64,000 bases of DNA from Vicinamibacterales bacterium (GCA_965243615.1 CBDEVO010000003.1:2690701-2754700), one strand, 5' to 3'. Positions 1-64,000 are shown, counted from the first letter of the stretch. Numbers and translations: made by a program. Notes: generated from the letters alone by a model not told the origin.

Positions 1-53
1 GTGCGCGAGCCCGCGGCGACAACGTCGGCCGAGGCCGTCGGCTCCCGGGGCTC

Positions 54-947
54 GTGCTCGCGGCCGCCGTCGCCGCCCCCGCCGCTCTCGCGCAAGCCCC
101 GACCGAGTTCGTTCCCGTCACCGACGCGATGCTGCAGGCGCCGGCGCCCGACGACTGGCTGATGTGGCGGCGCACCCTCGACGGCTGGGGCTACAGCCCC
201 CTCGACCAGATCGACCGCGACAACGTGGGTGATCTGCGGATGGTGTGGTCGCGTGCGCTCAGCGCCGGCGGCCGGCAGCAGGGCACGCCGCTCGTCTACG
301 ACGGCGTCCTCTACATGCCCAACCCGAGTGACGTCATCCAGGCCATCGACGCCGCCACCGGGGACCTCCTCTGGGAGTACCGCCGCGACCTCCCCGACGA
401 CGCGTGCGAGCGCATCATGCCCGGCGTCTGCACGACGAACCGGAACCTCGCCATCTACGAGAATCTCATCATCGACACCAGCGTCGACGAGTACATCTTT
501 GCCCTCGACGCGCGGACGGGGGAGCTGGTCTGGGAGACGCAGGTCCTCGACTACACGACCCATCCCGCGAACCAGAGCACGGGGCCCATCGTCGCGAACG
601 GCAAGGTCGTCTCGGGCCGGAGCTGCATGCCGGCGGCGGGGCCCGAGGCCTGCGTCATCACCGCCCACGACGCGTGGACGGGCGAGGAGCTGTGGCGGCG
701 CCGCACCACCCCCGCCCCCGGCGAGCCGGGCGACGAAACCTGGGGCGGCGTGCCCGACCAGGACCGCCGGCACGTCGGCACGTGGATGGCCCCGAGCTTC
801 GACCCCGCGCTGAACCTGCTCTACATCGGCACCTCGGTGACCTCGCCCGCGCCGAAGTTCATGGTGGGCGGCGCCGACCTGACCCACCTCTACCACAACT
901 CGACGCTGGCCCTGGATGCCGACACCGGCGAGATCGCCTGGTACTAG
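54..947 (+). pseudogene. PQQ-dependent (quinoprotein) dehydrogenase, N-terminal ~300-aa fragment; frame ends at TAG 945-947 created by the island junction
   Basis: Frame is open to the window edge (RRLPGLVLAAAVAAPAALAQA signal-like). Propeller repeats are visible: DGVLYMPN..AIDAATGDLLWEY, ALDARTGELVWET, ALDADTGEIAWY. The same protein continues at 54198-55049. Confidence 0.85.
934..946. repeat. 13-bp direct repeat TCGCCTGGTACTA, left copy (putative attL core)
   Basis: Identical 13-mer at 54193-54205. Both copies lie in the same codon phase of the split dehydrogenase gene (..IAWY|). Confidence 0.75.
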
Positions 948-1248
948 GTGAAGATCGAGAATACCGCAACAAAGACGGGCTCTTGTGGAGCTTCGCGATC
1001 ACCCTATACCACGTTTCGGACCACGCGATGATTCCAGTCCAGAGCGGTCCATGAAAATCCGCGGCGGCCGCGGCGGTTGCGGCGGTGCGGCGGTAACCGT
1101 TCGGCGAAGCCGGTATGGGCCGTAACGATCCGCGCGGGTGCCGTCGCGGGCCGCAACGCCTCCACTGCTCTATCATGCACCCACCGCCGACCGCGCGGCT
1201 GCCGTTTGCGTCATACTGTTGCACCGGATCATTTTCAGCGGAGGGACC

Positions 1249-2802
1249 ATGGCGGCGACGACGATCAACGTGGGGTGGCGGGGTCGGGCGCGCTCGTTCG
1301 TATGGCTTCTGACGGCTACCGTGCTGCTGGCGGCAATCGGGGCGTGCGGGGATGCGGGCGTTCAGGACGAGGCGCGGCCGGCAGACGGCGTCCCGGCGCC
1401 CCCGGACGTGGGTCCGACCACCGCCGCGGAGTCGCCCGACGGGTCCCCGTCGGACGAGGCGCCGAGCTCGGTCCGCGTGATGCTGAACGGCGAGGAGCTG
1501 CCGCCCGAGCTCGCGGCCGCCTTCCTGCAGGCGATGGGGGACCGGGGCTCGCTGCCGGCCGAGGTGGCGGAGGGACTGCCCGGACGACGCAGTCCGAATG
1601 TCGAGGCCGCGCCGTCGCCGGCCGACGTCGGCCCGGACTGGTCGGTGGTGAAGGAGTACCTCGACCAGCAACGGGCGTGGAGGGAGAGCAACCGACAGGG
1701 TGCGCCCCCCTCCGGGGACGTCTCGAGCGAGGAACGCGTCCGGGCCATGACGGAGCGCCTAGCCGACCGGCCCGACGTGGGCCGCGCCGCGGCGGCGGCG
1801 AAGGCCATCCTGGAGCAGGACGGCGCGCACGAGAAGACGGTCGAAGCGGCGGAGTTCCTCGCCTTGCGCGTCCAGTCCGGCGGAGCTGTCGCCCAGAACA
1901 TGGTCGCGGGGGCGACGGGGCTGCTCAGGCACGCGCCCGACTACGAGGGCTGGCCGCGGGTGCTGAGCGCGATGGAGAGCCGCTCGTTCCTGGGACCGGA
2001 AATCGGCGCGTTCTTCGAGGAGTTGGCGACCGGGGCCGAGGACCCCGTGCTGCGCGCCACCGGCCGGTATTACGTGGCGGCCGGGCTCACGCAGGCCGCC
2101 AACGGAGGATCCCGGTTCGGTCTGCGCTCCGGCTGGACGTCCCTCTCCGCGTCGTTGGCGGAGAGCGAGGCCAAGCGGCAGAGCGCCCTCGAGGCGGCGG
2201 CGGGCTTGAGCGCGGGGGTGGAGGAGAAGCGGTTCCTGGGGACGTTCCCGGACAGTCGCTCCTCGGAGATGACCCTGGCGGAGGCCGAGGCGGACCTGAT
2301 TCGCAGCATCCGGCACGGGACCGTCGGCGGCACCCTGCCCGAAGTGACCGGCACGCGGGTCGACGGGGTGGAGGAGTCCCTGTCGGACTATCGGGGACGG
2401 GTCGTGCTGCTCGACTTCTGGGCGACCTGGTGCGTGCCGTGCATCGACGTGCTGCCGGACCTCAGGAAGCTGGTGGCGGAACTGCCGGCGGACCGGTTCG
2501 CCCTCGTGGCGATCAGCGTGGACGAGGAGCTCGAGACCGTGACCCGGTTCATGGAGGACGAACCGATGCCGTGGACGAACTGGCACGCGGGCCTGGGGAG
2601 CGACATCGCCCGGCTCCTGCGCGTCCAGGCGTATCCCACCTACGTGCTCGTCGACGAGACCGGCAGGATCCTGGCCAAGCCCATGGGGCGGTTCGAGGAG
2701 ATCGCTATTCCTCCCGGCGTGCCGGCGGACAGCTTCCCGGGTCGGCCTCCCAGCCTTCCCGCCCTGATCAGCGAGGCGCTGGCCGGACTCCCGCCGGCGT
2801 GA
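1249..2802 (+). CDS. Lipoprotein with C-terminal TlpA/ResA-like thioredoxin-fold thiol:disulfide oxidoreductase domain
   Basis: GGAGGGA Shine-Dalgarno before ATG 1249. Lipobox LLAAIGAC. C-terminal motif GRVVLLDFWATWCVPC (CxxC) ..AYPTYVLVDETGRI. Confidence 0.8.
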   Translation: MAATTINVGWRGRARSFVWLLTATVLLAAIGACGDAGVQDEARPADGVPAPPDVGPTTAAESPDGSPSDEAPSSVRVMLNGEELPPELAAAFLQAMGDRGSLPAEVAEGLPGRRSPNVEAAPSPADVGPDWSVVKEYLDQQRAWRESNRQGAPPSGDVSSEERVRAMTERLADRPDVGRAAAAAKAILEQDGAHEKTVEAAEFLALRVQSGGAVAQNMVAGATGLLRHAPDYEGWPRVLSAMESRSFLGPEIGAFFEELATGAEDPVLRATGRYYVAAGLTQAANGGSRFGLRSGWTSLSASLAESEAKRQSALEAAAGLSAGVEEKRFLGTFPDSRSSEMTLAEAEADLIRSIRHGTVGGTLPEVTGTRVDGVEESLSDYRGRVVLLDFWATWCVPCIDVLPDLRKLVAELPADRFALVAISVDEELETVTRFMEDEPMPWTNWHAGLGSDIARLLRVQAYPTYVLVDETGRILAKPMGRFEEIAIPPGVPADSFPGRPPSLPALISEALAGLPPA

Positions 2803-2807
2803 TTCGG

Positions 2808-2834
2808 TGGATATGGGGCCCGGCCCCATGTCCA
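2808..2834 (+). terminator. Inverted repeat (13-nt arms, 1 mismatch) just after the TlpA-like stop codon
   Basis: TGGATATGGGGCC c GGCCCCATGTCCA. There is no T-run, so terminator function is uncertain. Confidence 0.35.
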
Positions 2835-2959
2835 TACCCGGTAGAGTCGACGACTGGCGCGGTGGCGGTAGGCGGAAGGGGGTAGCTGTTCCCGGCGGCT
2901 TTCGCCAAGTGCCGGTGCCTCACTCCCCGCCGTGGCTCCGTTTCCAGTCGCCGCTCATC

Positions 2960-2992
2960 GAACCGGACGTGCGGATCTCCCGCATCCGGCTC
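2960..2992 (-). ncRNA. Group II intron domain V
   Basis: Minus strand reads GAGCCGGAUGCGGGAGAUCCGCACGUCCGGUUC. This is a 33-nt hairpin matching the DV consensus (GAGC..AUG..GNRA-type loop..GUUC), just downstream of the IEP stop. Confidence 0.85.
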
Positions 2993-3002
2993 TCGGACGA
3001 GA

Positions 3003-4343
3003 TCATGCCTTCGCCCACGGATGGCGCGCCGTTCGCGTGGCAAGGCGCGTGAGCCCGTACTCCGTCCAGAGTCGCTCGTACGGGAAGCGCACAGATTTCC
3101 CGTCTCGCACCTTGTGCTTGCGGCAGAGCCACTGGCGCAGCCGCCGCGTAGCGTGCTGGTCAACGGCGCGATACGCGGGACTGACCTGCCCGAGGGTGAA
3201 GTAGTTCGCCCAGCCGGTCAGCAACCGGTTCAGGCGCGCCACCACCTCGCTTGGCGGCAGGAGCGCGTCACGCCGTGTCGTCAGCTCGCTCACGCGACGG
3301 CAGATGCTCTGGACGCTCTCCCGGCTGGGGCGCGTGCCGATGTAGGCGGCACCCGTAAACGGCCGGTAGTTGCGCCCAATCCGGTAGCCGAGGAACGTCA
3401 TCGATTCCTCCGGCACCCGGCAGCATCGGGTCTTCTCGGCGTTCATCGGCAGCTTCAGACGCCGCATCAGCCCTTCGACCGCCGTCAGCATCTCTGCCGC
3501 CGGCGCTCGGCCGAGCACCGCGAAGTCGTCCGCGTAGTTGACGATTTCCGCCCCGAAGCGCCGGGCGTACCCCAGCACCTTCCAGCCCCGGATGAAGCGG
3601 CGCATGTAGACGTTGCTGAACAGCGGCGAAATCGGTGACCCTTGCGGGGTACCCTTCCGCTCGCGACGCGCACGGTTCGTCCGGTGGCGTCCGCCCCGAC
3701 CATCGTCCTCCTCGACCGCCATCTCCAGCCACGCCTTGACCCACCCCAACAGCCGACCGTCGCTCACGCGACGGGCGACCGATTTCAGCAGGTCCGCGTG
3801 CGGGATTTCGCCGAAGTAGTTCGTCAGGTCGGCGTCCACCACCTCCCGATGCCCGGTGTTCAGCAGCCGGTGTACGCGTCTGACCGCGTCATTCGCGCCC
3901 CGGCCCGGCCGGTAGGCGTATTGCTCCGGTTCGAGGTCCGCTTCGAAGATCGGCGACAGCACCAGCATCGCCGCCGTCTGCGCTACCCGGTCCCGGAGAC
4001 ACGGAATGCCTAACGGCCGGAACTTCCCGCGCTGCTTCTTCGGGATGAGCACCTGCCGGACCGCCTGCGGCCGGTAGGTCCCCTCCTTCAGGTCCCGCGC
4101 CAGAGATCCCAGCCACCCGTCCACCCCCTGCGATTCGACGTCCGCGACCGTCTCGCCGTCCACCCCGGCCGCGCCGCCGTTGCGGCGGACGGTCTGCCAG
4201 GCGACCGCGAGCACGTCGTCGCGCCACACCTTGTCGCTCAGAGAGTAGAACCGGAAGCCCGGAGCCTCCTTCGCTTTCGCATGTAGCGCCCTCTGGAGTC
4301 GCTGAACCCGTTCTGAGGCTGCTAGGCTTGCGCCAGTCCCCAC
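3003..4343 (-). CDS. Group II intron reverse transcriptase/maturase (IEP), no HNH endonuclease domain
   Basis: RT motifs: RPLGIPCLRDRVAQ, TPQGSPISPLFSNVYM, YADDFAV. Maturase X region: LNRLLTGWANYF. The C-terminus is short. Confidence 0.95.
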   Translation of the reverse strand: MGTGASLAASERVQRLQRALHAKAKEAPGFRFYSLSDKVWRDDVLAVAWQTVRRNGGAAGVDGETVADVESQGVDGWLGSLARDLKEGTYRPQAVRQVLIPKKQRGKFRPLGIPCLRDRVAQTAAMLVLSPIFEADLEPEQYAYRPGRGANDAVRRVHRLLNTGHREVVDADLTNYFGEIPHADLLKSVARRVSDGRLLGWVKAWLEMAVEEDDGRGGRHRTNRARRERKGTPQGSPISPLFSNVYMRRFIRGWKVLGYARRFGAEIVNYADDFAVLGRAPAAEMLTAVEGLMRRLKLPMNAEKTRCCRVPEESMTFLGYRIGRNYRPFTGAAYIGTRPSRESVQSICRRVSELTTRRDALLPPSEVVARLNRLLTGWANYFTLGQVSPAYRAVDQHATRRLRQWLCRKHKVRDGKSVRFPYERLWTEYGLTRLATRTARHPWAKA

Positions 4344-4838
4344 GTCCCTTCCTCCGTCATGCGCTGCTCTCGAACCGAGGCCCCTTCCCTCCGCCGGCGT
4401 TACCCGGCTTCCCCGGTACTACGGGCCCCTCCGCCACCCTGCTCGGCCCGACCCGACCCTCACGGGCTGTCGGTTGGCGCGTGCCACGCCACCGGCAGGG
4501 CTTCCCGTGTTGCGTCCATCCCCCTCTTCCACGCGTGCCGTCGCCACTACCCCGGCGGAACCGGCCGGTGCTCGCGTCGCTCGCTTCCCGGCCGCTGGCA
4601 GCCTTCCCCAAGTCGTGGGCGGGTCGGCTTCCGCATCACCGGTTTCGGGGCCTGCTCGGCGTTCACTCACGTTACGGCCCGCGTGGTCGCTGAGCCGCCA
4701 AGGCGGCCCTTGTCGTCGGAGTGCTTCAGTCGATGTCGTTACCTCCATCGCCCGCTCCGACTGCTACCGGCTGGAGCGACAGTTGCCGGGCGGGATTCGC
4801 ACCCGCTGAGGAACGGCGCCTTTCACGGCGCACCGCGA

Positions 4839-4888
4839 CCGAACGGTTACCCGCGGCGCAGCGGCGCAGCGGCGCCGTAAGCGTTCGG
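4839..4888 (-). terminator. Stem-loop (12-nt arms, 11/12 paired) ending 5 nt before the intron 5' end
   Basis: CCGAACGGTTAC (4839-4850) pairs with GTAAGCGTTCGG (4877-4888). The 26-nt loop holds three GCGGCGC[A/C] octamers. In minus sense the order is stem-loop, UCGCG, then GUGCG intron. Confidence 0.5.
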
Positions 4889-5227
4889 CGGAGCCGGTAT
4901 ACCGCAGCCGGGCCATCGTCGCCGGAACAGCGACAGGACCCGGTTCTTCTGGTCGACCCCGTGCTGATCGAGACCTTCATGGAGGCCGCGCCGCCTGGGC
5001 CGTGCGATGCAGACCGAGCTGCCGGACGAGATGTTCGGCTCCACGCTGGGAACCGCGTGACCCGGGCGGTGCTATCGAGGGCATTCCGGGGCCGCAAGAG
5101 CGAGAATCGGGAGAGGCGGCGGCAGCGACGCCGCTCCGGCCCGACCGGGTTGCCGATGGGGTGCGTGCAGGGGCTGGCTCGCCCGCGAGGGGACGTCGTC
5201 GTGTGCACGCCGCCCTCATGACCTTAG

Positions 5228-5890
5228 TTAGAATCGGACCCCGACACCAACCTCTGCCCGCAGGATCCAGAGCCGCGCGCCAGCGCGGAAGAATAGCCGC
5301 TCTCGGATGTCCACGTCCAGCACCGCCCCCGCCTGCACCCCGAATCCGTTGGGAATGGTGTTGAGGGGTTGAAGTTCGTCAGCACAGCGCATGCGCTCCT
5401 CCGGCGTCAGCTCCTGCCTGAACACTACGTAATCGGGTGGCCAGTCCCTCGGCGCGGGGATCCTTACGACCGGCCCGTCGGAGGCGCGGCAGAACGCCCG
5501 CCAACTACGTGAATAGATGGTGCCGAAGAGAATGCTCACGCTGTAGCGTGGCTGCTCCAGCGCTCGCCACGACACCAGCACGCTCGTCTCGTGTCGAGGC
5601 TCGATCTCGAGGTCTGCGCGCTGGACGCTGGCCCTTCGTCCGTCGATGTCCTCGAGAGGGTAATTTCCATGCCCCTCCTGCTCGCGGAGGCTCCGCAGGT
5701 AGTCGACCTGGATCCGCCAGCGCCCCGAGCCGAATGTCGCCCAAGCCAGCGGCGGGCAGCATTCGCGGGGGACATCCAGGTACTGGGCGTAACCCGGGAT
5801 CGCGCTGAGGCCGACCTCAACTTGCTGTGCCGAGGCGGCCGCAGACGTGAGGACCAGAGCGAGAGCGAGAAAAACTGGCCGGCAAGACAT
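5228..5890 (-). CDS. Hypothetical secreted protein, outer-membrane beta-barrel-like
   Basis: Signal peptide MSCRPVFLALALVLTSAAASAQQ. C-terminus ..AEVGVGVRF ends in an aromatic residue. GC3-rich frame. Confidence 0.6.
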   Translation of the reverse strand: MSCRPVFLALALVLTSAAASAQQVEVGLSAIPGYAQYLDVPRECCPPLAWATFGSGRWRIQVDYLRSLREQEGHGNYPLEDIDGRRASVQRADLEIEPRHETSVLVSWRALEQPRYSVSILFGTIYSRSWRAFCRASDGPVVRIPAPRDWPPDYVVFRQELTPEERMRCADELQPLNTIPNGFGVQAGAVLDVDIRERLFFRAGARLWILRAEVGVGVRF

Positions 5891-6199
5891 AGCGTCGCAC
5901 CTCATCTACGGGGCAGTGCGCGAATGCAGCCGAGACTGGCTCATGCTCGCATCTTCAGCGGGCGAACGATGTGTCCCATCCGCACGTCCGCACCGTGTCT
6001 CGCAACCAGAGCCGTCGGTCGACGCTCTCCGGGCTATGCGTCCGGGGGGAGACCCGTGCGAGCCGCCACAGCCTGTCGAGGAGGCGCGCATCTGCCGATA
6101 GACGGAAGTGTCTCCGTGCTGCGGCCGCCGGTGACACTCCGCGAGCGATCGTCGCACCATGGAAGGCCCAGCGGCCGCGTGACCCGGAGAAAAGCAGTC

Positions 6200-6700
6200 A
6201 TGTGGAAGCGGGAAGAGCCAATTCCAACGGTGTCCCCCAGGGTGGTCGGTACCGTCGGCTCCGCGCCTGCCGACGACACGGGCAGCGCGAACCCGAAAGT
6301 GATCATTGGCAAGTCGATTGTCGTCAAGGGCGAGCTTAGCGGGAGCGAGGACCTGACCGTCGAGGGGCAGGTGGAGGGCAAGATCGCGCTCAAGCAGCAT
6401 GTCCTGACCGTCGGAGTCCATGGACGCATCCGGGCGCAAGTGTTCGCGAAATCGGTCGTCGTCCTCGGAGAGGTCATCGGCAACATCGAGGCGACGGAGA
6501 AGGTCACGATTCGCAACGAGGGGACGGTCGAAGGCGACATCAAGGCCCCGCGCGTCGCCATCGCCGAGGGTGCGAAGTTCCGCGGCGGCATCGACATGCA
6601 GCAGGGGCAGGGGCAAGCGGGGAACCGGAAGCGGAGCGAGCCGAAGCCGGGGTCCGAGCCCCGCCGTTCGGTGCCAACCGTGGAGGCGAAGAGCGCATAG
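6200..6700 (+). CDS. Bactofilin (polymer-forming cytoskeletal protein, DUF583 family)
   Basis: IIGKSIVVKGELSGSEDLTVEGQVEGKI..VGVHGRIRAQVFAKSVVVLGEVIGNIEATEKVTIRNEGTVEGDIKAPRVAIAEGAKFRG beta-helix repeats, followed by a basic Pro-rich tail. The upstream part of ORF 5591-6700 is not coding-like. Confidence 0.85.
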   Translation: MWKREEPIPTVSPRVVGTVGSAPADDTGSANPKVIIGKSIVVKGELSGSEDLTVEGQVEGKIALKQHVLTVGVHGRIRAQVFAKSVVVLGEVIGNIEATEKVTIRNEGTVEGDIKAPRVAIAEGAKFRGGIDMQQGQGQAGNRKRSEPKPGSEPRRSVPTVEAKSA

Positions 6701-6724
6701 GAAGTCGGCACCGTAGAACGGCGC

Positions 6725-7438
6725 TCACGTTCCGCAGATCGTCATCCGTCGTCTCGGAGCCGCTGGGATTCCCCGACGCCCCCCTCTCTGGCTCCGAGGT
6801 CGCCGGCTCGATTGTTCCTCACCGCACAGATCTCGCGATGAGCCGTGGGGGCCTTGGTACGCAGTACCTTGTTCCAGCCTTCGCCGACGGTTCGGCCGCA
6901 CCCTCCTGAGAAACTGCGCAATTGGCGCACCGTCGTCGTTCGGCCTCACCAGTCTGGCCTTTGCCGGAGTCGACCGTCTCGACCGCCTCTGCGGTCGGTT
7001 CGGCGGTGGCGGCCGCCCCGCACCCAGGTTCGCCAGCTTCGCCGCGGCCAGCGGCCGCCGGCGGGCACCCACGGTCGGCAGTCTGCCCCACGGAACCGGC
7101 ATACCCGCCCGTTCGTACGCGAGCGCGCGGTTCCGACCGTCGAGTATCAGGTCATCGCAGATGGAAACCGGCACTCGGCAGCCGTTCGTCCTGATGTCGG
7201 TCGCCAGCGCCTCAAGCTCGGCATCTTTCATCAGGGGTAAAGCACTCGGCGGCCGGATGGGCTCGCAGCCGGCGGCCTCGACCACCCGTCGAACGGCTGG
7301 GCCGCAGCCACGAGCGGGGCTGACACCATCAACACACAGAGCATCCAGCGCATCAACCTCCACAGGTTGCACAGACGGTCCACAGCCCCTGGACAGGTGA
7401 TCCCGCCGCGCCGCGGCGATGACGTCACGGGTGCGCAC
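6725..7438 (-). CDS. ParB/Srx-like nuclease-domain protein, 3' half possibly degenerate
   Basis: LPLMKDAELEALATDIRTNGCRVPVSICDDLILDGRNRALAYERAGMPVPW, then ..AAAKLANLGAGRP. The downstream sequence loses family resemblance in all frames. Confidence 0.5.
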   Translation of the reverse strand: MRTRDVIAAARRDHLSRGCGPSVQPVEVDALDALCVDGVSPARGCGPAVRRVVEAAGCEPIRPPSALPLMKDAELEALATDIRTNGCRVPVSICDDLILDGRNRALAYERAGMPVPWGRLPTVGARRRPLAAAKLANLGAGRPPPPNRPQRRSRRSTPAKARLVRPNDDGAPIAQFLRRVRPNRRRRLEQGTAYQGPHGSSRDLCGEEQSSRRPRSQRGGRRGIPAAPRRRMTICGT

Positions 7439-7763
7439 CGAGCATGTGGACCAATGGCCGTGAACGCCGATCGCGGCTTGGCGCCGAGCGCTCGCCTGCC
7501 GTATCGAGCGTTCCCGTCATGGCCGTCGCGGTCTCAGGCATCTCGAATGCGAAGCGGCGGCTGATGTGGATGCCGAACAGATGCAGGTCGACGTAGGCCC
7601 GGTGGCCGACCCAGGTCCGCGTGCGGAGGAAGAGACCGCTACGGACGGCGATGCAGCGCACGCAGAGGCAGCGCCGCGGATCGATCCCGGCGACGCGGCA
7701 CAGCCCGCGGAGCAGGTGGCCGCAACGGCCGCGCAGGACGCGTTGAGGGGCGTAGGCGTGCAT
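7425..7763 (-). CDS. Hypothetical Cys-rich protein (CxH..C..CxCxxC)
   Basis: MHAYAPQRVLRGRCGHLLRGLCRVAGIDPRRCLCVRC... GC3 is strong over the first ~65 codons. It lies directly downstream of the VWA/TPR gene. Confidence 0.4.
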   Translation of the reverse strand: MHAYAPQRVLRGRCGHLLRGLCRVAGIDPRRCLCVRCIAVRSGLFLRTRTWVGHRAYVDLHLFGIHISRRFAFEMPETATAMTGTLDTAGERSAPSRDRRSRPLVHMLGAHP

Positions 7764-7805
7764 GATGACCTCCTCGTCTATGGAGTAGCGACCCCGACTG
7801 GCCAT

Positions 7806-9110
7806 TCACCTGTGCACCCGGACATGGGGCAGCGAACCCAGGAACGTGGCCGCCTGCGCGCCTTCCGGGGAGCTCGCATCCGCCTCGACCGCCCGTTCGA
7901 ACCAGCGCCTCGCCCCCTCGATGTCGCCCAGGTTGAGCGAGACCAGCCCCAGCTTGAACAGCGGCTTGATCCAACGTCGATCCCGGTCGTGGGCCTTTCG
8001 GAACCACTCGGCCGCCTTCGCGCCGTCTCCGGCCGCGAAGGCCGCCTCGCCTTGGTTGAACAGCTCCTCGCGACTGCTCCCGACCTCGACGGGCGCGACA
8101 CCCGGCGCGACGGCCGGCGCGGCAGCCCGCGGCCGGCCGCTCGAGGAGATGCTCAGGCCCACCCCCGCGCGGCGCACCGCGCAGGAGATTCCGGCCTTCG
8201 GGTCGGCGTCCTGCGGCGCCTCGTAGGCGACGGCGTACTGGTACCGGGTCTGCTCGTACTGCGTCGTGATCTCGGCCGCCATCTCCTGGAGCTTGTCGCC
8301 GATGGACTGGCTGGGGCTGGCCACCGTGTCGTACCAGCCGCCGGTGATCCGGGTCACGTCCCTCGCGATGCCGGTCTGGTATCCACGGCCGGACCCGGCC
8401 CGCTGGGTGTAGAGGCCCAACGCGTGGATGACCGCCCCCCGCTCGACCGCCCGCTCGATGAAGGCGTCGTACCGGCCGTCGGTGAGCGACCGTTGGGCCG
8501 GTCCGTCGGTAGTGACCACCGCGAGCACCGGCCAGCGCATGTCGTCGTCCCATCGATCCAGCGTCTCTTCCAGGCCCGCGAAGAACCCCGCGGCGCGATC
8601 CTCTTCCACGAAGAACCGCGCCAGCTGATCGAACACCTCGTCGTGGTCGTCGGTGAAGTCCACCACCATGCGCGGCCGGCCCGACAGCAGCACCAGCCCG
8701 ATCTCGCTGTTCTCCGGCAGAGCTCGCACGAACCTCGGCAGGTAGACGCGGAAGTACCGGAAGAACGGCAGCGCGCCGTCCGCGTCGTCGACGATCAGCG
8801 CTACCCGCAACGGCTGGTCGACGAGCTCGACGCGTGCGATGTCGACGGGTTCACCGTCGTGCTCGATGGTGAAGTCGCCGGACACGAGGTCGGTCACCGG
8901 CGCGCCGGCGCGGTCGGTAACCTTGATGAACCGCTCGAGGTCCTTCGCCTGGGCAATCCCGCCGGCCAGGAAGACCGTCAGGAAGACGCTCAGGGCGATG
9001 GTGGACAGCAGAGCGAACCGTCCCTGGCTCATGGGCACGACGAAGAGGAGGGCGGAGAGCAACCGTACTGCCCATCCCCCTCCGCAGCGGCTGGTGCTGC
9101 CTGTCCTCAT
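7806..9110 (-). CDS. Membrane-anchored VWA-like domain protein with C-terminal TPR repeats
   Basis: N-terminal TM/signal region (alternative start ATG 9032, MSQGRFALLSTIALSVFLTVFLAGGIAQA). VWA-like core LRVALIVDDADG with no clear DxSxS MIDAS motif. C-terminal TPR: AEWFRKAHDRD..KLGLVSLNLGDIEGARRWFERAVEAD. Confidence 0.6.
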   Translation of the reverse strand: MRTGSTSRCGGGWAVRLLSALLFVVPMSQGRFALLSTIALSVFLTVFLAGGIAQAKDLERFIKVTDRAGAPVTDLVSGDFTIEHDGEPVDIARVELVDQPLRVALIVDDADGALPFFRYFRVYLPRFVRALPENSEIGLVLLSGRPRMVVDFTDDHDEVFDQLARFFVEEDRAAGFFAGLEETLDRWDDDMRWPVLAVVTTDGPAQRSLTDGRYDAFIERAVERGAVIHALGLYTQRAGSGRGYQTGIARDVTRITGGWYDTVASPSQSIGDKLQEMAAEITTQYEQTRYQYAVAYEAPQDADPKAGISCAVRRAGVGLSISSSGRPRAAAPAVAPGVAPVEVGSSREELFNQGEAAFAAGDGAKAAEWFRKAHDRDRRWIKPLFKLGLVSLNLGDIEGARRWFERAVEADASSPEGAQAATFLGSLPHVRVHR

Positions 9111-9203
9111 CTCGCTCCCCCTTCCCCGGCAAGTTCCGGAACCCCGCTCCGGCGGGGCGTTGTCGGGCGTTCTCTCTATAAGAGAGTTTGGGGAGGGGTG
9201 CGA

Positions 9204-9821
9204 TTACAGGTTTTTCTTGTCGGACCGGCCGGCCTCGGCGCCCGCGAGTCGGTGCAGGAGCCGCGGGCGGAGTAGCTTGTGGGCTCGATGCAGCCGGACC
9301 GCGACGTTCTGGGTGGAAATGTGCAAGCGGCGGGCGACCTCCCGCGGCGGGCGGTGCTCGATGTCCCGGAGCCGCACCACCTCGCGGAACGTGGGCGGCA
9401 ACTCGTCGATCACTTCCAGCAGCAGGCGGGTCAGCTCGTGGGCGTACACCGAGGCCTCGGGCGACTCCCACACGGTCCGAGCCGACGGCGTTTGCTCCGC
9501 GAGCGAATCCGCCTCGCCGTTTGCCGCGGATAGCGGCGACTCGCGCCGCTGCGCGGCCACGCCGTGCACCGCTTCATGGCGCACAATCGCCCCGACCCAC
9601 CCGCAGGCGGGAGACCCGCCGCGGTATTGGTGGAGCTTCTCCAGCACGATGATCCAGCTCTGTTGCAGGGCGTCGTGCGCGATGTCGTCGTCGCCCGCGA
9701 CGCGCCGGGCGAGCGGCAGGAACCGGCACGTACAACAGCGGACCCATTGTTCGAGATCGCGCTCCAACAGGGGACACCGGACTGCATCCTCAAGCTTGGG
9801 ATTGTGAGGGCGCCTGACCAT
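9204..9821 (-). CDS. ECF-type RNA polymerase sigma-70 family factor
   Basis: Region 2: DDDIAHDALQQSWIIVLEKL. Region 4: LPPTFREVVRLRDIEHRPPREVARRLHISTQNVAVRLHRAHKLLR. Start taken at ATG 9821 (MVRRPHN). Confidence 0.85.
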   Translation of the reverse strand: MVRRPHNPKLEDAVRCPLLERDLEQWVRCCTCRFLPLARRVAGDDDIAHDALQQSWIIVLEKLHQYRGGSPACGWVGAIVRHEAVHGVAAQRRESPLSAANGEADSLAEQTPSARTVWESPEASVYAHELTRLLLEVIDELPPTFREVVRLRDIEHRPPREVARRLHISTQNVAVRLHRAHKLLRPRLLHRLAGAEAGRSDKKNL

Positions 9822-10091
9822 GATCACGTTTCGCAGATCGTCAGCCGTCGTCGGAGCCGCCGGGGTCCCCACGCGCCCATTTCTGGCTCGGAGGTCGCCG
9901 GCTCGGTTGGTCCCACCGAAGAATACCACGCCGTCATGGACAACCACGGCCCCGAACGTACGTATTCTCAGCGCTCCTCGATGGGCGCCCCCGAAGCTGG
10001 TTCCCCCCAAGCGCTGCGGTTCAAGCGGCCTTGCCGCGCCGATGCCGAGCGCGAGTTCAGGGTTCCCGTCCTGGGCCCTAGTCATGGCGGT

Positions 10092-12758
10092 TCAGTCGGC
10101 GCGCAAGGTCCTGGCCAGCGGTGCCCGGAGGACGCGGCCGGCCGGCACGAGACACGCCCCGGCGGCGAGCCCGAGCATCACGAGGGCGGCGCCGCCGAGC
10201 ACCACGGGGTCGAGGGGGGCGACCCCGAACAGCAGCGCGTCGATGAACCGGGCGGCGCCGAGGGCCAGGACGAGGCCCGCGGCCAGACCCGCGGCGACCG
10301 GCCGCAGCCCCTGGGCGCACACGTGGCGGACGATGCCGCCCCGCGTGGCGCCGAGAGCCAGCCGGATGGCGAACTCGCGACGGCGGCGGACGACTCGCTG
10401 CGACACCGTGCCGAAGACGCCGAGGCAGACGAGCACGAGCCCGCCGACGGCGAAGCCGGCCGTCACCTGCAGCAGGAAACGCCGGACGGCGACGTTTGCC
10501 GCGAGGACATCGTCGAGCACCCGCACGTTGCTGGCGGGAAGCAGCGGGTCGAGGCCCCGCACGGACTCGCGCACCGCGGCGAGGGCCGTGGCGGTATCGG
10601 TTGCGCCGCGCGCGACCACAGTGACGGACTGCGGCGCGAGCTCCCAATACGGGAGGTAGGCGACGAGACCGGGGTCGACGTCGAGCCCGAGGATCCTTGC
10701 GTCGGCGACGACCCCGACTACTTGCTGCAAGGGGCGGTCCGGGATGGTTCCCCGCCGGAAGCGCCGGCCGATCGGATCCTCGCCGGGCCACAGGCGCGAC
10801 GCCGTCTGCGCGGTGACGACGGCGACCGGTCGACCGCGATCTTCGGCGGTGAAGAGACGGCCGCGGGCGAGCATCATCCCGAGGGCATCGAAGTAGCCCG
10901 GGCTGACCAGGCGGTAGTTGCCGGTGAAGCCGGCCAGCGCGGCCGGGTCCGTCGCCGTCTCGCCCGCCGGCACGAGGCTCTCGACGAACGCCTCGCCTTC
11001 CAGGGGCAGACGTTGCGTGATGCCCGCCGACGCGACGACGGGCGCACCTGCCAGCCGCGCGAGGAGGTCGTCGTAGAGGCGGGTGCGGCCCTCCGGGTCA
11101 TAGCGGGACGCGGGCGGATTCAGGTCGACGGCGACGACCGCGGTCGCGTCGAACCCTCGGTCGACCCCCACCACCCGCAGGAAGCTGGCCAGCAGCAGTC
11201 CTCCCGCCACCAGCAGCACCACGGTCAGCGTGACCTGGGCGCCGACGAGCAGATCGCCGAGCCTCTGCCCCGAACCGTCGCTCCCGGTCCGCGCGTCGGC
11301 CTTGAGGACTGCGGCCGGAGCGGTGCGGCTGGCTCGCCACGCTGGCGGCAGGCCGCAGCCGACCGCGCTGACCACGGCCGCGCCGCCGGCCAGCGCCAGC
11401 GCCAGCTCGTCGATACCGACTTCGCCGAGGCGCGGCACCTCGAGCGGCGCCACCGCGACCGCGAGACGCAGGCACGCGTGCGCAACCCCCACGCCGACGA
11501 CGCCGCCGAGCCCGGCGAGGAGGGCGCTCTCGGCCAGGACGTGCCGTACCAGGTCCGCGGCGCCGCCCCCGAGAGCACTCTGGACCGCGAGCTCGCGCTG
11601 CCGGCGCAGCCCGCGCGCCGACAGCAGGCTCGCCACGTTGACGCAAGCCACCAGCAACACCGTCCCGACCGCGGCCAGCAGCCACCCCAACGGGGCGCGC
11701 ACGTCGCCGGTGATCTGCAGGTCGAGGGGCGTGACGATGGGCGTGATGGTGAACGAGACCTCGCCGAAGGCCTCGCGGGTCAGCGCCGTCAGCTCCGGGC
11801 GCGCCTGCTCGGCCGAGATTCCCGGCGCCAGGCGAACGACCGTCGGGTAGTCGAACTCGCCGAACCGGCGCGCCTGCTCAGGCGTGTAGCGGAGCGGCCG
11901 GAAGATCTCCGGGGGGCCGCCGCCCCCCGTCGGGAAAGTCACGAGCCGATCCAGGTCGGGAAGCCAGAGCGACTCGGGAAGCACCCCGATCACCTCGACC
12001 CGCTCGTCGTCCAGCGTGAGCACCTGCCCGACGATGCGGGCGTCGCCGCCGAACGCCCCCTGCCAGAGGTCGTGCGTGAGAATCGCGACGTCGGGCCCGC
12101 CGACCACGGCGTCGGCGGCCTGGAACCCCCGGCCGACGGCGGGCGCCAGGCCGAGCAGGTCGAAGAAATCCGCTGTCACCTGCGCGCTCCGCAGATCCCG
12201 GGGCTCGCCCGCATCGGTCAGGGTCGACCGGGACGGACGGGCCGCCGCGACCCCGGTGCAGACGTCCCGGCACGCGGCCCAGGCCTCGATCGCCCGCAGG
12301 CTGGCGGGGAACGCGGGGAACCGATCCTCCATCTCCCGGACGTGGATCTGCACGGTGACGAGCTGCCCCGGATCACGGAACGGCAGTGGCGACAGCAGCA
12401 CGCCGTGGACGAGGGAGAAGACCGCGGTGGACGCCCCGATGCCCAGCCCGAGCACCACGACCACGACGGCGGTGAACCCCGGGCTGCGGTGCAGCGCCCG
12501 CGCCACGTGGCGCAGGTCTCGGCCGAGGCCGTCGAGCCAGCGCCACCCCCAGACGGCCCGCGTGTCCTCGCGGATGAGGGCAGGGTTCCCGAGCCGGCGG
12601 CGGGCGGCGCGGTCCGCGGCCTCGGGGGCGACGCCGGCGTCGATCAACCGCTCGCGCTCGAGCTCCAGGTGCAGGCGCATCTCCTGTTCGAGGTCGTCAC
12701 CGGCCCGGCGGCGGCCGAGGTAGGGAACGATGCGGAAGAGCCAGTCCGGCCACGACAT
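10092..12758 (-). CDS. ADOP-family duplicated FtsX/MacB-like ABC permease (copy 1)
   Basis: Prefix MSWPDWLFRIVPYLGRRRAGDDLEQEMRLHLELE..., then RDLRHVARALHRSPGFTAVVVVVLGLGIGASTAVFS. Two FtsX-type 4-TM modules. 888 aa. Confidence 0.9.
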   Translation of the reverse strand: MSWPDWLFRIVPYLGRRRAGDDLEQEMRLHLELERERLIDAGVAPEAADRAARRRLGNPALIREDTRAVWGWRWLDGLGRDLRHVARALHRSPGFTAVVVVVLGLGIGASTAVFSLVHGVLLSPLPFRDPGQLVTVQIHVREMEDRFPAFPASLRAIEAWAACRDVCTGVAAARPSRSTLTDAGEPRDLRSAQVTADFFDLLGLAPAVGRGFQAADAVVGGPDVAILTHDLWQGAFGGDARIVGQVLTLDDERVEVIGVLPESLWLPDLDRLVTFPTGGGGPPEIFRPLRYTPEQARRFGEFDYPTVVRLAPGISAEQARPELTALTREAFGEVSFTITPIVTPLDLQITGDVRAPLGWLLAAVGTVLLVACVNVASLLSARGLRRQRELAVQSALGGGAADLVRHVLAESALLAGLGGVVGVGVAHACLRLAVAVAPLEVPRLGEVGIDELALALAGGAAVVSAVGCGLPPAWRASRTAPAAVLKADARTGSDGSGQRLGDLLVGAQVTLTVVLLVAGGLLLASFLRVVGVDRGFDATAVVAVDLNPPASRYDPEGRTRLYDDLLARLAGAPVVASAGITQRLPLEGEAFVESLVPAGETATDPAALAGFTGNYRLVSPGYFDALGMMLARGRLFTAEDRGRPVAVVTAQTASRLWPGEDPIGRRFRRGTIPDRPLQQVVGVVADARILGLDVDPGLVAYLPYWELAPQSVTVVARGATDTATALAAVRESVRGLDPLLPASNVRVLDDVLAANVAVRRFLLQVTAGFAVGGLVLVCLGVFGTVSQRVVRRRREFAIRLALGATRGGIVRHVCAQGLRPVAAGLAAGLVLALGAARFIDALLFGVAPLDPVVLGGAALVMLGLAAGACLVPAGRVLRAPLARTLRAD

Positions 12759-13093
12759 GGGTCACCTCCAGCAGACTTGCCATTCCGTGAACGTCACTCA
12801 GGTAGAGTGTCAACCCTAGAGACGTAACGACGTGTCCAGCGGTTCCGTGGAGACTCGGGCCTCCGTTTCCGGCCCGTCCTCCGGCGCGGCGGTCACGTTG
12901 CGGCAGGTCTTCCTGCAAGGATAATGGCCCGGTCGCCTGACGTCCGGTACCCGTATATTCGACCCTGATTGAGCAACGGTCGCCCTCCCCGATGCAGGCT
13001 GTCGGACGTATGCGTGTATGTACCGAAATGGATCAAGACCACGAGGTTCCAGTAAAGTGCATGTTCGTCTTGGGAGGCGGTATACTTTCCGAT

Positions 13094-14116
13094 ATGACCA
13101 CCATCGACTTCGCGGAGGCGGTCCGGCGGCGGCTCGCGGAGAGAGGACAATCCCGGTACCGGGCCGCCGTCAACAGCGGCCTGCCGCAAGACGCGATCCG
13201 GTCGGTCCTGAACGGGCACGTCCCCCGCCTGAACCGCGCCGAGCAGATCTGCCGAGCCCTCGGCATGGAGCTCTACATCGGTCCGTCGCGGGATGTTCAG
13301 GTCGAGGCCGATGGCGGAGAACCGTCCCGCCCGCTGACTCGCTTCGACCCGAGCGTCCAACTGCCGGTGCGGGTGTTGTCGCAGCCGTCGCCGGGGGTCC
13401 ACCTGACGGAGAGCGAAGAGGCCGATCGGACGAGGCCGGCGCCGGTGGATCTGGACGACCCCCAGGCGTTCTACGTGAGCTGCCACGGCGACTCGATGGT
13501 CCCGGCCGGCATCCGGTCGGCGGACTTCTGCCTCGTCTCTCCGTGCGCGAAGCTCGAACCCGGTCAGCGGATCTGGCTGCGGGACCGGCAGGGGCGCGAA
13601 GGACTGCGGTGGCTGATCAGGCTGACGGCGGCCACCTACGAGGTGGCCCCCTGGGAAACGCCCAAGCCGAACGGCCACCAGGATCTGGTCCCCGAGCGGT
13701 GGGAGCGCAAGAACGTCGACGACCGCGGCGTCGTCCTGGCGGTGTACCGCGGTTGGCTCGTTCCGTCGGACCCGGTGTACCGGCTTCCCGACTGGCGCCC
13801 CGGCCCGCTCACCGGTTTGTGGCGGGCGCTGCTCGACGAGGAGCCGGACCTCCAGGCCGCGGTGGCCGAGCATCTCGAAGAAACGACCTCCTCCTTCAAC
13901 CGGCGGATCACGGGCTGGCTCAAGCACGGTTCGGTCCGGCGCTCCGACATGCAGGATCTCCTGCAGCAGGTCGAGGACGTGAAGCAGTTGGCGCAGTTGC
14001 TGTCCCGGCAATCGGCGGCGTCCCGCAACGAGTCCGGAGCGCGTGGCGAAGAAGCTGACCGGCCCGCCGACGGGCGCGGGGGCGAGGGAGCAGTGACGGA
14101 TCCCGCCCTCGCGTGA
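13094..14116 (+). CDS. CI/LexA-like repressor: XRE HTH + S24 peptidase domain + ~110-aa C-terminal extension
   Basis: HTH: AEAVRRRLAERGQSRYRAAVNSGLPQDAIRSVLNG. S24 core: FYVSCHGDSMVPAGI..GQRIWLRDRQG..RGVVLAVY. Extra helical, acidic tail after residue ~235. Confidence 0.8.
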   Translation: MTTIDFAEAVRRRLAERGQSRYRAAVNSGLPQDAIRSVLNGHVPRLNRAEQICRALGMELYIGPSRDVQVEADGGEPSRPLTRFDPSVQLPVRVLSQPSPGVHLTESEEADRTRPAPVDLDDPQAFYVSCHGDSMVPAGIRSADFCLVSPCAKLEPGQRIWLRDRQGREGLRWLIRLTAATYEVAPWETPKPNGHQDLVPERWERKNVDDRGVVLAVYRGWLVPSDPVYRLPDWRPGPLTGLWRALLDEEPDLQAAVAEHLEETTSSFNRRITGWLKHGSVRRSDMQDLLQQVEDVKQLAQLLSRQSAASRNESGARGEEADRPADGRGGEGAVTDPALA

Positions 14117-14262
14117 CGGCGCCCGCCGGCCGATCTTCGTCCTCGACGACCTGCCCTTTCGCTCACTTCCCACCACCGGCTCGACACTGACCCACCTCAC
14201 GAACGGACGCCTGCCGGGCGGCAGTCGGCGGCCGCCCGGCGCCACGGGCGCACGAGTCGCCA

Positions 14263-14793
14263 TCATTCATCGGGCGGCTCCTGCGCATTGACGCGGTCGA
14301 GCATCGCGCCGATCACGGAGGTCGCCTTCGCCTTGCCGAGCTTCTCCAGCGCGGGCTCGTCGGGGTCGACGCCGAACTCCCGCGCGAACTGCGGATGCTC
14401 CTCGACCAGCTTGGCCAACAGCTTCTTCTGCCGGGCGGTGATCGGAGCCGGCCGCGCGGCTGCCGTCTCGGCCTTGTCTGCGTCGTTGGGGTCGGCGGAC
14501 GGCTCGGCATCGAGACCGAAGAGGGCGCGGTCGTCGGGCCGCTTCAGGGCCCGGATCTGCTCGTCCAGCCAGCCGAGGCTGATGTCGGTCCGCGACGTCT
14601 GCGCCGCCCGGACGATGGCCCCGACGATGATCTTGCGCCGGGTCTCCCGCCTGCGCTCGGTCTTCGCCTCGTCCGTCTGGAGCCGGCGCAGTCGATCCGC
14701 GAGGAGCCTGTCGGCGTCCCTCGTTTTGGCCGCCAACTCCTGCCGCCGCTCCTTGAGCTTCACGATCCGGGTAGCACGTCTTGACGTCTGCAT
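14263..14793 (-). CDS. Relaxosome accessory protein (MobC-position; DTRRKI-type motif as in small TraD/MobC proteins)
   Basis: ..KTERRRETRRKIIVGAIV.. motif. Transcribed divergently from the relaxase across the oriT region. Confidence 0.65.
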   Translation of the reverse strand: MQTSRRATRIVKLKERRQELAAKTRDADRLLADRLRRLQTDEAKTERRRETRRKIIVGAIVRAAQTSRTDISLGWLDEQIRALKRPDDRALFGLDAEPSADPNDADKAETAAARPAPITARQKKLLAKLVEEHPQFAREFGVDPDEPALEKLGKAKATSVIGAMLDRVNAQEPPDE

Positions 14794-14906
14794 GACTCAG
14801 GTATGTATCATGAATCCAGGCGATAGAAAAATGGAGCAAATCAACAAAACCAGACAAGAATCCCCCGGACTCCACGGCACAAACTGAAGGAAACCCCGAA
14901 ACCCGA

Positions 14907-14940
14907 AGGGCGCACTTACCGGTTTCGCTGCGCGAAACCG
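14907..14940 (-). promoter_or_regulatory. oriT core, RSF1010/R1162 (MOBQ) type: 9-bp inverted repeat plus nic region
   Basis: Minus strand reads CGGTTTCGC gca GCGAAACCG GTAAGTGCGCCCT. AAACCGGTAAGTGCGCCCT matches the RSF1010 oriT core as I recall it. It lies between divergent mobC-like and mobA-like genes. Confidence 0.75.
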
Positions 14941-14979
14941 ACGTGCGACGAGAGCCTTCGGCCCGAAGAGCACGACGCC

Positions 14980-17900
14980 ATGTATTGCCACGTCAACGTG
15001 AGCACGGGCAGCCGCGGCACGGGCCAGTCGGCGGCGGCGAAGTACGACTACATCAGCCGCGAGGGCAAGTACGAGGCGGCCTGTCAGGACGAGGTGGTGC
15101 ACCTCGAGTCGGGCTGCATGCCGTCGTTCGCGTCGTCGGACGCGCGGCTGTACTGGGCGGCGGCCGACGTGCACGAGCGGAGCAACGGGCGGCTGTTCCG
15201 CTCGCTGACGGCGGCGCTGCCCAACTCGCTGGACTCTGCCGATCGGCTCGAACTGGCGCGGAGCTTCGCGGCGCACGTGACGGGGGGCGAGCTGCCGTAC
15301 ACGCTGGCGGTGCACGCCGGCGACTCGAAGAAGGCGGGGGTGGCGGACAACCCGCACCTGCACCTGGTGTTCTCGGAGCGGGTGAACGACGGGGTGGAGC
15401 GCGGGGCGGAGCAGTGGTTCCGGCGGGCGGCGCCGAAGAAGGGCGATCCGGCGTCGGGGGGCGCGAGGAAGACGGAGCGGACGAAGCCGCGGGCGTGGCT
15501 GGAGGAGACGCGACAGGCGTGGGCGGGGGAGATGAACCTGGCGTTCGAGCGGGCCGGCGTGGACGACCGGGTGACGTCGGAGAGCCACGCCACGCAACTG
15601 GCGCGGGCGCGCGCGGCCGGCGACGCGGCGGAGGAGGTGCGTCTTCTGCTGAACCCGCCGTCGTTGCACATCGGCCCGCCGGCGAAGCACAGCTGGGAGG
15701 ACCGGCCGGGGAGGGCGCAGGAGCTGAAGCCGGATCGGTATGCGGCGGCCGAGGCGGCGGCGGCTTCCGCCGAGGAGGTCCGTTCGGCGCACGCGCCGGA
15801 CGTGGCGGAAGTGGCCGAGGCGAGGTCGCGGGTCGCGGTGCTCGACGCGCGTATCGCGGCGCTGGAGGCGGAGGCGGCGACCGGCGAACGGCGGGCCGGG
15901 CTGGCCGCCCGCGAGGAGTCGGTGCGGGCGACGTCGGCGGGCGGGCAGTGGCTGGACGAGGCGCACCGGTCGGTTCTCGCCCGCGCCGGCGGCCGCCTGA
16001 CGCCGGGCGAGAGGGAACGCGCCGTGGAGACGGTGGAAGGCCGTCTCCGCGCGGACCTCGCCGCCCGCGAGGAGTCGCTCATGGCGACGTCGACCGGTTC
16101 GACGTTGCTGAGGGAGGAGTACGGGGAGGCCGTCGCTTTGGCGGCGGCGGCGCAGAGCTTCGCGAAGCGGGAATCCGTTCTGGAACGGGTCGCGCAACGG
16201 GTCGGCGAGGAGCTGTCGGCTCGCGAGGAAGCGCTCCGGTCGATCCCGCTGGGCCGGCAGCATCTGTCGGCGGCGGAACAAGCTCGGGCCGTCGGGCCAG
16301 CGGGGCCGCCACTGGCCGAGCGCGAGTCGGTGGTCCGAGCGGCGGAGCAGCGGGTGGGGGAAGAGCTCGACCGACGCGAGGAACGGGTCCTCGCGGCCAC
16401 GGGCGACGACCGGCTGCTGGCCGGGGCGGCCGAAGAGCTGACGGAGCGCGGAGCGGTCTCGGGCGACGGCGGCTTCGCGGAGCGGGCGCTGATCATCGAC
16501 CGGGCGGAGGACCTGCTCGAGGCGGAGCGCGCCGAGTTCGGGCTCAAGGAAGCGGATCTGCGGAAGGACGCGGCCGGCGAGGAGTTTCTCCGCGACGCCC
16601 GGGGCGATGTCCTCGGCGCCGCCGACCGGGAGCCGGATACGCTCGCCGACGACCGGGCCGTCATCGACCGGGCGGCCGCGGCGAAGGCCCGCGTCGAGGC
16701 GCTCGGCATCGGGGGCATGGACCTGTACCACGCCCACCTGGCGGACATCGATCCGAAGTGGGGCGTGGACGGGAACGCCGCGACGACGCGCGCGAACCAG
16801 GATGCGGCGCTGAGCGCGGCGGAGTCGGACGTCGCGCGCCTCGGGCGCCTTCGCGCCGTGCTGTCGGACGAGGCCGCCGCCGCCCGCTACCGCGAGGTCC
16901 TCGGCGACAGTCCGGGGCGGTTCGACACGGCGGTCCTCGACAAGGCCCTCGCGGCGGGCGAGCGGGAGCGGGAGGAACGCGCGGCGACGGCGTGGGCCGG
17001 GCTGGCCGCCCGCGAGGAGTCGGTGCGGGCGACCTCGGCGGGCGGGCAGTGGCTGGACGAGGCGCACCAGTCGGTCCTTGCCGACGCCAGCGGCCGTCTG
17101 GCGCTGGGCGAGAGGGAACGCGCCGTGGAGACGGTGGAAGGCCGTCTCCGCGTGGACCTCGCCGCCCGCGAGGCGTCGCTCATGGCGACGTCGACCGGCT
17201 CGACGTTGCTGAGGGAGGAGTACGGGGAGGGCGTCGCCGCGGCGGCGGCGCAGAGCTTCGCGGAGCGGGAATCCGTTCTGGACCGGGTCGCGCAACGGGT
17301 CGACGAGGAGCTGGGGGCTCGCGAGGAAGCGCTCCGGTCGATCCCGCCGGGCCGGCGGCATCTGTCGGCGGCGGAGCAGGCTCGGGCCGGCGGTGCTGCG
17401 GCGGCGCCGCCGACCCCGGCCGAGCGCGAGTCGATGGTCCGCGCGGCGGAGCAGCGGGTGAGGGAGGATCTCGACCGGCGCGAGGAACGGGTCCTCGCGG
17501 CCACGGGCGACGACCGGCTGCTGGCCGAGGCGGCCGAAGAGCTGGCGGAGCGCGGCGCGGTCTTCGGCGACGGCGGCATCGAGGAGCAGGCGCTGATCAT
17601 CGACCGGGCGGAGGACCTGCTCGAGGGGGAGCGCGCCGGGCTCGAGCTCGAGGAAGGCAAGCTGTTGAAGGCCGCCGCCGGCGAGGAGCTTCTCCGCAAC
17701 GCCCGGCGCGACGTCCTCGGCGACGACGACCGGGATGCGGAGACGCTCGTCGACGGCTGGGCCGTCATCGACCAGGCGTCCGCGGCGAAGGCCCGCGTCG
17801 AGGCGCTCGGCACCGGGGGCCTGGACCTGTACCACGCCCACCTGGCGGACATCGATCCGAAGTGGGGCGTGGACGGGAACGCCACGACGACGCGCGGGAA

Positions 17901-19659
17901 CCAGGATGCGGCGCTGAGCGCGGCGGAGTCCGACGGCTCGCGCCTCGGGCGTCTTCGCGCCGTGCGGTCGGACGAGGCCGCCGCCGCCCGCTACCGCGAG
18001 GTTCTCGGCGACAGTCCGGACCGGTTCGACACGGCGGACCTCGACAGGGCTCTCGCGGCGGGCGAGCGGGAGCGGGAGGAACGCGCGGCGGCGGCGCGCC
18101 GTGCGGCGGACCTCGAGACGGCCACGGAGAAGGCCCGGGCCGCGGCGGCGCGGTCGAAGGTCGACTTGCGCCCCGCCGCTGTCCGTGCGGTCTACGAAAC
18201 CGGCGAGACGCACGCGGCCGGTCTCGCGGCCGTGGAGCGCACGACCGAGGCCCTCGACGCTGCGGCCGACCAGGGTCTCCCGACCGGCACGGTCATGGAC
18301 GCCTGGACCGCGAACCGTTCGGCACCCGGCGGGATAGCGGCGGCCCTTGCCGCCGCCACCGCCGCCGCCCGCCTCGAGGAGGAGCGCGCCGAGGCGCGGC
18401 GCAAGCAGGCGGCCATCGAGAAGCGCAACTCTCGCGTGAAGCAGCTGTTGGCCGACCCCGCGTCGGCCGACGCACTCATTGAGGCCCTCGAAGCGGAGGA
18501 CCCGTCGTGGCGGTCAGGGACCCGCCCGGCCTGCATCGACCGGGCGCTCGACGTCGCCGAGCGGGACGCCGGCCGCCGGGAGGTCGCCACTCGGCGACAC
18601 CGGGAACACGAGGTGGTCCTGGAGGCGGAACAGCGCTTCCCCGACGCCACCAGCACGGCGTGCCAATTCGCGGGTGGCCGTTTCGACGGGACCACGGAGG
18701 TCGGCCGTGCGGGCCGGCGCGTCTCGCAGGATCTCTCGGACCGCGCCCTCGTGAGAGCGCACGCGGCCGAGAAGGCCGAGGCGCCGGCGCCTCGCAACTT
18801 CGTTCAGCGGCTCTACGACTGGCTGCGGGATCGGCTCGAGCGGCTGTTCGGCCGTTCGCCCGGCCCGCCCGCGGAGGCCGCCACCCTCGGGCCGGAGGCC
18901 TCCGCGGAGCGCTCGGCCGAAGCGGGCCGGCCTCGACCCGCCGCCTTCGAGGAGCGGTACTGCCGGGAGTGGCCCGAGCACGCGGCCGACATCGACTGTC
19001 CGGACTTCGAGAAGCTGGCCGCGGGCGCGTCAGGCGCCAACCGGCTCTTCGAGCGGGAGGAGCCCCGCTCGTCAAGATGGATCACGGTCGAACCGGGCGA
19101 GTTGCCGGCCGCTCTCGCCAAGCCCGCGCCGGCTTGGAGCGACAAGGCCGTCGAGGAGGTGACCCGGCGGGCTACAGTCTGGGACCCGGACCGGACCGAG
19201 GGCCGGCGGGTCGCCGAGGCGCACCTGGGCGGCTACGAGAGCCGGTTGCCGGCGGAGTACTCGCACTCGGCGGAATGGCAGGCGATCCTGAAGCGTGCGG
19301 AGGAGGCCGTCCGGAAGGCCCAGAACAGCTGGCGGTACAAGTGGGCCGACCGCCGAAAGGACGACCGGAAGAAGCGGGAGCTCGAGGCGACCGCTATCAA
19401 CCGCGCCTGCGGCCGCGATGCGCGCCGCCTGCACGGGAAGATGATGGCGGGGCGTGAGGCCGCGCGGCCCGGCTGGGAGGTCACGGTCAGGATCCGGGCC
19501 GTTCAGGAGCTCATCCGGGACGAAGAGGCGACCCGTTTCAGACAAGAGCGGGAGCAGGCGCGGGAACGGGAACAGGCGCAAGAGCGGGAGCGCCCCGCCG
19601 ACAGGCCGCCGCCCGAGCAGAAGCGGCCGAGAGGCCGGGGACATGTTCTAGATCGATGA
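14980..19659 (+). CDS. mobA: MobA/MobL-family (MOBQ) relaxase, 1559 aa, with repeat-rich Ala/Glu/Arg C-terminal region
   Basis: N-terminal relaxase motifs: AAAKYDYISREGKY (catalytic Tyr region) and LAVHAGDSKKAGVADNPHLHLVFSER (HxDx..NPHxH). No primase or helicase motifs recognised downstream. Confidence 0.9.
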   Translation: MYCHVNVSTGSRGTGQSAAAKYDYISREGKYEAACQDEVVHLESGCMPSFASSDARLYWAAADVHERSNGRLFRSLTAALPNSLDSADRLELARSFAAHVTGGELPYTLAVHAGDSKKAGVADNPHLHLVFSERVNDGVERGAEQWFRRAAPKKGDPASGGARKTERTKPRAWLEETRQAWAGEMNLAFERAGVDDRVTSESHATQLARARAAGDAAEEVRLLLNPPSLHIGPPAKHSWEDRPGRAQELKPDRYAAAEAAAASAEEVRSAHAPDVAEVAEARSRVAVLDARIAALEAEAATGERRAGLAAREESVRATSAGGQWLDEAHRSVLARAGGRLTPGERERAVETVEGRLRADLAAREESLMATSTGSTLLREEYGEAVALAAAAQSFAKRESVLERVAQRVGEELSAREEALRSIPLGRQHLSAAEQARAVGPAGPPLAERESVVRAAEQRVGEELDRREERVLAATGDDRLLAGAAEELTERGAVSGDGGFAERALIIDRAEDLLEAERAEFGLKEADLRKDAAGEEFLRDARGDVLGAADREPDTLADDRAVIDRAAAAKARVEALGIGGMDLYHAHLADIDPKWGVDGNAATTRANQDAALSAAESDVARLGRLRAVLSDEAAAARYREVLGDSPGRFDTAVLDKALAAGEREREERAATAWAGLAAREESVRATSAGGQWLDEAHQSVLADASGRLALGERERAVETVEGRLRVDLAAREASLMATSTGSTLLREEYGEGVAAAAAQSFAERESVLDRVAQRVDEELGAREEALRSIPPGRRHLSAAEQARAGGAAAAPPTPAERESMVRAAEQRVREDLDRREERVLAATGDDRLLAEAAEELAERGAVFGDGGIEEQALIIDRAEDLLEGERAGLELEEGKLLKAAAGEELLRNARRDVLGDDDRDAETLVDGWAVIDQASAAKARVEALGTGGLDLYHAHLADIDPKWGVDGNATTTRGNQDAALSAAESDGSRLGRLRAVRSDEAAAARYREVLGDSPDRFDTADLDRALAAGEREREERAAAARRAADLETATEKARAAAARSKVDLRPAAVRAVYETGETHAAGLAAVERTTEALDAAADQGLPTGTVMDAWTANRSAPGGIAAALAAATAAARLEEERAEARRKQAAIEKRNSRVKQLLADPASADALIEALEAEDPSWRSGTRPACIDRALDVAERDAGRREVATRRHREHEVVLEAEQRFPDATSTACQFAGGRFDGTTEVGRAGRRVSQDLSDRALVRAHAAEKAEAPAPRNFVQRLYDWLRDRLERLFGRSPGPPAEAATLGPEASAERSAEAGRPRPAAFEERYCREWPEHAADIDCPDFEKLAAGASGANRLFEREEPRSSRWITVEPGELPAALAKPAPAWSDKAVEEVTRRATVWDPDRTEGRRVAEAHLGGYESRLPAEYSHSAEWQAILKRAEEAVRKAQNSWRYKWADRRKDDRKKRELEATAINRACGRDARRLHGKMMAGREAARPGWEVTVRIRAVQELIRDEEATRFRQEREQAREREQAQERERPADRPPPEQKRPRGRGHVLDR
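15898..18093 (+). repeat. In-frame tandem duplication, 2 x ~1.1 kb (367 codons) inside the relaxase gene
   Basis: Unit 1 starts at 15898 and unit 2 at 16999 (period 1101 nt). Both begin GLAAREESVRATSAGGQWLDEAH and end ..AAGEREREERAA. The copies are diverged, with a few indels. Confidence 0.9.
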
Positions 19660-19841
19660 GCCCGCTTCGCGGAAGCAGCGCTCGCTAGGGCCCGGCAGGA
19701 GACGCCGTGCGCCACCAGCGCGAGGAGAGCGAGGACTGCCCGGTCGAGCTGAGGCCGTCGGAAGACCTTCAGTGACGAGTAAATCCTAACAGCCTGCCGG
19801 CAGGAGGGCCTTGGCGCGGTCGATATAGAGTCGAGCGGGGG

Positions 19842-19879
19842 TGACGACACGCTCTTCGTGCTCGACGGCGTGCCGTACC
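19842..19879 (+). repeat. 38-bp direct repeat, copy A
   Basis: TGACGACACGCTCTTCGTGCTCGACGGCGTGCCGTACC; 36/38 identical to 22188-22225. Confidence 0.8.
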
Positions 19880-20079
19880 TTCGCGCCGCTGGCCGCCGAC
19901 GGTCAGCGTCAACCTCGCCGTCGTAGCCGCCCCCGAGGCCGCGTGCGCCAGCGTCGCCTTGTCCTCCGCCGTGTCGTCGTCCTCGCTCGCCGTCACCCGT
20001 CCGGGCGTGCTCCCATTGCCCCTTACCAGCCCGGGCTTTTCGTCGGGTTTCTGGCCGGGCCACGTGATAGGCTGAAGGC

Positions 20080-20361
20080 ATGGAGGCTCTCACGCCGTGG
20101 TTGACGCCCGTCCTTCTGGTCGGGCTCTTCGTGTGGCTGCGGCGCGAACTGAACGGTCGCCTTGACAGATCAGAGAAGCGGCTCACCGACCGCATGGAGA
20201 AGATCGAGAAGCAGGTCGGCGAGCTGGCCAAGGACATGAACCAGCGGTTCGACCAGGTCAACCGCGAGCTGGCCGATCTGCGCGAGCGGATGGCGAAGCT
20301 CGAGGGCTCGCTCGAAGGGTTCCTCGCCGGCCGCCGCGACCGCGACGTCGCCCGACGATGA
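20080..20361 (+). CDS. Small membrane-anchored coiled-coil protein
   Basis: N-terminal TM WLTPVLLVGLFVWL, then heptad-like RLTDRMEKIEKQVGELAKDMNQRFDQVNRELADLRERMAKLEG. High GC3. Confidence 0.55.
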   Translation: MEALTPWLTPVLLVGLFVWLRRELNGRLDRSEKRLTDRMEKIEKQVGELAKDMNQRFDQVNRELADLRERMAKLEGSLEGFLAGRRDRDVARR

Positions 20362-20372
20362 GGATACAAACC

Positions 20373-21296
20373 ATGGAGAGCAACCCGACTCAGAGGACCG
20401 TGTTCATCACGGGTACGAACTCGGGCTTCGGCAAGGCCACCGTCGAACTGTTTGCGGCGAACGGTTGGAGGGTCGCCGCGACGGTGCGGAACAAGGATCG
20501 GCACGCGGACCTGTTCACGGAACTCGCGGGCGTCAAGCTGTACGAACTGGATGTGGACGACTTCACCCGGGTAGAGCAGGTCGCAGGCGAGGTCGTCAAC
20601 GACTTTGGTCGCGTCGACGTGGTGGTCAACAACGCCGGCTACTGCCTGATGGGGCCGACAGAGACCAGCACCATGGAACAGATCCGGAAGCAGTTCCAGA
20701 CCAACACTTTAGGCGTATTCGCCGTGACCAAGGCGTTCCTGCCCCACATGCGCGAGGCGGGCGGCGGGACCATCATCAACATCGCATCCGCGAGCGCTGT
20801 GTTCAACTACCCCTTCATCGCCGCCTACGGCGCAAGCAAGTGGGCGGTCCGCGGTCTGACCGAGAGCCTGGCCGTCGAGCTCGCCCCGTTCAACATCCGC
20901 GTCAAGGGGATCTACCCGGGATTCCACGCGACCGGGATCTTCACCAAGCTCGATCAGGGGACCGCGGATGAAGGCCCCGAGTACCGACTCTACAAGCCTT
21001 ACTACGCCAATTTCCTCTCGGCACAGAAGGCCCTGCCCAGTGCGGGAAGCCCGGACAGAATCGCCCGGACGATTTATCGCGCGGCGACGAACCCGGCCGG
21101 AAGGCCGCACATCGTGTCCGGGGCGGACGCTAAGCTGCTGGCGTTCATCAAGCGCGTGCTGCCACAGCGGGCGTTCCTGCGCTTCCAGACGCGCTCGATT
21201 CTGTCGCCTATCTCGAAAACGCAGGCGGCATTCATGAGGTTCACCTTCGGCAAGAACCAGCAACCGTTGCGCATGGACCTGCCCGAAGACTTGTGA
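20373..21296 (+). CDS. Short-chain dehydrogenase/reductase (SDR) family oxidoreductase
   Basis: TGTNSGFGKA (TGxxxGxG), NNAG, and S..YGASKWAV (YxxxK). Confidence 0.9.
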   Translation: MESNPTQRTVFITGTNSGFGKATVELFAANGWRVAATVRNKDRHADLFTELAGVKLYELDVDDFTRVEQVAGEVVNDFGRVDVVVNNAGYCLMGPTETSTMEQIRKQFQTNTLGVFAVTKAFLPHMREAGGGTIINIASASAVFNYPFIAAYGASKWAVRGLTESLAVELAPFNIRVKGIYPGFHATGIFTKLDQGTADEGPEYRLYKPYYANFLSAQKALPSAGSPDRIARTIYRAATNPAGRPHIVSGADAKLLAFIKRVLPQRAFLRFQTRSILSPISKTQAAFMRFTFGKNQQPLRMDLPEDL

Positions 21297-21575
21297 TTAA
21301 CCGCGCCCGGGGCTCCGGGGACGGGGTGGGTCGCGCGGGCGAGCGGCTGCACGCCCGTCCCCGGGTCGTCTGCGGAAGGGGGCGAGATCCTACGTCAAGC
21401 GGGGGTGCTACATCAGCGAGCAGTACGGTTGGCTATTCGAGCCTGCGCGCCTCGAGTACGACGGCGGGCGGCTCGTCATCCTCAAGACCACCGCCGACGG
21501 TACGGCCGAGAGCTGGACGGAGGTAGGGGGACCCGGCGCTGATCGCTCCGGACGATCATCGACAGAGGAGGCGAC

Positions 21576-22190
21576 ATGAGCGAAGCAGTCACCGTGACTC
21601 TGGGACGCGACCCGGCCCAGCGACGGCGGGCGACCTACCAGGATGTGCTCGATGCCCCCGCCCATCGGGTCGCCGAGGTCGTTGACGGCGTGCTCCACAC
21701 GAATCCGCGGCCGGCCATGCCGCATTCTTTGGCGAGTTCCCGACTGGGCGGCGAACTCACGGGACCATTCGATCGGGGTCGCGGCGGCCCCGGCGGATGG
21801 TGGATCATCTTCGAGCCCGAGCTGCACTTGGGCGAGGATATCCTCGTGCCCGACCTCGCCGGTTGGCGGCGGGAGCGGATGCCTGTCTTTCCCGATGCGC
21901 CGTACGCCACGCTGGGCCCCGACTGGGTGTGCGAAGTGCTCTCGCCGTCGACCCGCAAGCTGGACCTCCACGGCAAGCGCGACGTCTATGGGCGTGAACA
22001 GGTGGGTCATCTCTGGCTCGTCGACCCCGCCGACCGCACCCTGGAGGCCTTCGAACTGCGCGAGGGCGAATGGGTGCTGATCGCCACCGCGCAGGATGAC
22101 GCCCCCGTCAGCATCCGCCCCTTCGACGCCGTCACCTTCAGCCTCGGCGATCTCTGGCCGCCGAATGTCGCCCCGGCCGAGGGGGGCTGA
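21576..22190 (+). CDS. Uma2-family (DUF820) putative endonuclease
   Basis: GAGGAGG Shine-Dalgarno. VPDLAGWRRERMP, PDWVCEVLSPSTRKLDLHGKRDVYGREQVGHLWLVDP. Confidence 0.85.
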   Translation: MSEAVTVTLGRDPAQRRRATYQDVLDAPAHRVAEVVDGVLHTNPRPAMPHSLASSRLGGELTGPFDRGRGGPGGWWIIFEPELHLGEDILVPDLAGWRRERMPVFPDAPYATLGPDWVCEVLSPSTRKLDLHGKRDVYGREQVGHLWLVDPADRTLEAFELREGEWVLIATAQDDAPVSIRPFDAVTFSLGDLWPPNVAPAEGG

Positions 22191-22225
22191 CGACACGATC
22201 TTCGTGCTCGACGGCGTGCTGTACC
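22188..22225 (+). repeat. 38-bp direct repeat, copy B (overlaps the Uma2 stop codon)
   Basis: TGACGACACGATCTTCGTGCTCGACGGCGTGCTGTACC. Confidence 0.8.
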
Positions 22226-22241
22226 ATAGAAACGAGGACGG

Positions 22242-22769
22242 TCAGTTCGGAAAACCCCGCGTCAGAAGTCCATCGAGCGCCAGCTTGAACCACGCAGTGT
22301 ATCCCGTCGGACGCTCCGCGAACTCCCTTTGAATCGTGGGCACGGTCGCCCACTTCCATTCCTCCACTTCTTGGTCGTCCGGTGCCGGAACACCACAGAA
22401 CCGCCCAATCAGCACGTGATCGAACTCATGCTCCACGAGTCCGCCGTCCGTTGCTGCCCGGTACACGAAGCCGAACACGACCCGCAGCGGGCAGTTGAAC
22501 CCCATTTCCTCCTTCAACCGGCGCTCAGCAGCCCCAATCAGGGACTCTCCCGCCCTCGGATGGCCGCAACAGGTGTTGGACCAGAGACCGCCCGAGTGGT
22601 ACTTGCCGGCCGCGCGCTTCTGCAACAGCAGGCGGTCGGTTTCGTCGAAGACGAAGATCGAGAACGCCCGGTGCAGGATTCCGTTCCGGTGAGCCGCCAT
22701 CTTCTCCACGACTCCCGTTTGCCGGTCGTCGCCGTCGACGGCAATCAGGAGCGTATCGGAATCCTGCAT
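22242..22769 (-). CDS. idi: Isopentenyl-diphosphate delta-isomerase, type 1 (Nudix)
   Basis: HRAFSIFVFDETDRLLLQKRAAGKYHSGGLWSNTCCGHP..AAERRLKEEMG..LVEHEFDHV. The catalytic Cys and Glu contexts are present. Confidence 0.9.
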   Translation of the reverse strand: MQDSDTLLIAVDGDDRQTGVVEKMAAHRNGILHRAFSIFVFDETDRLLLQKRAAGKYHSGGLWSNTCCGHPRAGESLIGAAERRLKEEMGFNCPLRVVFGFVYRAATDGGLVEHEFDHVLIGRFCGVPAPDDQEVEEWKWATVPTIQREFAERPTGYTAWFKLALDGLLTRGFPN

Positions 22770-22848
22770 GGGTGTTCACCTCTTAACCGCGGCATCGACG
22801 GAATCGTCGACTGGATGTTTGCCGCCGGGAAGTCGTCGGCCCGCCGGG

Positions 22849-24117
22849 TCACCATTCTCGCGAATCTTCCTCGAACACCGAGGTCGGCAGGCTGTAGGAA
22901 TGCTCGTACTCGCCGAGATTCGAGACTTCGAGCATGCTCCTGAACCGCGACCTCGACCGATACGCGGCCAGCGGCGGCGCGAGCCTCCGCAGCATCCTGT
23001 CGCCGAAATTGCGCAGCCGCAGCAGCGGAAGCTCCTTCTTCAGTCTTCCGGCGGGGAACCTCAGCTCGTCGGCCAGCCCGTCCCCGATCATTTCCCGCGA
23101 CACCTGGTACATGTACTTCGCCATGGCGCGCCGCGCCTTGGGTTCGGTGAACCCCAGAACGATCGGCGCGCTGTTGACGATGCTGTTCGCCATGATGATC
23201 GCGTCCTCGTCGGGCCGCGGCTCGCACAGCGCTCCAATCTCGAACCACCTGACCGACGAGGCGTAGTCCCGGAACAGGATCTCGTCGGGTATCCCCATGA
23301 GGCGGCCGGTGTACCGCCAGACGTGCACGTACCCCTCGCGTTCCCGGTCGCTGAAATCTCCGCCGAGGTTCGATACATGCTGCAGCAGCCTCCCCGAGAA
23401 GGCGGCGGCGCCGAGCAGCATGTGCGCCGCGCTGAGGGGGACCCCGTATACCGACCGGTCCCATTCGTCGGAAGTCGAGACCAGCCGCCTCGCCTGCGCG
23501 TGCACGAGCCGGATCCTGAGGCTCAGCTTCCACCCGTCGCCGCCCGGCTCGATGCCTCCGGGCAGGTACTGTTCCAGGAGCTGCAGCAGGTTCTGCTTGA
23601 GCCGCCGCACGCCGTTCGTCATGATGCGGCTGCGAATGCGGAACGACTTGCTGATGAGCGTGGAGAAGCCCTCGATGATGGCGCCGCCCACCAGGGCGCC
23701 CATCACCATCTCGGAGTTGCGAAGGAAGGCCCGGGTCGCGTCGCGGGCGAGATCGCGGTCGAACCAGTCGGGCACGACGCCCGAGTCAGCAATCAGGTCA
23801 CGCAGCGACTTGGGCGTGTCGGCCGGCAGATCGCTGAAGCTGTCGAGCGTCCTCGCGATGATTCCGTGCACGTCCGCCGGCGACGCGTTCGCCGCCAGCT
23901 CGGCGACCACCGCGTCGGCCACCGGGTCCCCCAGGGTCGTGTGGCGGATGTACCTCTCGGCCAGCACGGGGTCGACCTTGCGGGCGGTTTCGTAACCGGC
24001 GACGTAGGCGGTCGGGATGTTCATCATGCCGGAGAAACGCTCGGTGAGGGGGGGTGCGCAACGAGGAGCGGAACCGCCTGCGTCGGGTGAACGCGGCGGC
24101 GCGGTCATCGCCGTCAC
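22849..24117 (-). CDS. MpaB/Lcp-family oxygenase (DUF2236)
   Basis: ..WKLSLRIRLVHAQARRLV..GVPLSAAHMLLGAAAF..YVHVWRYTGRLMGIPDE. A GTG start at 24117 overlaps the upstream P450 stop (GTGA). Alternative ATG starts at 24108 and 24027. Confidence 0.7.
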   Translation of the reverse strand: MTAMTAPPRSPDAGGSAPRCAPPLTERFSGMMNIPTAYVAGYETARKVDPVLAERYIRHTTLGDPVADAVVAELAANASPADVHGIIARTLDSFSDLPADTPKSLRDLIADSGVVPDWFDRDLARDATRAFLRNSEMVMGALVGGAIIEGFSTLISKSFRIRSRIMTNGVRRLKQNLLQLLEQYLPGGIEPGGDGWKLSLRIRLVHAQARRLVSTSDEWDRSVYGVPLSAAHMLLGAAAFSGRLLQHVSNLGGDFSDREREGYVHVWRYTGRLMGIPDEILFRDYASSVRWFEIGALCEPRPDEDAIIMANSIVNSAPIVLGFTEPKARRAMAKYMYQVSREMIGDGLADELRFPAGRLKKELPLLRLRNFGDRMLRRLAPPLAAYRSRSRFRSMLEVSNLGEYEHSYSLPTSVFEEDSREW

Positions 24118-25514
24118 CTCGCGCGCTCCCGGATGGTCACTCGAAAGCCGAGGACGCCTACCCCGATGTTCTCGCGTTTCGGCGGGCGGCTCGACGCCGG
24201 CTCGATCCGCAGGCGCTGGGTCATGGTCGCCAGCGCCAGGACGAACAGCATCGCCGCCAGATCCGCGCCGGCGCAGGTGTGCGGGCCGCTCCCGAAAGGG
24301 ATGTACGCCTGTTCGTGTCGGACCGGTCCGTCACGCCGCGAGTCCTCCAGCCAGCGTTCCGGCCTGAACTCGCCGGCCCGCGTCCAACCGTCGGCGCGGT
24401 GGTGGAGCACACGCATGCCGACGTACACCAGCGTTCCCTTCGGAACCGGATAGCCGCCCAGCACGCAGTCTTCCTCCGCCCGCCTGGCCCGCATGACATA
24501 GGGCGGCGGCTCCAGACGCAACGTCTCCTTGAACACCGCCTGCACGTACTCGAGCCTCTGCAAGTCGCCCGGCTCCACCGGCCGGTCCCCCAGCACGTCC
24601 GAGACCTCTCTCTCCACCCGATCCCGGATGGCCGGATCGCGTGCGACGTGGTGCAGCGCGAAGCACAACGCGGCCGTCGGCGCATCCGTGAACGCGCACA
24701 GGAAGGCGATGATCTCGTCGCGCAGCGCCCGGGGGCTCGGGTACGACCACCCGCACAGACCCCGGCGCGCGGCCCGGACGAGGTGTGAAACCAGATCGCG
24801 GCCCTCGTGGGCGGGGTCGCCGGCGCGTTCGATGGCGCCGTATATCGCCGCGTCCAGCGCCGCGGTATCGGGCGCCCGCCCCATCTTCTTGATGGACTGG
24901 CCGAACGGCAGGAGATCCAGAAGCATCGCGGCTTTCAACAGCCTGCAGATCCGCAACCCCTGATCGCGGTCCGCGTCGCGGCCGAGGACGGCCTCCGCCA
25001 GGGCGTCCCACACGTAGCGCTCCACCTCCGGCCGCAGATCCAGCGCCCGCCCCGGCGCCAGCCTCTCTCGGAGCCTCAGGGCGTGCCGGCCGATGACCTC
25101 CGCGTAGCCGGGAAGGCGGTCCTTCGTGAACGCCGTGGCCATGAGCTCGGCGCGCCGGCGGTGCTCCTCGCCGTCGTGCACGGGCAGGCAGCCGTGCTCC
25201 ATCAGCGGGTTCGGCTCCCGGCCGCCGGGCGCCCAGGGCGGAAAGGACTCCGCCCGCGTGACGAGGACCTCCCGGACGAGGTCGGCGTTGAAGACCGCGC
25301 AACACCTCAGGGAAGGAAGACTGAAGAACACGATGTCTCCATGGTCCCGGTAGAGCCGCTCCATGAACTCCGGAAAGCCGGTGAGCCGCTCGACGTAGTT
25401 GCGCAGCCGCCGGCCCCGCGGTCCCGGGGGACGGGCCGGCTTGTCGTCGGCGGAACGCTGCCCGGCCATGTCCTCCGAGCTGGGAGCCGGCTCTTCTTTG
25501 GCGGAACGCTGCAT
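24114..25514 (-). CDS. Cytochrome P450 (paralog A)
   Basis: Heme loop FGSGPHTCAGADLA, ExxR region ETLRLEPP, N-terminal PPGPRGRR. Confidence 0.9.
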   Translation of the reverse strand: MQRSAKEEPAPSSEDMAGQRSADDKPARPPGPRGRRLRNYVERLTGFPEFMERLYRDHGDIVFFSLPSLRCCAVFNADLVREVLVTRAESFPPWAPGGREPNPLMEHGCLPVHDGEEHRRRAELMATAFTKDRLPGYAEVIGRHALRLRERLAPGRALDLRPEVERYVWDALAEAVLGRDADRDQGLRICRLLKAAMLLDLLPFGQSIKKMGRAPDTAALDAAIYGAIERAGDPAHEGRDLVSHLVRAARRGLCGWSYPSPRALRDEIIAFLCAFTDAPTAALCFALHHVARDPAIRDRVEREVSDVLGDRPVEPGDLQRLEYVQAVFKETLRLEPPPYVMRARRAEEDCVLGGYPVPKGTLVYVGMRVLHHRADGWTRAGEFRPERWLEDSRRDGPVRHEQAYIPFGSGPHTCAGADLAAMLFVLALATMTQRLRIEPASSRPPKRENIGVGVLGFRVTIRERAR

Positions 25515-25533
25515 CGCGATGTCCTTCTTCGAA

Positions 25534-26907
25534 TCAGCTGCCGGGCTCCCGTCGCTCGACGCGCGCCCGTATCGGCCCCTTCACCCCCAGCCCGAGCAGC
25601 TCGGCCCGGAACGGCGTGGGTGATTCGAGGGTCAGACGCATGCCCTGCGCGCAGCCCGCGAGGGTCAGCACGACGAGCACGGTGGCGAACTCCCAGCCGA
25701 GGCAGCTGTGGGGCCCGATGAAGAACGGCGTGCAGGCATGGTCGGGACGGGAACCCCCCGAGCCGTCCATCCAGCGCTCCGGGCGGAACTCCGCCGGCCG
25801 CTCCCAGACCGCGGGGTCCCGGTGCGATTCGCCGAGGCACGGTTGCGCAATCGTGCCCCTGGGAATCCGGTAGCCGCCGACGACGCAGTCCTCCGACGCC
25901 TGCCGCCAGTGCGACGTGCCGGCGTAGGAAGGTGGTCTCAGCCGGAAGCTCTCGCTGGCGACGGCCCGTGCGTACGGAAGGCGGTCGAAGTCGGCCCCGG
26001 CGACCGGGCGGTCACCGAGCACGTCGTCGACCTCCCGCTCCAGCCGCTCGCGAACTTGGGGATTCCGATCGAGCAGCTCGAGGCTCCACACCAGCCCCAT
26101 CATCGGCGAGTCGATGGAGCCGAGCACGATCATGTAGATCTCGTCCCGCAGCTCCCGGTCGCCGGCGGCGAACGGGCAACCGTCCTGCGCGTCGGCGGTG
26201 CGGACGACGTGGGAGACCATGTCCTCGCCGCCGTGCGAAGGGTCGCGGGCCTTCCGCATGGCGGCGTACACGGCGTCGTCCATGCGCTCGATGGCGCGCC
26301 GGGCGCGCCGGTTCGCGGGCAGGGGCAGGCGCTTCAGCGCGCCGGACGCCGGGAGGTAGCTCAGCGCCCAGTCGCGCTTTATCGCCGCGCCGGCATCCCA
26401 CGCCACTTCCGGCGGAACCCGCGGCTCGCGGCCGAGGAGGGCGTCGAGCAGAGCGCCGCACGCGAGGCGGCCGGTCTCGGCCTTGTAGTCGATGGTCTGC
26501 CCCGCCCCCCAGCGCTCCTTCATCTCGTGGATGTTGTCGGCGATGAGGTCGGCGTAGCGGCGCATGCGGCGCTCGACGAACGCGCCCCCGAACACCTCGC
26601 GCACGCGTTGGTGGTGCTCGCCGTGGTCGCGCGGCATGCAGGGCGTCGCGATGACCCCGAAGCCCGCGGGATCGTTGAACGCCGGGAACATGTCGGCCTT
26701 CTCGACGAGGACCTCGCGGATCAGGTCCGCGTCGAACAGGGCGCAGAAGTCCAGGCCCGGAATCCGGTAGTGGACGATCCTTCCGTATTCCTCGTGAAGC
26801 CGCCTCATCATGCCGCGAAAATCGCGCGAGCGCTCGATCAGGTTGCGTATCCGCCGTCCCTTCGGACCGGGAGGCAGTCGCCGATTGCCGTTGTCGGAGC
26901 CCTGCAT
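25534..26907 (-). CDS. Cytochrome P450 (paralog B)
   Basis: Heme loop FFIGPHSCLGWEFA, ESFRLRPP, N-terminal PPGPKGRR. Start at MQGSDNG. The ORF-track entry 25534-29115 is an artefactual 5' extension. Confidence 0.9.
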   Translation of the reverse strand: MQGSDNGNRRLPPGPKGRRIRNLIERSRDFRGMMRRLHEEYGRIVHYRIPGLDFCALFDADLIREVLVEKADMFPAFNDPAGFGVIATPCMPRDHGEHHQRVREVFGGAFVERRMRRYADLIADNIHEMKERWGAGQTIDYKAETGRLACGALLDALLGREPRVPPEVAWDAGAAIKRDWALSYLPASGALKRLPLPANRRARRAIERMDDAVYAAMRKARDPSHGGEDMVSHVVRTADAQDGCPFAAGDRELRDEIYMIVLGSIDSPMMGLVWSLELLDRNPQVRERLEREVDDVLGDRPVAGADFDRLPYARAVASESFRLRPPSYAGTSHWRQASEDCVVGGYRIPRGTIAQPCLGESHRDPAVWERPAEFRPERWMDGSGGSRPDHACTPFFIGPHSCLGWEFATVLVVLTLAGCAQGMRLTLESPTPFRAELLGLGVKGPIRARVERREPGS

Positions 26908-26993
26908 CGATCGCCGTTCCTTTCCTGTTTCCCTTCCCGCACTCCGCGCCCGCCGCCCGCGTCGCAACGCGCCGCGCCCGTCCGCGCGCCGTG

Positions 26994-29900
26994 TCAGCCG
27001 ACCGGCGCCGGCCGTGCCGTTGCAGCCGGCCCGCTCATGGCCGTTCGGGGCATCGTGACGCCGAAGTACACGGTGGCCAGGGCCGGCACGACCAGCATCA
27101 GGATCGCCGTCGCGAACAGCAGCCCGAAGCCGAGCGAGACGCCGAGCGGGCTGAGGAACTGCGCCTGAATGCTCCGCTCGAAGATCAACGGTGCGAAGCC
27201 CAGGAACGTCGTCAACGACGTCAGCATGATGGGGCGGAAGCGCCGCTTCGCGCCGTCGATGACCGCGGTCCTCACGGGCGCCCCGAGCCTGAGCCGCTCG
27301 CAGATGAAGTCGATCATCACGAGAGAGTCGTTGACGACGACGCCGGTGAGTCCGATGACGCCCCACATGGACGTGGCGCTCAGACCGATGCCCATGATGA
27401 GGTGGCCGAGGACGGCCCCCACGATGCCGAACGGTATGGCCGCCATCACGAGCAGCGGCATGGTGTATGAACCGAACGGAATGGCGAGCAGCGCATAGAT
27501 CGCCAGCAGGGCGAGAAGCAGACCGCGGGTCAGCCCCTCGAACGACTCGGCCTGCTGCTGTTGCTGGCCGCCCACCGCATACGTCAGACCCGGATAGGCG
27601 CTCTCGAGCTCGGGCAGCGCCGTGGCCGTCAGCACCGCGGTCGCTTCGCCGCCGGTGATGACGCCGTCGTCGACGTCCGCCGTGACGGTGACGATGCGGC
27701 GGCCGGCCTTGCGCCGGATCGACGACGGCGATTCCCCCAGGCTCACGGTGGCGACCCGGCTCAGGGGCACGTCGGCGCCGCCGGGCGTGCGGATGAGGTA
27801 GTCCTCGACGTCGGCTATCGTGTCGCGGTCCTCGGGCGGCAGCCGCACGTAGACGCGGACATCCTCCCGCCCGCGTTGCACGCGCAGGGCCTCTTCGCCG
27901 AAGAACGCCGCGCGCACCTGGCGGGCCAGCGCGTCGAGCGTCAGTCCGAGGGTCCGCGCCGCGGGCCGCAGCTCGATCTGCAGCTCCTGCACGCCCGACG
28001 CGTGGTCGGAGCGCACGTCGAAGACCCCCTCGATCCCGCGCAGGCTGTCGACGACCGACTCGGCGATCGGACCGAGGCGGTCCGGCTCCGGGTGCGCCAG
28101 CTCGACCTGCACCGGGACGCCGAGGTCGAGCAGGTCGGCGCCGAAGGTCAGGCTGCGCGCGTCGGGAGCTGGGCCCGCCTGCCGCCGCCAGGCCTGCGCG
28201 AACGTCTCCGCGGCGATGTCCCGGACCTCGGCGGCAGGCAGCCTGAACTCCACGGCGGCGACGTTGGCCCGGGGATTCAGGTCGGGCGTCTGCTCGATGG
28301 AGCCTCCCAGGGTTCGCGCCCTCGCGCCGACCGTCAGGTTCACACCGGTCAGCAGATCGGGCGCGCCGTCGGGGCGACCGCGCGACAGGTCGTCGATGGC
28401 CCGTCGCCCGGCCGCTTCCAGCTCGCGCGCCAGCTCGGCCGTTCGGTGCGCGGGAGTGCCTTCCGGCATCACCAGGCTGGCCGTGACGATGTCCGATTCG
28501 ACGTCCTCGATGAAGATGACGGGGACCGTTCCCGATCCGACCAAGCCGATGCACAGGATGACGGCGGCCACGCCGCCCGCGACCACGACGGCCGGCTCGC
28601 CGGTGGCCAGCCGCAACCCCCGGTCGAGCGGCCCTTCGATGAACCACCGCAACCCGCCGTCCACGCGGCCCTGGATCCGCGAGAAGAAGCGCTCGACCGG
28701 GTTGGCCGGCGGCAGCGCCGGGTCCGGCAAGTGGGACAGGTGGTGCGGCAGCACCAAGAGGGATTCGACCAGCGAGACCAGCAGCACCCCGATCAGGATG
28801 ATCGAGAGCGGGCGCATCATGGCGCCGATGGGGCCGGGGACGAGCAGGAGCGGCGCGAAGGCGCCGACGGTGGTGAGGACCGCGAAGACCACCGGGCGCC
28901 CGACCCGTTGAGCGCCCCGAATCGCCGCCGCGAGGGGTGGCGTCCCCCTTCGCCGCTCGGCATGCACGTTCTCGGCGACGACGATGGCGTCGTCGACCAC
29001 GATGCCGACCGCGAGAATGAAGGCGAAGAGGGAGATGGTGTTGATGGAGACGTCGAACGCCAGCGCCACCGCGAGGGCGCCGACGAAGGAGATGCCGATG
29101 CCCGCCGCGACCCACGCCGCCAGGCGGATCTGGAGAAACATGGCCAGCGCCGCGAGGACGAGCAGCAGGCCCAGCGCGCCGTTCTCCCGCAGCAGGTCCA
29201 GGCGGCTCTCGTACACTTCCGCGTCGTTGTTCCAGATCTCGACGGCCACGCCGGCGGGCAGCGACGGGACGACCTGCCGCGCCAGATGGTCTTCGACGGC
29301 GGCCACGACCTCCATGACCTGCTCGCCGGAGGACCGGTACACCTCGACGAACGCCGCCGGCCGTCCGTTGTAGCGGACGATCAGGTCGGTGTCGGCGAAG
29401 CCGTCGCGCACCGTCGCCACGTCGCCGAGGCGGACGGCGGTCCCGTCGGCCCTGCTCAGGACGACGATCTCCTCGAAGTCGTGCTGGTGGTAGCGCCGGC
29501 CGGTGGTGCGGACGCGCACCTGCGCGTCGCGCGTCTCCAGGCGGCCGGCCGACAGGTCGAGCGAGCCCGCGCGGACCGCGTCGGAGATGTCGGCATGCGT
29601 CAGCCCCAGCGCGCGCAGCCGGTGCAGCGGTACCTCGACGGAGACTTCATAGGCGCGCACCCCGCTCGTCTCCACCTGGGAGACCCCCGGAAGCGCGGCG
29701 AGGCCGTCCTCGATGCGGTACGCCAGCTCCTTGAGCGCGCGTTCCCCGACGTCGCCGTACACCACCAGGCGAAGGACGCTCTGGCGGTTGGTCATCTCGC
29801 GAATCCGCGGGCGTTCGGCCCGGGCCGGCAGCGTCCGAATCCGGCCGACGGCGGCCTCGACCTCGTCGAGGGCGCGGCCCGCACCGGCGCCGGCCGCGAG

Positions 29901-30215
29901 CTCGACGACCACGGAGGCCAGCCCCTCGGCGGCGACGGACGTCACCTCGCCGACGCCCTCCAGCGTCCCGACCTGCTCCTCGATCCGGACGACTATCGAC
30001 TCCTCCACCTCGTTCGGGGTCGCTCCGGGGTACGGCACGGCAATCTCGATGGCGTCGAGAGACACCGTGGGAAACGGCTCCTGCACCAGGCCGGGCAGCG
30101 ACAGCAGCCCCGCCGCCACGATGAAGAACATCAGGAGGTTGGCGGCCACCCCGTTCCGGGCCATCCAGGCGACGGGCCCGCGCGATTCCTGCGCGAAGCG
30201 GTCGTCCGGGCTCAA
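26994..30215 (-). CDS. RND efflux transporter permease (AcrB/HAE-type)
   Basis: 1073 aa. N-terminus: WMARNGVAANLLMFFIVAAGLLSLPGLVQEPFP..IEIAVPYPGATPNEVEESI. 12-TM/two-loop architecture evident. Confidence 0.95.
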   Translation of the reverse strand: MSPDDRFAQESRGPVAWMARNGVAANLLMFFIVAAGLLSLPGLVQEPFPTVSLDAIEIAVPYPGATPNEVEESIVVRIEEQVGTLEGVGEVTSVAAEGLASVVVELAAGAGAGRALDEVEAAVGRIRTLPARAERPRIREMTNRQSVLRLVVYGDVGERALKELAYRIEDGLAALPGVSQVETSGVRAYEVSVEVPLHRLRALGLTHADISDAVRAGSLDLSAGRLETRDAQVRVRTTGRRYHQHDFEEIVVLSRADGTAVRLGDVATVRDGFADTDLIVRYNGRPAAFVEVYRSSGEQVMEVVAAVEDHLARQVVPSLPAGVAVEIWNNDAEVYESRLDLLRENGALGLLLVLAALAMFLQIRLAAWVAAGIGISFVGALAVALAFDVSINTISLFAFILAVGIVVDDAIVVAENVHAERRRGTPPLAAAIRGAQRVGRPVVFAVLTTVGAFAPLLLVPGPIGAMMRPLSIILIGVLLVSLVESLLVLPHHLSHLPDPALPPANPVERFFSRIQGRVDGGLRWFIEGPLDRGLRLATGEPAVVVAGGVAAVILCIGLVGSGTVPVIFIEDVESDIVTASLVMPEGTPAHRTAELARELEAAGRRAIDDLSRGRPDGAPDLLTGVNLTVGARARTLGGSIEQTPDLNPRANVAAVEFRLPAAEVRDIAAETFAQAWRRQAGPAPDARSLTFGADLLDLGVPVQVELAHPEPDRLGPIAESVVDSLRGIEGVFDVRSDHASGVQELQIELRPAARTLGLTLDALARQVRAAFFGEEALRVQRGREDVRVYVRLPPEDRDTIADVEDYLIRTPGGADVPLSRVATVSLGESPSSIRRKAGRRIVTVTADVDDGVITGGEATAVLTATALPELESAYPGLTYAVGGQQQQQAESFEGLTRGLLLALLAIYALLAIPFGSYTMPLLVMAAIPFGIVGAVLGHLIMGIGLSATSMWGVIGLTGVVVNDSLVMIDFICERLRLGAPVRTAVIDGAKRRFRPIMLTSLTTFLGFAPLIFERSIQAQFLSPLGVSLGFGLLFATAILMLVVPALATVYFGVTMPRTAMSGPAATARPAPVG

Positions 30216-31453
30216 CGGTCCGCTCCCGGTCCGGTGCGCACCGCCATGCCCTCGGTGGCCACCTGAAGCCCGCCCACGACGACGGCGTCGCCTTCCCGGA
30301 GGGGGCCGGTCACGAACAGGGCGTCGTCCGCGCGCTGCAGCACGCGCACGGGGACAATCGCCACCCGGCCTCCGCGCACCACCCAGACCTCGTCACCGGG
30401 CCTGAGGGCCGGGCGCCGAACCCGGAAGTAAGTGTCCGGGGCAATCCCCTGAATCTCGACCTCAACGAACATGCCCAGCAGCAGCGGCGGGCCTCCGGAC
30501 GGCACCGGCCCGCCGCCGCCGCTACCAGTCCCGCTGTCGCGCGCGTCCGCCGGGACACCGGCGGTGAACGGCCGCGGCACGCGGACGATCACGTCCAGCG
30601 TCCGCGTCTGTTCGTCGAGGGCCGTCTCCACGCGGTCCGCGTACCCCGGCCAGGCGTAGCGGCCGACACCGTGCTCGGCGACCACGCGAACCGGGATCCG
30701 CCGGTCTGCCTCACCGGCCCGCAGGCTCCACAGGTCTGGCACGAGGGCGGCGTCCGCGTCGGACAGCGGAACCACGACCTCGACCGCGTCGGAGGCGTAC
30801 AGCCGTCCGACGCTCTCGCCGGCGGCCACGACCTGACCGGCGTCGAGGGACTCGATCCGCACCACGCCGTCGAACGGCGCGCGGACCTCGGTCCGGGACA
30901 GCGCCAGCTCGGCGTCCGCCAACTCGGCGTCGTGCCGGCGCAGAACCGCCTGCGCCGCCTCCAGCTGCGGCTGCCAGAGAGCCAGCGGGCCTGCATCCGC
31001 CGCCGGGGCGCCGTCCGCGCGGCGGCGCCGGAAGGCCTCGTACTGCGCACGCGCGATGCGCGCCTCTTCCTGGATGCGAAGAATCTCCACCTGCTGAACC
31101 GCGATGTCGGACCGCACCTGTTCGACACGGTTGCGGTAGCCGGCATCGTCGATGCGGAAGATGGCCTGTCCCTTGCCGATCCGCCCGCCGCTCTGAAAGG
31201 CCGGCTCCACCCAGGTGACCCGGCCCCCGACCTCGGCCGCGATATCGATCTCGGCGTGGGCCCGGACCGTGCCGGCGGCCAGAACGGGAATGGCGCCGTC
31301 GCCGGCAACCACCGGCTCGGTGACCGCGAACGGCGCCCGCGGGGGCGGCTCCCGGCGCTCGGGCGCCGGGCGCGTGGAGATCAGGTAGCCGGCCGCGGCC
31401 AGCGATCCGGCCAGCAGGGTCACGACCATGACGAATCGCGGCAGTCGGCCCAT
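30212..31453 (-). CDS. RND efflux periplasmic adaptor (MFP/HlyD family)
   Basis: N-terminal TM, alpha-hairpin (IAVQQVEILRIQEEARIARAQYEAF..), beta-barrel C-terminus. 4-nt overlap with the RND gene. Confidence 0.9.
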   Translation of the reverse strand: MGRLPRFVMVVTLLAGSLAAAGYLISTRPAPERREPPPRAPFAVTEPVVAGDGAIPVLAAGTVRAHAEIDIAAEVGGRVTWVEPAFQSGGRIGKGQAIFRIDDAGYRNRVEQVRSDIAVQQVEILRIQEEARIARAQYEAFRRRRADGAPAADAGPLALWQPQLEAAQAVLRRHDAELADAELALSRTEVRAPFDGVVRIESLDAGQVVAAGESVGRLYASDAVEVVVPLSDADAALVPDLWSLRAGEADRRIPVRVVAEHGVGRYAWPGYADRVETALDEQTRTLDVIVRVPRPFTAGVPADARDSGTGSGGGGPVPSGGPPLLLGMFVEVEIQGIAPDTYFRVRRPALRPGDEVWVVRGGRVAIVPVRVLQRADDALFVTGPLREGDAVVVGGLQVATEGMAVRTGPGADR

Positions 31454-32992
31454 CTATCCGCTTCGCCCCTCGGTCGGGGTGGAGGCCGGCACGATGCGCG
31501 GCCCCGCCCTCAAGTCCGACGCGACCCAGCCCCCGCCCAGGGCGCGGTGGACCGCAAGCCTGGCCAGCGCCACGTCCCGCTCGCCGCCGGCGAGCGCCGA
31601 CTCCGCGTCGAGGAGAGTGCGCAGTGCGTCCAGGAAATCCGCGTAGCCTCCAACGCCCGATCCGTACCGCTCCGCCCGGAGATCGACTTCGGCCTGCGCC
31701 TCCTCCCGCCGGGATTCGAGCAGGGCGCGGCGCCGGTCCTCGTATCGCATCCCCGCCAGCGCGGTTTCGACCTCGTTGACCGCCGTCACCACGGTGCGTC
31801 CGTAGGCGGCGGCCGCCTCGTTGAAGCGGGCCTCCGCAAGCGTGACGTTGCTCCGAAGCCGGCCGCCGTCGAAGACCGGCAACAGCAGATTCGCGGCCAG
31901 GTTGCTGAACCACTGATGGACGTTGAAGAGTCCGGCGACCTGCGAGTTCTGCAGCCCGAGGGTCCCGGCGAGGGTGAGCGAGGGGCGAAGCTCGGCGCGG
32001 CGGACCTCAATGTCGTAGCCGGCCGCTTCCAGTCGGTGTCCGGCGGCCCTCACGTCCGGGCGCTGGTGCAGGAGATCGGCCGGAATCCCCGCCGGAACGG
32101 CGGTCGCAACCGGCGACGGGGACGGGGAGTCCCCGAGTAGCTCCTCCAGGTCGCGCCGGTAGCCGCCCAGCATCACCACCAGGCGTCCCTCGGCGCCGGA
32201 CAACCGATGCTCCAGTTGCGGAAGCCGCGCCTGCGTGTCGAGCAGATCCTGGCGGACCCTGTAGGTGTCCAGGGAATCCGACAGCCCGCGACGGTAGCGC
32301 GTCTCCGCCACCGCCTCCCGCTCCTGGAGCACATCGACCGTCTCGCGGAGGAGCACGACTTGTCGGCGGTAGCCGACGATCTCGAAGTACGAGGCGATGG
32401 TCTCGGCGACGATGCCGATGCGGGCCGCCCGAAAATCCGATTCCGAGGCCAGATACGCGGCTCCGTCGGCGAGCCGGCTGCTGTCGGCGCGCCCCCAGAA
32501 ATCCAGCTCGTAGGCGAAGTCGGCGCCCAGCGAAAAGGTGGTGAGCCCCAGTCGATCGGGCAACGTGAAATCGTCCGTCGCGACGCCGAGCCCTTCGCCG
32601 AGTCCCAGCTCCTGGAGTTGCGCCCCGATGCCGGCGTTGGTCGGCGAGCTGAAGTCGTCGACGGACGCGCGAGCCCGTATCGTGGGGAGAAACGCGGCGC
32701 GCGCGATGCGGGCCGCTTCCCGCGCCTGCTGCACGCGCGCAACCGCCACCGCCATGTCGTGGTTGGAGGTGAGCACCGACTCGACGATCGTGTCGAGCAT
32801 CGGGTCGGCGAAGGCCCGCCACCATTCGACCGAATCGTACGCTCCCGTCTCCTCGCTGTTGCTGAACTCGGCGGGCAGTTCGTCGGCAATGGCCGTCGGC
32901 GACGACACGATCGGCTCGGGAAGCCGGGTCCCGGGCGCGAGCGAACACGCAGAGAGGACGCAACCCGCAAACAGCAGCGGGGCAGTCGACAT
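31454..32992 (-). CDS. Efflux outer-membrane factor lipoprotein (NodT/TolC family)
   Basis: Start at ATG 32992 gives MSTAPLLFAGCVLSAC (lipobox). Duplicated OEP repeats. Abuts the MFP start. Confidence 0.9.
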   Translation of the reverse strand: MSTAPLLFAGCVLSACSLAPGTRLPEPIVSSPTAIADELPAEFSNSEETGAYDSVEWWRAFADPMLDTIVESVLTSNHDMAVAVARVQQAREAARIARAAFLPTIRARASVDDFSSPTNAGIGAQLQELGLGEGLGVATDDFTLPDRLGLTTFSLGADFAYELDFWGRADSSRLADGAAYLASESDFRAARIGIVAETIASYFEIVGYRRQVVLLRETVDVLQEREAVAETRYRRGLSDSLDTYRVRQDLLDTQARLPQLEHRLSGAEGRLVVMLGGYRRDLEELLGDSPSPSPVATAVPAGIPADLLHQRPDVRAAGHRLEAAGYDIEVRRAELRPSLTLAGTLGLQNSQVAGLFNVHQWFSNLAANLLLPVFDGGRLRSNVTLAEARFNEAAAAYGRTVVTAVNEVETALAGMRYEDRRRALLESRREEAQAEVDLRAERYGSGVGGYADFLDALRTLLDAESALAGGERDVALARLAVHRALGGGWVASDLRAGPRIVPASTPTEGRSG

Positions 32993-33099
32993 CACGGCCA
33001 ATGGACTCGACGACCCCGGCGCGCCAGCAGCCGCATTCGCGTTTGCACCCCGTTGGCGAAGCACCGCCAATGAATACCACAATCCAGACGGTCGGCAAA

Positions 33100-33530
33100 T
33101 GGATCAAGGCAACAGTGGGCTTCGATCTGACGGAGTCGGCCCTCCGGACACGGGTCGAGCACGCGCAGGCCGACCGGACGAAGGGCCGGGACGGGCCTGA
33201 CTGTCGCCCCGGCCGACTCGGCTGCGCCGTGCGGTGGGAGGTGCCCGACAGGAAGGTCTGCGCCCTGCTGACGCAACGCATGGCCGGAGCGCTGTCAGCA
33301 CCGATGCGCGAAGGTCTTGATGCGCTGGTCGCCGTCGACGACGACCAGCCGCACTCGCCCCTGAACCGGGTCAAGGCGAACTCGTCGGTCCGCGGCATGA
33401 AGCGGCTGCTGGTGAGGCTGGAGCTGAGCGAGGCGACCTATGTCCTGGGAGTCGACGTGGGCTGGGGCAAACAGCAACTACCAGCGGATCCGTCGTCCTC
33501 TCGGGCAACGCCCGCCGGATGCTGACCCAG
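33100..33530 (+). pseudogene. Tn3-family transposase, N-terminal (DUF4158-like) fragment, frameshifted
   Basis: ..GRLGCAVRWEVPDRKV.. and LNRVKANSSVRGMKRLLVRLELSEATYVLGVDVGW. The expected NYQR continuation appears in another frame (ANSNYQRIRRPLG). Confidence 0.6.
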
Positions 33531-33708
33531 GGCGGGCCGGACAGGGCCCGCGAGCGACGCGGGCCGCACTGTATCCGATCCGTCCGCCGCGGCCCGCGTG
33601 CGGGTCTGTCGGCCCGCCGCTTCGGGGCGTGCCGCTCCGTCCGCCCCTGCTTCAACGCCGTGCCAGGTCGAGAGGTTGGCTTGCACGCACAGTCGTCCCA
33701 TCCGCCCC

Positions 33709-33950
33709 CGGAGCGGGGTTGAAGGGCGACCCCGCTCCGAACGCCGGCAGCCGCCGGCGGGGCGGACGCCGCCCCCGGCCGGACCTGGAACCGCGGTCCG
33801 GCCTCAATCCTGCGGCCGTGAAGGGCGACGGCCGCGGGATGGGCGGCGAACCCCTGCCCTTGCGACGGCGCACCCGGCCGGCCTGAAGACCGGGCCGGCC
33901 AGACGGGTGCGCCTCTCGCAGATTCCGGCGTCAAGGACGGCGCCGCGGAG
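33709..33950. repeat. Cluster of GC-rich hairpins with related T[G/C]AAG-type loops
   Basis: 33709-33739: 10-bp stem, loop TTGAAGGGCGA. 33809-33838: 10-bp stem, loop TGAAGGGCGA. 33876-33900: 8-bp stem, loop TGAAGACCG. A weaker one lies at 33926-33945 (loop TCAAGGACGG). Confidence 0.5.
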
Positions 33951-34272
33951 CGTCGCCGCCGCTGAACGCCCGGGGCAACGAATCTCCGCTTTCCACCTTG
34001 ACGGCGCCGGCAAAAAACGCGGCTTCGCCGCAGGCCGGCACTTCCCCGCCACCACCACCGCCGTGCCCGACGAGAGAACCGCTCTCTCAGGCCGGCCGGC
34101 CTGAACGCCGGCGCCGAAAACCATCGGCTGGTCGATTAGCCGCCCCGGGCAGCGGTCCCCTGCGGGGCTCCCTGACTCCGGAATCGCGGGCAGGGGTCCT
34201 CCGGCGCGACGTGTGCGCCCGAGCGCGGGTCGGCATGAGGCCGGACGCGACTCGCCGCAGGAGGAGTGAACG

Positions 34273-35001
34273 ATGACCAGCACCCGCGTCCGCAACATGG
34301 GGAGGGACCGGTTCCGCGACGGCGACGGGTCCGCCGGACGGCCGAGCCGAGGGGCGAATCCGCTCCGGGACGACCGGCCGATACGAGTCGACTCCGAGAT
34401 CGTCGTGCGCTCGATCGACAGCGGCGGCTCGACCATCCGCGCTCTGCGGGTGACGACGAGCTTGCGCCTGCAGGGCTCGGCGCTGGCCGCGGCGCTGGCG
34501 AGCCCGGCCGTGAGCTCGGCCCTCGCCGACGTGTCGTATCGCACCGGCGCCGGCCACACGACGGGGGTGTCCGTCGTCTACCAGCAGGTCGAGCCCCTGA
34601 CGACGGTCGTCCGCGAGTCGGCCGTGAGCGCCGGGCAGGAGTTCGAGGTCGCGTGGCGAGGCGCCGACGGCCTTCTCGACCAGATGCCGGACCCCGAGCC
34701 CATCGACGGCAGTCCGACGCGCGCCGTCGTCGACTGGCACGAGGTGGGGAAGCACGCATCCGACTTCTACGACGACGAGCGCTCGATGCCGGCCCTCGCC
34801 GACCGGGAGGTGCTGCGCCGGCGCGGCCGCGTGACGGTCAGGCGCGGGTTCCTGCGCCCGCCGATGTCGGCCGAGGCCGTCGCGCGCATGGTCGAGCTTC
34901 GCGCCCAGGGCCTCGGCTTCAAGCGCATCGCGCGGGCGGTCGGCTGCGCGCCCATCACGGTGTCCCGTTACCTGCGCAGCTTCGAGGAGGAGGGTCGATG
35001 A
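34273..35001 (+). CDS. Hypothetical protein with C-terminal resolvase/Hin-type HTH
   Basis: AGGAGG Shine-Dalgarno. High GC3. C-terminus: MSAEAVARMVELRAQGLGFKRIARAVGCAPITVSRYLRSF. Confidence 0.65.
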   Translation: MTSTRVRNMGRDRFRDGDGSAGRPSRGANPLRDDRPIRVDSEIVVRSIDSGGSTIRALRVTTSLRLQGSALAAALASPAVSSALADVSYRTGAGHTTGVSVVYQQVEPLTTVVRESAVSAGQEFEVAWRGADGLLDQMPDPEPIDGSPTRAVVDWHEVGKHASDFYDDERSMPALADREVLRRRGRVTVRRGFLRPPMSAEAVARMVELRAQGLGFKRIARAVGCAPITVSRYLRSFEEEGR

Positions 35002-35484
35002 CGGTTTCCGCGACGTGGCGCTTCACGTCCGGCGATCGGGTCGGCCGAGCCGTGTAGGATCCCCCCGTACAGTGACACGCCCCGGCACCCATGCCGGGGC
35101 GTGGATTCCCAGGTCGGCCCGTCCGAACGCTTGTGCAGGCAGGACGACGAGCTGACCTTCCAAGCGGGCGCGATAATGCCCGAACGGTCGAAACTTACCC
35201 GCTCGTCGAATCCGCGTCAACGGATACCGATCAGCGCCCGGGACGGCGCGGCCCGAGGCCGCGCGTGTTCATGAAGCTCTACAGGAGCGTTTCGTGCTGG
35301 GGCGGTTAGTGACGGTCTCTTGCTTTGCCTTCCGGAGCTGATACGCCAACTGACGGCGCGTCTCGATCGACACCCCGACGAGCGAACATACGCACCTCGT
35401 CGAGCAGTGTGCTCAGTTCCGCAATTTCGGCCCACCCCAAGAGAGTTTGACATCCTGCGGGCAGGCCAGTAATCTCCATGACCA

Positions 35485-35772
35485 ATGAGTGACATCGCAC
35501 AGGCAATTGCTGACCGCCAAAGTGAAATAGACCGCCTCCAGGCCGAGATCAAGGCGTTGACCGACGTCGAGCAGATGCTTGGAGCGTCCGCACCGACGGC
35601 ACGCTCTTCGCCGCGGCGCTCCTCGCGGAAGAAGTCCGCCGTCGCCGAGAGCGAACCCGAGGCCAAGCCAAAACGGAAGCGCCGGTCCATGACGGCCAAG
35701 GAGAAGAAGGCGGTATCGGAGCGCATGACCGCCTACTGGGCGGAGCGGAGGAAGAAGGCCACCAAGAAGTAG
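35485..35772 (+). CDS. Small coiled-coil protein with basic C-terminal tail (possible nucleoid-associated/DNA-binding)
   Basis: MSDIAQAIADRQSEIDRLQAEIKALTDVE.., then KPKRKRRSMTAKEKKAVSERMTAYWAERRKKATKK. Locally lower GC. Confidence 0.55.
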   Translation: MSDIAQAIADRQSEIDRLQAEIKALTDVEQMLGASAPTARSSPRRSSRKKSAVAESEPEAKPKRKRRSMTAKEKKAVSERMTAYWAERRKKATKK

Positions 35773-36627
35773 TGAGCTTGCGCCGAGGGTGGCGGGGCAG
35801 CCCGGTCGCCGGACGCGCGGCAACTGCCCCGACGATTTCGCGGGCTTTGCCGCCTGCCCCTGGGAATCTGACGCCGATCGACCGATACATCCGGCATGCG
35901 AAAACCGACCCGACAGGCCAGGCTGATGGACGCGCTGCTCGCGGTTGAAGAAGCCCGCCCGACTGCGCTTCCTCCCCCCAAGCTCGGCATTGTGCCCGGC
36001 GGCACCGTGGACGCCGTGCGGCGCCTGCTCGCAGAGCCTACCCCGGAGTTGAACCGCTTCACGCGGTCGGGTCCGGGTCCGTCCGCATCGGCTGCCCGGC
36101 CCACCCGAGCCATCCAGGATCGACCCGCTCTACGCCGTCCGGGTAGGTGACAACGGCCAAGCCCCCACGTATCGCCGTCGCCGTCCCGGTGCGGCCGGAC
36201 AAGTCCCGCACCCTCACACGCCGCCATCGCCAGCCTCGCGAATCAACCGCCGCAGAACTTCACCGTCCACCACCCCCCCTCTCCCTTGTGGTCGACTCCC
36301 TCGGCCGCGGCCGCCTCGGGGCGCACCCGCGGCTCCGGGGTCACCGCCGGTTGTAGCGCGGACCGTGCGCACCGGCGTAGCCGCTTCTCGTGCACCCCTC
36401 GAGAACCGGTCGGCTTGGCACTGCGGCATCGCGGCCGATACCTGCGGGGCCGCGGGACCCAAGGATGCGCGAGCCCTGGTGAACCTGACGCCCATCGCGG
36501 GTCTCGAACGGCACCTGCATCGCTGCCAGGGCGACGCGCGCCTCGCGTTGCGTACGGTGCGCGAGGCGGTGCTCGAACGCAACCGCGAAGGACGGACGGC
36601 ATGACCTCGGCGACGACGGGGCGGATC

Positions 36628-37518
36628 TCAGAAACCGTCGGTCAACTCCGACACATTCATGCCCGCCGCCTTCTTCAGGCGCTCGATCAGCTTCCGGTGA
36701 ATCCGGGCGGGGTCGCCACCGTTGGTCACCACCGCGAGCTCCGAGATGCACGTGGCGTGCATACCGCAGAGGACGAAGTCGTTCATGCCCCGGGCGCCGA
36801 GGAAGTGCGCGCTGGCGAGCAGCGAGGCGGCGTCGATGACGACCCCGTAGGCGCTCCTGCCGATCCGCTCCTTCACCTCGTCGGCGAGTATGGCCCAGTT
36901 GTTCTCGGTGAACCGCTTCATCGCCTCGTCGTTCGCGGTGCGGTGGCACCGGAACTCCTCGTCCGAGGTGATGCCCCATGCGTTCTCGGTCCAGTTCCCG
37001 GCGGCGTCCTTGAAGCCGATGTCCCGCAGGGCGGCCCGGGTCATCTGGTAGTAGCCGATGGCCGTGCTGTTCGACGGGCTGAGGCCGCAGCCCGTCGATT
37101 CGTGCCGCCTCGCCAAGTCCAGGTAGTCCCGCACGCCGGCGTTGTTCGCCGCGGCGACAGCGGTGGCGCTCACGAGGCCGGCCAGCGCGGCGGCTGCGCC
37201 GTGCGCATTGGCATCGGCACCCCGCGCGCGAGGGCCTCGACCGTGGCCAGGCTTCCGGCGCGGGTCGCGGTCATCAGCACCTCGTCTCGCCTCCCCGCCG
37301 TCTCGAGGTCGTCGTGGTACGTCGCCCAGTGGAGGGCGATCATGCCGTCGACCCTGCGCCGCGTTGACGTCGGCGCCCCCCGCGTGCAGCAGGGTGCGGA
37401 CCAGCGCGGCGTTCCCCTCCTGGGCCGCGGCGGCGAACGGGGCCTCGCCGGCCGCCCACGCGGCTCCGGCCAGTCCCAGCGCCAGCACCGACGGTCGGGC
37501 GATTCGTCCTGGTTGCAT
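36628..37518 (-). CDS. Secreted ankyrin-repeat protein with uncharacterised C-terminal domain (E-S..G-Y-Y-Q motif, possibly lysozyme/transglycosylase-like); ankyrin region out of frame
   Basis: Signal MQPGRIARPSVLALGLAGAAWA. ANK: AAQEGNAALVRTLLHAGGADVNAAQG. The next repeat DGMIALHWATYHDDLETA is readable only in the +1 frame (about 37352-37225). C-terminal domain: RRHESTGCGLSPSNSTAIGYYQMT. Confidence 0.55.
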   Translation of the reverse strand: MQPGRIARPSVLALGLAGAAWAAGEAPFAAAAQEGNAALVRTLLHAGGADVNAAQGRRHDRPPLGDVPRRPRDGGEARRGADDRDPRRKPGHGRGPRARGADANAHGAAAALAGLVSATAVAAANNAGVRDYLDLARRHESTGCGLSPSNSTAIGYYQMTRAALRDIGFKDAAGNWTENAWGITSDEEFRCHRTANDEAMKRFTENNWAILADEVKERIGRSAYGVVIDAASLLASAHFLGARGMNDFVLCGMHATCISELAVVTNGGDPARIHRKLIERLKKAAGMNVSELTDGF

Positions 37519-38296
37519 CCGGATTCTCTCCTGGCCCGGCGACCTCCGCCTCGGCGCCGATCGCCGCCGGCCCCCGATTGATATCGACCGTTGCGTTACA
37601 CCGCGACAGGGGCGAAGAGCGTGTCGAAGGTGCCGGTGCTGTCGCCGAACTGGGTCGAGCTCCACCCCCATCCGGTCGAGCAGGGTGAAGCGCAGGTTGG
37701 CCAGCGGCTTGTCGGTCTTCGTAGCCGATGTGGCGGCCGCGGCCAGCTCAGCAGGCCGTCCACCACGACGAGCGCTCGATGCCGGCCCTCGCCGACCGGA
37801 GGTCCTGCGCCGGCGCGGCCGCCTGACGGCCGGGGAGCGGTCGGGCCCTCTTCGCGATGGAGGACTCCCTCTATGGCTGCTACCTGCGCGTGGGCGATCC
37901 CGGGCCGTGGGCGGGCGGGTCCTTGGGCGGGCGTCGCCCGCCTCGAGATGCCGTCAGGCATCGGCCGCGCCGGCGCGGTCGATGCGGCCGACCAGGCCGC
38001 GGGCTGGCTGCCGGGCTTCGCGTCGGCGCTGCACCGGGACGCGCGGGCCCCGGTGAACCTGACGCCGATCGCGGGTCTCGAACAGCACCTGCATCGCCGC
38101 CAAGGCGCCGCGCGCCTCGCGTTGCGCGCGGCGCCCAGGGGTTCACCATTGCGTCGACCTGCTCGGGTGCGGGGGCGTCTCGCGGTTCTGCTCGGCCGCG
38201 ACCGCCGCGGTCATGGCCTCGCGGTCCTCAACGGCGGCCGGGGACGCAGGCGCCGTCGCATCCCCGGCCGCCCCCGTCGGGCGGCCCGCCGCCGGA

Positions 38297-39376
38297 TCAG
38301 GCGCTGTCGGCCGCGAGCGCACCGCGCAGGGCGTCCAGCTTCGCCGCGTTGAACCGTTGCGCGATCTCCGTGTCGGCGGCCAGACCGTCGAACCCGTGGA
38401 AGGCGCCGGGAACCACCAGGAGCTGCGTCGGCACGCCCGCCTCGATCAGCCGCCGCGCGTACTCGATGTCCTCAAGGACGAACAGGTCGATCCCGCCCAC
38501 GCCGATGAACGCGGGCGGCAGGCCCTCCACGCTGGCGACGCGGGCCGGCACACCGGCGCTCGGCACCGACGCGCCGCCCGCCTCCTGGCCGAGGAAGGCG
38601 CTCCAGCCGAACCGGTTCGCGGTGGCGTTCCACGTGATGCGGCCCATCTGCGGCGGCACCTCGCGCGTGCTCCCGGTCCGATCGTCCAGCATCGGATAGA
38701 CGAGGAGCTGGAACGCCAGCGGCACCTCGCCCCGGTCGCGGGCCGCGATGGCCAGGAGGGCGGCATGCCCGCCGCCGGCGCTCTCGCCCATCACGGCCAG
38801 ACGGTCGGGATCCACGCCCACCTCGTCCGCGTGCTGGTAGAGCCACAGCAGACTGGCATAGTTGTCCTCGACGGACCCCGCGTAGGTCGTCTCCGGCGCC
38901 AGCCGGTACTCGACGGTGACGACGCCGCAATCGAGCGCCGCGGCAACCTCCTGGAGAGGACGCACGCTCGCAGAGGCCGACCCGGCGACGTAGCCGCCGC
39001 CGTGCGCGTGGAGGATGCCGGGCCGGCTCGCGCCGGGCTTCGCGTTGATGATGTAAACCTCGACGTCCGGCTCACCGGCCGAACCTGGGACGGTCCGCCT
39101 CTCGACCGGCGGAGCCTCCAGGGGCGGCGGCGTCAAGGCATCCGCCGCTCCCCGCATCGTCGGCAGCGTGTCCGCCGTAATCGCGGACAGCGCCTGGCCC
39201 AACGGCTGCGCCTGGCGCGCGGCGGCGCGCAGCTCGGGGTGGACGAACGAAAGCGGGTCCGCGTCGGACGAGGCCTGCGGCAACGCCGCCAGCGCGGAGC
39301 GGGCGCTGGAAAGAGCCAGGAGTCCCGGCATTGTCATCCCCGCGAGCATGAGCTCACGGCGTGTCAGTTCGGTCAT
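38297..39376 (-). CDS. Alpha/beta hydrolase (esterase/lipase, HSL-type) with Tat-like signal
   Basis: AAGGAG Shine-Dalgarno. MTELTRRELMLAGMTMPGLLAL. HAHGGGY oxyanion motif, GESAGG nucleophile elbow, C-terminal ..PGAFHGF. Confidence 0.9.
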   Translation of the reverse strand: MTELTRRELMLAGMTMPGLLALSSARSALAALPQASSDADPLSFVHPELRAAARQAQPLGQALSAITADTLPTMRGAADALTPPPLEAPPVERRTVPGSAGEPDVEVYIINAKPGASRPGILHAHGGGYVAGSASASVRPLQEVAAALDCGVVTVEYRLAPETTYAGSVEDNYASLLWLYQHADEVGVDPDRLAVMGESAGGGHAALLAIAARDRGEVPLAFQLLVYPMLDDRTGSTREVPPQMGRITWNATANRFGWSAFLGQEAGGASVPSAGVPARVASVEGLPPAFIGVGGIDLFVLEDIEYARRLIEAGVPTQLLVVPGAFHGFDGLAADTEIAQRFNAAKLDALRGALAADSA

Positions 39377-39569
39377 TGCGTTCTCCTTAGTCCCTGTCGG
39401 GCGTCGGCGGCTTGCGCGGCCGCCCGCCTGTTGATCCACGACGAACCCGGCCGTAACGATAGATTGTAGGCTATGCTGACCGTGTTCTTGTTCGGGGGAT
39501 GTCCCGCTGGCGGTTGGATTTCGCGGGTGACGGACTCCGTACCTGACGAGTTAAACTGTTCGACGTCGC

Positions 39570-39960
39570 GGTGTTGTTCACCTGCGGGACGCGTTCCGCG
39601 TCGGCGACGTCTGGCTGGCGTGGTCGCGCCGCTACGGCGACATCCGAAAGGCGCTGCTGTCGGCTCCCGGCTTCGCTGATGCCAACCGCAGCCTGCCGGT
39701 CCCGGCCAGTCTGCACGACTGGCTCGCCGAGCGCCGGTCCGCCCTCGACGAGGGCTTGCGCCGGCTGGCCGTTGCGGCGTGGGCCGGTGCGTTCGCCGGC
39801 GGGGGAGCATCGAAGACAGCGTGCTTCGCGTCGAGAGGACGGAAGCCGCCGTGCCGGACGCGGCCGCTGACACCCGGCCGCCGACCTCTACCGGCGGCTG
39901 CCCGAGGCGCGGATCACGGACATCCTCCTCGAGGTGGACGACGCCGATCGAACGTCGAGG
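39570..39960 (+). pseudogene. Tn3-family transposase, internal fragment with at least 2 frameshifts
   Basis: Across three frames: LRDAFRVGDVWLAWSRRYGDIRKALL..LHDWLAERRSALDEGLRRLA / IEDSVLRVERTEAAVPDAA / LYRRLPEARITDILLEVDDA. Confidence 0.7.
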
Positions 39961-40460
39961 CGGCGCGGCGACTGCACCGGCTGCTGCGCGAACGGCTCGC
40001 GCCTCTCCGCTGACCTCGGCCCGAACTCGATCCGGGACGGGTACTCGTACGCGCCGCCGAGGGTGAAGTCAGCGGCTGCCGGTATCAGGGCCGCGAGAAG
40101 GCCCATCCGAATGCTCCCTTCCGGATCCTCCTCTCCGGGGAACTGGGGGTAGACGCCGTAGCCGAGGAAGAACGCGGCCACCAGATCCAACCACATCCAC
40201 TTGCTCAGGCTGTTCCCCAGCTGCCTGTACTCCGAGTTGCCCTGTTGATCGACGACGCGAACCTGGGGACTCGCGGCGCGGCGAGTCATGACGAACTCGG
40301 TCGGCGTGGTGCCGGCCGGCTCGCTGGCGACGAAGACCTCGGCGCCCGGCGGCTCCGACAGCACCTGGATGCGTTGCGAGGTGCCATTGATCATGGTCGC
40401 GCAGCCCGCCATCGACAGCATGGCGCTGGCGACCCCGATGAAATGCAGGCTCTTCAACAC
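39888..40460 (-). CDS. Lipoprotein (PEGA-like N-terminal region); 3' end runs into the Tn3 remnant
   Basis: GTG start. MLKSLHFIGVASAMLSMAGC lipobox. ..IQVLSEPPGAEVFVASEPAGTTP. The Arg/Ser-rich tail looks non-native. Confidence 0.6.
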   Translation of the reverse strand: MLKSLHFIGVASAMLSMAGCATMINGTSQRIQVLSEPPGAEVFVASEPAGTTPTEFVMTRRAASPQVRVVDQQGNSEYRQLGNSLSKWMWLDLVAAFFLGYGVYPQFPGEEDPEGSIRMGLLAALIPAAADFTLGGAYEYPSRIEFGPRSAERREPFAQQPVQSPRRLDVRSASSTSRRMSVIRASGSRR

Positions 40461-40516
40461 GGGTCTGCTCCTCTACCGGATGCGCATGGCGAGCCCGTTC
40501 CGCTGGAAGCCGGGCT

Positions 40517-42615
40517 CGATAGCCCAAGTTTACCAAGTTGACCGGCCATTTTGACGATTTTGGCCCTATTTCGGGGTTGTCGTGTCTGTAAGTTGTTGAT
40601 TATAAAGGACCGGGGCCTGAGAAAACGCGATGTAGTGCCATAATTTTATATAACGGGTTGACTTCGGCAGGGGCGCCCGATATCGTGGCCATCGTGTTCA
40701 TTCGCCGCACTCAGACACGGCGCACACACGACGGAAAGCCCTACTTCGCCCATCGCCTCGTCCACAGCGAGCGCGTCGGAAACAATGTCCGGCAGCGCAC
40801 CCTGCTCAATCTCGGGCGCCATTTCGACATCCCCCAGGCCCAATGGCCGCAGTTGTGCGCCCGCATCGAAGACCTCTTGTCCGGTCAGGCGCTCCTCGTC
40901 GCCGAGGGCCCGCGCGCCGTCGAACACGAAGCCCAGCGCATCGCCGCGCACTTGGTTGCCCGCGGCGCGCCGGTGAGCGGCGCGGCGGCCGGACCGGTCG
41001 ACGTACAGCGCGTCGATGTCGATTCCCTGCGTCTGGTCCGCCCGCGCAGTGTCGGGGTCGAGCAGGTCGGCCTGTGGGCCCTTGAGCAATTGGGGCTGCC
41101 GGCCCTGCTCGCCGACCTCGGCGTCAACGGCGCCCTGCGCGCAGCCGCGGCCGGCGTCATCGTCGGCCGTCTCGCCCAGCCCGCCTCGGAGCGGGCGACC
41201 CACCGCTGGCTGGCTGAGCGCAGCGGCCTCGGGGAGTTGCTCGGCGTCGACTTCGAGACCGTCGGCGCGATGCAGCTCTACCGCGCCTCGGACGCGCTGG
41301 TGAAGCACCGCGAGGCGATCGAGGCGCATCTGTTCGACCGCGCGATGGGGCTGTTCGACATCCAGCCGACGGTGACCCTCTACGACCTGACCAACACCTA
41401 CTTCGAAGGCGAGGCGGGCGAGCAGCCGCAGGCGCAGCGCGGGCACTCGAAGGAGAAGCGCAGCGACTGCCCGCTGCTGACCCTGGGCCTCATGCTCGAC
41501 GCCAGCGGCTTCGTGCGCCGCTCCAAGGTCTTCGCCGGCAACGTCCGGGAACAGCGCACGCTGGCCGGCATGCTCGGGGCGCTCGGGGCGCCACCCGGCG
41601 CCCTCGTGGTCATGGACCGCGGCGTCGCCACCGAAGCCTGCATCCAGTGGTTGCGCGACCACGACTACCGCTACCTGGTCGTCAGCCGCGAACGTCACCG
41701 TCAATTCGACGCCGCGGCCGCCGTCTCGCTCCGGACCCGGTCCAACCAGACCGTGCACCTGCAGAAGGTGGTCTCGACCGACCCCGACGAGGTCCGCCTG
41801 TACTGCTACTCCGAAGAACGGGCCGAGAAGGAGCGGGGCATCGTCGAGCGTTTCGCCGCCCGCTTCGAGGCGGCCCTGACCCAGCTCCACGAAGGGCTGG
41901 CGCGGCCCCGCGCCCACAAGCGGCTCAACCAGGTGTGGCAGCGCATCGGGCGGCTGAAGACGAAGCACGCCCGCGTCGCCTCGCACTACCAGATCGAGGT
42001 CACCGCCGACGAGACCGGCGAGAAGGCGGTCGCCGTCACCTGGACCCGCCGTCCCCGGGACGGCTCAATGGTCACTCACCCGGGGGTTTACTGCCTGCGC
42101 AGCAGCGAGACCGAGTGGGACGAAGACGCCCTGTGGCGCACCTACACCACCCTCACCGACGTGGAGGCCGTGTTCCGCTCGCTCAAATCCGAGCTCGGCC
42201 TGCGCCCCATCTACCACCACAAGCCGCGCCGGGCCGACGGCCACCTGTTCATCACCGTCATCGCCTACCAACTCGTGCAGGTCATCCGCACCCGCCTGCG
42301 CGCACACGGCAACGCCGCCAGTTGGACGACGTTGCGCCGCATCCTGGACGGCCAGCACCGCGTCACCGCCACGTTCCGGCGTCCTGACGGGCGCACGCTG
42401 CACGTGCGCACGGCCACGCAAGCCGAACCCGGGCAGCGGGAACTCTACGACGCGCTCGGCGTCGACCCCCACCCCGGGGGCGTCCGCAAGACCGTCGTCT
42501 GACCGCCCCCCTCACCGGTTTGGTGCACGTTTGTAGTGCCACTCGGCGATTCTTGTCGCCGTAAGCCCTTTACTTGCAACAGGTTGGTTTTAGGGTTGGT
42601 AAACTCGGGATAGCG
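40517..42615 (+). mobile_element. IS1634-family (IS4-related) insertion sequence, ~2.1 kb
   Basis: Imperfect terminal inverted repeats: CGATAGCCCAAGTTTACCAAG (40517-40537) versus the reverse complement of 42595-42615, CGCTATCCCGAGTTTACCAAC (17/21). AT-rich promoter region and a single DDE transposase ORF. Confidence 0.75.
40658..42502 (+). CDS. IS1634-family DDE transposase
   Basis: TLYDLTNTYFEGEAGEQPQAQRGHSKEKRSDCPLLTLGLMLD..VVMDRGVATEACIQWLRDHDYRYLV..YTTLTDVEAVFRSLKSELGLRPIYH. Confidence 0.9.
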   Translation: MTSAGAPDIVAIVFIRRTQTRRTHDGKPYFAHRLVHSERVGNNVRQRTLLNLGRHFDIPQAQWPQLCARIEDLLSGQALLVAEGPRAVEHEAQRIAAHLVARGAPVSGAAAGPVDVQRVDVDSLRLVRPRSVGVEQVGLWALEQLGLPALLADLGVNGALRAAAAGVIVGRLAQPASERATHRWLAERSGLGELLGVDFETVGAMQLYRASDALVKHREAIEAHLFDRAMGLFDIQPTVTLYDLTNTYFEGEAGEQPQAQRGHSKEKRSDCPLLTLGLMLDASGFVRRSKVFAGNVREQRTLAGMLGALGAPPGALVVMDRGVATEACIQWLRDHDYRYLVVSRERHRQFDAAAAVSLRTRSNQTVHLQKVVSTDPDEVRLYCYSEERAEKERGIVERFAARFEAALTQLHEGLARPRAHKRLNQVWQRIGRLKTKHARVASHYQIEVTADETGEKAVAVTWTRRPRDGSMVTHPGVYCLRSSETEWDEDALWRTYTTLTDVEAVFRSLKSELGLRPIYHHKPRRADGHLFITVIAYQLVQVIRTRLRAHGNAASWTTLRRILDGQHRVTATFRRPDGRTLHVRTATQAEPGQRELYDALGVDPHPGGVRKTVV

Positions 42616-43008
42616 GTGAAGGAGAACACGTTCGACACGCGACCGTCGACGTCCGCCCGAAATGCGATCGGCGTGTCCGGGGTCAGCCCTCGGATGACGA
42701 ACACGCCGTTCCATCCGGTGGCCTGGAATCGCCATCCAGGGGCTCTGAGGGCCCCAGCGGTCGGGAACCAGGCCGCGCTACCGCGCCGCCGCGCGGTCGC
42801 CGGTCAGCACCGGGGCGAGGGAAGTCGCCGCTCGTCGCTGCCGCCGTGCCTCCTCCAGATCCCGCCACCCCAGACCCACAATCCCAACCAGGGGGGCGCC
42901 GGCGACGAACCCGGCGAGGACCGCCGTTCGGCGCCCCACACGAGCGTGATGGAGACGAACAGCGATTGAGAACGTGGCGACATTTTCCTGTCGGCCCGGC
43001 GGGCTCCG

Positions 43009-43581
43009 TCACCACGAGACCGACAGGGCGGCCCCGGCATGCTCCCTCGACACCAGCGGCCTGAGCACTGCACGCCGCTTCCCTGTCGAGGCCCGGTAGA
43101 GATCCGTCATCCCCATGTGGCGACCGTCAATGCTGGCTCCGATCAAGCCCCCTGCTGTGCCGACCGCGCCCGTGAGCAGCCCAAACCCGGCAAGTCCGGC
43201 TCCGCCCCCACTCGGCAGTTCTCCCTCGTGGTGCGCTATCAGCACGAACATCACCAACAGCGGCGCCGCACCCACCGCGAACCCTATGGCGAAGCCGTCC
43301 CGTGTGGGATCCTCCCAGTGCTGGCGGATGCGCAGGACGCGGGACTCGTCGAGCTCGACCCGGCGCCCGCTGACGACCACGCTCAGTGAGGACCCCGAGA
43401 CGTCGAGGGCCCGGCCCATGACCACCTCCTCCTCGGGGCCGTGCGTGACCACGACGTCTTTCCCGAGTTCGATCAGCTCCGCGAGTTCGCGGAACGAGTC
43501 GGCGGGCTGCGCTCCCGCCGAGCCCGCCAACAATGCAAGCAGAATCCACGCGCCCGATCTCACCGCACTCATGGGGTGCAC
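43009..43581 (-). CDS. Hypothetical secreted/membrane protein with glycine-zipper region
   Basis: Signal MSAVRSGAWILLALLAGSAGAQP. GFAIGFAVGAAPLLV..GAGLAGFGLLTGAVGTAGGLIGASIDG. Confidence 0.55.
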   Translation of the reverse strand: MHPMSAVRSGAWILLALLAGSAGAQPADSFRELAELIELGKDVVVTHGPEEEVVMGRALDVSGSSLSVVVSGRRVELDESRVLRIRQHWEDPTRDGFAIGFAVGAAPLLVMFVLIAHHEGELPSGGGAGLAGFGLLTGAVGTAGGLIGASIDGRHMGMTDLYRASTGKRRAVLRPLVSREHAGAALSVSW

Positions 43582-44169
43582 CTCCTACCCCGGAGTGCGC
43601 GAACGACGAGCGAGACGGCTCAAGATCGGGTCGCTCAGTCCCCGAACCCGATGATGACGCGGGCGGACCGCGTGAACCCGCTCACATACGTGCGGTTCAC
43701 GATGAAGAGCAGGTCGGCCGCCACGCGGACCACGACCGTGCCTGTCCTCAGCCGTGATCGCCGGCCGGCCGCCGGTAGCCGGCGAGGACGCGCCGTCCCC
43801 CCCAAGCCCATCACGGTTGTATGGCCGACGCTCGACGAGGTAAGGCGGCGACGGCGCTGTCCTCGAGCGACCGGGTCGTCGAGCCAGGCGTCGACGCGGT
43901 TCGCGGCGGGTTGTGATGGCGGGCCCGAGCTCGCGGTCCGGCGTGATCAAGACGATGAGACCAGGCTGGCTAGTAGCCTAGACGGCCCCTCTCCCCGACG
44001 AAGCACCGTCATGCGTGCGCTGTCACGGGCAACCGTGACAATCACCGAATACCAGCGTGACTCGTCGTCGAAGCGCCCTCGATCGTTCGTCGTCTCGGCG
44101 GCCCGCTCTCGGGCTGACGCCGGTGGCGCCCGCCGACGCCGCCAGCGGCGTCAACCCGCTCGGGGCATT

Positions 44170-44381
44170 GACGAACGTCGGGGTGTTGACAACAGGTCAT
44201 TCCATAACAGCGCTAGCCCGGCGGCTACAGCCGTGTGCGGGACTACGTCCGGGCGGTTCGTCCCCGCGAGGCGCCCGAACCGGTGGTGCCGTTCGAGACG
44301 CCGGGGGGGCGTCAGGGCCAGGTTGACTTCGCGACGTTCACCCTGCCGTGCGGCCGCCGGCCCGCCCTGGTGGCCGGTTAG
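44170..44381 (+). pseudogene. IS21-family transposase (IstA) N-terminal fragment, frameshifted and truncated
   Basis: RVRDYVRAVRPREAPEPVVPFETPGGRQGQVDFATFTLPCGRRPALVAG*. An HTH-like SITALARRL is upstream in another frame. Confidence 0.65.
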
Positions 44382-44597
44382 GGTTAGGCCGGAAGCAAGC
44401 TTCCGGCCGCAACAAGGCGGCGGCCCGTTAGCTGAGTGGAAGGTCTTGCGAACGAGGAAACGCTCATATAGGGCACAGGCGGGGGGCGGTGTCGGAGATG
44501 CAATCGACCCCTCATGTGAACCTGGACCCCTTGCCCGTCGCCCCCGTCCACCCGGCCGCCTGTCGAAGACAGGCGGCCGGGACGGATGAATTTCGCG

Positions 44598-45130
44598 CTA
44601 TGCACTCGACCGAAAGCCGTGAACGTCCGCATCCGTACCCGTCGCTCTCCGTAGCGCCTTGATCAAGGTGTCGCCGTTGAGCAGCCGCCCGCCCACGCCA
44701 GGGAAGATCAACGAATCGGCCGCGCCGTCAGAATGCGCTCTCATGCCCTCGAGAACGGCCACAGCCGCATCCGACAACGGCACCCGATGTTCCCGCCCCG
44801 GCCTTCATCCGTGATGCCGGTACGCGCCACTCCCGTGCCTCGAGGTCGACCTCGCCCCACATCGCCCCGCGCGCCTCGCCGGACCGTACGGCCGTCAGCA
44901 GCAGCGACTCGAACGCCAGCTTGACCGCCGGCGCCGTCGACTGCACGACTCTGAAGCCGTGCACCACGCCCGGCAAGCAGCAGATCGGCGATGTCGATCG
45001 GTTGCGTGCGGAACGGCTTCGCGGCCTCGACCGTTGCGTGAGCGCCCCGGAGATCGAAACCGGCGGCCTTGCCGGCGTTCGTAATCGCGTTGACCACCGA
45101 GACGCAGACCTGCCGGCGGACCGAACGCAG
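44598..45130 (-). pseudogene. Tyrosine integrase remnant (second, P4-type catalytic domain), frameshifted and 3'-truncated
   Basis: LAFESLLLTAVRSGEARGAMWGEVDLEAREWRVPASRMKAG / (frame change) VPLSDAAVAVLEGMR..DADVHGFRSSA*. The terminal Tyr region is missing. Paralogous to the integrase at 52865-54007. Confidence 0.75.
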
Positions 45131-45156
45131 GCCGCGCGGCTCGCGGCGGAAGCCGG

Positions 45157-45969
45157 CTATCGTCCCGGTTCGCCAGCCGCCGGGTCAAGCCGGGCGCAGG
45201 CCTCATCCATGTGCCGTTGCGTGCGCGACACCGAACGACTGTCGGGATACAGATCGGCTGGAAGCGGCATGTCGCAACGCAGAAAGGCGAGCAACTCTTC
45301 GGATCGCTGCAGGAGGGTCTCGACGCCGTCGAGGAGGTAAGGCGGTTCGTCGAGACACCGGACGGCGAACCGCGGATCGATGCGCAGGGTGCCGGCCACG
45401 CGCGGCCCGGCGGAATCGTCGACATCGTCGACCAGGACGACGTTGTCGTCGTGCAGAGAGACGGGGTGCTCCTGCACGTAGACGGTTGCACTCTCCGGTT
45501 CGAACCGGAGCTCCAAGCGCACTCTCCCCTGGTGAATACTGACCGACGAGCCGAGGCGACCGCCAGCCGGCACGCCGCCCGCCGCCGGACGTGACGCGTC
45601 CCGGCCGGGCCGTGGGTAGAAGGCGCCGCTGTCGAAGGACACCGATGAGCCACCGCCGGGGCCCGGCTCGAGAAACCACCCCGGGGTCCCGCGCCAGAGA
45701 ACGAGCACCTCCAGCATCGCGGAAGACTCCCGGTTCTCCCCGCCCGCAGGGGCCACCTGCGGAGGCGACGCTACCGGTGAGCGCAACGGCTCCAGGCCGG
45801 CCGAGCAGTTGACCGGCTCGTGCTGTTGAGCGAACCAGCTGGCCCCGACCGACGGCGAGAGCTGACGCCATGCGGTGTCCGCGAACGCCGCCGGTCGGTT
45901 GGGCGGTGACGAACAGCCCGGAGCTGCCAGGAGGAACGCGGCAATGAAGACGGCCTCGGCGACCCGCAT
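45157..45969 (-). CDS. Hypothetical lipoprotein
   Basis: Start at ATG 45969 gives MRVAEAVFIAAFLLAAPGCSSPP. GC3-rich. No recognisable domain. Confidence 0.55.
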   Translation of the reverse strand: MRVAEAVFIAAFLLAAPGCSSPPNRPAAFADTAWRQLSPSVGASWFAQQHEPVNCSAGLEPLRSPVASPPQVAPAGGENRESSAMLEVLVLWRGTPGWFLEPGPGGGSSVSFDSGAFYPRPGRDASRPAAGGVPAGGRLGSSVSIHQGRVRLELRFEPESATVYVQEHPVSLHDDNVVLVDDVDDSAGPRVAGTLRIDPRFAVRCLDEPPYLLDGVETLLQRSEELLAFLRCDMPLPADLYPDSRSVSRTQRHMDEACARLDPAAGEPGR

Positions 45970-46671
45970 CCAAGACCTCACCGCCTCGAACAGGCAGGGC
46001 ATCCCCCCAACGAGTCGGCGGCGAGCTTCTGGCGCGCCGACGGTCTGCTCTCTCGTCATGAGTGGTCTTCGCTCCGCTGTGTCTTGCCGCGCCACCACCA
46101 GGCGACTCGGTGCCGCCGGCAACAGAATCCAAGGAACCATCGCAGGCGTCTCCGGACCGTACCGCACCGCCGCTGGCTCACAGCCCAGCTCAAGCTATCG
46201 CGCCCAAAAATCTGGCGACATGACCGTACCACATCGTAGCGGCGCGGACCGAACCGGTCCCTCGGAGTCCGTCCGTGCCAGCCCCGCGGATGAAGGCGAA
46301 GCGCGAGCACCGGGTTCCACTCTGCCCGTGTCGACGCGCCCAACGTCGACGCCGCCGCGAGGCTCGCACTGTTCTTGTCACATCGACAGCCGGCCGTCCC
46401 CGCCTCCGGCCGGGACCTCCTTCGAGCCCGTCGTGATCACGCCGCCGCCCTGCGACCCGAGCGTGCCTCACCACGACCTCGACGACGAGGCCCAGATGCT
46501 GCCGGACTAGTACTTAGTAGACCAAGCCCGCCTCGGCGGGCGGGATCGTACACCGCAGGACACTTCCGCCAGCCGCGCCCGTACCAGCCGCGCCAGCCCA
46601 AGATATCGGGAGCCCGGATCGGGGTACAATGTGCGCAAAGCGCGACCGGTTCACGCATCGCCAAGGAGGGA

Positions 46672-47004
46672 ATGTTGGCAAGAGTCAAGAAGCTCACCGT
46701 GGCCATGACGAAGACGCAGCTGTTTTCGGATATCGCGGAGAACACGGCGTTGACGAGGCGGCAGGTCGCGGATGTCTTCGAGGCGCTGGAATCGGTCATC
46801 GAGCGCCATGTCCGGAAAGGGGCCGTCGGCGTTTGCACGATACCCGGCCTGATGAAGATCAGGGTCGTGAAGAAGCCCGCGCAAAGGGCCCGGAAGAACG
46901 TGCCGAATCCGTTCCGGCCAGGTGAGACGATGGACGTGAAGGCCAAGCCGGCAAGCAACTCCGTGAAGGTCCAGCCGCTCAAGAAGCTGAAAGATATGGC
47001 GTAG
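46672..47004 (+). CDS. HU/IHF-family DNA-binding protein
   Basis: AAGGAGG Shine-Dalgarno. MTKTQLFSDIAENTALTRRQVADVFEALESVIERHVRKG..IPGLMKIRVVKKPAQRARKNVPNPFRPGETMDVKAKP. Confidence 0.85.
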   Translation: MLARVKKLTVAMTKTQLFSDIAENTALTRRQVADVFEALESVIERHVRKGAVGVCTIPGLMKIRVVKKPAQRARKNVPNPFRPGETMDVKAKPASNSVKVQPLKKLKDMA

Positions 47005-47370
47005 GTGTCGGCGGTACGGCTCGGCGTCCCGCTGGCGCTGCGTACTCCGGTTCGACGCGCGCGTGACCGAGGTCAAGGCGCCTACGGCCTGACCGTCGAC
47101 CGCCGGGTGCGGGACGCCCCGGCCCGCACCTTGGCGGGGTGCGAAGACACCGAGATCGACATCATCGCGCCGGGCGCCGCCGCCGAGATCGCGTCGCCGT
47201 CGTCGCCCGCGGCCATCGGTACCGACGCGCTCGCGCTGCACGACGACAACGGGAACGGCCGCACCAGCTGCGCCGAAGCGCGCCGCCACGGCATCGCGCC
47301 GGTGCCCCGAAACCACCCCGCGTACCGGTACATGCGGAACTGAGACGGCGACGGTGTTGTCTGCGAATGA
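47005..47370 (+). pseudogene. Excalibur calcium-binding-domain protein interrupted by an in-frame TGA (47341-47343)
   Basis: ..SCAEARRHGIAPVPRNHPAYRYMRN * DGDGVVCE*. The stop falls where the Excalibur consensus (..Y...DRDGDGxACE) has Arg, consistent with CGA to TGA. Confidence 0.5.
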
Positions 47371-47487
47371 AGCCCGCCGGTCCCGGAACGGGAACCGAAC
47401 CCCGCGGCCGAAGCGGCCGAATCCCGGAGAGGACGCCATGACCGACAGGACGACGAAAGCGCTGCTGGCCGCCATCGCCGTGGGACT

Positions 47488-48072
47488 ATGGGCGAACATC
47501 GCGGGAGACTGGCTGAAGCCGGAACCGGTTCACGCCCAGGACACGAGGACGCTCCGACCATCGGGCAATCGCTGCGGTCCGCGCACGTGCAAACGAGCGA
47601 CGGGCCGGCGGCCACGATGGCCGCGGTCAACGCCGCCATCGTCCGCCGGGGGATACAGGGGCGCTTCGTCACGCTCTTCCACGGCGTGCTCTTCCCCGAT
47701 GGCAGGGTCACGTACTGCAATGCCGGTCACAACCCTCCCATCCTCGCGAGCAGCTCCGGCGTCCGCCGGCTCGAGACCGGCGGCATGGTGCTCGGCTTCT
47801 TCGAGGACGCGCCGTACGCGGAGGGTTCCGTGACGCTCCTGCCGGACGACTACCTGGTGCTGTTCAGCGACGGGATCTCGGAGGCGATGAACGACGAGGA
47901 AGAAGAGTTCGGCGACGACGGGCTCGTCGGCTGCCTCGCCGGGGTCGCGGACGCCGAGGCCGACTCCCGCCTGCGCCACATCTTCGCCAGCGTGAAGCGG
48001 TTCACCGCCTCCGCCCCGCAGCACGATGACGTGACGGCCATGGTCGTGGCGTATCGCTCGTCCGCGGCATGA
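47488..48072 (+). pseudogene. PP2C/SpoIIE-family phosphatase, C-terminal fragment only
   Basis: ..RFVTLFHGVLFPDGRVTYCNAGHNPPIL..GGMVLGFFEDAPYAEGSVTLLPDDYLVLFSDGISEA..APQHDDVTAMVVAY. The N-terminal metal-binding part is absent, and a different short ORF frame lies upstream. Confidence 0.65.
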
Positions 48073-48423
48073 CGACGTGCGGCTCCCTCCGCCTCGGCGG
48101 CGATCGCCATCCCATGACCGTGGCGTACCGCTCGCTCGCGGCACCACGACCGATGCCGCCACATGACCCGAACCTCGGTGACAGGCGTCGCCGGACGTCC
48201 GTTGGGTGACGGCGACCCCGACCCAGCGCAGCCCGAGGCCACGCGCGCATCTGCGTGCTTTCGACCCGTTGCTCTAGTCCGCTCCACGCGGCGGCACTTT
48301 TGCTTACCGAGAGGAGCAGTGCCACAATACACGGTGACCGAGGGGACGATGCAGAAGGCAACCACCGGAATGACCGGACCGTCGAATCTGTTGCACGGGC
48401 CGGCTGACTGACGGAGGAAGATC

Positions 48424-51096
48424 ATGCCCTTCGAGCAATGGCTCTACGCGTGGCGGGTCCGGCTGCGAATCCTGCTCGACCGCGACGCCGTCGACCGCGA
48501 GCTGGACGACGAGTTGCACCACCACGTCGCGCTCGAGACCGAGTCGCGGCGTGCGCAGGGAATCCTCCCGGCCGAGGCGCGCCGGCAGGCGCTCGCGACC
48601 CTGGGGGGGCTCGAGTCAACCCGCAACCACGTTCGCGAGGCGAGGTTCGGGGCCGCGCTCGAGCACGTGCTGCAGGACGTCCGCTACGTCCTGCGGGTCC
48701 TGCGCAGGAATCCGGGCTTCACCGCCACGACCGTCCTGACCCTGACCCTCGCGATCAGCGCGACCACCGCCACCTTCTCGGTGGTCGACGCGGTGCTGCT
48801 GCAGCAGCCGCCCTTCCCCGACGCGGACCGTCTCGTCACGCTGTGGGAGACGGACCCCGAGAACGGCAACCGGCCGACCGAGCCGGCCCCCGCGAACTTC
48901 CTGGACTGGCGCGACCAAGCGACCAACTTCGAGCACATCGCAGCCCTCGAACCGTGGTCGGTCGACCTCACGGGCACCGACACCCCCGAGGAGCTCTACG
49001 GGTGGCGGGCCACGGAGGGCTTCTTCGAGACGCTGGGCGCCGGCGCCGCCCTCGGCCGGACGTTTCTGCCCGACGAGCATCGCCCAGGCAGCGGCGTCGT
49101 CGTCCTGACGAACGCGCTGTGGCAGCGGCGCTTCGCCGGCGACCCCGGCATCGTCGGCCGCCCGCTGGTGCTGAACGGCGAGCCGCACGCGGTGGTGGGG
49201 GTGCTCGCCCCGAGCTTCGAGCTCCGCCTGGAGGGCCGTCGAAGCGACCGCGATTTCTTCCTGCCCAAGGCCATCGCTGAGCATGAGACATCCAGGCGTA
49301 GCGGGGGCTGGTGGCAGGTGATCGGGCGGACCCGCCCGGACGTGTCGCTCGCGGAGGCGCAAGCCGAGATGGACGCGGTCGCGGGGCGGCTCTCCGCCGA
49401 CCATCCGCGCACCAACACCGGCGTCGGGGCGCGCGTCATCCGTCTGCAGACGCGTCAGGTCGAGGCGGTGCGGCCGGTGCTGCTTCTGCTGTGGGGCGCG
49501 GTCGTCTTCGTCCTGCTCATCGCCTGCGTCAACGTCGCGAACCTCATGCTGGCGCGCTATGCCCGGCGCCAGCAGGAGTTCGCGGTCCGCGCCGCGGTGG
49601 GGGGCGGCCCCGCGCGCCTGCTCCGCCAGCTCCTGACCGAGAGCGTCGTCATCGCGGCCCTCGGCGGCATCGGCGGGCTCGTGGCGACGGCCTACGCCCT
49701 CGACCTGCTGGTGGCGCTCATGCCTGCCGACGTGCCCCGCCTCGCCCGGATCGCGGTGAACGGACGCGTCCTGGGGTTCACCGCCGGCCTCGTCGTCCTC
49801 ACCGCCCTCGCCTTCGGCTGCGCGCCCGCGGTCCGGATACTCCGGCAGGACGCGAACGGCCCCCTCACCCGGGGGCAGCGCGCGGGCGACACCCCCGCTC
49901 AGCAGCGGCTGCGACGCATGCTGGTGGCGGCCGAGGTCGCCCTCGCCCTGGTGCTGCTGGTCGGGGCGGGCCTGCTCCTGCAGAGCTTCGTGCGGCTGGT
50001 CAACGTCGACCTCGGCTTCACCCCGCGGAACACCGCGGTGCTGCAGGTGTTCCACTACGGCGACGGCGGCGCCGAGGCCACCCCCAACTTCTTCCGCGAG
50101 ACCGTCGCCGGCATTCGCGCCCTCCCCGGCGTCGCCGCCGCCGGCGCCGTCTCGGCGTTCCCCCTCGCGCTCGCCGACATGAGCGCCGAGAGCCCCCTGA
50201 CGCTGCTCGACCGGCCGCCGCCCCCGCCCGGCGAGGAGCCGTCGACGACCGTCTCGATGGTGACTCCGGGCTACTTCGACGCGATGCGGGTTCCGCTCCG
50301 GGCCGGGCGGTGGTTCGACGAGCGCGACGACGCCGAAGCGCCGGCCGTCGCCATCGTCAACGAGACGCTGGCGCGACAGCACTGGCCTGACGGGAACCCC
50401 ATCACGCGGCGGGTGACCGTGCAGCTCCAGGGGGGGCAGGCGTTCGAGGGGGACTTCGAGGTGGAGATCGTCGGCGTCGTCGGGGCGGTGCGCCCGCGAG
50501 GCTTCGACAGCCCCCCGCGCCCGGAGGTGTTCATTCCCCACGCGCAGGCGCCGAACGGCGCGATGACCTACGCCGTGCGGATCAACGGCGATCCCGCGGC
50601 CGGCATCCCGGCCATCCAGAGCGTGGTGTGGGACGCCGCGCCGCACCTCGCCTTCTACAGCGTCGCGACGGTCGAGCAGCTCCTGTCGGACACCCTCGCG
50701 GTGCGGCGGTTCACGACCGTGCTCCTTGCGCTGTTCGGTGCGGCGGCCCTCGCCCTCGCCGGCCTCGGCATCTACGGGGTCATCGCGGTGGCCACGGCCC
50801 AGCGGACCCGCGAGATCGGCCTGCGCCTCGCCATGGGGGCAGTGCCGCGCAATGTCGTGTGGATGGTCGTCCGCGGCGCCGTCGGTCTCGCCGGGGCCGG
50901 GGTCGCGGTCGGCCTGCTCGCATCGCTGCTGTTCTCGCAGATCCTCACCGGCCTGCTCTTCGACGTCGCCCCGTTCGACGCCCCGACGCTGGCCGCGGTG
51001 TCCCTGGTGCTGCTCGCCGTGGCCGCGGCCGCCGCCTGGTCCCCGGCGAGGCGCGCGAGCCGGGTGGACCCGCTCGTCGCGTTGCGCACGGAGTAG
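48424..51096 (+). CDS. ADOP-family duplicated FtsX/MacB-like ABC permease (copy 2)
   Basis: MPFEQWLYAWRVRLRILLDRDAVDRELDDELHHHVALE.., DVRYVLRVLRRNPGFTATTVLTLTLAISATTATFS. 890 aa. Confidence 0.9.
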   Translation: MPFEQWLYAWRVRLRILLDRDAVDRELDDELHHHVALETESRRAQGILPAEARRQALATLGGLESTRNHVREARFGAALEHVLQDVRYVLRVLRRNPGFTATTVLTLTLAISATTATFSVVDAVLLQQPPFPDADRLVTLWETDPENGNRPTEPAPANFLDWRDQATNFEHIAALEPWSVDLTGTDTPEELYGWRATEGFFETLGAGAALGRTFLPDEHRPGSGVVVLTNALWQRRFAGDPGIVGRPLVLNGEPHAVVGVLAPSFELRLEGRRSDRDFFLPKAIAEHETSRRSGGWWQVIGRTRPDVSLAEAQAEMDAVAGRLSADHPRTNTGVGARVIRLQTRQVEAVRPVLLLLWGAVVFVLLIACVNVANLMLARYARRQQEFAVRAAVGGGPARLLRQLLTESVVIAALGGIGGLVATAYALDLLVALMPADVPRLARIAVNGRVLGFTAGLVVLTALAFGCAPAVRILRQDANGPLTRGQRAGDTPAQQRLRRMLVAAEVALALVLLVGAGLLLQSFVRLVNVDLGFTPRNTAVLQVFHYGDGGAEATPNFFRETVAGIRALPGVAAAGAVSAFPLALADMSAESPLTLLDRPPPPPGEEPSTTVSMVTPGYFDAMRVPLRAGRWFDERDDAEAPAVAIVNETLARQHWPDGNPITRRVTVQLQGGQAFEGDFEVEIVGVVGAVRPRGFDSPPRPEVFIPHAQAPNGAMTYAVRINGDPAAGIPAIQSVVWDAAPHLAFYSVATVEQLLSDTLAVRRFTTVLLALFGAAALALAGLGIYGVIAVATAQRTREIGLRLAMGAVPRNVVWMVVRGAVGLAGAGVAVGLLASLLFSQILTGLLFDVAPFDAPTLAAVSLVLLAVAAAAAWSPARRASRVDPLVALRTE

Positions 51097-51460
51097 GAGT
51101 CACCGCTGGCGGCCGCGTGCTGGTGCCCTAGCGCCGCGTCAGCGGCCCTCCCTCCCGCCTCGCCCCGTCGAGCGCCGCGGAGCGGGCAAGCCGTTCGAGC
51201 ACGACGCCACGCATCCCCAGGGGCCCGGACGTCCCGCCGAGCCAGCCCGGAAGTCCGCCCCGGACGCGCAAGTGGCCGCCCGACGATTCCGGCGGGCGCA
51301 GGGGTGGAGCCCGTCGGCGGCGGGTTCGGCGTCGCGCAGCGGCGCGAGCATCCAACTATATCGTCGCCGTTCCCGGGAGTGCGCGAGTTGGCTCGTTGCC
51401 AGCCCATGAGCCGATCGAAAGTTTTTTTTACTTTTTTTCGGGAGTAGAACGCCGGCTCAG

Positions 51461-51488
51461 CACGTCAGAACACGTCAGAAAACGTCAC
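51461..51488 (+). promoter_or_regulatory. Tandem CACGTCAGAA x2 plus AACGTCAC upstream of the AlpA-like gene (candidate protein-binding repeats)
   Basis: cacgtcagaa cacgtcagaa aacgtcac, flanked by the T-rich tract at 51422-51438 and the AT-rich stretch at 51540-51580. Confidence 0.45.
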
Positions 51489-51665
51489 GCGTGTTCGTGC
51501 CCCCGTCCCAGACCGTGCTACTGGTTCCCAGGGTGTCATGTAATAATAAACTATTGCTAAACAACAACTTACGTCGTTCTTGTGCTAGGCTCGACCGTCA
51601 TGGTCCACGGCGAACCAACCACGTCGGTTCCGCCCGTCGGCGGGCCGCAACCACAGGAGGAAGAC

Positions 51666-51866
51666 ATGACGACGAGACTGCTCACGCTCCGCGACGTGAC
51701 GGCGATGACCGCACTGTCGCGCTCGGCCATCTACGCGCTGATGGCCGAGTCCCGGTTCCCGAAGCCGATCCGGGTCGGCGCCCGCGCGGTCCGCTGGGTC
51801 GAGCAGGAAGTGGCCGACTTCATCGCCAGCCGGCCCCGCGCCGGCTCCGAGCACCCGGCCGCGTAG
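51666..51866 (+). CDS. AlpA-family transcriptional regulator / excisionase-like protein
   Basis: GGAGGA Shine-Dalgarno. MTTRLLTLRDVTAMTALSRSAIYALMAESRFPKPIRVGARAVRWVEQEVADFI. Confidence 0.85.
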   Translation: MTTRLLTLRDVTAMTALSRSAIYALMAESRFPKPIRVGARAVRWVEQEVADFIASRPRAGSEHPAA

Positions 51867-52058
51867 CCGAGACGACCTGCCCGACCGTCTGCAAAGGTCA
51901 GGCGGTCGGGCTTGGGCTGGGTGACACGGTCTTCCATCGTCCAGACCCAATGGCGCAAAGGCCGCCGACCTGATCGACCTCGATATCGAAACCGTTCCCA
52001 CCGCCGCCTTGCAGCTCGGCGAGAGACGCACACCGTGACGGGCTTCGGGGCGGACGGT

Positions 52059-52841
52059 ATGCTACCATCCGCGGCCGTGGCGCAGATCACGATACGGCAA
52101 GGGACTCCCTCGGAGGATGCCAACGTCCTCCGGGTCGAATCCTGGCAGACGACGTCTTTGGCCGCCGCGCTCGTTCTGGTCATCGTCGTTGCCGTCATGG
52201 TCCTGCGGAGGTGGGTCCGCGGCGGCCCGGAGCAATCTGCCAGCGCGCCTCGCCCTGCTGGCGGGGTGCTCCGGCTGATCGACAGTCCCGTCCGGGTGAT
52301 GAGCTGGTGGGGGGCTGGCCCCCAGCGCATCGACTGGGCGATCCTCCCGGTGCTCGTCCACGCCGTCGCTTCGGCTCGGGTCTCTCTGGGCTTGGCGCTG
52401 CCTCCTGATGCGCCGATGGCCGCCGCGCTCTTCAGCCCCTTGATCCTCGCCGGTGCGTCTGCCGCTGCCGTGGCGGCCTTCGGTGCGCACGCCGTCGTCG
52501 TCGTGGTGCTCGATCTCCTCGCGGCTCCCTCGGGCCGGGCTCGGCGGTTGGTCGAGCTGTCAGCACTCGCGTACTGGTCGCAGGTTGCGTGGTCTGTCCC
52601 GGCCGCGTTGCTGGTGACGGGTGCCGGCGCGGTCGGCGACGATCTACGCGTGGTTCTCGACGCCACGCGGCAGCTGTGGGGCGTGTGGCTGATCGGCCTC
52701 CACGCCGCAGTCCTCTACGTCGTCACCGGCTTGTCGGTCGCCGGCGCCGTGGCGGCGGCGCTGATCATGCTCGCGGTCTTCTACGGGCTCCCGCCCCTCG
52801 TCGGCATGATCGGGTCTCAGCTCCTGACGCCCGTGCCCTGA
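52059..52841 (+). CDS. Hypothetical multi-pass membrane protein (Yip1-like topology)
   Basis: About five hydrophobic segments (LAAALVLVIVVAVMVL, ILPVLVHAVA.., AAVAAFGAHAVVVVVL, WLIGLHAAVLYVV, AVAAALIMLAVFYGL). Start uncertain. Confidence 0.55.
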   Translation: MLPSAAVAQITIRQGTPSEDANVLRVESWQTTSLAAALVLVIVVAVMVLRRWVRGGPEQSASAPRPAGGVLRLIDSPVRVMSWWGAGPQRIDWAILPVLVHAVASARVSLGLALPPDAPMAAALFSPLILAGASAAAVAAFGAHAVVVVVLDLLAAPSGRARRLVELSALAYWSQVAWSVPAALLVTGAGAVGDDLRVVLDATRQLWGVWLIGLHAAVLYVVTGLSVAGAVAAALIMLAVFYGLPPLVGMIGSQLLTPVP

Positions 52842-52864
52842 CGCCGCGGGCCGGCTGTGGCGCC

Positions 52865-54007
52865 TTACTCCTTCTCGACGACGTACTCGGCCCAAGCGTC
52901 CATCAGCATGCGACGCTTCGCGAGGAGGTCGCCGCGACGGTACGCCCGCTCGACCGCGGAGCCCACCGCATGGGCCAGCGCCGTTTCGACGACGGCGAAG
53001 TCGTGGGCCGTCTCCTCCGATGCCCAATCGCGGAACGAGGAGCGGAAGCCGTGGATCGTGCCGGCGATGCCCTGCACCGTCCGGGTCAGCCCCATCTGCG
53101 ACAGGGCGCGGCCGGTGCGCTCGGAGGCGAACACGAACCCCCGCTTGTGCAACCCGCTTCGCTCGTCGAGGATCGCCAAAGCCGGGTCGCTCAGCGGCAC
53201 GACGTGCGCCCGCTTGCTCTTCATGCGTTCGGCGGGTAGCGTCCAGGTCCTGCCGCCCAAGTCGATCTCGTCCCACAGCGCCCCCCGAGCCTCAGCCGAC
53301 CGGGTGGCGGTCAGGACCAGAAAGGCGGCGCAGGCACGAGCGGAATCCGCGGCGTGACTGCCGAGAATGTTGCGGTACGCACTCGGAACATCGCGGTAAG
53401 GGACCGCTTCGTGGTGCCGCCTGACGCGCTCCTGGACCGGGAGAGCCGCCTTGATGCCGCCGTTGGCGGCGACGTTCTCGGAGACGTGGCCATGGGCGAG
53501 GCACCAGTCGAAGATGGCGCGTACTCGCTGGAGCGCCTTCCGGCTCTCGGCCGGCTTTGAGGTCCAGACGGGCTTGAGCACGCCGATGATATCCTGGCGG
53601 CTGATGGCGTTCACGCGATGCTGGCCGAGCACCCTGAGGACGTTGCAGCCCCGAAGCGGCTGCATGAACGCTCGGGCGCTGCTCTCGGACCACCGCCCGC
53701 GATTGGCCGCCAACGTCGCCTCGGCGGCGTCGCGGAACAGCGGCTTGACGTTGTGGGGAGCGGTGAAGGGATCACGGCCGTCGAGCCGGGCCGCCCGGCG
53801 GTTGGCCGACGCGATGGCCCGCGCCTCGGCGAGCGTCCGCAGGGGCCATCCCCCGAGGCCGCGGTCGACGCGCTTGCCGTTGACGGTGAGCCGCTGCACG
53901 AACGCCCGCGAGCCGGACGGCTGCACGACGACGAACAGGGTCTTGCAGTCCGAGTCCCCGTGGCGGCCTGCCTGCAACGTCCCGATCCGCCTCTGGGTCA
54001 GCTTCAT
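52865..54007 (-). CDS. int: Tyrosine site-specific integrase (P4-type, DUF4102 N-terminal domain)
   Basis: MKLTQRRIGTLQAG..TLFVVVQPSGSRAFVQRLTVNGKRVDRGLG. Catalytic residues: TATRSAEARGALW (R), HGFRSSFRDW (HxxR), ERAYRRGD (Y). Confidence 0.95.
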   Translation of the reverse strand: MKLTQRRIGTLQAGRHGDSDCKTLFVVVQPSGSRAFVQRLTVNGKRVDRGLGGWPLRTLAEARAIASANRRAARLDGRDPFTAPHNVKPLFRDAAEATLAANRGRWSESSARAFMQPLRGCNVLRVLGQHRVNAISRQDIIGVLKPVWTSKPAESRKALQRVRAIFDWCLAHGHVSENVAANGGIKAALPVQERVRRHHEAVPYRDVPSAYRNILGSHAADSARACAAFLVLTATRSAEARGALWDEIDLGGRTWTLPAERMKSKRAHVVPLSDPALAILDERSGLHKRGFVFASERTGRALSQMGLTRTVQGIAGTIHGFRSSFRDWASEETAHDFAVVETALAHAVGSAVERAYRRGDLLAKRRMLMDAWAEYVVEKE

Positions 54008-54192
54008 CGCACCCTCCCACGCCCAGTGTCATCCACGAACTATACCACGTTTTGATCACGGTTTCAGCGCGATTCCTGTGGACGCGCACGGATTGATCGG
54101 GACGCGGATATCGCCACAAGTAACAGAAAATGCTTGCTTTAGGTGGATAACATGGGAGTATCTCGGACCTCCAGCGACACTACACGTGTAGT

Positions 54193-54205
54193 TCGCCTGG
54201 TACTA
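54193..54205. repeat. 13-bp direct repeat TCGCCTGGTACTA, right copy (putative attR core)
   Basis: Identical to 934-946, ~190 bp from the integrase start. Confidence 0.75.
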
Positions 54206-55049
54206 CCAGCACCTGAACGACCACTGGGACCTCGACCATCCCTTCGAGCGGCTCCTCGTCGACACCGTGGTCCGCCCCGATCCGGCCGCGGTGAGCTGGA
54301 TAAACCCGAGCCTGCAGCCCGGGCGCGAGCGCCGGGTCATGACCGGCATCCCCGGCAAGACCGGCATCGTCTACACCCTCGACCGGGCGACCGGCGAGTT
54401 CCTGTGGGCCACCCCCACCGTGGCCCAGAACGTGGTGAGCCGCATCGACGGCGCGACCGGCGCGGTGACCGAGAACCCCGAGGCGGTCTTCCGCGGCTTC
54501 GGCCAGGAGGTCTTCACCTGCCCCACCGCGATGGGGGGCAAGGACTGGGAGGCGGGCGCCTACAGCCCGCGGACCAACCACATGTACATGCCGCTGCGCA
54601 ACGCCTGCGCGCGCATGGCCCCGCTCGACGACGGGGGCCGGTCGCTCTACAGCCTCAGCATGCGCAACGAGCTGGCCCCCGGGACGGACCAGCTCGGCGC
54701 GGTCTGGGCCATCTCTGCCGAAACCGGTGCCGTGGCGTGGACCCACGAGCAGCGGTCCGCCACCATGTCGCTGGCCGCGACGGCCGGCGGCCTCGTCTTC
54801 GTGGGCGACGTCAACGGCCGGTTCAAGGCCCTCGACGACGAGACCGGCGAGGTGCTGTGGGAGATCAACCTCGGGTCGCCGGTGAGCGGCTTCCCCGTGA
54901 CCTACGCGGTCGACGGCCGCCAGTACGTGGTCGCCGGCACCGGCACCGGCGGCAACGCCTCGCGCTGGAGCGCGATGACCCCGGAGCTGCGGCCCAGCAG
55001 CGGCAACAACATCTTCGTGTTCGGTCTGCCCGAGGAGGTCGCGCGGTAG
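54198..55049 (+). pseudogene. PQQ-dependent dehydrogenase, C-terminal fragment (resumes WYYQHLNDHWDLDHPF...)
   Basis: Frame opens after TAG 54189. ..GKTGIVYTLDRATGEFLW.., CPTAMGGKDWEAGAYSP, GRFKALDDETGEVLWEINLGSPVSGFPVTYAVDGRQYV. Confidence 0.85.
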
Positions 55050-55871
55050 CGCTACGCCGGGAGCCAGTTGCTCAGGCGGGAGCGACGCCGCCCGCGACGG
55101 CTCGGAGCCGGGTCGGCTCGGCACCGCTACCGCCGACGTCTTCAGTTCAGGGGGCGGGTGGCCCCGCCTGGGCCTGCTCCGGCAGCCACGCGACCACGTG
55201 TCTTGGAGTGTTGCCCCAACCCGGTCCCGGGTCCGACCCTGGCAGCGTCCTCGACTCCGCCCCCCCCTCGGGGTCGAGGGCGCGCAGCTCGCCAAGTGAG
55301 GGTCGCGACATCGGGCGCTTCATGGTGGCCCCGGGGGACCGCCCTCGACCTCCGCGAGTCCGCCGGCCGCGACGGGCCCAGGTTGAGCCTTCGACTACTT
55401 GATATCGGTCAATGACATTGGCCGACCGCCTGCCGCAGTCTCACCTGCTTGCGGGCTATCGCGTCCGTAGCGGAGTCCGCCGGCCCGAGCCGGCGCCCTG
55501 TTGCTCGAGCAAGGCGAACCGGTGCAGCCGGATGCAGGCTACTACCAGTTCGACCTCGAACGGAGGAAACCGCGACAGCCTTCCTGAACGAGTGGCGGTG
55601 GCTGTCGGCCAGCATGGTTCATTCTACATGGACGCGCCGAGGCGGTTCGACGTCGCCGAGGAGGCGGTTGGAGACCTTGCAGACGGCTTGCACGTCATCG
55701 GATTCCGGCGAAGCGGAGGTTCACTATCGCCCCTGATCCAGGCCGACCGTGCTCGGAGGGACGCCTGTCGCCGCCGCGCGTCCCTTGCAACGGTTGACGA
55801 ACCCGTTCGTTGGTTGGGCTCGACCGTTTTCGTCAGTCTGTCGGCAGTCAGGGAGAGGAAGGGGACACGCG

Positions 55872-56813
55872 ATGAGCGACGACCAACGGGAGGAGAGGGA
55901 GCGGGAAGACAGGCGCGAGCGTCGCAGGTTCATGCTGGGGGTCTTGTTCGCCGTCATCTTCGCGTTTGCATTGCTGGTGGCGGTGCCTCTGGCGGGCGTA
56001 TACACGCTGAACCTGTGGGCCGGCGCGACGGGCGGCATCGACTTCTGGGGACCGTTGCTAGCCATAGCCATCAGCGTCACGTCGATGAGCGTGAGCGGCA
56101 TTTTCGTGTTCATGTCCTTTCGCATCGACCGGGGGGTGAAGAGCGAAGCGAGGGAGACAGTGAGAACGCTACTGCAGGAGAGCATGAAGACCGCGTTCGA
56201 GGAAGCGGGCAGAGAAGCGAAGGATCGCTTCATCAAGGCGAGGAAGTGGTCGGACGCTGAATTCGAGAAGGTGAGGAAAGAGATTTCCGGCATGGCGGGG
56301 GAGATCGAGAAAAAACACGAATCGATGAATGAGCGCTTCGAACAGCTCGACGGGACGCTGGAGGACATCAAGAGTGACGTGGTCACCAAGAAGGTCGAGC
56401 TCGCCAAGAAGATCGACGCGGCAGGCGCGGAGATAGAGAACCGATTCAAGGCGGAAGCGCCGAACGTGACGGAGGCCTTTGCCGGCGTGTACGAATTGAT
56501 CAGGGCCTTGAGACAGCAGATACTGGAGCTGGATCTGCGAGGCGAGTCGGGTGATGGGAAGGTGACGTTGGACTGGACCGCCGGTCCGGATCCGCGATTC
56601 GCTCAGTTGCGATGGCAGTATCAGATGAGAGAGGAGGGTGGCGAATACGGGGGGTGGTTGGACCTGTCGCCGGAGGCGGTGAGCACGAGAGAGTTCGTGG
56701 TGGGCGGCTTGACGAACGATCGTCCGTACTTCTTTCGCGTGCGGGTGATGAGTGACGACTCGCCACCGAGCAAAGAGGTGAGGGTGACCCCTACGGCGCC
56801 GTCCACTCCATGA
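55872..56813 (+). CDS. Membrane protein: charged N-terminus, 2 TM, long coiled coil, C-terminal FN3 domain
   Basis: MSDDQREEREREDRRERRR, TMs LGVLFAVIFAFALLVAVPLAGVY and LLAIAISVTSMSVSGIFVFMSF, a K/E-rich lower-GC coiled coil, and FN3 GDGKVTLDWT..YFFRVRVMS. Confidence 0.7.
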   Translation: MSDDQREEREREDRRERRRFMLGVLFAVIFAFALLVAVPLAGVYTLNLWAGATGGIDFWGPLLAIAISVTSMSVSGIFVFMSFRIDRGVKSEARETVRTLLQESMKTAFEEAGREAKDRFIKARKWSDAEFEKVRKEISGMAGEIEKKHESMNERFEQLDGTLEDIKSDVVTKKVELAKKIDAAGAEIENRFKAEAPNVTEAFAGVYELIRALRQQILELDLRGESGDGKVTLDWTAGPDPRFAQLRWQYQMREEGGEYGGWLDLSPEAVSTREFVVGGLTNDRPYFFRVRVMSDDSPPSKEVRVTPTAPSTP

Positions 56814-57877
56814 CGGCCGGGCCGGGTACGCCGTGGAGATTGCCGTCTGGAGTCGTGCATCGGGATGTACGGCTCCGGGTGGAGGATGGGATGGATCGTG
56901 AACGTGTCGCGGCGTGGCGCGTCGCCTTGGTGCTGGCGGTCATGCTGGCGTTGACCTGCGGCGCCTCCGTGTGGGTGATCGAGAGAATCCTCGATTTGCC
57001 GTCGGGAGCGCGCTTGACCGCGCATCCGGGCGACGGGCAGGTGACTCTGCGCTGGGTGGTTTCCGGCGATCGCGACCCGAAAGCGGAGCAGTGGACATGG
57101 AAGTACCAGCAGAGGGATTCCGACGGACCATACGGGGGCTGGTTGCCGGCCGGTGAGGCCGCGGACCGAAGGCATGTCGTCGGGGACCTGGAGAACGGCC
57201 GGGACTACCTCTTCCGGGTACGGGCGGTGAACGAGAAGGGGGAAGGGGCCCGGAGCAACGAGGCTCGCGCGACGCCTGCGGCCTCGGTGGGCCGCCTGCT
57301 CAACGTCATGAACGCCACGTTGCGGATCGGCGTCGGCATGGGAGGACGCTGGGAGACGACGCCCGATGGCGCTTACGTGGTCAGAGTGTTTCACCGCGAG
57401 AACGGCGTACTCGCCGGCCCCCGCGAGGGCGCGGGGATACTGGTCGGCGAAGAACGCCGGGGTCGTCTGGAGACCCTGGCCGTCGCGTTGGCGGCGTGTG
57501 CGCGGGGTGGCGCGGGGCTGGAGGTGACGGTTCGCGGTTTTGCCAGCAGCGCTCCGTTCAGGGACGAGAACGGCGACCCGTTGACCGATTCCGACGCGTT
57601 GAACCTCAAGGTCGCCAATCGGCGGGCGGCCGAAATTGCGAGGATCCTCGCGTCCGCCGCTCCGAGCCTGACGATTACGACCGGCGAGTGGATGTCGTTC
57701 GGCGACATGGCGGGCGCAAGGCTGCGCGATCGCGAGACGGCCGGACAGCGGATTGCTGACCGGGAGTTCCTGAACCGCAGCGTGGAGGTCGTCGTGCCCG
57801 ACCTGGGCGGGTGCACGGTCCCACCGGAGGGCGGGGAAGGAGTGGAGGCGGGTCAGGCGGTGAACGCAGGACGATGA
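56810..57877 (+). CDS. Membrane-anchored FN3 domain protein with C-terminal OmpA/MotB-like peptidoglycan-binding domain
   Basis: ATGA overlap with the upstream gene. TM VALVLAVMLALTCGASVWVI. FN3 GDGQVTLRWV..YLFRVRAVNEKGEG. OmpA-like: VTVRGFASSAP..NLKVANRRAAEIARIL..NRSVEVVV. Confidence 0.7.
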   Translation: MTAGPGTPWRLPSGVVHRDVRLRVEDGMDRERVAAWRVALVLAVMLALTCGASVWVIERILDLPSGARLTAHPGDGQVTLRWVVSGDRDPKAEQWTWKYQQRDSDGPYGGWLPAGEAADRRHVVGDLENGRDYLFRVRAVNEKGEGARSNEARATPAASVGRLLNVMNATLRIGVGMGGRWETTPDGAYVVRVFHRENGVLAGPREGAGILVGEERRGRLETLAVALAACARGGAGLEVTVRGFASSAPFRDENGDPLTDSDALNLKVANRRAAEIARILASAAPSLTITTGEWMSFGDMAGARLRDRETAGQRIADREFLNRSVEVVVPDLGGCTVPPEGGEGVEAGQAVNAGR

Positions 57878-58154
57878 TTCGCGTTGCCGTCACCGGGTCG
57901 GCACGAGGCCAGGCCGGGGCCGGGGCTTCAGGGGCCGCTCGAAAGGACGTGTGGCCGGGCGCACAGCCGATTTCCGGCCAATGCGCATCCCCGTTGACAG
58001 CCGTCGATGCCGGACCTGCAGGCATGGCCGGTCTCCCGGCGATGTGGCACGCGACGACGTTGGTTGATCCGGAATGCTGTTCTGCGGGGATCCAGGGCCC
58101 TTCAGCAGCTCCCGTGCGTGCATCCGCGAGCAGCGCCTGGAAGGCCGGCAGGCG

Positions 58155-60317
58155 CTACGGCTCGTCCGCCGCCGGCTCGCCCGGAAGCTCCCCGAGGCGC
58201 ACGGCCCAGAGGCCGGAGTTCATGTCCGAGAAGAAGATCGTCCCCTTGTGCGGCTGCGCGCCGAAGACCTGCGGCGCGTTCGGCACGAAGCCCTCGGGGT
58301 CGAGGGGCAGGAAGCGGGCGATCTCGCGGCCCTGACGGTAGAGGTTGCCCAGCAGCTCGCCCGAGACGTCGACCACCCGCAGGCCCCCGTTGTAGAACCC
58401 CACGTACATCACGTCGTCCTCGACCCAGATGTTGTGGCTCCCGGCCTCGGGCACCTCGTAGCGGCCGACGAGGCGCGGCGGCGATTCGAAGTTCTCGTCC
58501 CACTCCAGGATGTGGATCCAGCCGCGCCAGCGATGGGGCTCGTTCTCGTAGCCGGGGGTGCCGGTGCCGACGGCCGCCTGCGGGCTGTAGTTCGGACCGG
58601 TCCGCGCCGCCTCGTCCCCCGCGAAGATGTAGAACTTGCCGGTCGAGACGCTCCGGTAGGGATAGACGGCGTGGTTCCAGCCGGTCGGGAACGGGAACTG
58701 CCCGATGAGCCTCGGGTCCCGCGGGCTGCCGCCCCGGTCCGCGCCGCCCACGTCGATCACCGCCACGCCGTCCGCCCAGTTCGCGGAGTAGGCGATGCCG
58801 TCGACCACCACGACGTCGTGGATCGAGCGCGCCGGATTGTCGAGGGCGAAGCTCCCGACCCGCCGGGGAGACGAGCGATCCGCGATGTCGATGACGTCGA
58901 AGCGCCGGGCGGCGGAGAGGGCGTACACGTAGCCGTCGTGAATGTAGGTGTTGTGGACGCCTCCGGTGAGCTGGTCGTCGTACTCGGCGACCTTCCGCAC
59001 CCCGACGTTCGGATCGGACACATCGAGGATGACCAGCCCGTTGCGGCGGTTGGAGGCGCCCTCGCGCGAGAGCACCGCCGTCCTGCCGTCCTCCGAGACC
59101 TTGACGTCGTTCACCGAGCGCGCGTCCACCCGCACGACGTCGACGACATCGATGCTCGCCGGGTCCGTCACGTCCCAGACGTAGGCGTGGCCGCCCGCGT
59201 TGAGGGTGCCGGTCAACGCGTAGTCGCGCCCGTCGGGGGCTTCCCACACCCAGAGGTCGGTGGTGGCGCGGTCCTGCACCCGGCCGTGCCCGACCAGCTC
59301 GATGGGGCGCCGGACCGCGCGCTCGACGACCCGGATGACGGTCGAGGCCGATACCGGGCCGCTGCGGGCGACGACGGTATAGACCCCGGGGAGATCGGCC
59401 ACGAACCGGCCGTCCTCGGTGACCAGCCCCGAGGAAGGGCCGCCGCTGCTCAGGTCGTCGGTGACGGCGGAGACGCTGAAGCCGACCGGGACGTCGTCGA
59501 GCGACCGTCCCTCGGCGTCGGCCACCCTGGCCGTCAGTTGCGTCACGTCTCCGGTCCGAACCGCGCTCCGGTCCGGGGTCAGATCGATGCTCGCGGCCGG
59601 GTTCGGCTCCACGTCGAGGAGCAGCTCGGCGACGGCGCTGCCGGCGGTGGCGGTTACCGTGACCCTGCCCGGCGCGCCGAGCGCCAGCACGCCTCGAGCG
59701 CCGGCGCCCTCGGTGGCCGCAGGCTGCCCGATCGGCAGGGCCACCGACCCGTCCGAGGAACGCCAGTCGACCACGACGTCCTCCACGACCGCCCCCGTCT
59801 CGTCGCGCGCTTCGGCCCGGACGGCCACTTCCGTGCCGCCGTAGAACGGTCCCGGGGCGTCGAGGGCGAGCGACGCCGCCGGCCGCGGCAGGATGGTGAG
59901 CGGTATGCGCCGCTCGAGACGGCCCTCCGCGTCCGAATCCGGCCCCGGCGGGTCGGGCGTGGCGCCCACCACGCGCACCATCACGGCGTACCGGCCCGGA
60001 CGGAGGGTCGAGACTCGGCCGTCGGGCGCCACCGTGAAGATGTTGAAGCCCCAGGTCCGTTCCTCGAGGTTCCAGTACTGCCCGTACAGCGGCAGATAGA
60101 GGACCTCGGCCTCCATCTCGTTCCCGTCGGCGTCCAGCACCGTGGCGGTGATCTGCGCGCCCTCGCCGGCGGTCAGCGTGATCTCTTCGGGCGAGACGGA
60201 GAGGGTCGCCGGCGTCGGCCCACCCTGTTCGGTCCCGGCTTGCGCGAACGCGCCCACCGGGACGAGCAGGACCGCGGCCAGCGCCGTCGAGTGTCGGAGA
60301 GTTGCGTAGAGAGACAT
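58155..60317 (-). CDS. Secreted protein with Big_2-like Ig domains and LVIVD-repeat beta-propeller
   Basis: Signal MSLYATLRHSTALAAVLLVPVGAFAQA. Ig-like: LSVSPEEITLTAGEGAQITATVLDADGN. LVIVD-type repeats: NGLVILDVSDP, RFDVIDIADRSSP, GVAVIDVGG, GLRVVDVSG. Confidence 0.8.
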   Translation of the reverse strand: MSLYATLRHSTALAAVLLVPVGAFAQAGTEQGGPTPATLSVSPEEITLTAGEGAQITATVLDADGNEMEAEVLYLPLYGQYWNLEERTWGFNIFTVAPDGRVSTLRPGRYAVMVRVVGATPDPPGPDSDAEGRLERRIPLTILPRPAASLALDAPGPFYGGTEVAVRAEARDETGAVVEDVVVDWRSSDGSVALPIGQPAATEGAGARGVLALGAPGRVTVTATAGSAVAELLLDVEPNPAASIDLTPDRSAVRTGDVTQLTARVADAEGRSLDDVPVGFSVSAVTDDLSSGGPSSGLVTEDGRFVADLPGVYTVVARSGPVSASTVIRVVERAVRRPIELVGHGRVQDRATTDLWVWEAPDGRDYALTGTLNAGGHAYVWDVTDPASIDVVDVVRVDARSVNDVKVSEDGRTAVLSREGASNRRNGLVILDVSDPNVGVRKVAEYDDQLTGGVHNTYIHDGYVYALSAARRFDVIDIADRSSPRRVGSFALDNPARSIHDVVVVDGIAYSANWADGVAVIDVGGADRGGSPRDPRLIGQFPFPTGWNHAVYPYRSVSTGKFYIFAGDEAARTGPNYSPQAAVGTGTPGYENEPHRWRGWIHILEWDENFESPPRLVGRYEVPEAGSHNIWVEDDVMYVGFYNGGLRVVDVSGELLGNLYRQGREIARFLPLDPEGFVPNAPQVFGAQPHKGTIFFSDMNSGLWAVRLGELPGEPAADEP

Positions 60318-60514
60318 CGGGGTGTTCCTCGGTCCTCGCGTGCGGCGCGTCTTGTTCGTCAAGGCCCGCGACCGCGCCCGCGCGGCCTTGGCGAGGTCTT
60401 CCTGGAGGTTGGCGGCCTGGACCGTGATGGCCGACACGCCGCCCGGCCCACGGCTCGTACTATAACGCCCGATTCCCCCCGCTTTCGGAGTTGGTGGGCA
60501 GGGTCGGTGTCGCG

Positions 60515-61426
60515 TTATCGCCGCTTCATCTGCTTCCGCTCCAGCAGGAAGGCGACCACCGTGTCGTGGAAGTGCCGCCCTTCGCCGCCGAGCCGCAGAA
60601 CGTCCAGTCCGCGGTCGCGCGCCTGGTGCTCCACCGCGTCCTGCCACTCGCCGATGCGGCGGGCGAGTTGCCGCACGTCGTCGGCGGCGAGCACCCGGGT
60701 GCGGCCCGTCTCCGCGTCGGCGGCCTCGATCCAGCCCGCGGACAGCGGCGGCAGCTCGAACGCGAAGGCGCTGTCGATGAGCACGACGAAGACGTCGTGG
60801 GCGCTGTTCAGGTCGGCGAGCTCGGTGAGGAAGGCGTCCGGGTCCTCGAACAGGAAATCGGAGATCACCGGGACCAGCGACCGCCGGCGCAGCAGCTCCG
60901 CGAACGTCCGGTGCGAGGCGGGCTCGGCGCCGTAACGACCGCGAAGGTGGTCCTGGTAGACGTCCACGCAGTGGATGGCGTGGTTCCGCCCCACCTGCGG
61001 GCGCAGCGCGATGCGCCGCGCGTCCCGGTCGAAGGTGACGAGGCCGGCCCGGTCCTGGAAGAAGGCGGCGGCGAGGGCGAACGTCGCCACGGTGCGGGCG
61101 ATGACCCTCGCGATCGACTCGCCCCCCGCCCCGCAGCGGGTCGAGTCGGACACGTCGGCCGCGACGATCACCGAGGCGCTGCTCTCCTGGTCGAACTCGC
61201 GGGTCATCAGCGGGCTGAAGTTGGTGAGGGTCGACTGCGCCCAGTCGATGGCCGAGGGCCGGTCGCCGGGCTCCCAGTCGCGCAGGCCCGCGAGGTCGTG
61301 GCCGGGGCCGTGGACGAGGCTGGGGTGTATGCCCCCCATCAGCTCCTGCATGCGCCGCCGGATGACGAGCTCGACGTCCCGGATCTCCTCCCAGGACACG
61401 AGCGAGTCGTCGGCGTCGAGGCTCAT
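60515..61426 (-). CDS. DUF58 domain protein (MoxR-associated)
   Basis: GLRDWEPGDRPSAIDWAQSTLTNFSPLMTREFDQE... Lies immediately downstream of the MoxR ATPase gene. Confidence 0.8.
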   Translation of the reverse strand: MSLDADDSLVSWEEIRDVELVIRRRMQELMGGIHPSLVHGPGHDLAGLRDWEPGDRPSAIDWAQSTLTNFSPLMTREFDQESSASVIVAADVSDSTRCGAGGESIARVIARTVATFALAAAFFQDRAGLVTFDRDARRIALRPQVGRNHAIHCVDVYQDHLRGRYGAEPASHRTFAELLRRRSLVPVISDFLFEDPDAFLTELADLNSAHDVFVVLIDSAFAFELPPLSAGWIEAADAETGRTRVLAADDVRQLARRIGEWQDAVEHQARDRGLDVLRLGGEGRHFHDTVVAFLLERKQMKRR

Positions 61427-61514
61427 GGAGCCGGCACCCGGTCGACGGTGGCGACCTCCAGGTCCCGGCTCGCCCCGTGGGGCGTCGGCCGGCACGGGTC
61501 CTCGGCGTGGGCGC

Positions 61515-62555
61515 TCATGGGATCGGCACCCGGTCGACGATGTCCCCGATGACGTCGTCGACCCGTACGCCGCGGCCGGCCGCGTGGGGGGCGAGCCAGA
61601 TGCGGTGGCCCAGCACGTAGGGGGCGAGCGCCTGCACGTCCTCGGGATAGACCTCGGCCCGTCGGCCCGACAGGAGCGCCCAGACCTTGACGAGCCGGCC
61701 CCAGCAGATGGTGGCGCGGGGCGAGCCCCCGAGGTCGACGAACTGCTCCACCAGGGGCGACGGCGAGTGCTGCCGCCACTCCGTCTCGGGGCTGTAGGGC
61801 CGGGTCGCCGCCACCAGCCGGCGGATGTACCGGCCGAGCGCGTCGTGCAGGAACACCTGCTCGCCGATGCGTGCCCGCAGCTCGATCACTCGCGCCTTCG
61901 GCATCAGGCCGTCGAGGTGCACCTTCTTGAAGTCGAAGGCCACCAGCTTCTGCTCCTCCTCGGGGGGCAGGTAGCCGATGTTGACCATGATCGCGAACCG
62001 GTCGGTGGCCGCCTCCGACAGGGGGAAGGTGCCCTGGCCGAGCTCGATCGGGTTCATGGTGGCGATGGCGAAGCTGAAGGCGGGGAGCTTGTAGGTCTCC
62101 TTGCCGACGGTGACCGAGCGGTCCTGCAGGCCCTCGAGGAACGCGCTCTGCGACTTGAGGGGGATGCGGTTGATCTCGTCGAGCAGGATCACCTCGGCTG
62201 AGGCGAGAGGGCCGAACTCGGTCATGAACTCGCCGGTCGCGGGATTGATCATCTGGAACCCGACGACCTCGGTCGGCTGGAGGTCGGCCCGGCCCTGCAG
62301 GCGCGCGAACCGGGCCCCGCTGATGGCGGCGAGGATGACCCCGAAGAAGGTCTTGCCGACGCCGGGCACCCCGCGCAGCAGCAGGTTGCCGGCGTTGACC
62401 TGCCGCTGCTCCTCCTGGTCGTAGGTGGTGGGGATCTCGGCCAGGAGCACCATGTTGGCGAGGGCCTTCTCGCGCTCGTAGCCGACGAGGGCCTTGCCCC
62501 CCTCGGCGATGATGGCGTCGTGGAAGTCGACGGCGTCCTGCAGGTCGGCGTGCAT
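61515..62555 (-). CDS. MoxR-family AAA+ ATPase
   Basis: Walker A GVPGVGKT. Walker B VILLDEINR. ..FAIATMNPIELGQGTFPLSEAATDRF. Confidence 0.9.
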   Translation of the reverse strand: MHADLQDAVDFHDAIIAEGGKALVGYEREKALANMVLLAEIPTTYDQEEQRQVNAGNLLLRGVPGVGKTFFGVILAAISGARFARLQGRADLQPTEVVGFQMINPATGEFMTEFGPLASAEVILLDEINRIPLKSQSAFLEGLQDRSVTVGKETYKLPAFSFAIATMNPIELGQGTFPLSEAATDRFAIMVNIGYLPPEEEQKLVAFDFKKVHLDGLMPKARVIELRARIGEQVFLHDALGRYIRRLVAATRPYSPETEWRQHSPSPLVEQFVDLGGSPRATICWGRLVKVWALLSGRRAEVYPEDVQALAPYVLGHRIWLAPHAAGRGVRVDDVIGDIVDRVPIP

Positions 62556-62573
62556 GGGTCTGCGCCGGCGCGG

Positions 62574-63092
62574 CTACGAGGCCCCGTCCGCCTCCAGCAG
62601 GGGCCTCAGCCCGCCCCAGACGTCCGGGTCGAGGGCGAGCAGGGTCGCCAGGTAGAGGTCGACGTCGGGCGCGTCGAAGCGCGCGCGCAGGCCGTCCACC
62701 GCCGGCGTGAGCCGGTCGGCCGCGAACGGCTCCGGCTCGTGGCCCGGCGCGATCAGGCCGTCGTCGTTCGGGACCTCCAGCGCGTCGAGGAAGGCGCCCA
62801 GCAGGGCCCGCCGGTGCGCGAGGTGCAGCGTCGTCAGCAGGGTCGAGGCCAGCGAGTTGTCGGGACGGACGCGCCGCACGAAGTAGTCGACCCGCTTGTC
62901 GACCGGCAGCTTCCGGACCCCCGCGGGCCGGAAGCGCAGGGCGTCGGCGAGGGCCTGGTCGGCCTCGCGGCGGAGATCCGGGTCGTCGGCGTACATCGCG
63001 TGGACGGCGAGCCGGCGGACCGGATCGTCCAGGGCCGACCACAGGCGGGCCGGCGTCAGCTTGTCCAACGGGAGGTTCTGCAGAGGGGACAC
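62574..63092 (-). CDS. Hypothetical protein upstream of MoxR (GTG start assumed)
   Basis: GC3-rich frame with helical content (LWSALDDPVRRLAVHAMYADDPDLRREADQALADAL). No motif recognised. Confidence 0.4.
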   Translation of the reverse strand: MSPLQNLPLDKLTPARLWSALDDPVRRLAVHAMYADDPDLRREADQALADALRFRPAGVRKLPVDKRVDYFVRRVRPDNSLASTLLTTLHLAHRRALLGAFLDALEVPNDDGLIAPGHEPEPFAADRLTPAVDGLRARFDAPDVDLYLATLLALDPDVWGGLRPLLEADGAS

Positions 63093-63226
63093 GATTGATG
63101 GGGAAGCGGGGAACGGGCCGGTGCGGTGTCGAAGTTCAGGTTCCAGCGCGGACCGGACCGCCCCGGGGCGTCGCCGACCGCGCATCCGATCCTACAGGAG
63201 TCGGCGCCGCGATGCCGCGCAGACTG

Positions 63227-63772
63227 CTAGGGGTCGGTCCGGCGCTCGGCGATGAACTCGCGGGCCATGCGGCGGGCGCTGTCGCGGATGGAGCGCACCG
63301 CCGCGTCGTTGGTGATGGTGGCCCGGGACACGCCGTCGATGTCCTCGCCGACGGCCATCGGGGCGAGCACGCTCTTGCCCCGGAACTGCTCGATGAACTC
63401 GGGGAGGTCGATCGAGAAGTAGCCGAACGGCTCGTCGTGGTACACCATGCTGACGTCGAGCAGCACGCCGCTCGGGGCCATGCCCACCAGCATCCAGATC
63501 TCGCCCTTGTAGCCGCGGACGTCCCGCGCGAAGTCGACGGTGAAGAACCCGAGGCCCACCAGGATCTCCTCGCCGTCCGGTCCCGTCCGATAGCCGCGGT
63601 AGTGCGGCGTGCCGCGGTCCACGAACCGGAACGTCTCGGCCCCGGGCAGCGCCTCGCGAAGGTACAGCTCGTAGCGCGGGATGTCGTCGGTGGCCCGCCA
63701 CCGCTGCCCGAGGGCAGCGGTGGGCAGGCCGACGATCACGAGCATGGCGGCCAGCCATGCGGCCGGTTTCAC
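63227..63772 (-). CDS. FMN-binding domain protein (membrane-anchored)
   Basis: GTG start. VKPAAWLAAMLVIVGLP anchor. ..GEDIDGVSRATITNDAAVRSIRDSA (FMN_bind-type S/T-G-A-T motif context). Confidence 0.65.
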   Translation of the reverse strand: MKPAAWLAAMLVIVGLPTAALGQRWRATDDIPRYELYLREALPGAETFRFVDRGTPHYRGYRTGPDGEEILVGLGFFTVDFARDVRGYKGEIWMLVGMAPSGVLLDVSMVYHDEPFGYFSIDLPEFIEQFRGKSVLAPMAVGEDIDGVSRATITNDAAVRSIRDSARRMAREFIAERRTDP

Positions 63773-63792
63773 GTCGTTGCCTCCTGGCGCCG

Positions 63793-64000
63793 TCAGTCCG
63801 CGAGCGGGTGCGGCCGCAACTGGAAGTGCACCATCTTGCTCGGGGTGCCCTTGCCGCCCTCGATGTGCCAGTTGAAGTTCCCGCCGTAGTTGGCCCAGAG
63901 GCCGCGGCCCTTCCAGCCCGCGTCCGGGTCGTCGATGCGCCCGTCGAGGCCCCGCGAGAAGAAGCCCAGGGGGTAGGGGATGCGCAGCACCACCCACTCG
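63793..64000 (-). CDS. C-terminal end of an unidentified protein (gene continues beyond the window)
   Basis: Frame is open to the window edge: ..LRIPYPLGFFSRGLDGRIDDPDAGWKGRGLWANYGGNFNWHIEGGKGTPSKMVHFQLRPHPLAD*. Confidence 0.5.
   Translation of the reverse strand, partial: EWVVLRIPYPLGFFSRGLDGRIDDPDAGWKGRGLWANYGGNFNWHIEGGKGTPSKMVHFQLRPHPLAD

Follow-up and report, generated by a model that had tools for sequence, protein, structure and literature searches.

A mobile gene block encoding an MpaB/Lcp-family oxygenase, two P450s, an IPP isomerase and an RND pump, and its possible role in oxidising and exporting an isoprenoid

Bacterial MpaB/DUF2236 proteins are very numerous, and the reaction is known for only a handful of them. 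A link between isoprenoid synthesis and an RND transporter is a feature of the hopanoid (hpn) clusters, in which the squalene synthases HpnC/D are linked to HpnN, an RND protein that moves an isoprenoid lipid; the linkage of squalene-synthase-like (SQS-like) and RND genes described below resembles that arrangement. The oxygenase Lcp uses O2 to cleave poly(cis-1,4-isoprene) at its C=C bonds (PMC5522427). Alkenes that are not isoprenoids, nitrile rubber among them, are also cleaved by characterised MpaB/TAO-family enzymes (PMC12724181). The fungal proteins MpaB/MpaB', which share the family name and belong to the mycophenolic acid biosynthetic cluster, cleave a double bond in a farnesyl side chain (PMC12724181). 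Sponge symbionts carry widespread, conserved terpene gene-cluster families that have no MIBiG match (PMC11832590).

Here we describe a block of seven genes from a Vicinamibacterales bacterium, located in a 64-kb stretch of DNA (the window) that was analysed as a whole. The first-pass annotation did not recognise it as a described cluster, and our search agreed, in that no MpaB-RND-P450-SQS cluster was found in the searchable literature. Three papers were considered as matches and rejected: one on a lichen SQS cluster, from which MpaB is absent; one on Rv3839-Rv3840, where 'LCP' stands for LytR-CpsA-Psr; and the P422 preprint, which merely lists DUF2236 among known haem proteins. Literature searches for 'Candidatus Multivorans' and for PDB code 7WZL gave no papers.

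The gene block and the element that carries it

All seven ORFs were found on the minus strand at the coordinates first reported, and their families pass curated thresholds. In the direction of transcription, they encode a NodT-family outer-membrane factor (OMF; 31454–32992; PF02321 157.7 bits; TIGR01845 294.8 bits, cut-off 210) with the lipobox LSAC of a lipoprotein in its translation; a periplasmic adaptor (MFP; 30212–31453; TIGR01730 145.3 bits, cut-off 94.9); an HAE1-like RND inner-membrane permease (26994–30215; PF00873 (ACR_tran) 537.8 bits); two cytochromes P450, P450b (25534–26907; 457 aa; PF00067 168.6 bits) and P450a (24114–25514; 466 aa; PF00067 181.8 bits); an MpaB/Lcp-family haem oxygenase (22849–24027; 392 aa; PF09995 82 bits, cut-off 23); and Idi, a type 1 isopentenyl-diphosphate isomerase (22242–22769; NF002995 168.8 bits, cut-off 127; TIGR02150 121 bits, cut-off 105.8). 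The profiles PF00067, PF09995 and TIGR02150, which had been singled out for checking, all scored above cut-off. No redox partner for the P450s was found in the block.

The genes are closely packed: OMF runs directly into MFP, the ends of MFP and RND share 4 nt, and gaps of 86, 19 and 79 nt separate RND from P450b, P450b from P450a and MpaB from Idi, respectively, all as originally described. P450a and MpaB had been thought to overlap as GTGA; that string is present, but the overlap is probably not real. Homologues of the MpaB protein all begin at a Met located 30 codons downstream of the GTG at 24117 (giving the 392 aa product), and the P450–MpaB junction in orthologous loci is a gap of ~70–115 nt. 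On the strength of these starts and gaps, the true MpaB start is probably 24027, which would leave an 86-nt gap to P450a and zero overlap; initiation at the upstream, non-conserved GTG is possible. A scan for promoters and terminators returned no promoter-like sites, and terminator-like sites at chance level, so that it does not define transcription units; none of the latter falls within the block on its coding strand. The shared direction of the genes, the gaps of at most 86 nt and the lack of a coding-strand terminator-like hairpin are indirect signs that the seven may be co-transcribed.

The proposal that the block is part of a mobile module was borne out by its surroundings. It sits as cargo within an integrative mobilisable element of ~53.3 kb, which splits a gene for a PQQ-dependent dehydrogenase. 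Identical 13-mer direct repeats (TCGCCTGGTACTA) mark its left end (attL, 934–946) and right end (attR, 54193–54205). The 5' half of the dehydrogenase gene (3–947, plus strand) matches PF01011 positions 1–283 of 595 and residues 56–331 of the intact protein of a related locus, L048, and the 3' half (54192–55049, plus strand) matches PF01011 positions 541–595 and residues 328–608 of the same protein. The gene is contiguous, and the site empty, in L048 and in a second relative (L008); the uninterrupted L048 gene contains the 13-mer as a single copy with one mismatch. A tyrosine integrase (52865–54028, minus strand; Phage_int_M, Phage_integrase and Arm-DNA-bind_3) is encoded 165 nt from attR, and a MobA/MobL-type relaxase of 1559 aa (PF03389 51.3 bits) at 14980–19659 on the plus strand. 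No type IV secretion genes were found among the ORFs scanned (some small ORFs fell outside the scan), and the element therefore looks mobilisable rather than self-conjugative. Besides the block, the element contains a group II intron, a DDE transposase and further cargo.

The encoded proteins

The assignment of the oxygenase to MpaB/DUF2236 rests on its PF09995 score, on a match to an LcpK30 profile (E 4e-16) and on its predicted fold, and it stands. Lcp His198 (proximal to the haem) aligns to H176 and Lcp R164 to R134, and both residues are invariant in 23 homologues. An AlphaFold model (pLDDT 81.3, pTM 0.84) has the Lcp-type all-helical fold, matching Lcp structure 5o1l in Foldseek with a TM-score of 0.63–0.68 and a probability of 1.0. 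The position of the distal Lcp residue Lys167 is not conserved, and the N-terminus (MMNIPTAYVAGYE), judged by eye, contains no obvious signal or Tat motif. The protein is apparently cytoplasmic, as no signal peptide is evident, and its identification as a rubber oxygenase proper (Lcp sensu stricto) was rejected on the basis of the lack of an obvious secretion signal and the unconserved Lys167.

Both P450s score above the PF00067 cut-off and contain the FxxGxxxCxG haem-thiolate loop (FGSGPHTCAG in P450a, FFIGPHSCLG in P450b). They had been taken for a tandem duplication on account of their common PPGP[K/R]GRR N-terminal layout. That layout was confirmed, but a recent duplication was rejected: the two are only 39% identical in a pairwise comparison, and both are retained as distinct orthologues in four other loci (L003, L011, L012 and L052). 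By these comparisons, they are old paralogues. Their best model matches are to sesquiterpene P450 models, weak and far under the cut-offs; albaflavenone monooxygenase and pentalenene oxygenase were rejected as identities, with scores of 103–149 bits against equivalog cut-offs of 700–800 that indicate resemblance only.

Compared with the solved isomerase 3hyq, Idi keeps the AAH..LH, CGHP and E.E motifs of type 1 IPP isomerases. Permease, adaptor and outer-membrane factor are encoded together, as expected of a tripartite HAE1-like RND pump, and the best solved relatives of the permease are MdtB, MexB and AcrB. It falls outside the curated multidrug subfamilies (RND_permease_1/2, AcrB and MdtB/C), with a best score of 447 bits against a cut-off of 1250. 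An HpnN-type transporter was also considered and rejected (HpnN models 18 bits, cut-offs 752–1100).

A recurring gene set with varied membership

A survey of neighbourhood conservation covered 77 loci with MpaB orthologues of 57–91% identity. An RND gene was present in 45 of these loci, P450 genes in 42, an SQS-like gene in 37, MFP in 34, OMF in 32 and Idi in seven, and only six lacked them all. RND orthologues adjoining MpaB are 52–82% identical, and OMF orthologues 59–74%. The association is preserved in about nine gene orders or orientations, in Acidobacteriota, Gemmatimonadota and Gammaproteobacteria, and protein identities do not follow taxonomy: MAGs of Gemmatimonadota or Gammaproteobacteria share up to 85% with Acidobacteriota. 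Some of these cross-phylum cases are on short MAG contigs and possibly mis-binned, and the Gemmatimonadota loci largely share flanking genes and may represent a single inherited arrangement. Most loci have a chromosomal context without the element described above. With the set recurring in this way, its juxtaposition in the window goes beyond chance.

The first-pass annotation had pointed to a P450-P450-MpaB-Idi quartet. The gene set does recur, but that exact order was seen only in the window and two other loci (L001 and L002). Shortened idi remnants follow MpaB in five more (L003–L007), and Idi lies inside the cluster or at its edge in seven Vicinamibacteria-class loci, at several positions relative to its neighbours. 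Judged from this synteny, the set is conserved rather than the quartet: the cross-phylum core appears to be MpaB and RND, joined by the SQS-like gene and P450s, with Idi restricted to one clade. The number of P450 genes per locus ranges from 0 to 4, and several genomes carry the cluster in at least two distinct versions. In three loci (L024, L025 and L045), a second MpaB paralogue, 39% identical, has a second RND as its partner. In Gemmatimonadota the conserved set is reduced at its smallest to the trio MpaB-RND-SQS, which MFP and OMF do not adjoin.

Record and sample names (ROBB21, COS, RHO, SB06xx bins and Palauibacter species epithets) suggest a marine-sponge origin for many of the MAGs. 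Clade-specific neighbours include a TonB receptor, peptidase S9, a ceramidase-like protein, HupE, GST, LpxL, RecBD and LigA, identified by reading the sequences, with Pfam run for GST and LpxL only; they were set aside as core members, since they look like local synteny.

The first-pass annotation had also reported that no terpene synthase or prenyltransferase is present. This is true of the window, in whose 64 kb we found no SQS, synthase or prenyltransferase, but not of the related loci, where the SQS-like gene, encoding an SQS_PSY protein, lies beside MpaB. A terpenoid biosynthetic cluster as defined by a scaffold-forming prenyl synthase or cyclase is thus found in those 37 loci and not in the window. 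The SQS-like protein scores 105.9 bits with PF00494, both of its Asp-rich motifs align, and among solved structures it is nearest to the squalene synthases of eukaryotes, making it a divergent, eukaryote-type member. Against the curated equivalog, it scores 94.6 bits where 286.75 are needed; this score and that of the RND permease lie far under the curated equivalog and subfamily cut-offs, which counts against assigning either protein an exact activity. Further neighbours of isoprenoid or aldehyde type accompany the set in single loci: a flavoprotein of the Amino_oxidase family, the family of HpnE/CrtN, adjoins SQS in L015; SQS and RND flank an FAD monooxygenase gene in L052; and an aldehyde dehydrogenase gene is divergent from MpaB in L014.

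Proposed function and comparison with known systems

We consider it about an even prospect that the block represents one form of a conserved gene set that is exchanged laterally and that oxidises an isoprenoid and exports the product. Idi would adjust the supply of IPP and DMAPP, and in the fuller clusters the eukaryote-type squalene-synthase-like enzyme would make a C30 or related head-to-head chain. The Lcp/MpaB protein, as an apparently cytoplasmic haem b dioxygenase, would cleave a trisubstituted C=C bond of that chain with O2 to leave carbonyl ends, the two P450s would add hydroxyl or oxo groups, and the dedicated RND/adaptor/NodT-lipoprotein pump would expel the amphiphilic product across both membranes. 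The set described here has no synthase, and so would draw on isoprenoids of the host cell itself or on ones taken up.

The earlier suggestion of an isoprenoid-like substrate is strengthened by the SQS-like and Idi neighbours, and the gene context points to a substrate that is probably squalene- or farnesyl-derived. An isoprenoid is not guaranteed, since the MpaB/TAO family also takes nitrile rubber and t-anethole (8s1j). Export of 'product or toxin' had been proposed; SQS and Idi favour the making and export of an endogenous product over the expulsion of a toxin. The substrate, the order of steps and the biosynthetic direction, as opposed to detoxification, are those that we infer here.

Detoxification or catabolism of an exogenous lipophile (for instance host-derived terpenoids, meroterpenoids, sterols or polyunsaturated lipids) is the foremost alternative, and we regard it as possible but on the unlikely side. 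In that case the P450s and the C=C-cleaving oxygenase would act in the cytoplasm to inactivate the compound, which the RND pump would then remove, either as such or as its products, the whole spreading on mobile elements as an adaptive accessory function. Carriage as cargo of an integrative mobilisable element, a pump with HAE1 multidrug-like architecture and the synthase-free version in the window would all suit such a role, as would the variable number of P450s (also typical of detoxification sets) and the two or more versions in several genomes; the aldehyde dehydrogenase beside MpaB recalls the logic of rubber degradation (PMC9782182). The SQS-like and Idi genes, however, are precursor-supply genes with no role in detoxification, and an uptake system, a regulator or beta-oxidation genes were not consistently linked in the surveyed loci.

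The Gemmatimonadota trio, with neither adaptor nor outer-membrane factor adjoining, could instead reflect remodelling of the envelope, with a squalene-derived membrane lipid shortened by oxidation and delivered to the outer membrane by the RND system, much as HpnN acts in hopanoid clusters; a lipid A acyltransferase gene also recurs near the Ca. Multivorans and Holophagales loci. We think this quite improbable, given the very low HpnN scores and the tripartite pump with an outer-membrane channel in the window and most Acidobacteriota, which points to export from the cell; no cyclase is linked, and carriage on a mobile element would be unusual for core envelope functions. That an ordinary multidrug pump, miscellaneous oxidases and a housekeeping idi were joined by assembly of an element that holds an intron, a transposase and other cargo is very improbable indeed, as it is contradicted by the synteny survey, in which orthologous RND, MFP, OMF, P450 and MpaB genes occur together in dozens of loci, mostly chromosomal, in varied orders and different phyla.

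Conserved gene context ties one MpaB subfamily to a dedicated pump, P450s, an SQS-like enzyme and Idi, and so offers a concrete, testable substrate hypothesis. The gene set occurs in three or more phyla, in uncultured bacteria with record names that point to marine sponges, and is caught here on an intact-looking mobile element. A more specific and doubtful version, offered tentatively, would be a cleavage-set, cyclase-free bacterial terpenoid route, in which a linear C30 chain from a eukaryote-type SQS is cut by the haem dioxygenase, modified by the P450s and secreted by the RND pump as an 'apo-squalenoid' signal or defence compound; the route would be widespread in host-associated microbiomes, apparently those of sponges, and would pass between phyla, with integrative elements spreading its tailoring-and-export half. 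Should the product prove to be an oxidised isoprenoid that is secreted, it would account for some conserved sponge-microbiome 'terpene' clusters that lack a known function, and bacterial terpenoid biosynthesis would gain a logic based on cleavage instead of a cyclase.

Versions of the cluster that contain SQS would be called 'terpene' by annotation pipelines, as are the sponge families FAM_00447 and FAM_01046; the version in the window, without a core synthase, would be missed, and the reports on those families give no matchable gene content. The pump shares its three-component architecture with AcrAB-TolC, MexAB-OprM and MdtABC, which include its closest solved relatives, but its permease scores far below their subfamilies, as given above, and the pump forms an orthologous group that accompanies MpaB from phylum to phylum, a sign that its substrate may be a dedicated one. 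Hopanoid clusters differ in several respects: in the present set an HAE1-like RND protein comes with an adaptor and outer-membrane channel, the SQS-like protein resembles eukaryotic SQS more closely than HpnC/D, and oxidative cleavage and P450 enzymes are found in place of a cyclase.

Among haem-dependent alkene-cleaving oxygenases, a broad class to which t-anethole oxygenase (8s1j) and Nro1 of Gordonia also belong (PMC12724181), 8s1j is a weaker structural match than Lcp (TM-score 0.41–0.51, 11% identity), and the substrates of these enzymes are aryl alkenes or nitrile rubber, with no linked pump, P450 or SQS reported in the texts consulted. LcpK30 (5o1l/5o1m) shares PF09995, the all-helical fold and equivalents of His198 and Arg164 with the window protein at 17–18% identity; it differs in acting outside the cell, whereas no signal peptide is evident in the window protein, and in lying among rubber-catabolic genes rather than with P450s, an RND pump, Idi and SQS. 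Fungal MpaB/MpaB', compared by description only, is eukaryotic, 'ER-bound' in the Pfam description and acts on a farnesylated phthalide, and is the closest functional analogy for a prenyl chain that is trimmed during biosynthesis.

A seven-gene minus-strand block and its products

The window has a G+C content of about 70%, so spurious open reading frames are abundant in it. Coding-type codon-position bias is nevertheless found in the seven minus-strand ORFs named in the first-pass annotation, and each of their products matches its family above curated thresholds: Idi (22242–22769; NF002995, 168.8 bits against a cut-off of 127, and TIGR02150, 121 bits against 105.8), MpaB/Lcp (22849–24117 as first called; PF09995, 82 bits against 23), P450a (24114–25514; PF00067, 181.8 bits), P450b (25534–26907; PF00067, 168.6 bits), RND (26994–30215; PF00873, 537.8 bits), MFP (30212–31453; TIGR01730, 145.3 bits against 94.9) and OMF (31454–32992; TIGR01845, 294.8 bits against 210, with a lipobox present). 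The assignment of the second of these genes to MpaB/DUF2236, on which the earlier reading had been made to depend, was thereby secured.

The tight spacing originally described was also recovered, with one exception: the GTGA at which P450a and MpaB would overlap is present in the sequence, but is probably not a real start. Because the 120 homologues listed and a 23-sequence alignment begin at a Met 30 codons further in (giving 392 aa), and because orthologous loci have a gap of roughly 70–115 nt at this junction, MpaB likely starts at 24027, leaving 86 nt to P450a. The two P450s, previously considered a tandem duplication, are 39% identical in a pairwise comparison and have separate orthologues in other Vicinamibacterales loci; the duplication is an old one. 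No recognizable dedicated regulator is present, as had been noted. The OMF gene is divergent from a gene for a 242-aa protein (34273–35001, plus strand) whose sole recognized feature is a C-terminal HTH, and the 1.3-kb gap upstream of the block contains a 174-aa ORF (33001–33525, plus strand) without any family match.

The MpaB profile matches LcpK30 with an E-value of 4e-16. Its invariant H176 aligns with the proximal haem ligand of Lcp (His198) and its invariant R134 with Arg164, while the position of Lcp Lys167 is not conserved. An AlphaFold model of the protein (pLDDT 81, pTM 0.84) superposes on Lcp with TM-scores of 0.63–0.68 and more weakly on t-anethole oxygenase (0.41–0.51). Conservation within the subfamily peaks at the motif EGFSTLISKSFRIRSRI..NGVRRLKQN (residues 119–146; window about 23590–23673), which aligns with the Arg164/Lys167/Thr168 segment of Lcp. 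No other internal stretch of the model is predicted with such low confidence (pLDDT about 50), and this one probably forms a loop that depends on a cofactor or substrate. Since no obvious signal peptide was found in the protein, MpaB should act inside the cell, unlike Lcp. Lcp itself is described in the cited account as cleaving C=C bonds of polyisoprene in an O2-dependent manner (PMC5522427); a second account describes cleavage of C=C bonds with O2 in a farnesyl side chain by MpaB' and in nitrile rubber by Nro1 (PMC12724181).

Idi retains its metal-binding and catalytic motifs. Both P450s are E-class with the haem-thiolate loop present; by our reading of their sequences the PPGP hinge is not preceded by an N-terminal membrane anchor, and no redox partner is encoded in the seven-gene block. 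Among curated models they match sesquiterpene oxidases best, at scores well below the cut-offs, and their solved relatives are generic. The pump is HAE1-like (MdtB, MexB, AcrB) and scores below the multidrug subfamily cut-offs; an HpnN-type transporter was considered and rejected on family-model scores.

Recurrence of the gene set around MpaB

The Idi protein has an exact match on an ENA metagenome scaffold (L001), and a genome-collection scan identified a locus in a Vicinamibacterales (Acidobacteriota) MAG (L002) that is 98.6% identical to the window over 21 kb. Scanning with an alignment of MpaB homologues yielded MpaB orthologues of 57–100% identity at 77 distinct loci, which were analyzed by tblastn with the window proteins, de novo ORF clustering and a tally by taxon, with partners counted up to 10 kb from MpaB. 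An orthologous RND (52–82% identity) is found in 45 of the 77 loci, P450s of the same family in 42, an SQS_PSY protein in 37, MFP in 34, OMF in 32 and Idi in 7; six loci, some of them truncated contigs, contain none of these. The association is maintained in about nine distinct arrangements: OMF-MFP-RND-P450-P450-MpaB; MpaB-(Idi)-OMF-MFP-RND-P450; OMF-MFP-RND-P450-MpaB; MpaB> <SQS OMF> MFP>; <MFP <OMF .. MpaB> <SQS <P450 <RND; MpaB> <RND SQS>; MpaB-RND-P450; MpaB with three or four P450s and the pump absent; and a scrambled locus with two MpaB copies (L017). The neighborhood is thus strongly conserved as a set rather than in a fixed order, so that of the P450-P450-MpaB-Idi grouping first put forward, the gene set recurs and the order does not.

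Within the Acidobacteriota, MpaB loci occur in Vicinamibacterales, Bryobacterales, Thermoanaerobaculia/'Ca. Multivorans' and Holophagales; elsewhere they occur in Gemmatimonadota (Longimicrobiales, Ca. Palauibacter) and Gammaproteobacteria. Three acidobacterial loci (L024, L025 and L045, at about 15.4–20.7 kb) additionally carry a second MpaB paralogue (38–39% identity) with a second RND (52% identity) and MFP. Lone MpaB copies are found on a Paracoccaceae chromosome, and a Pseudohongiella chromosome carries three MpaB genes in tandem (L056, 7522–11182). MpaB identity does not track taxonomy: copies from Gammaproteobacteria and Palauibacter are 83–85% identical to those of Multivorans and Holophagales, and MpaB from a Pseudomonadales chromosome is as close to that of the window as are some Vicinamibacterales copies. 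Some of these cross-taxon cases lie on short, possibly mis-binned MAG contigs; those at chromosome scale (L014, L015, L056 and L058) are robust.

MAG CBDBOU (contigs 1–3, loci L003–L007) holds OMF-MFP-RND-P450-P450-MpaB at least five times, with 99.4–99.9% identity between copies over 10–13 kb; three of the copies are at contig ends. Each copy retains an idi remnant (the first 30–36 codons) after MpaB, and we read an IS110-type transposase (L003, 15401–16882) at the repeat edge.

The proposal of an isoprenoid substrate had drawn on the MpaB and Idi family names; the related loci add a stronger link, and the substrate would still be an inferred one. In many of them an SQS_PSY member directly adjoins MpaB. 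This squalene-synthase-like (SQS-like) protein matches PF00494 at 105.9 bits, its best NCBIfam model is the eukaryote-type squalene synthase (94.6, far below the cut-off of 286.75), and the solved structures nearest to it are those of eukaryotic squalene synthases, with which it aligns at both Asp-rich motifs. A search of the window for such a gene found none, in agreement with the reported local absence of a terpene synthase. Among the 77 loci, Idi is confined to those of the class Vicinamibacteria, always within the cluster or at its edge, at varying positions (ahead of OMF, between OMF and either MpaB or MFP, adjacent to SQS, or following MpaB). Other neighbors include an Amino_oxidase-family flavoprotein beside SQS (L015, 16461–17840), of a family that includes HpnE and CrtN; an FAD monooxygenase flanked by SQS and RND (L052, 2004–3860); and, in L014, an aldehyde dehydrogenase divergent from MpaB together with an SRPBCC lipid-binding protein (8146–9753 and 15446–16135). 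The flavoprotein, monooxygenase and dehydrogenase fit isoprenoid or aldehyde chemistry. An ecdysteroid-kinase-like kinase is also found among the cluster neighbors (L066, 11222–12433).

The element that carries the block

The description of the block as a mobile module was borne out by features that all lie outside it: a split target gene, direct repeats, an integrase and a relaxase. An element of ~53.3 kb (window 947–54192) interrupts a PQQ-dependent dehydrogenase gene, the 5' half of which (3–947) matches residues 56–331, and the 3' half (54192–55049) residues 328–608, of the intact orthologue in locus L048; the gene is uninterrupted in L008 and L048, which represent the empty site. Identical 13-bp direct repeats (TCGCCTGGTACTA; 934–946 and 54193–54205) flank the insertion. 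A tyrosine integrase gene (52865–54028) is located 165 nt in from the right end, and a 1559-aa MobA/MobL relaxase is encoded at 14980–19659. The element also contains a minus-strand group II intron (2841–4808; RF02003, 89.4 bits at 4667–4808; RF00029, 41.1 bits at 2841–2994), which has its RT/maturase ORF at 3003–4418 and ~90% identical copies in other Vicinamibacterales MAGs (L008, L009), two MacB/FtsX-type permeases of about 890 aa each (10092–12761, minus; 48412–51096, plus), a DDE transposase (40592–42502, plus), and a sigma factor, SDR, Uma2 and esterase. An odd tRNA-like gene inside it (44894–44984, minus) was reported by ARAGORN with an undetermined anticodon; Rfam gave no tRNA there at the gathering threshold.

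The element ORFs scanned include no type IV secretion genes, and the insert therefore looks like an integrative mobilizable element that carries the seven-gene block as its cargo. Because the cluster is chromosomal in most other genomes, with clade-specific synteny, mobility characterizes this copy rather than the cluster as a whole. In five loci of different clades (L048, 11187–13010; L008, 3843–5513; L010; L051; L053) an intact PQQ-dehydrogenase gene is found no more than 10 kb from MpaB, abutting it in L048, and it is this same kind of gene that is interrupted in the window. The proximity could reflect a functional link (periplasmic alcohol/aldehyde oxidation) or an integration hot spot.

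Proposed function and known systems

We put at about even the chance that the cluster is a dedicated module that oxidizes an isoprenoid and exports the product. Idi would tune precursor supply, with the SQS-like synthase of fuller clusters providing a squalene-type chain; the intracellular haem dioxygenase MpaB would cut a trisubstituted double bond, the two P450s would carry oxidation further, and the tripartite pump would remove an amphiphilic product. The families, catalytic residues, fold, gene association and element boundaries are established; the substrate and product, the order in which the steps occur and co-transcription are what we infer.

Detoxification of an imported compound would accord with carriage on a mobile element, a pump that resembles multidrug systems and P450 numbers that vary between loci. 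The presence of supply genes (SQS and Idi) favors biosynthesis of an endogenous product, and we consider detoxification plausible, at about half the likelihood of the main reading. A role in envelope lipids is less likely again, and we give it little weight. Chance assembly, which the first-pass annotation had named as fatal to its own reading, is excluded by the conservation of the neighborhood across the 77 loci and has a negligible claim beside detoxification.

Literature searches for MpaB with RND, P450 or SQS found no matching system, in line with the initial view that this is not a described cluster, and sponge-microbiome surveys contain only unnamed conserved 'terpene' cluster families without a MIBiG match. 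We rate the cluster as a putative terpenoid-type tailoring-and-export set around a haem C=C dioxygenase, in which the family of each component is known and the combination matches no system found. The cluster is real and widespread, moves laterally and lends itself to testing, with parts that are individually ordinary. Its closest analogies are with MpaB' of the mycophenolic acid pathway, which trims a farnesyl chain inside a biosynthetic cluster; with the hpn clusters, in which squalene synthases are linked to an RND transporter; and with Lcp and the aldehyde dehydrogenases of rubber catabolism.
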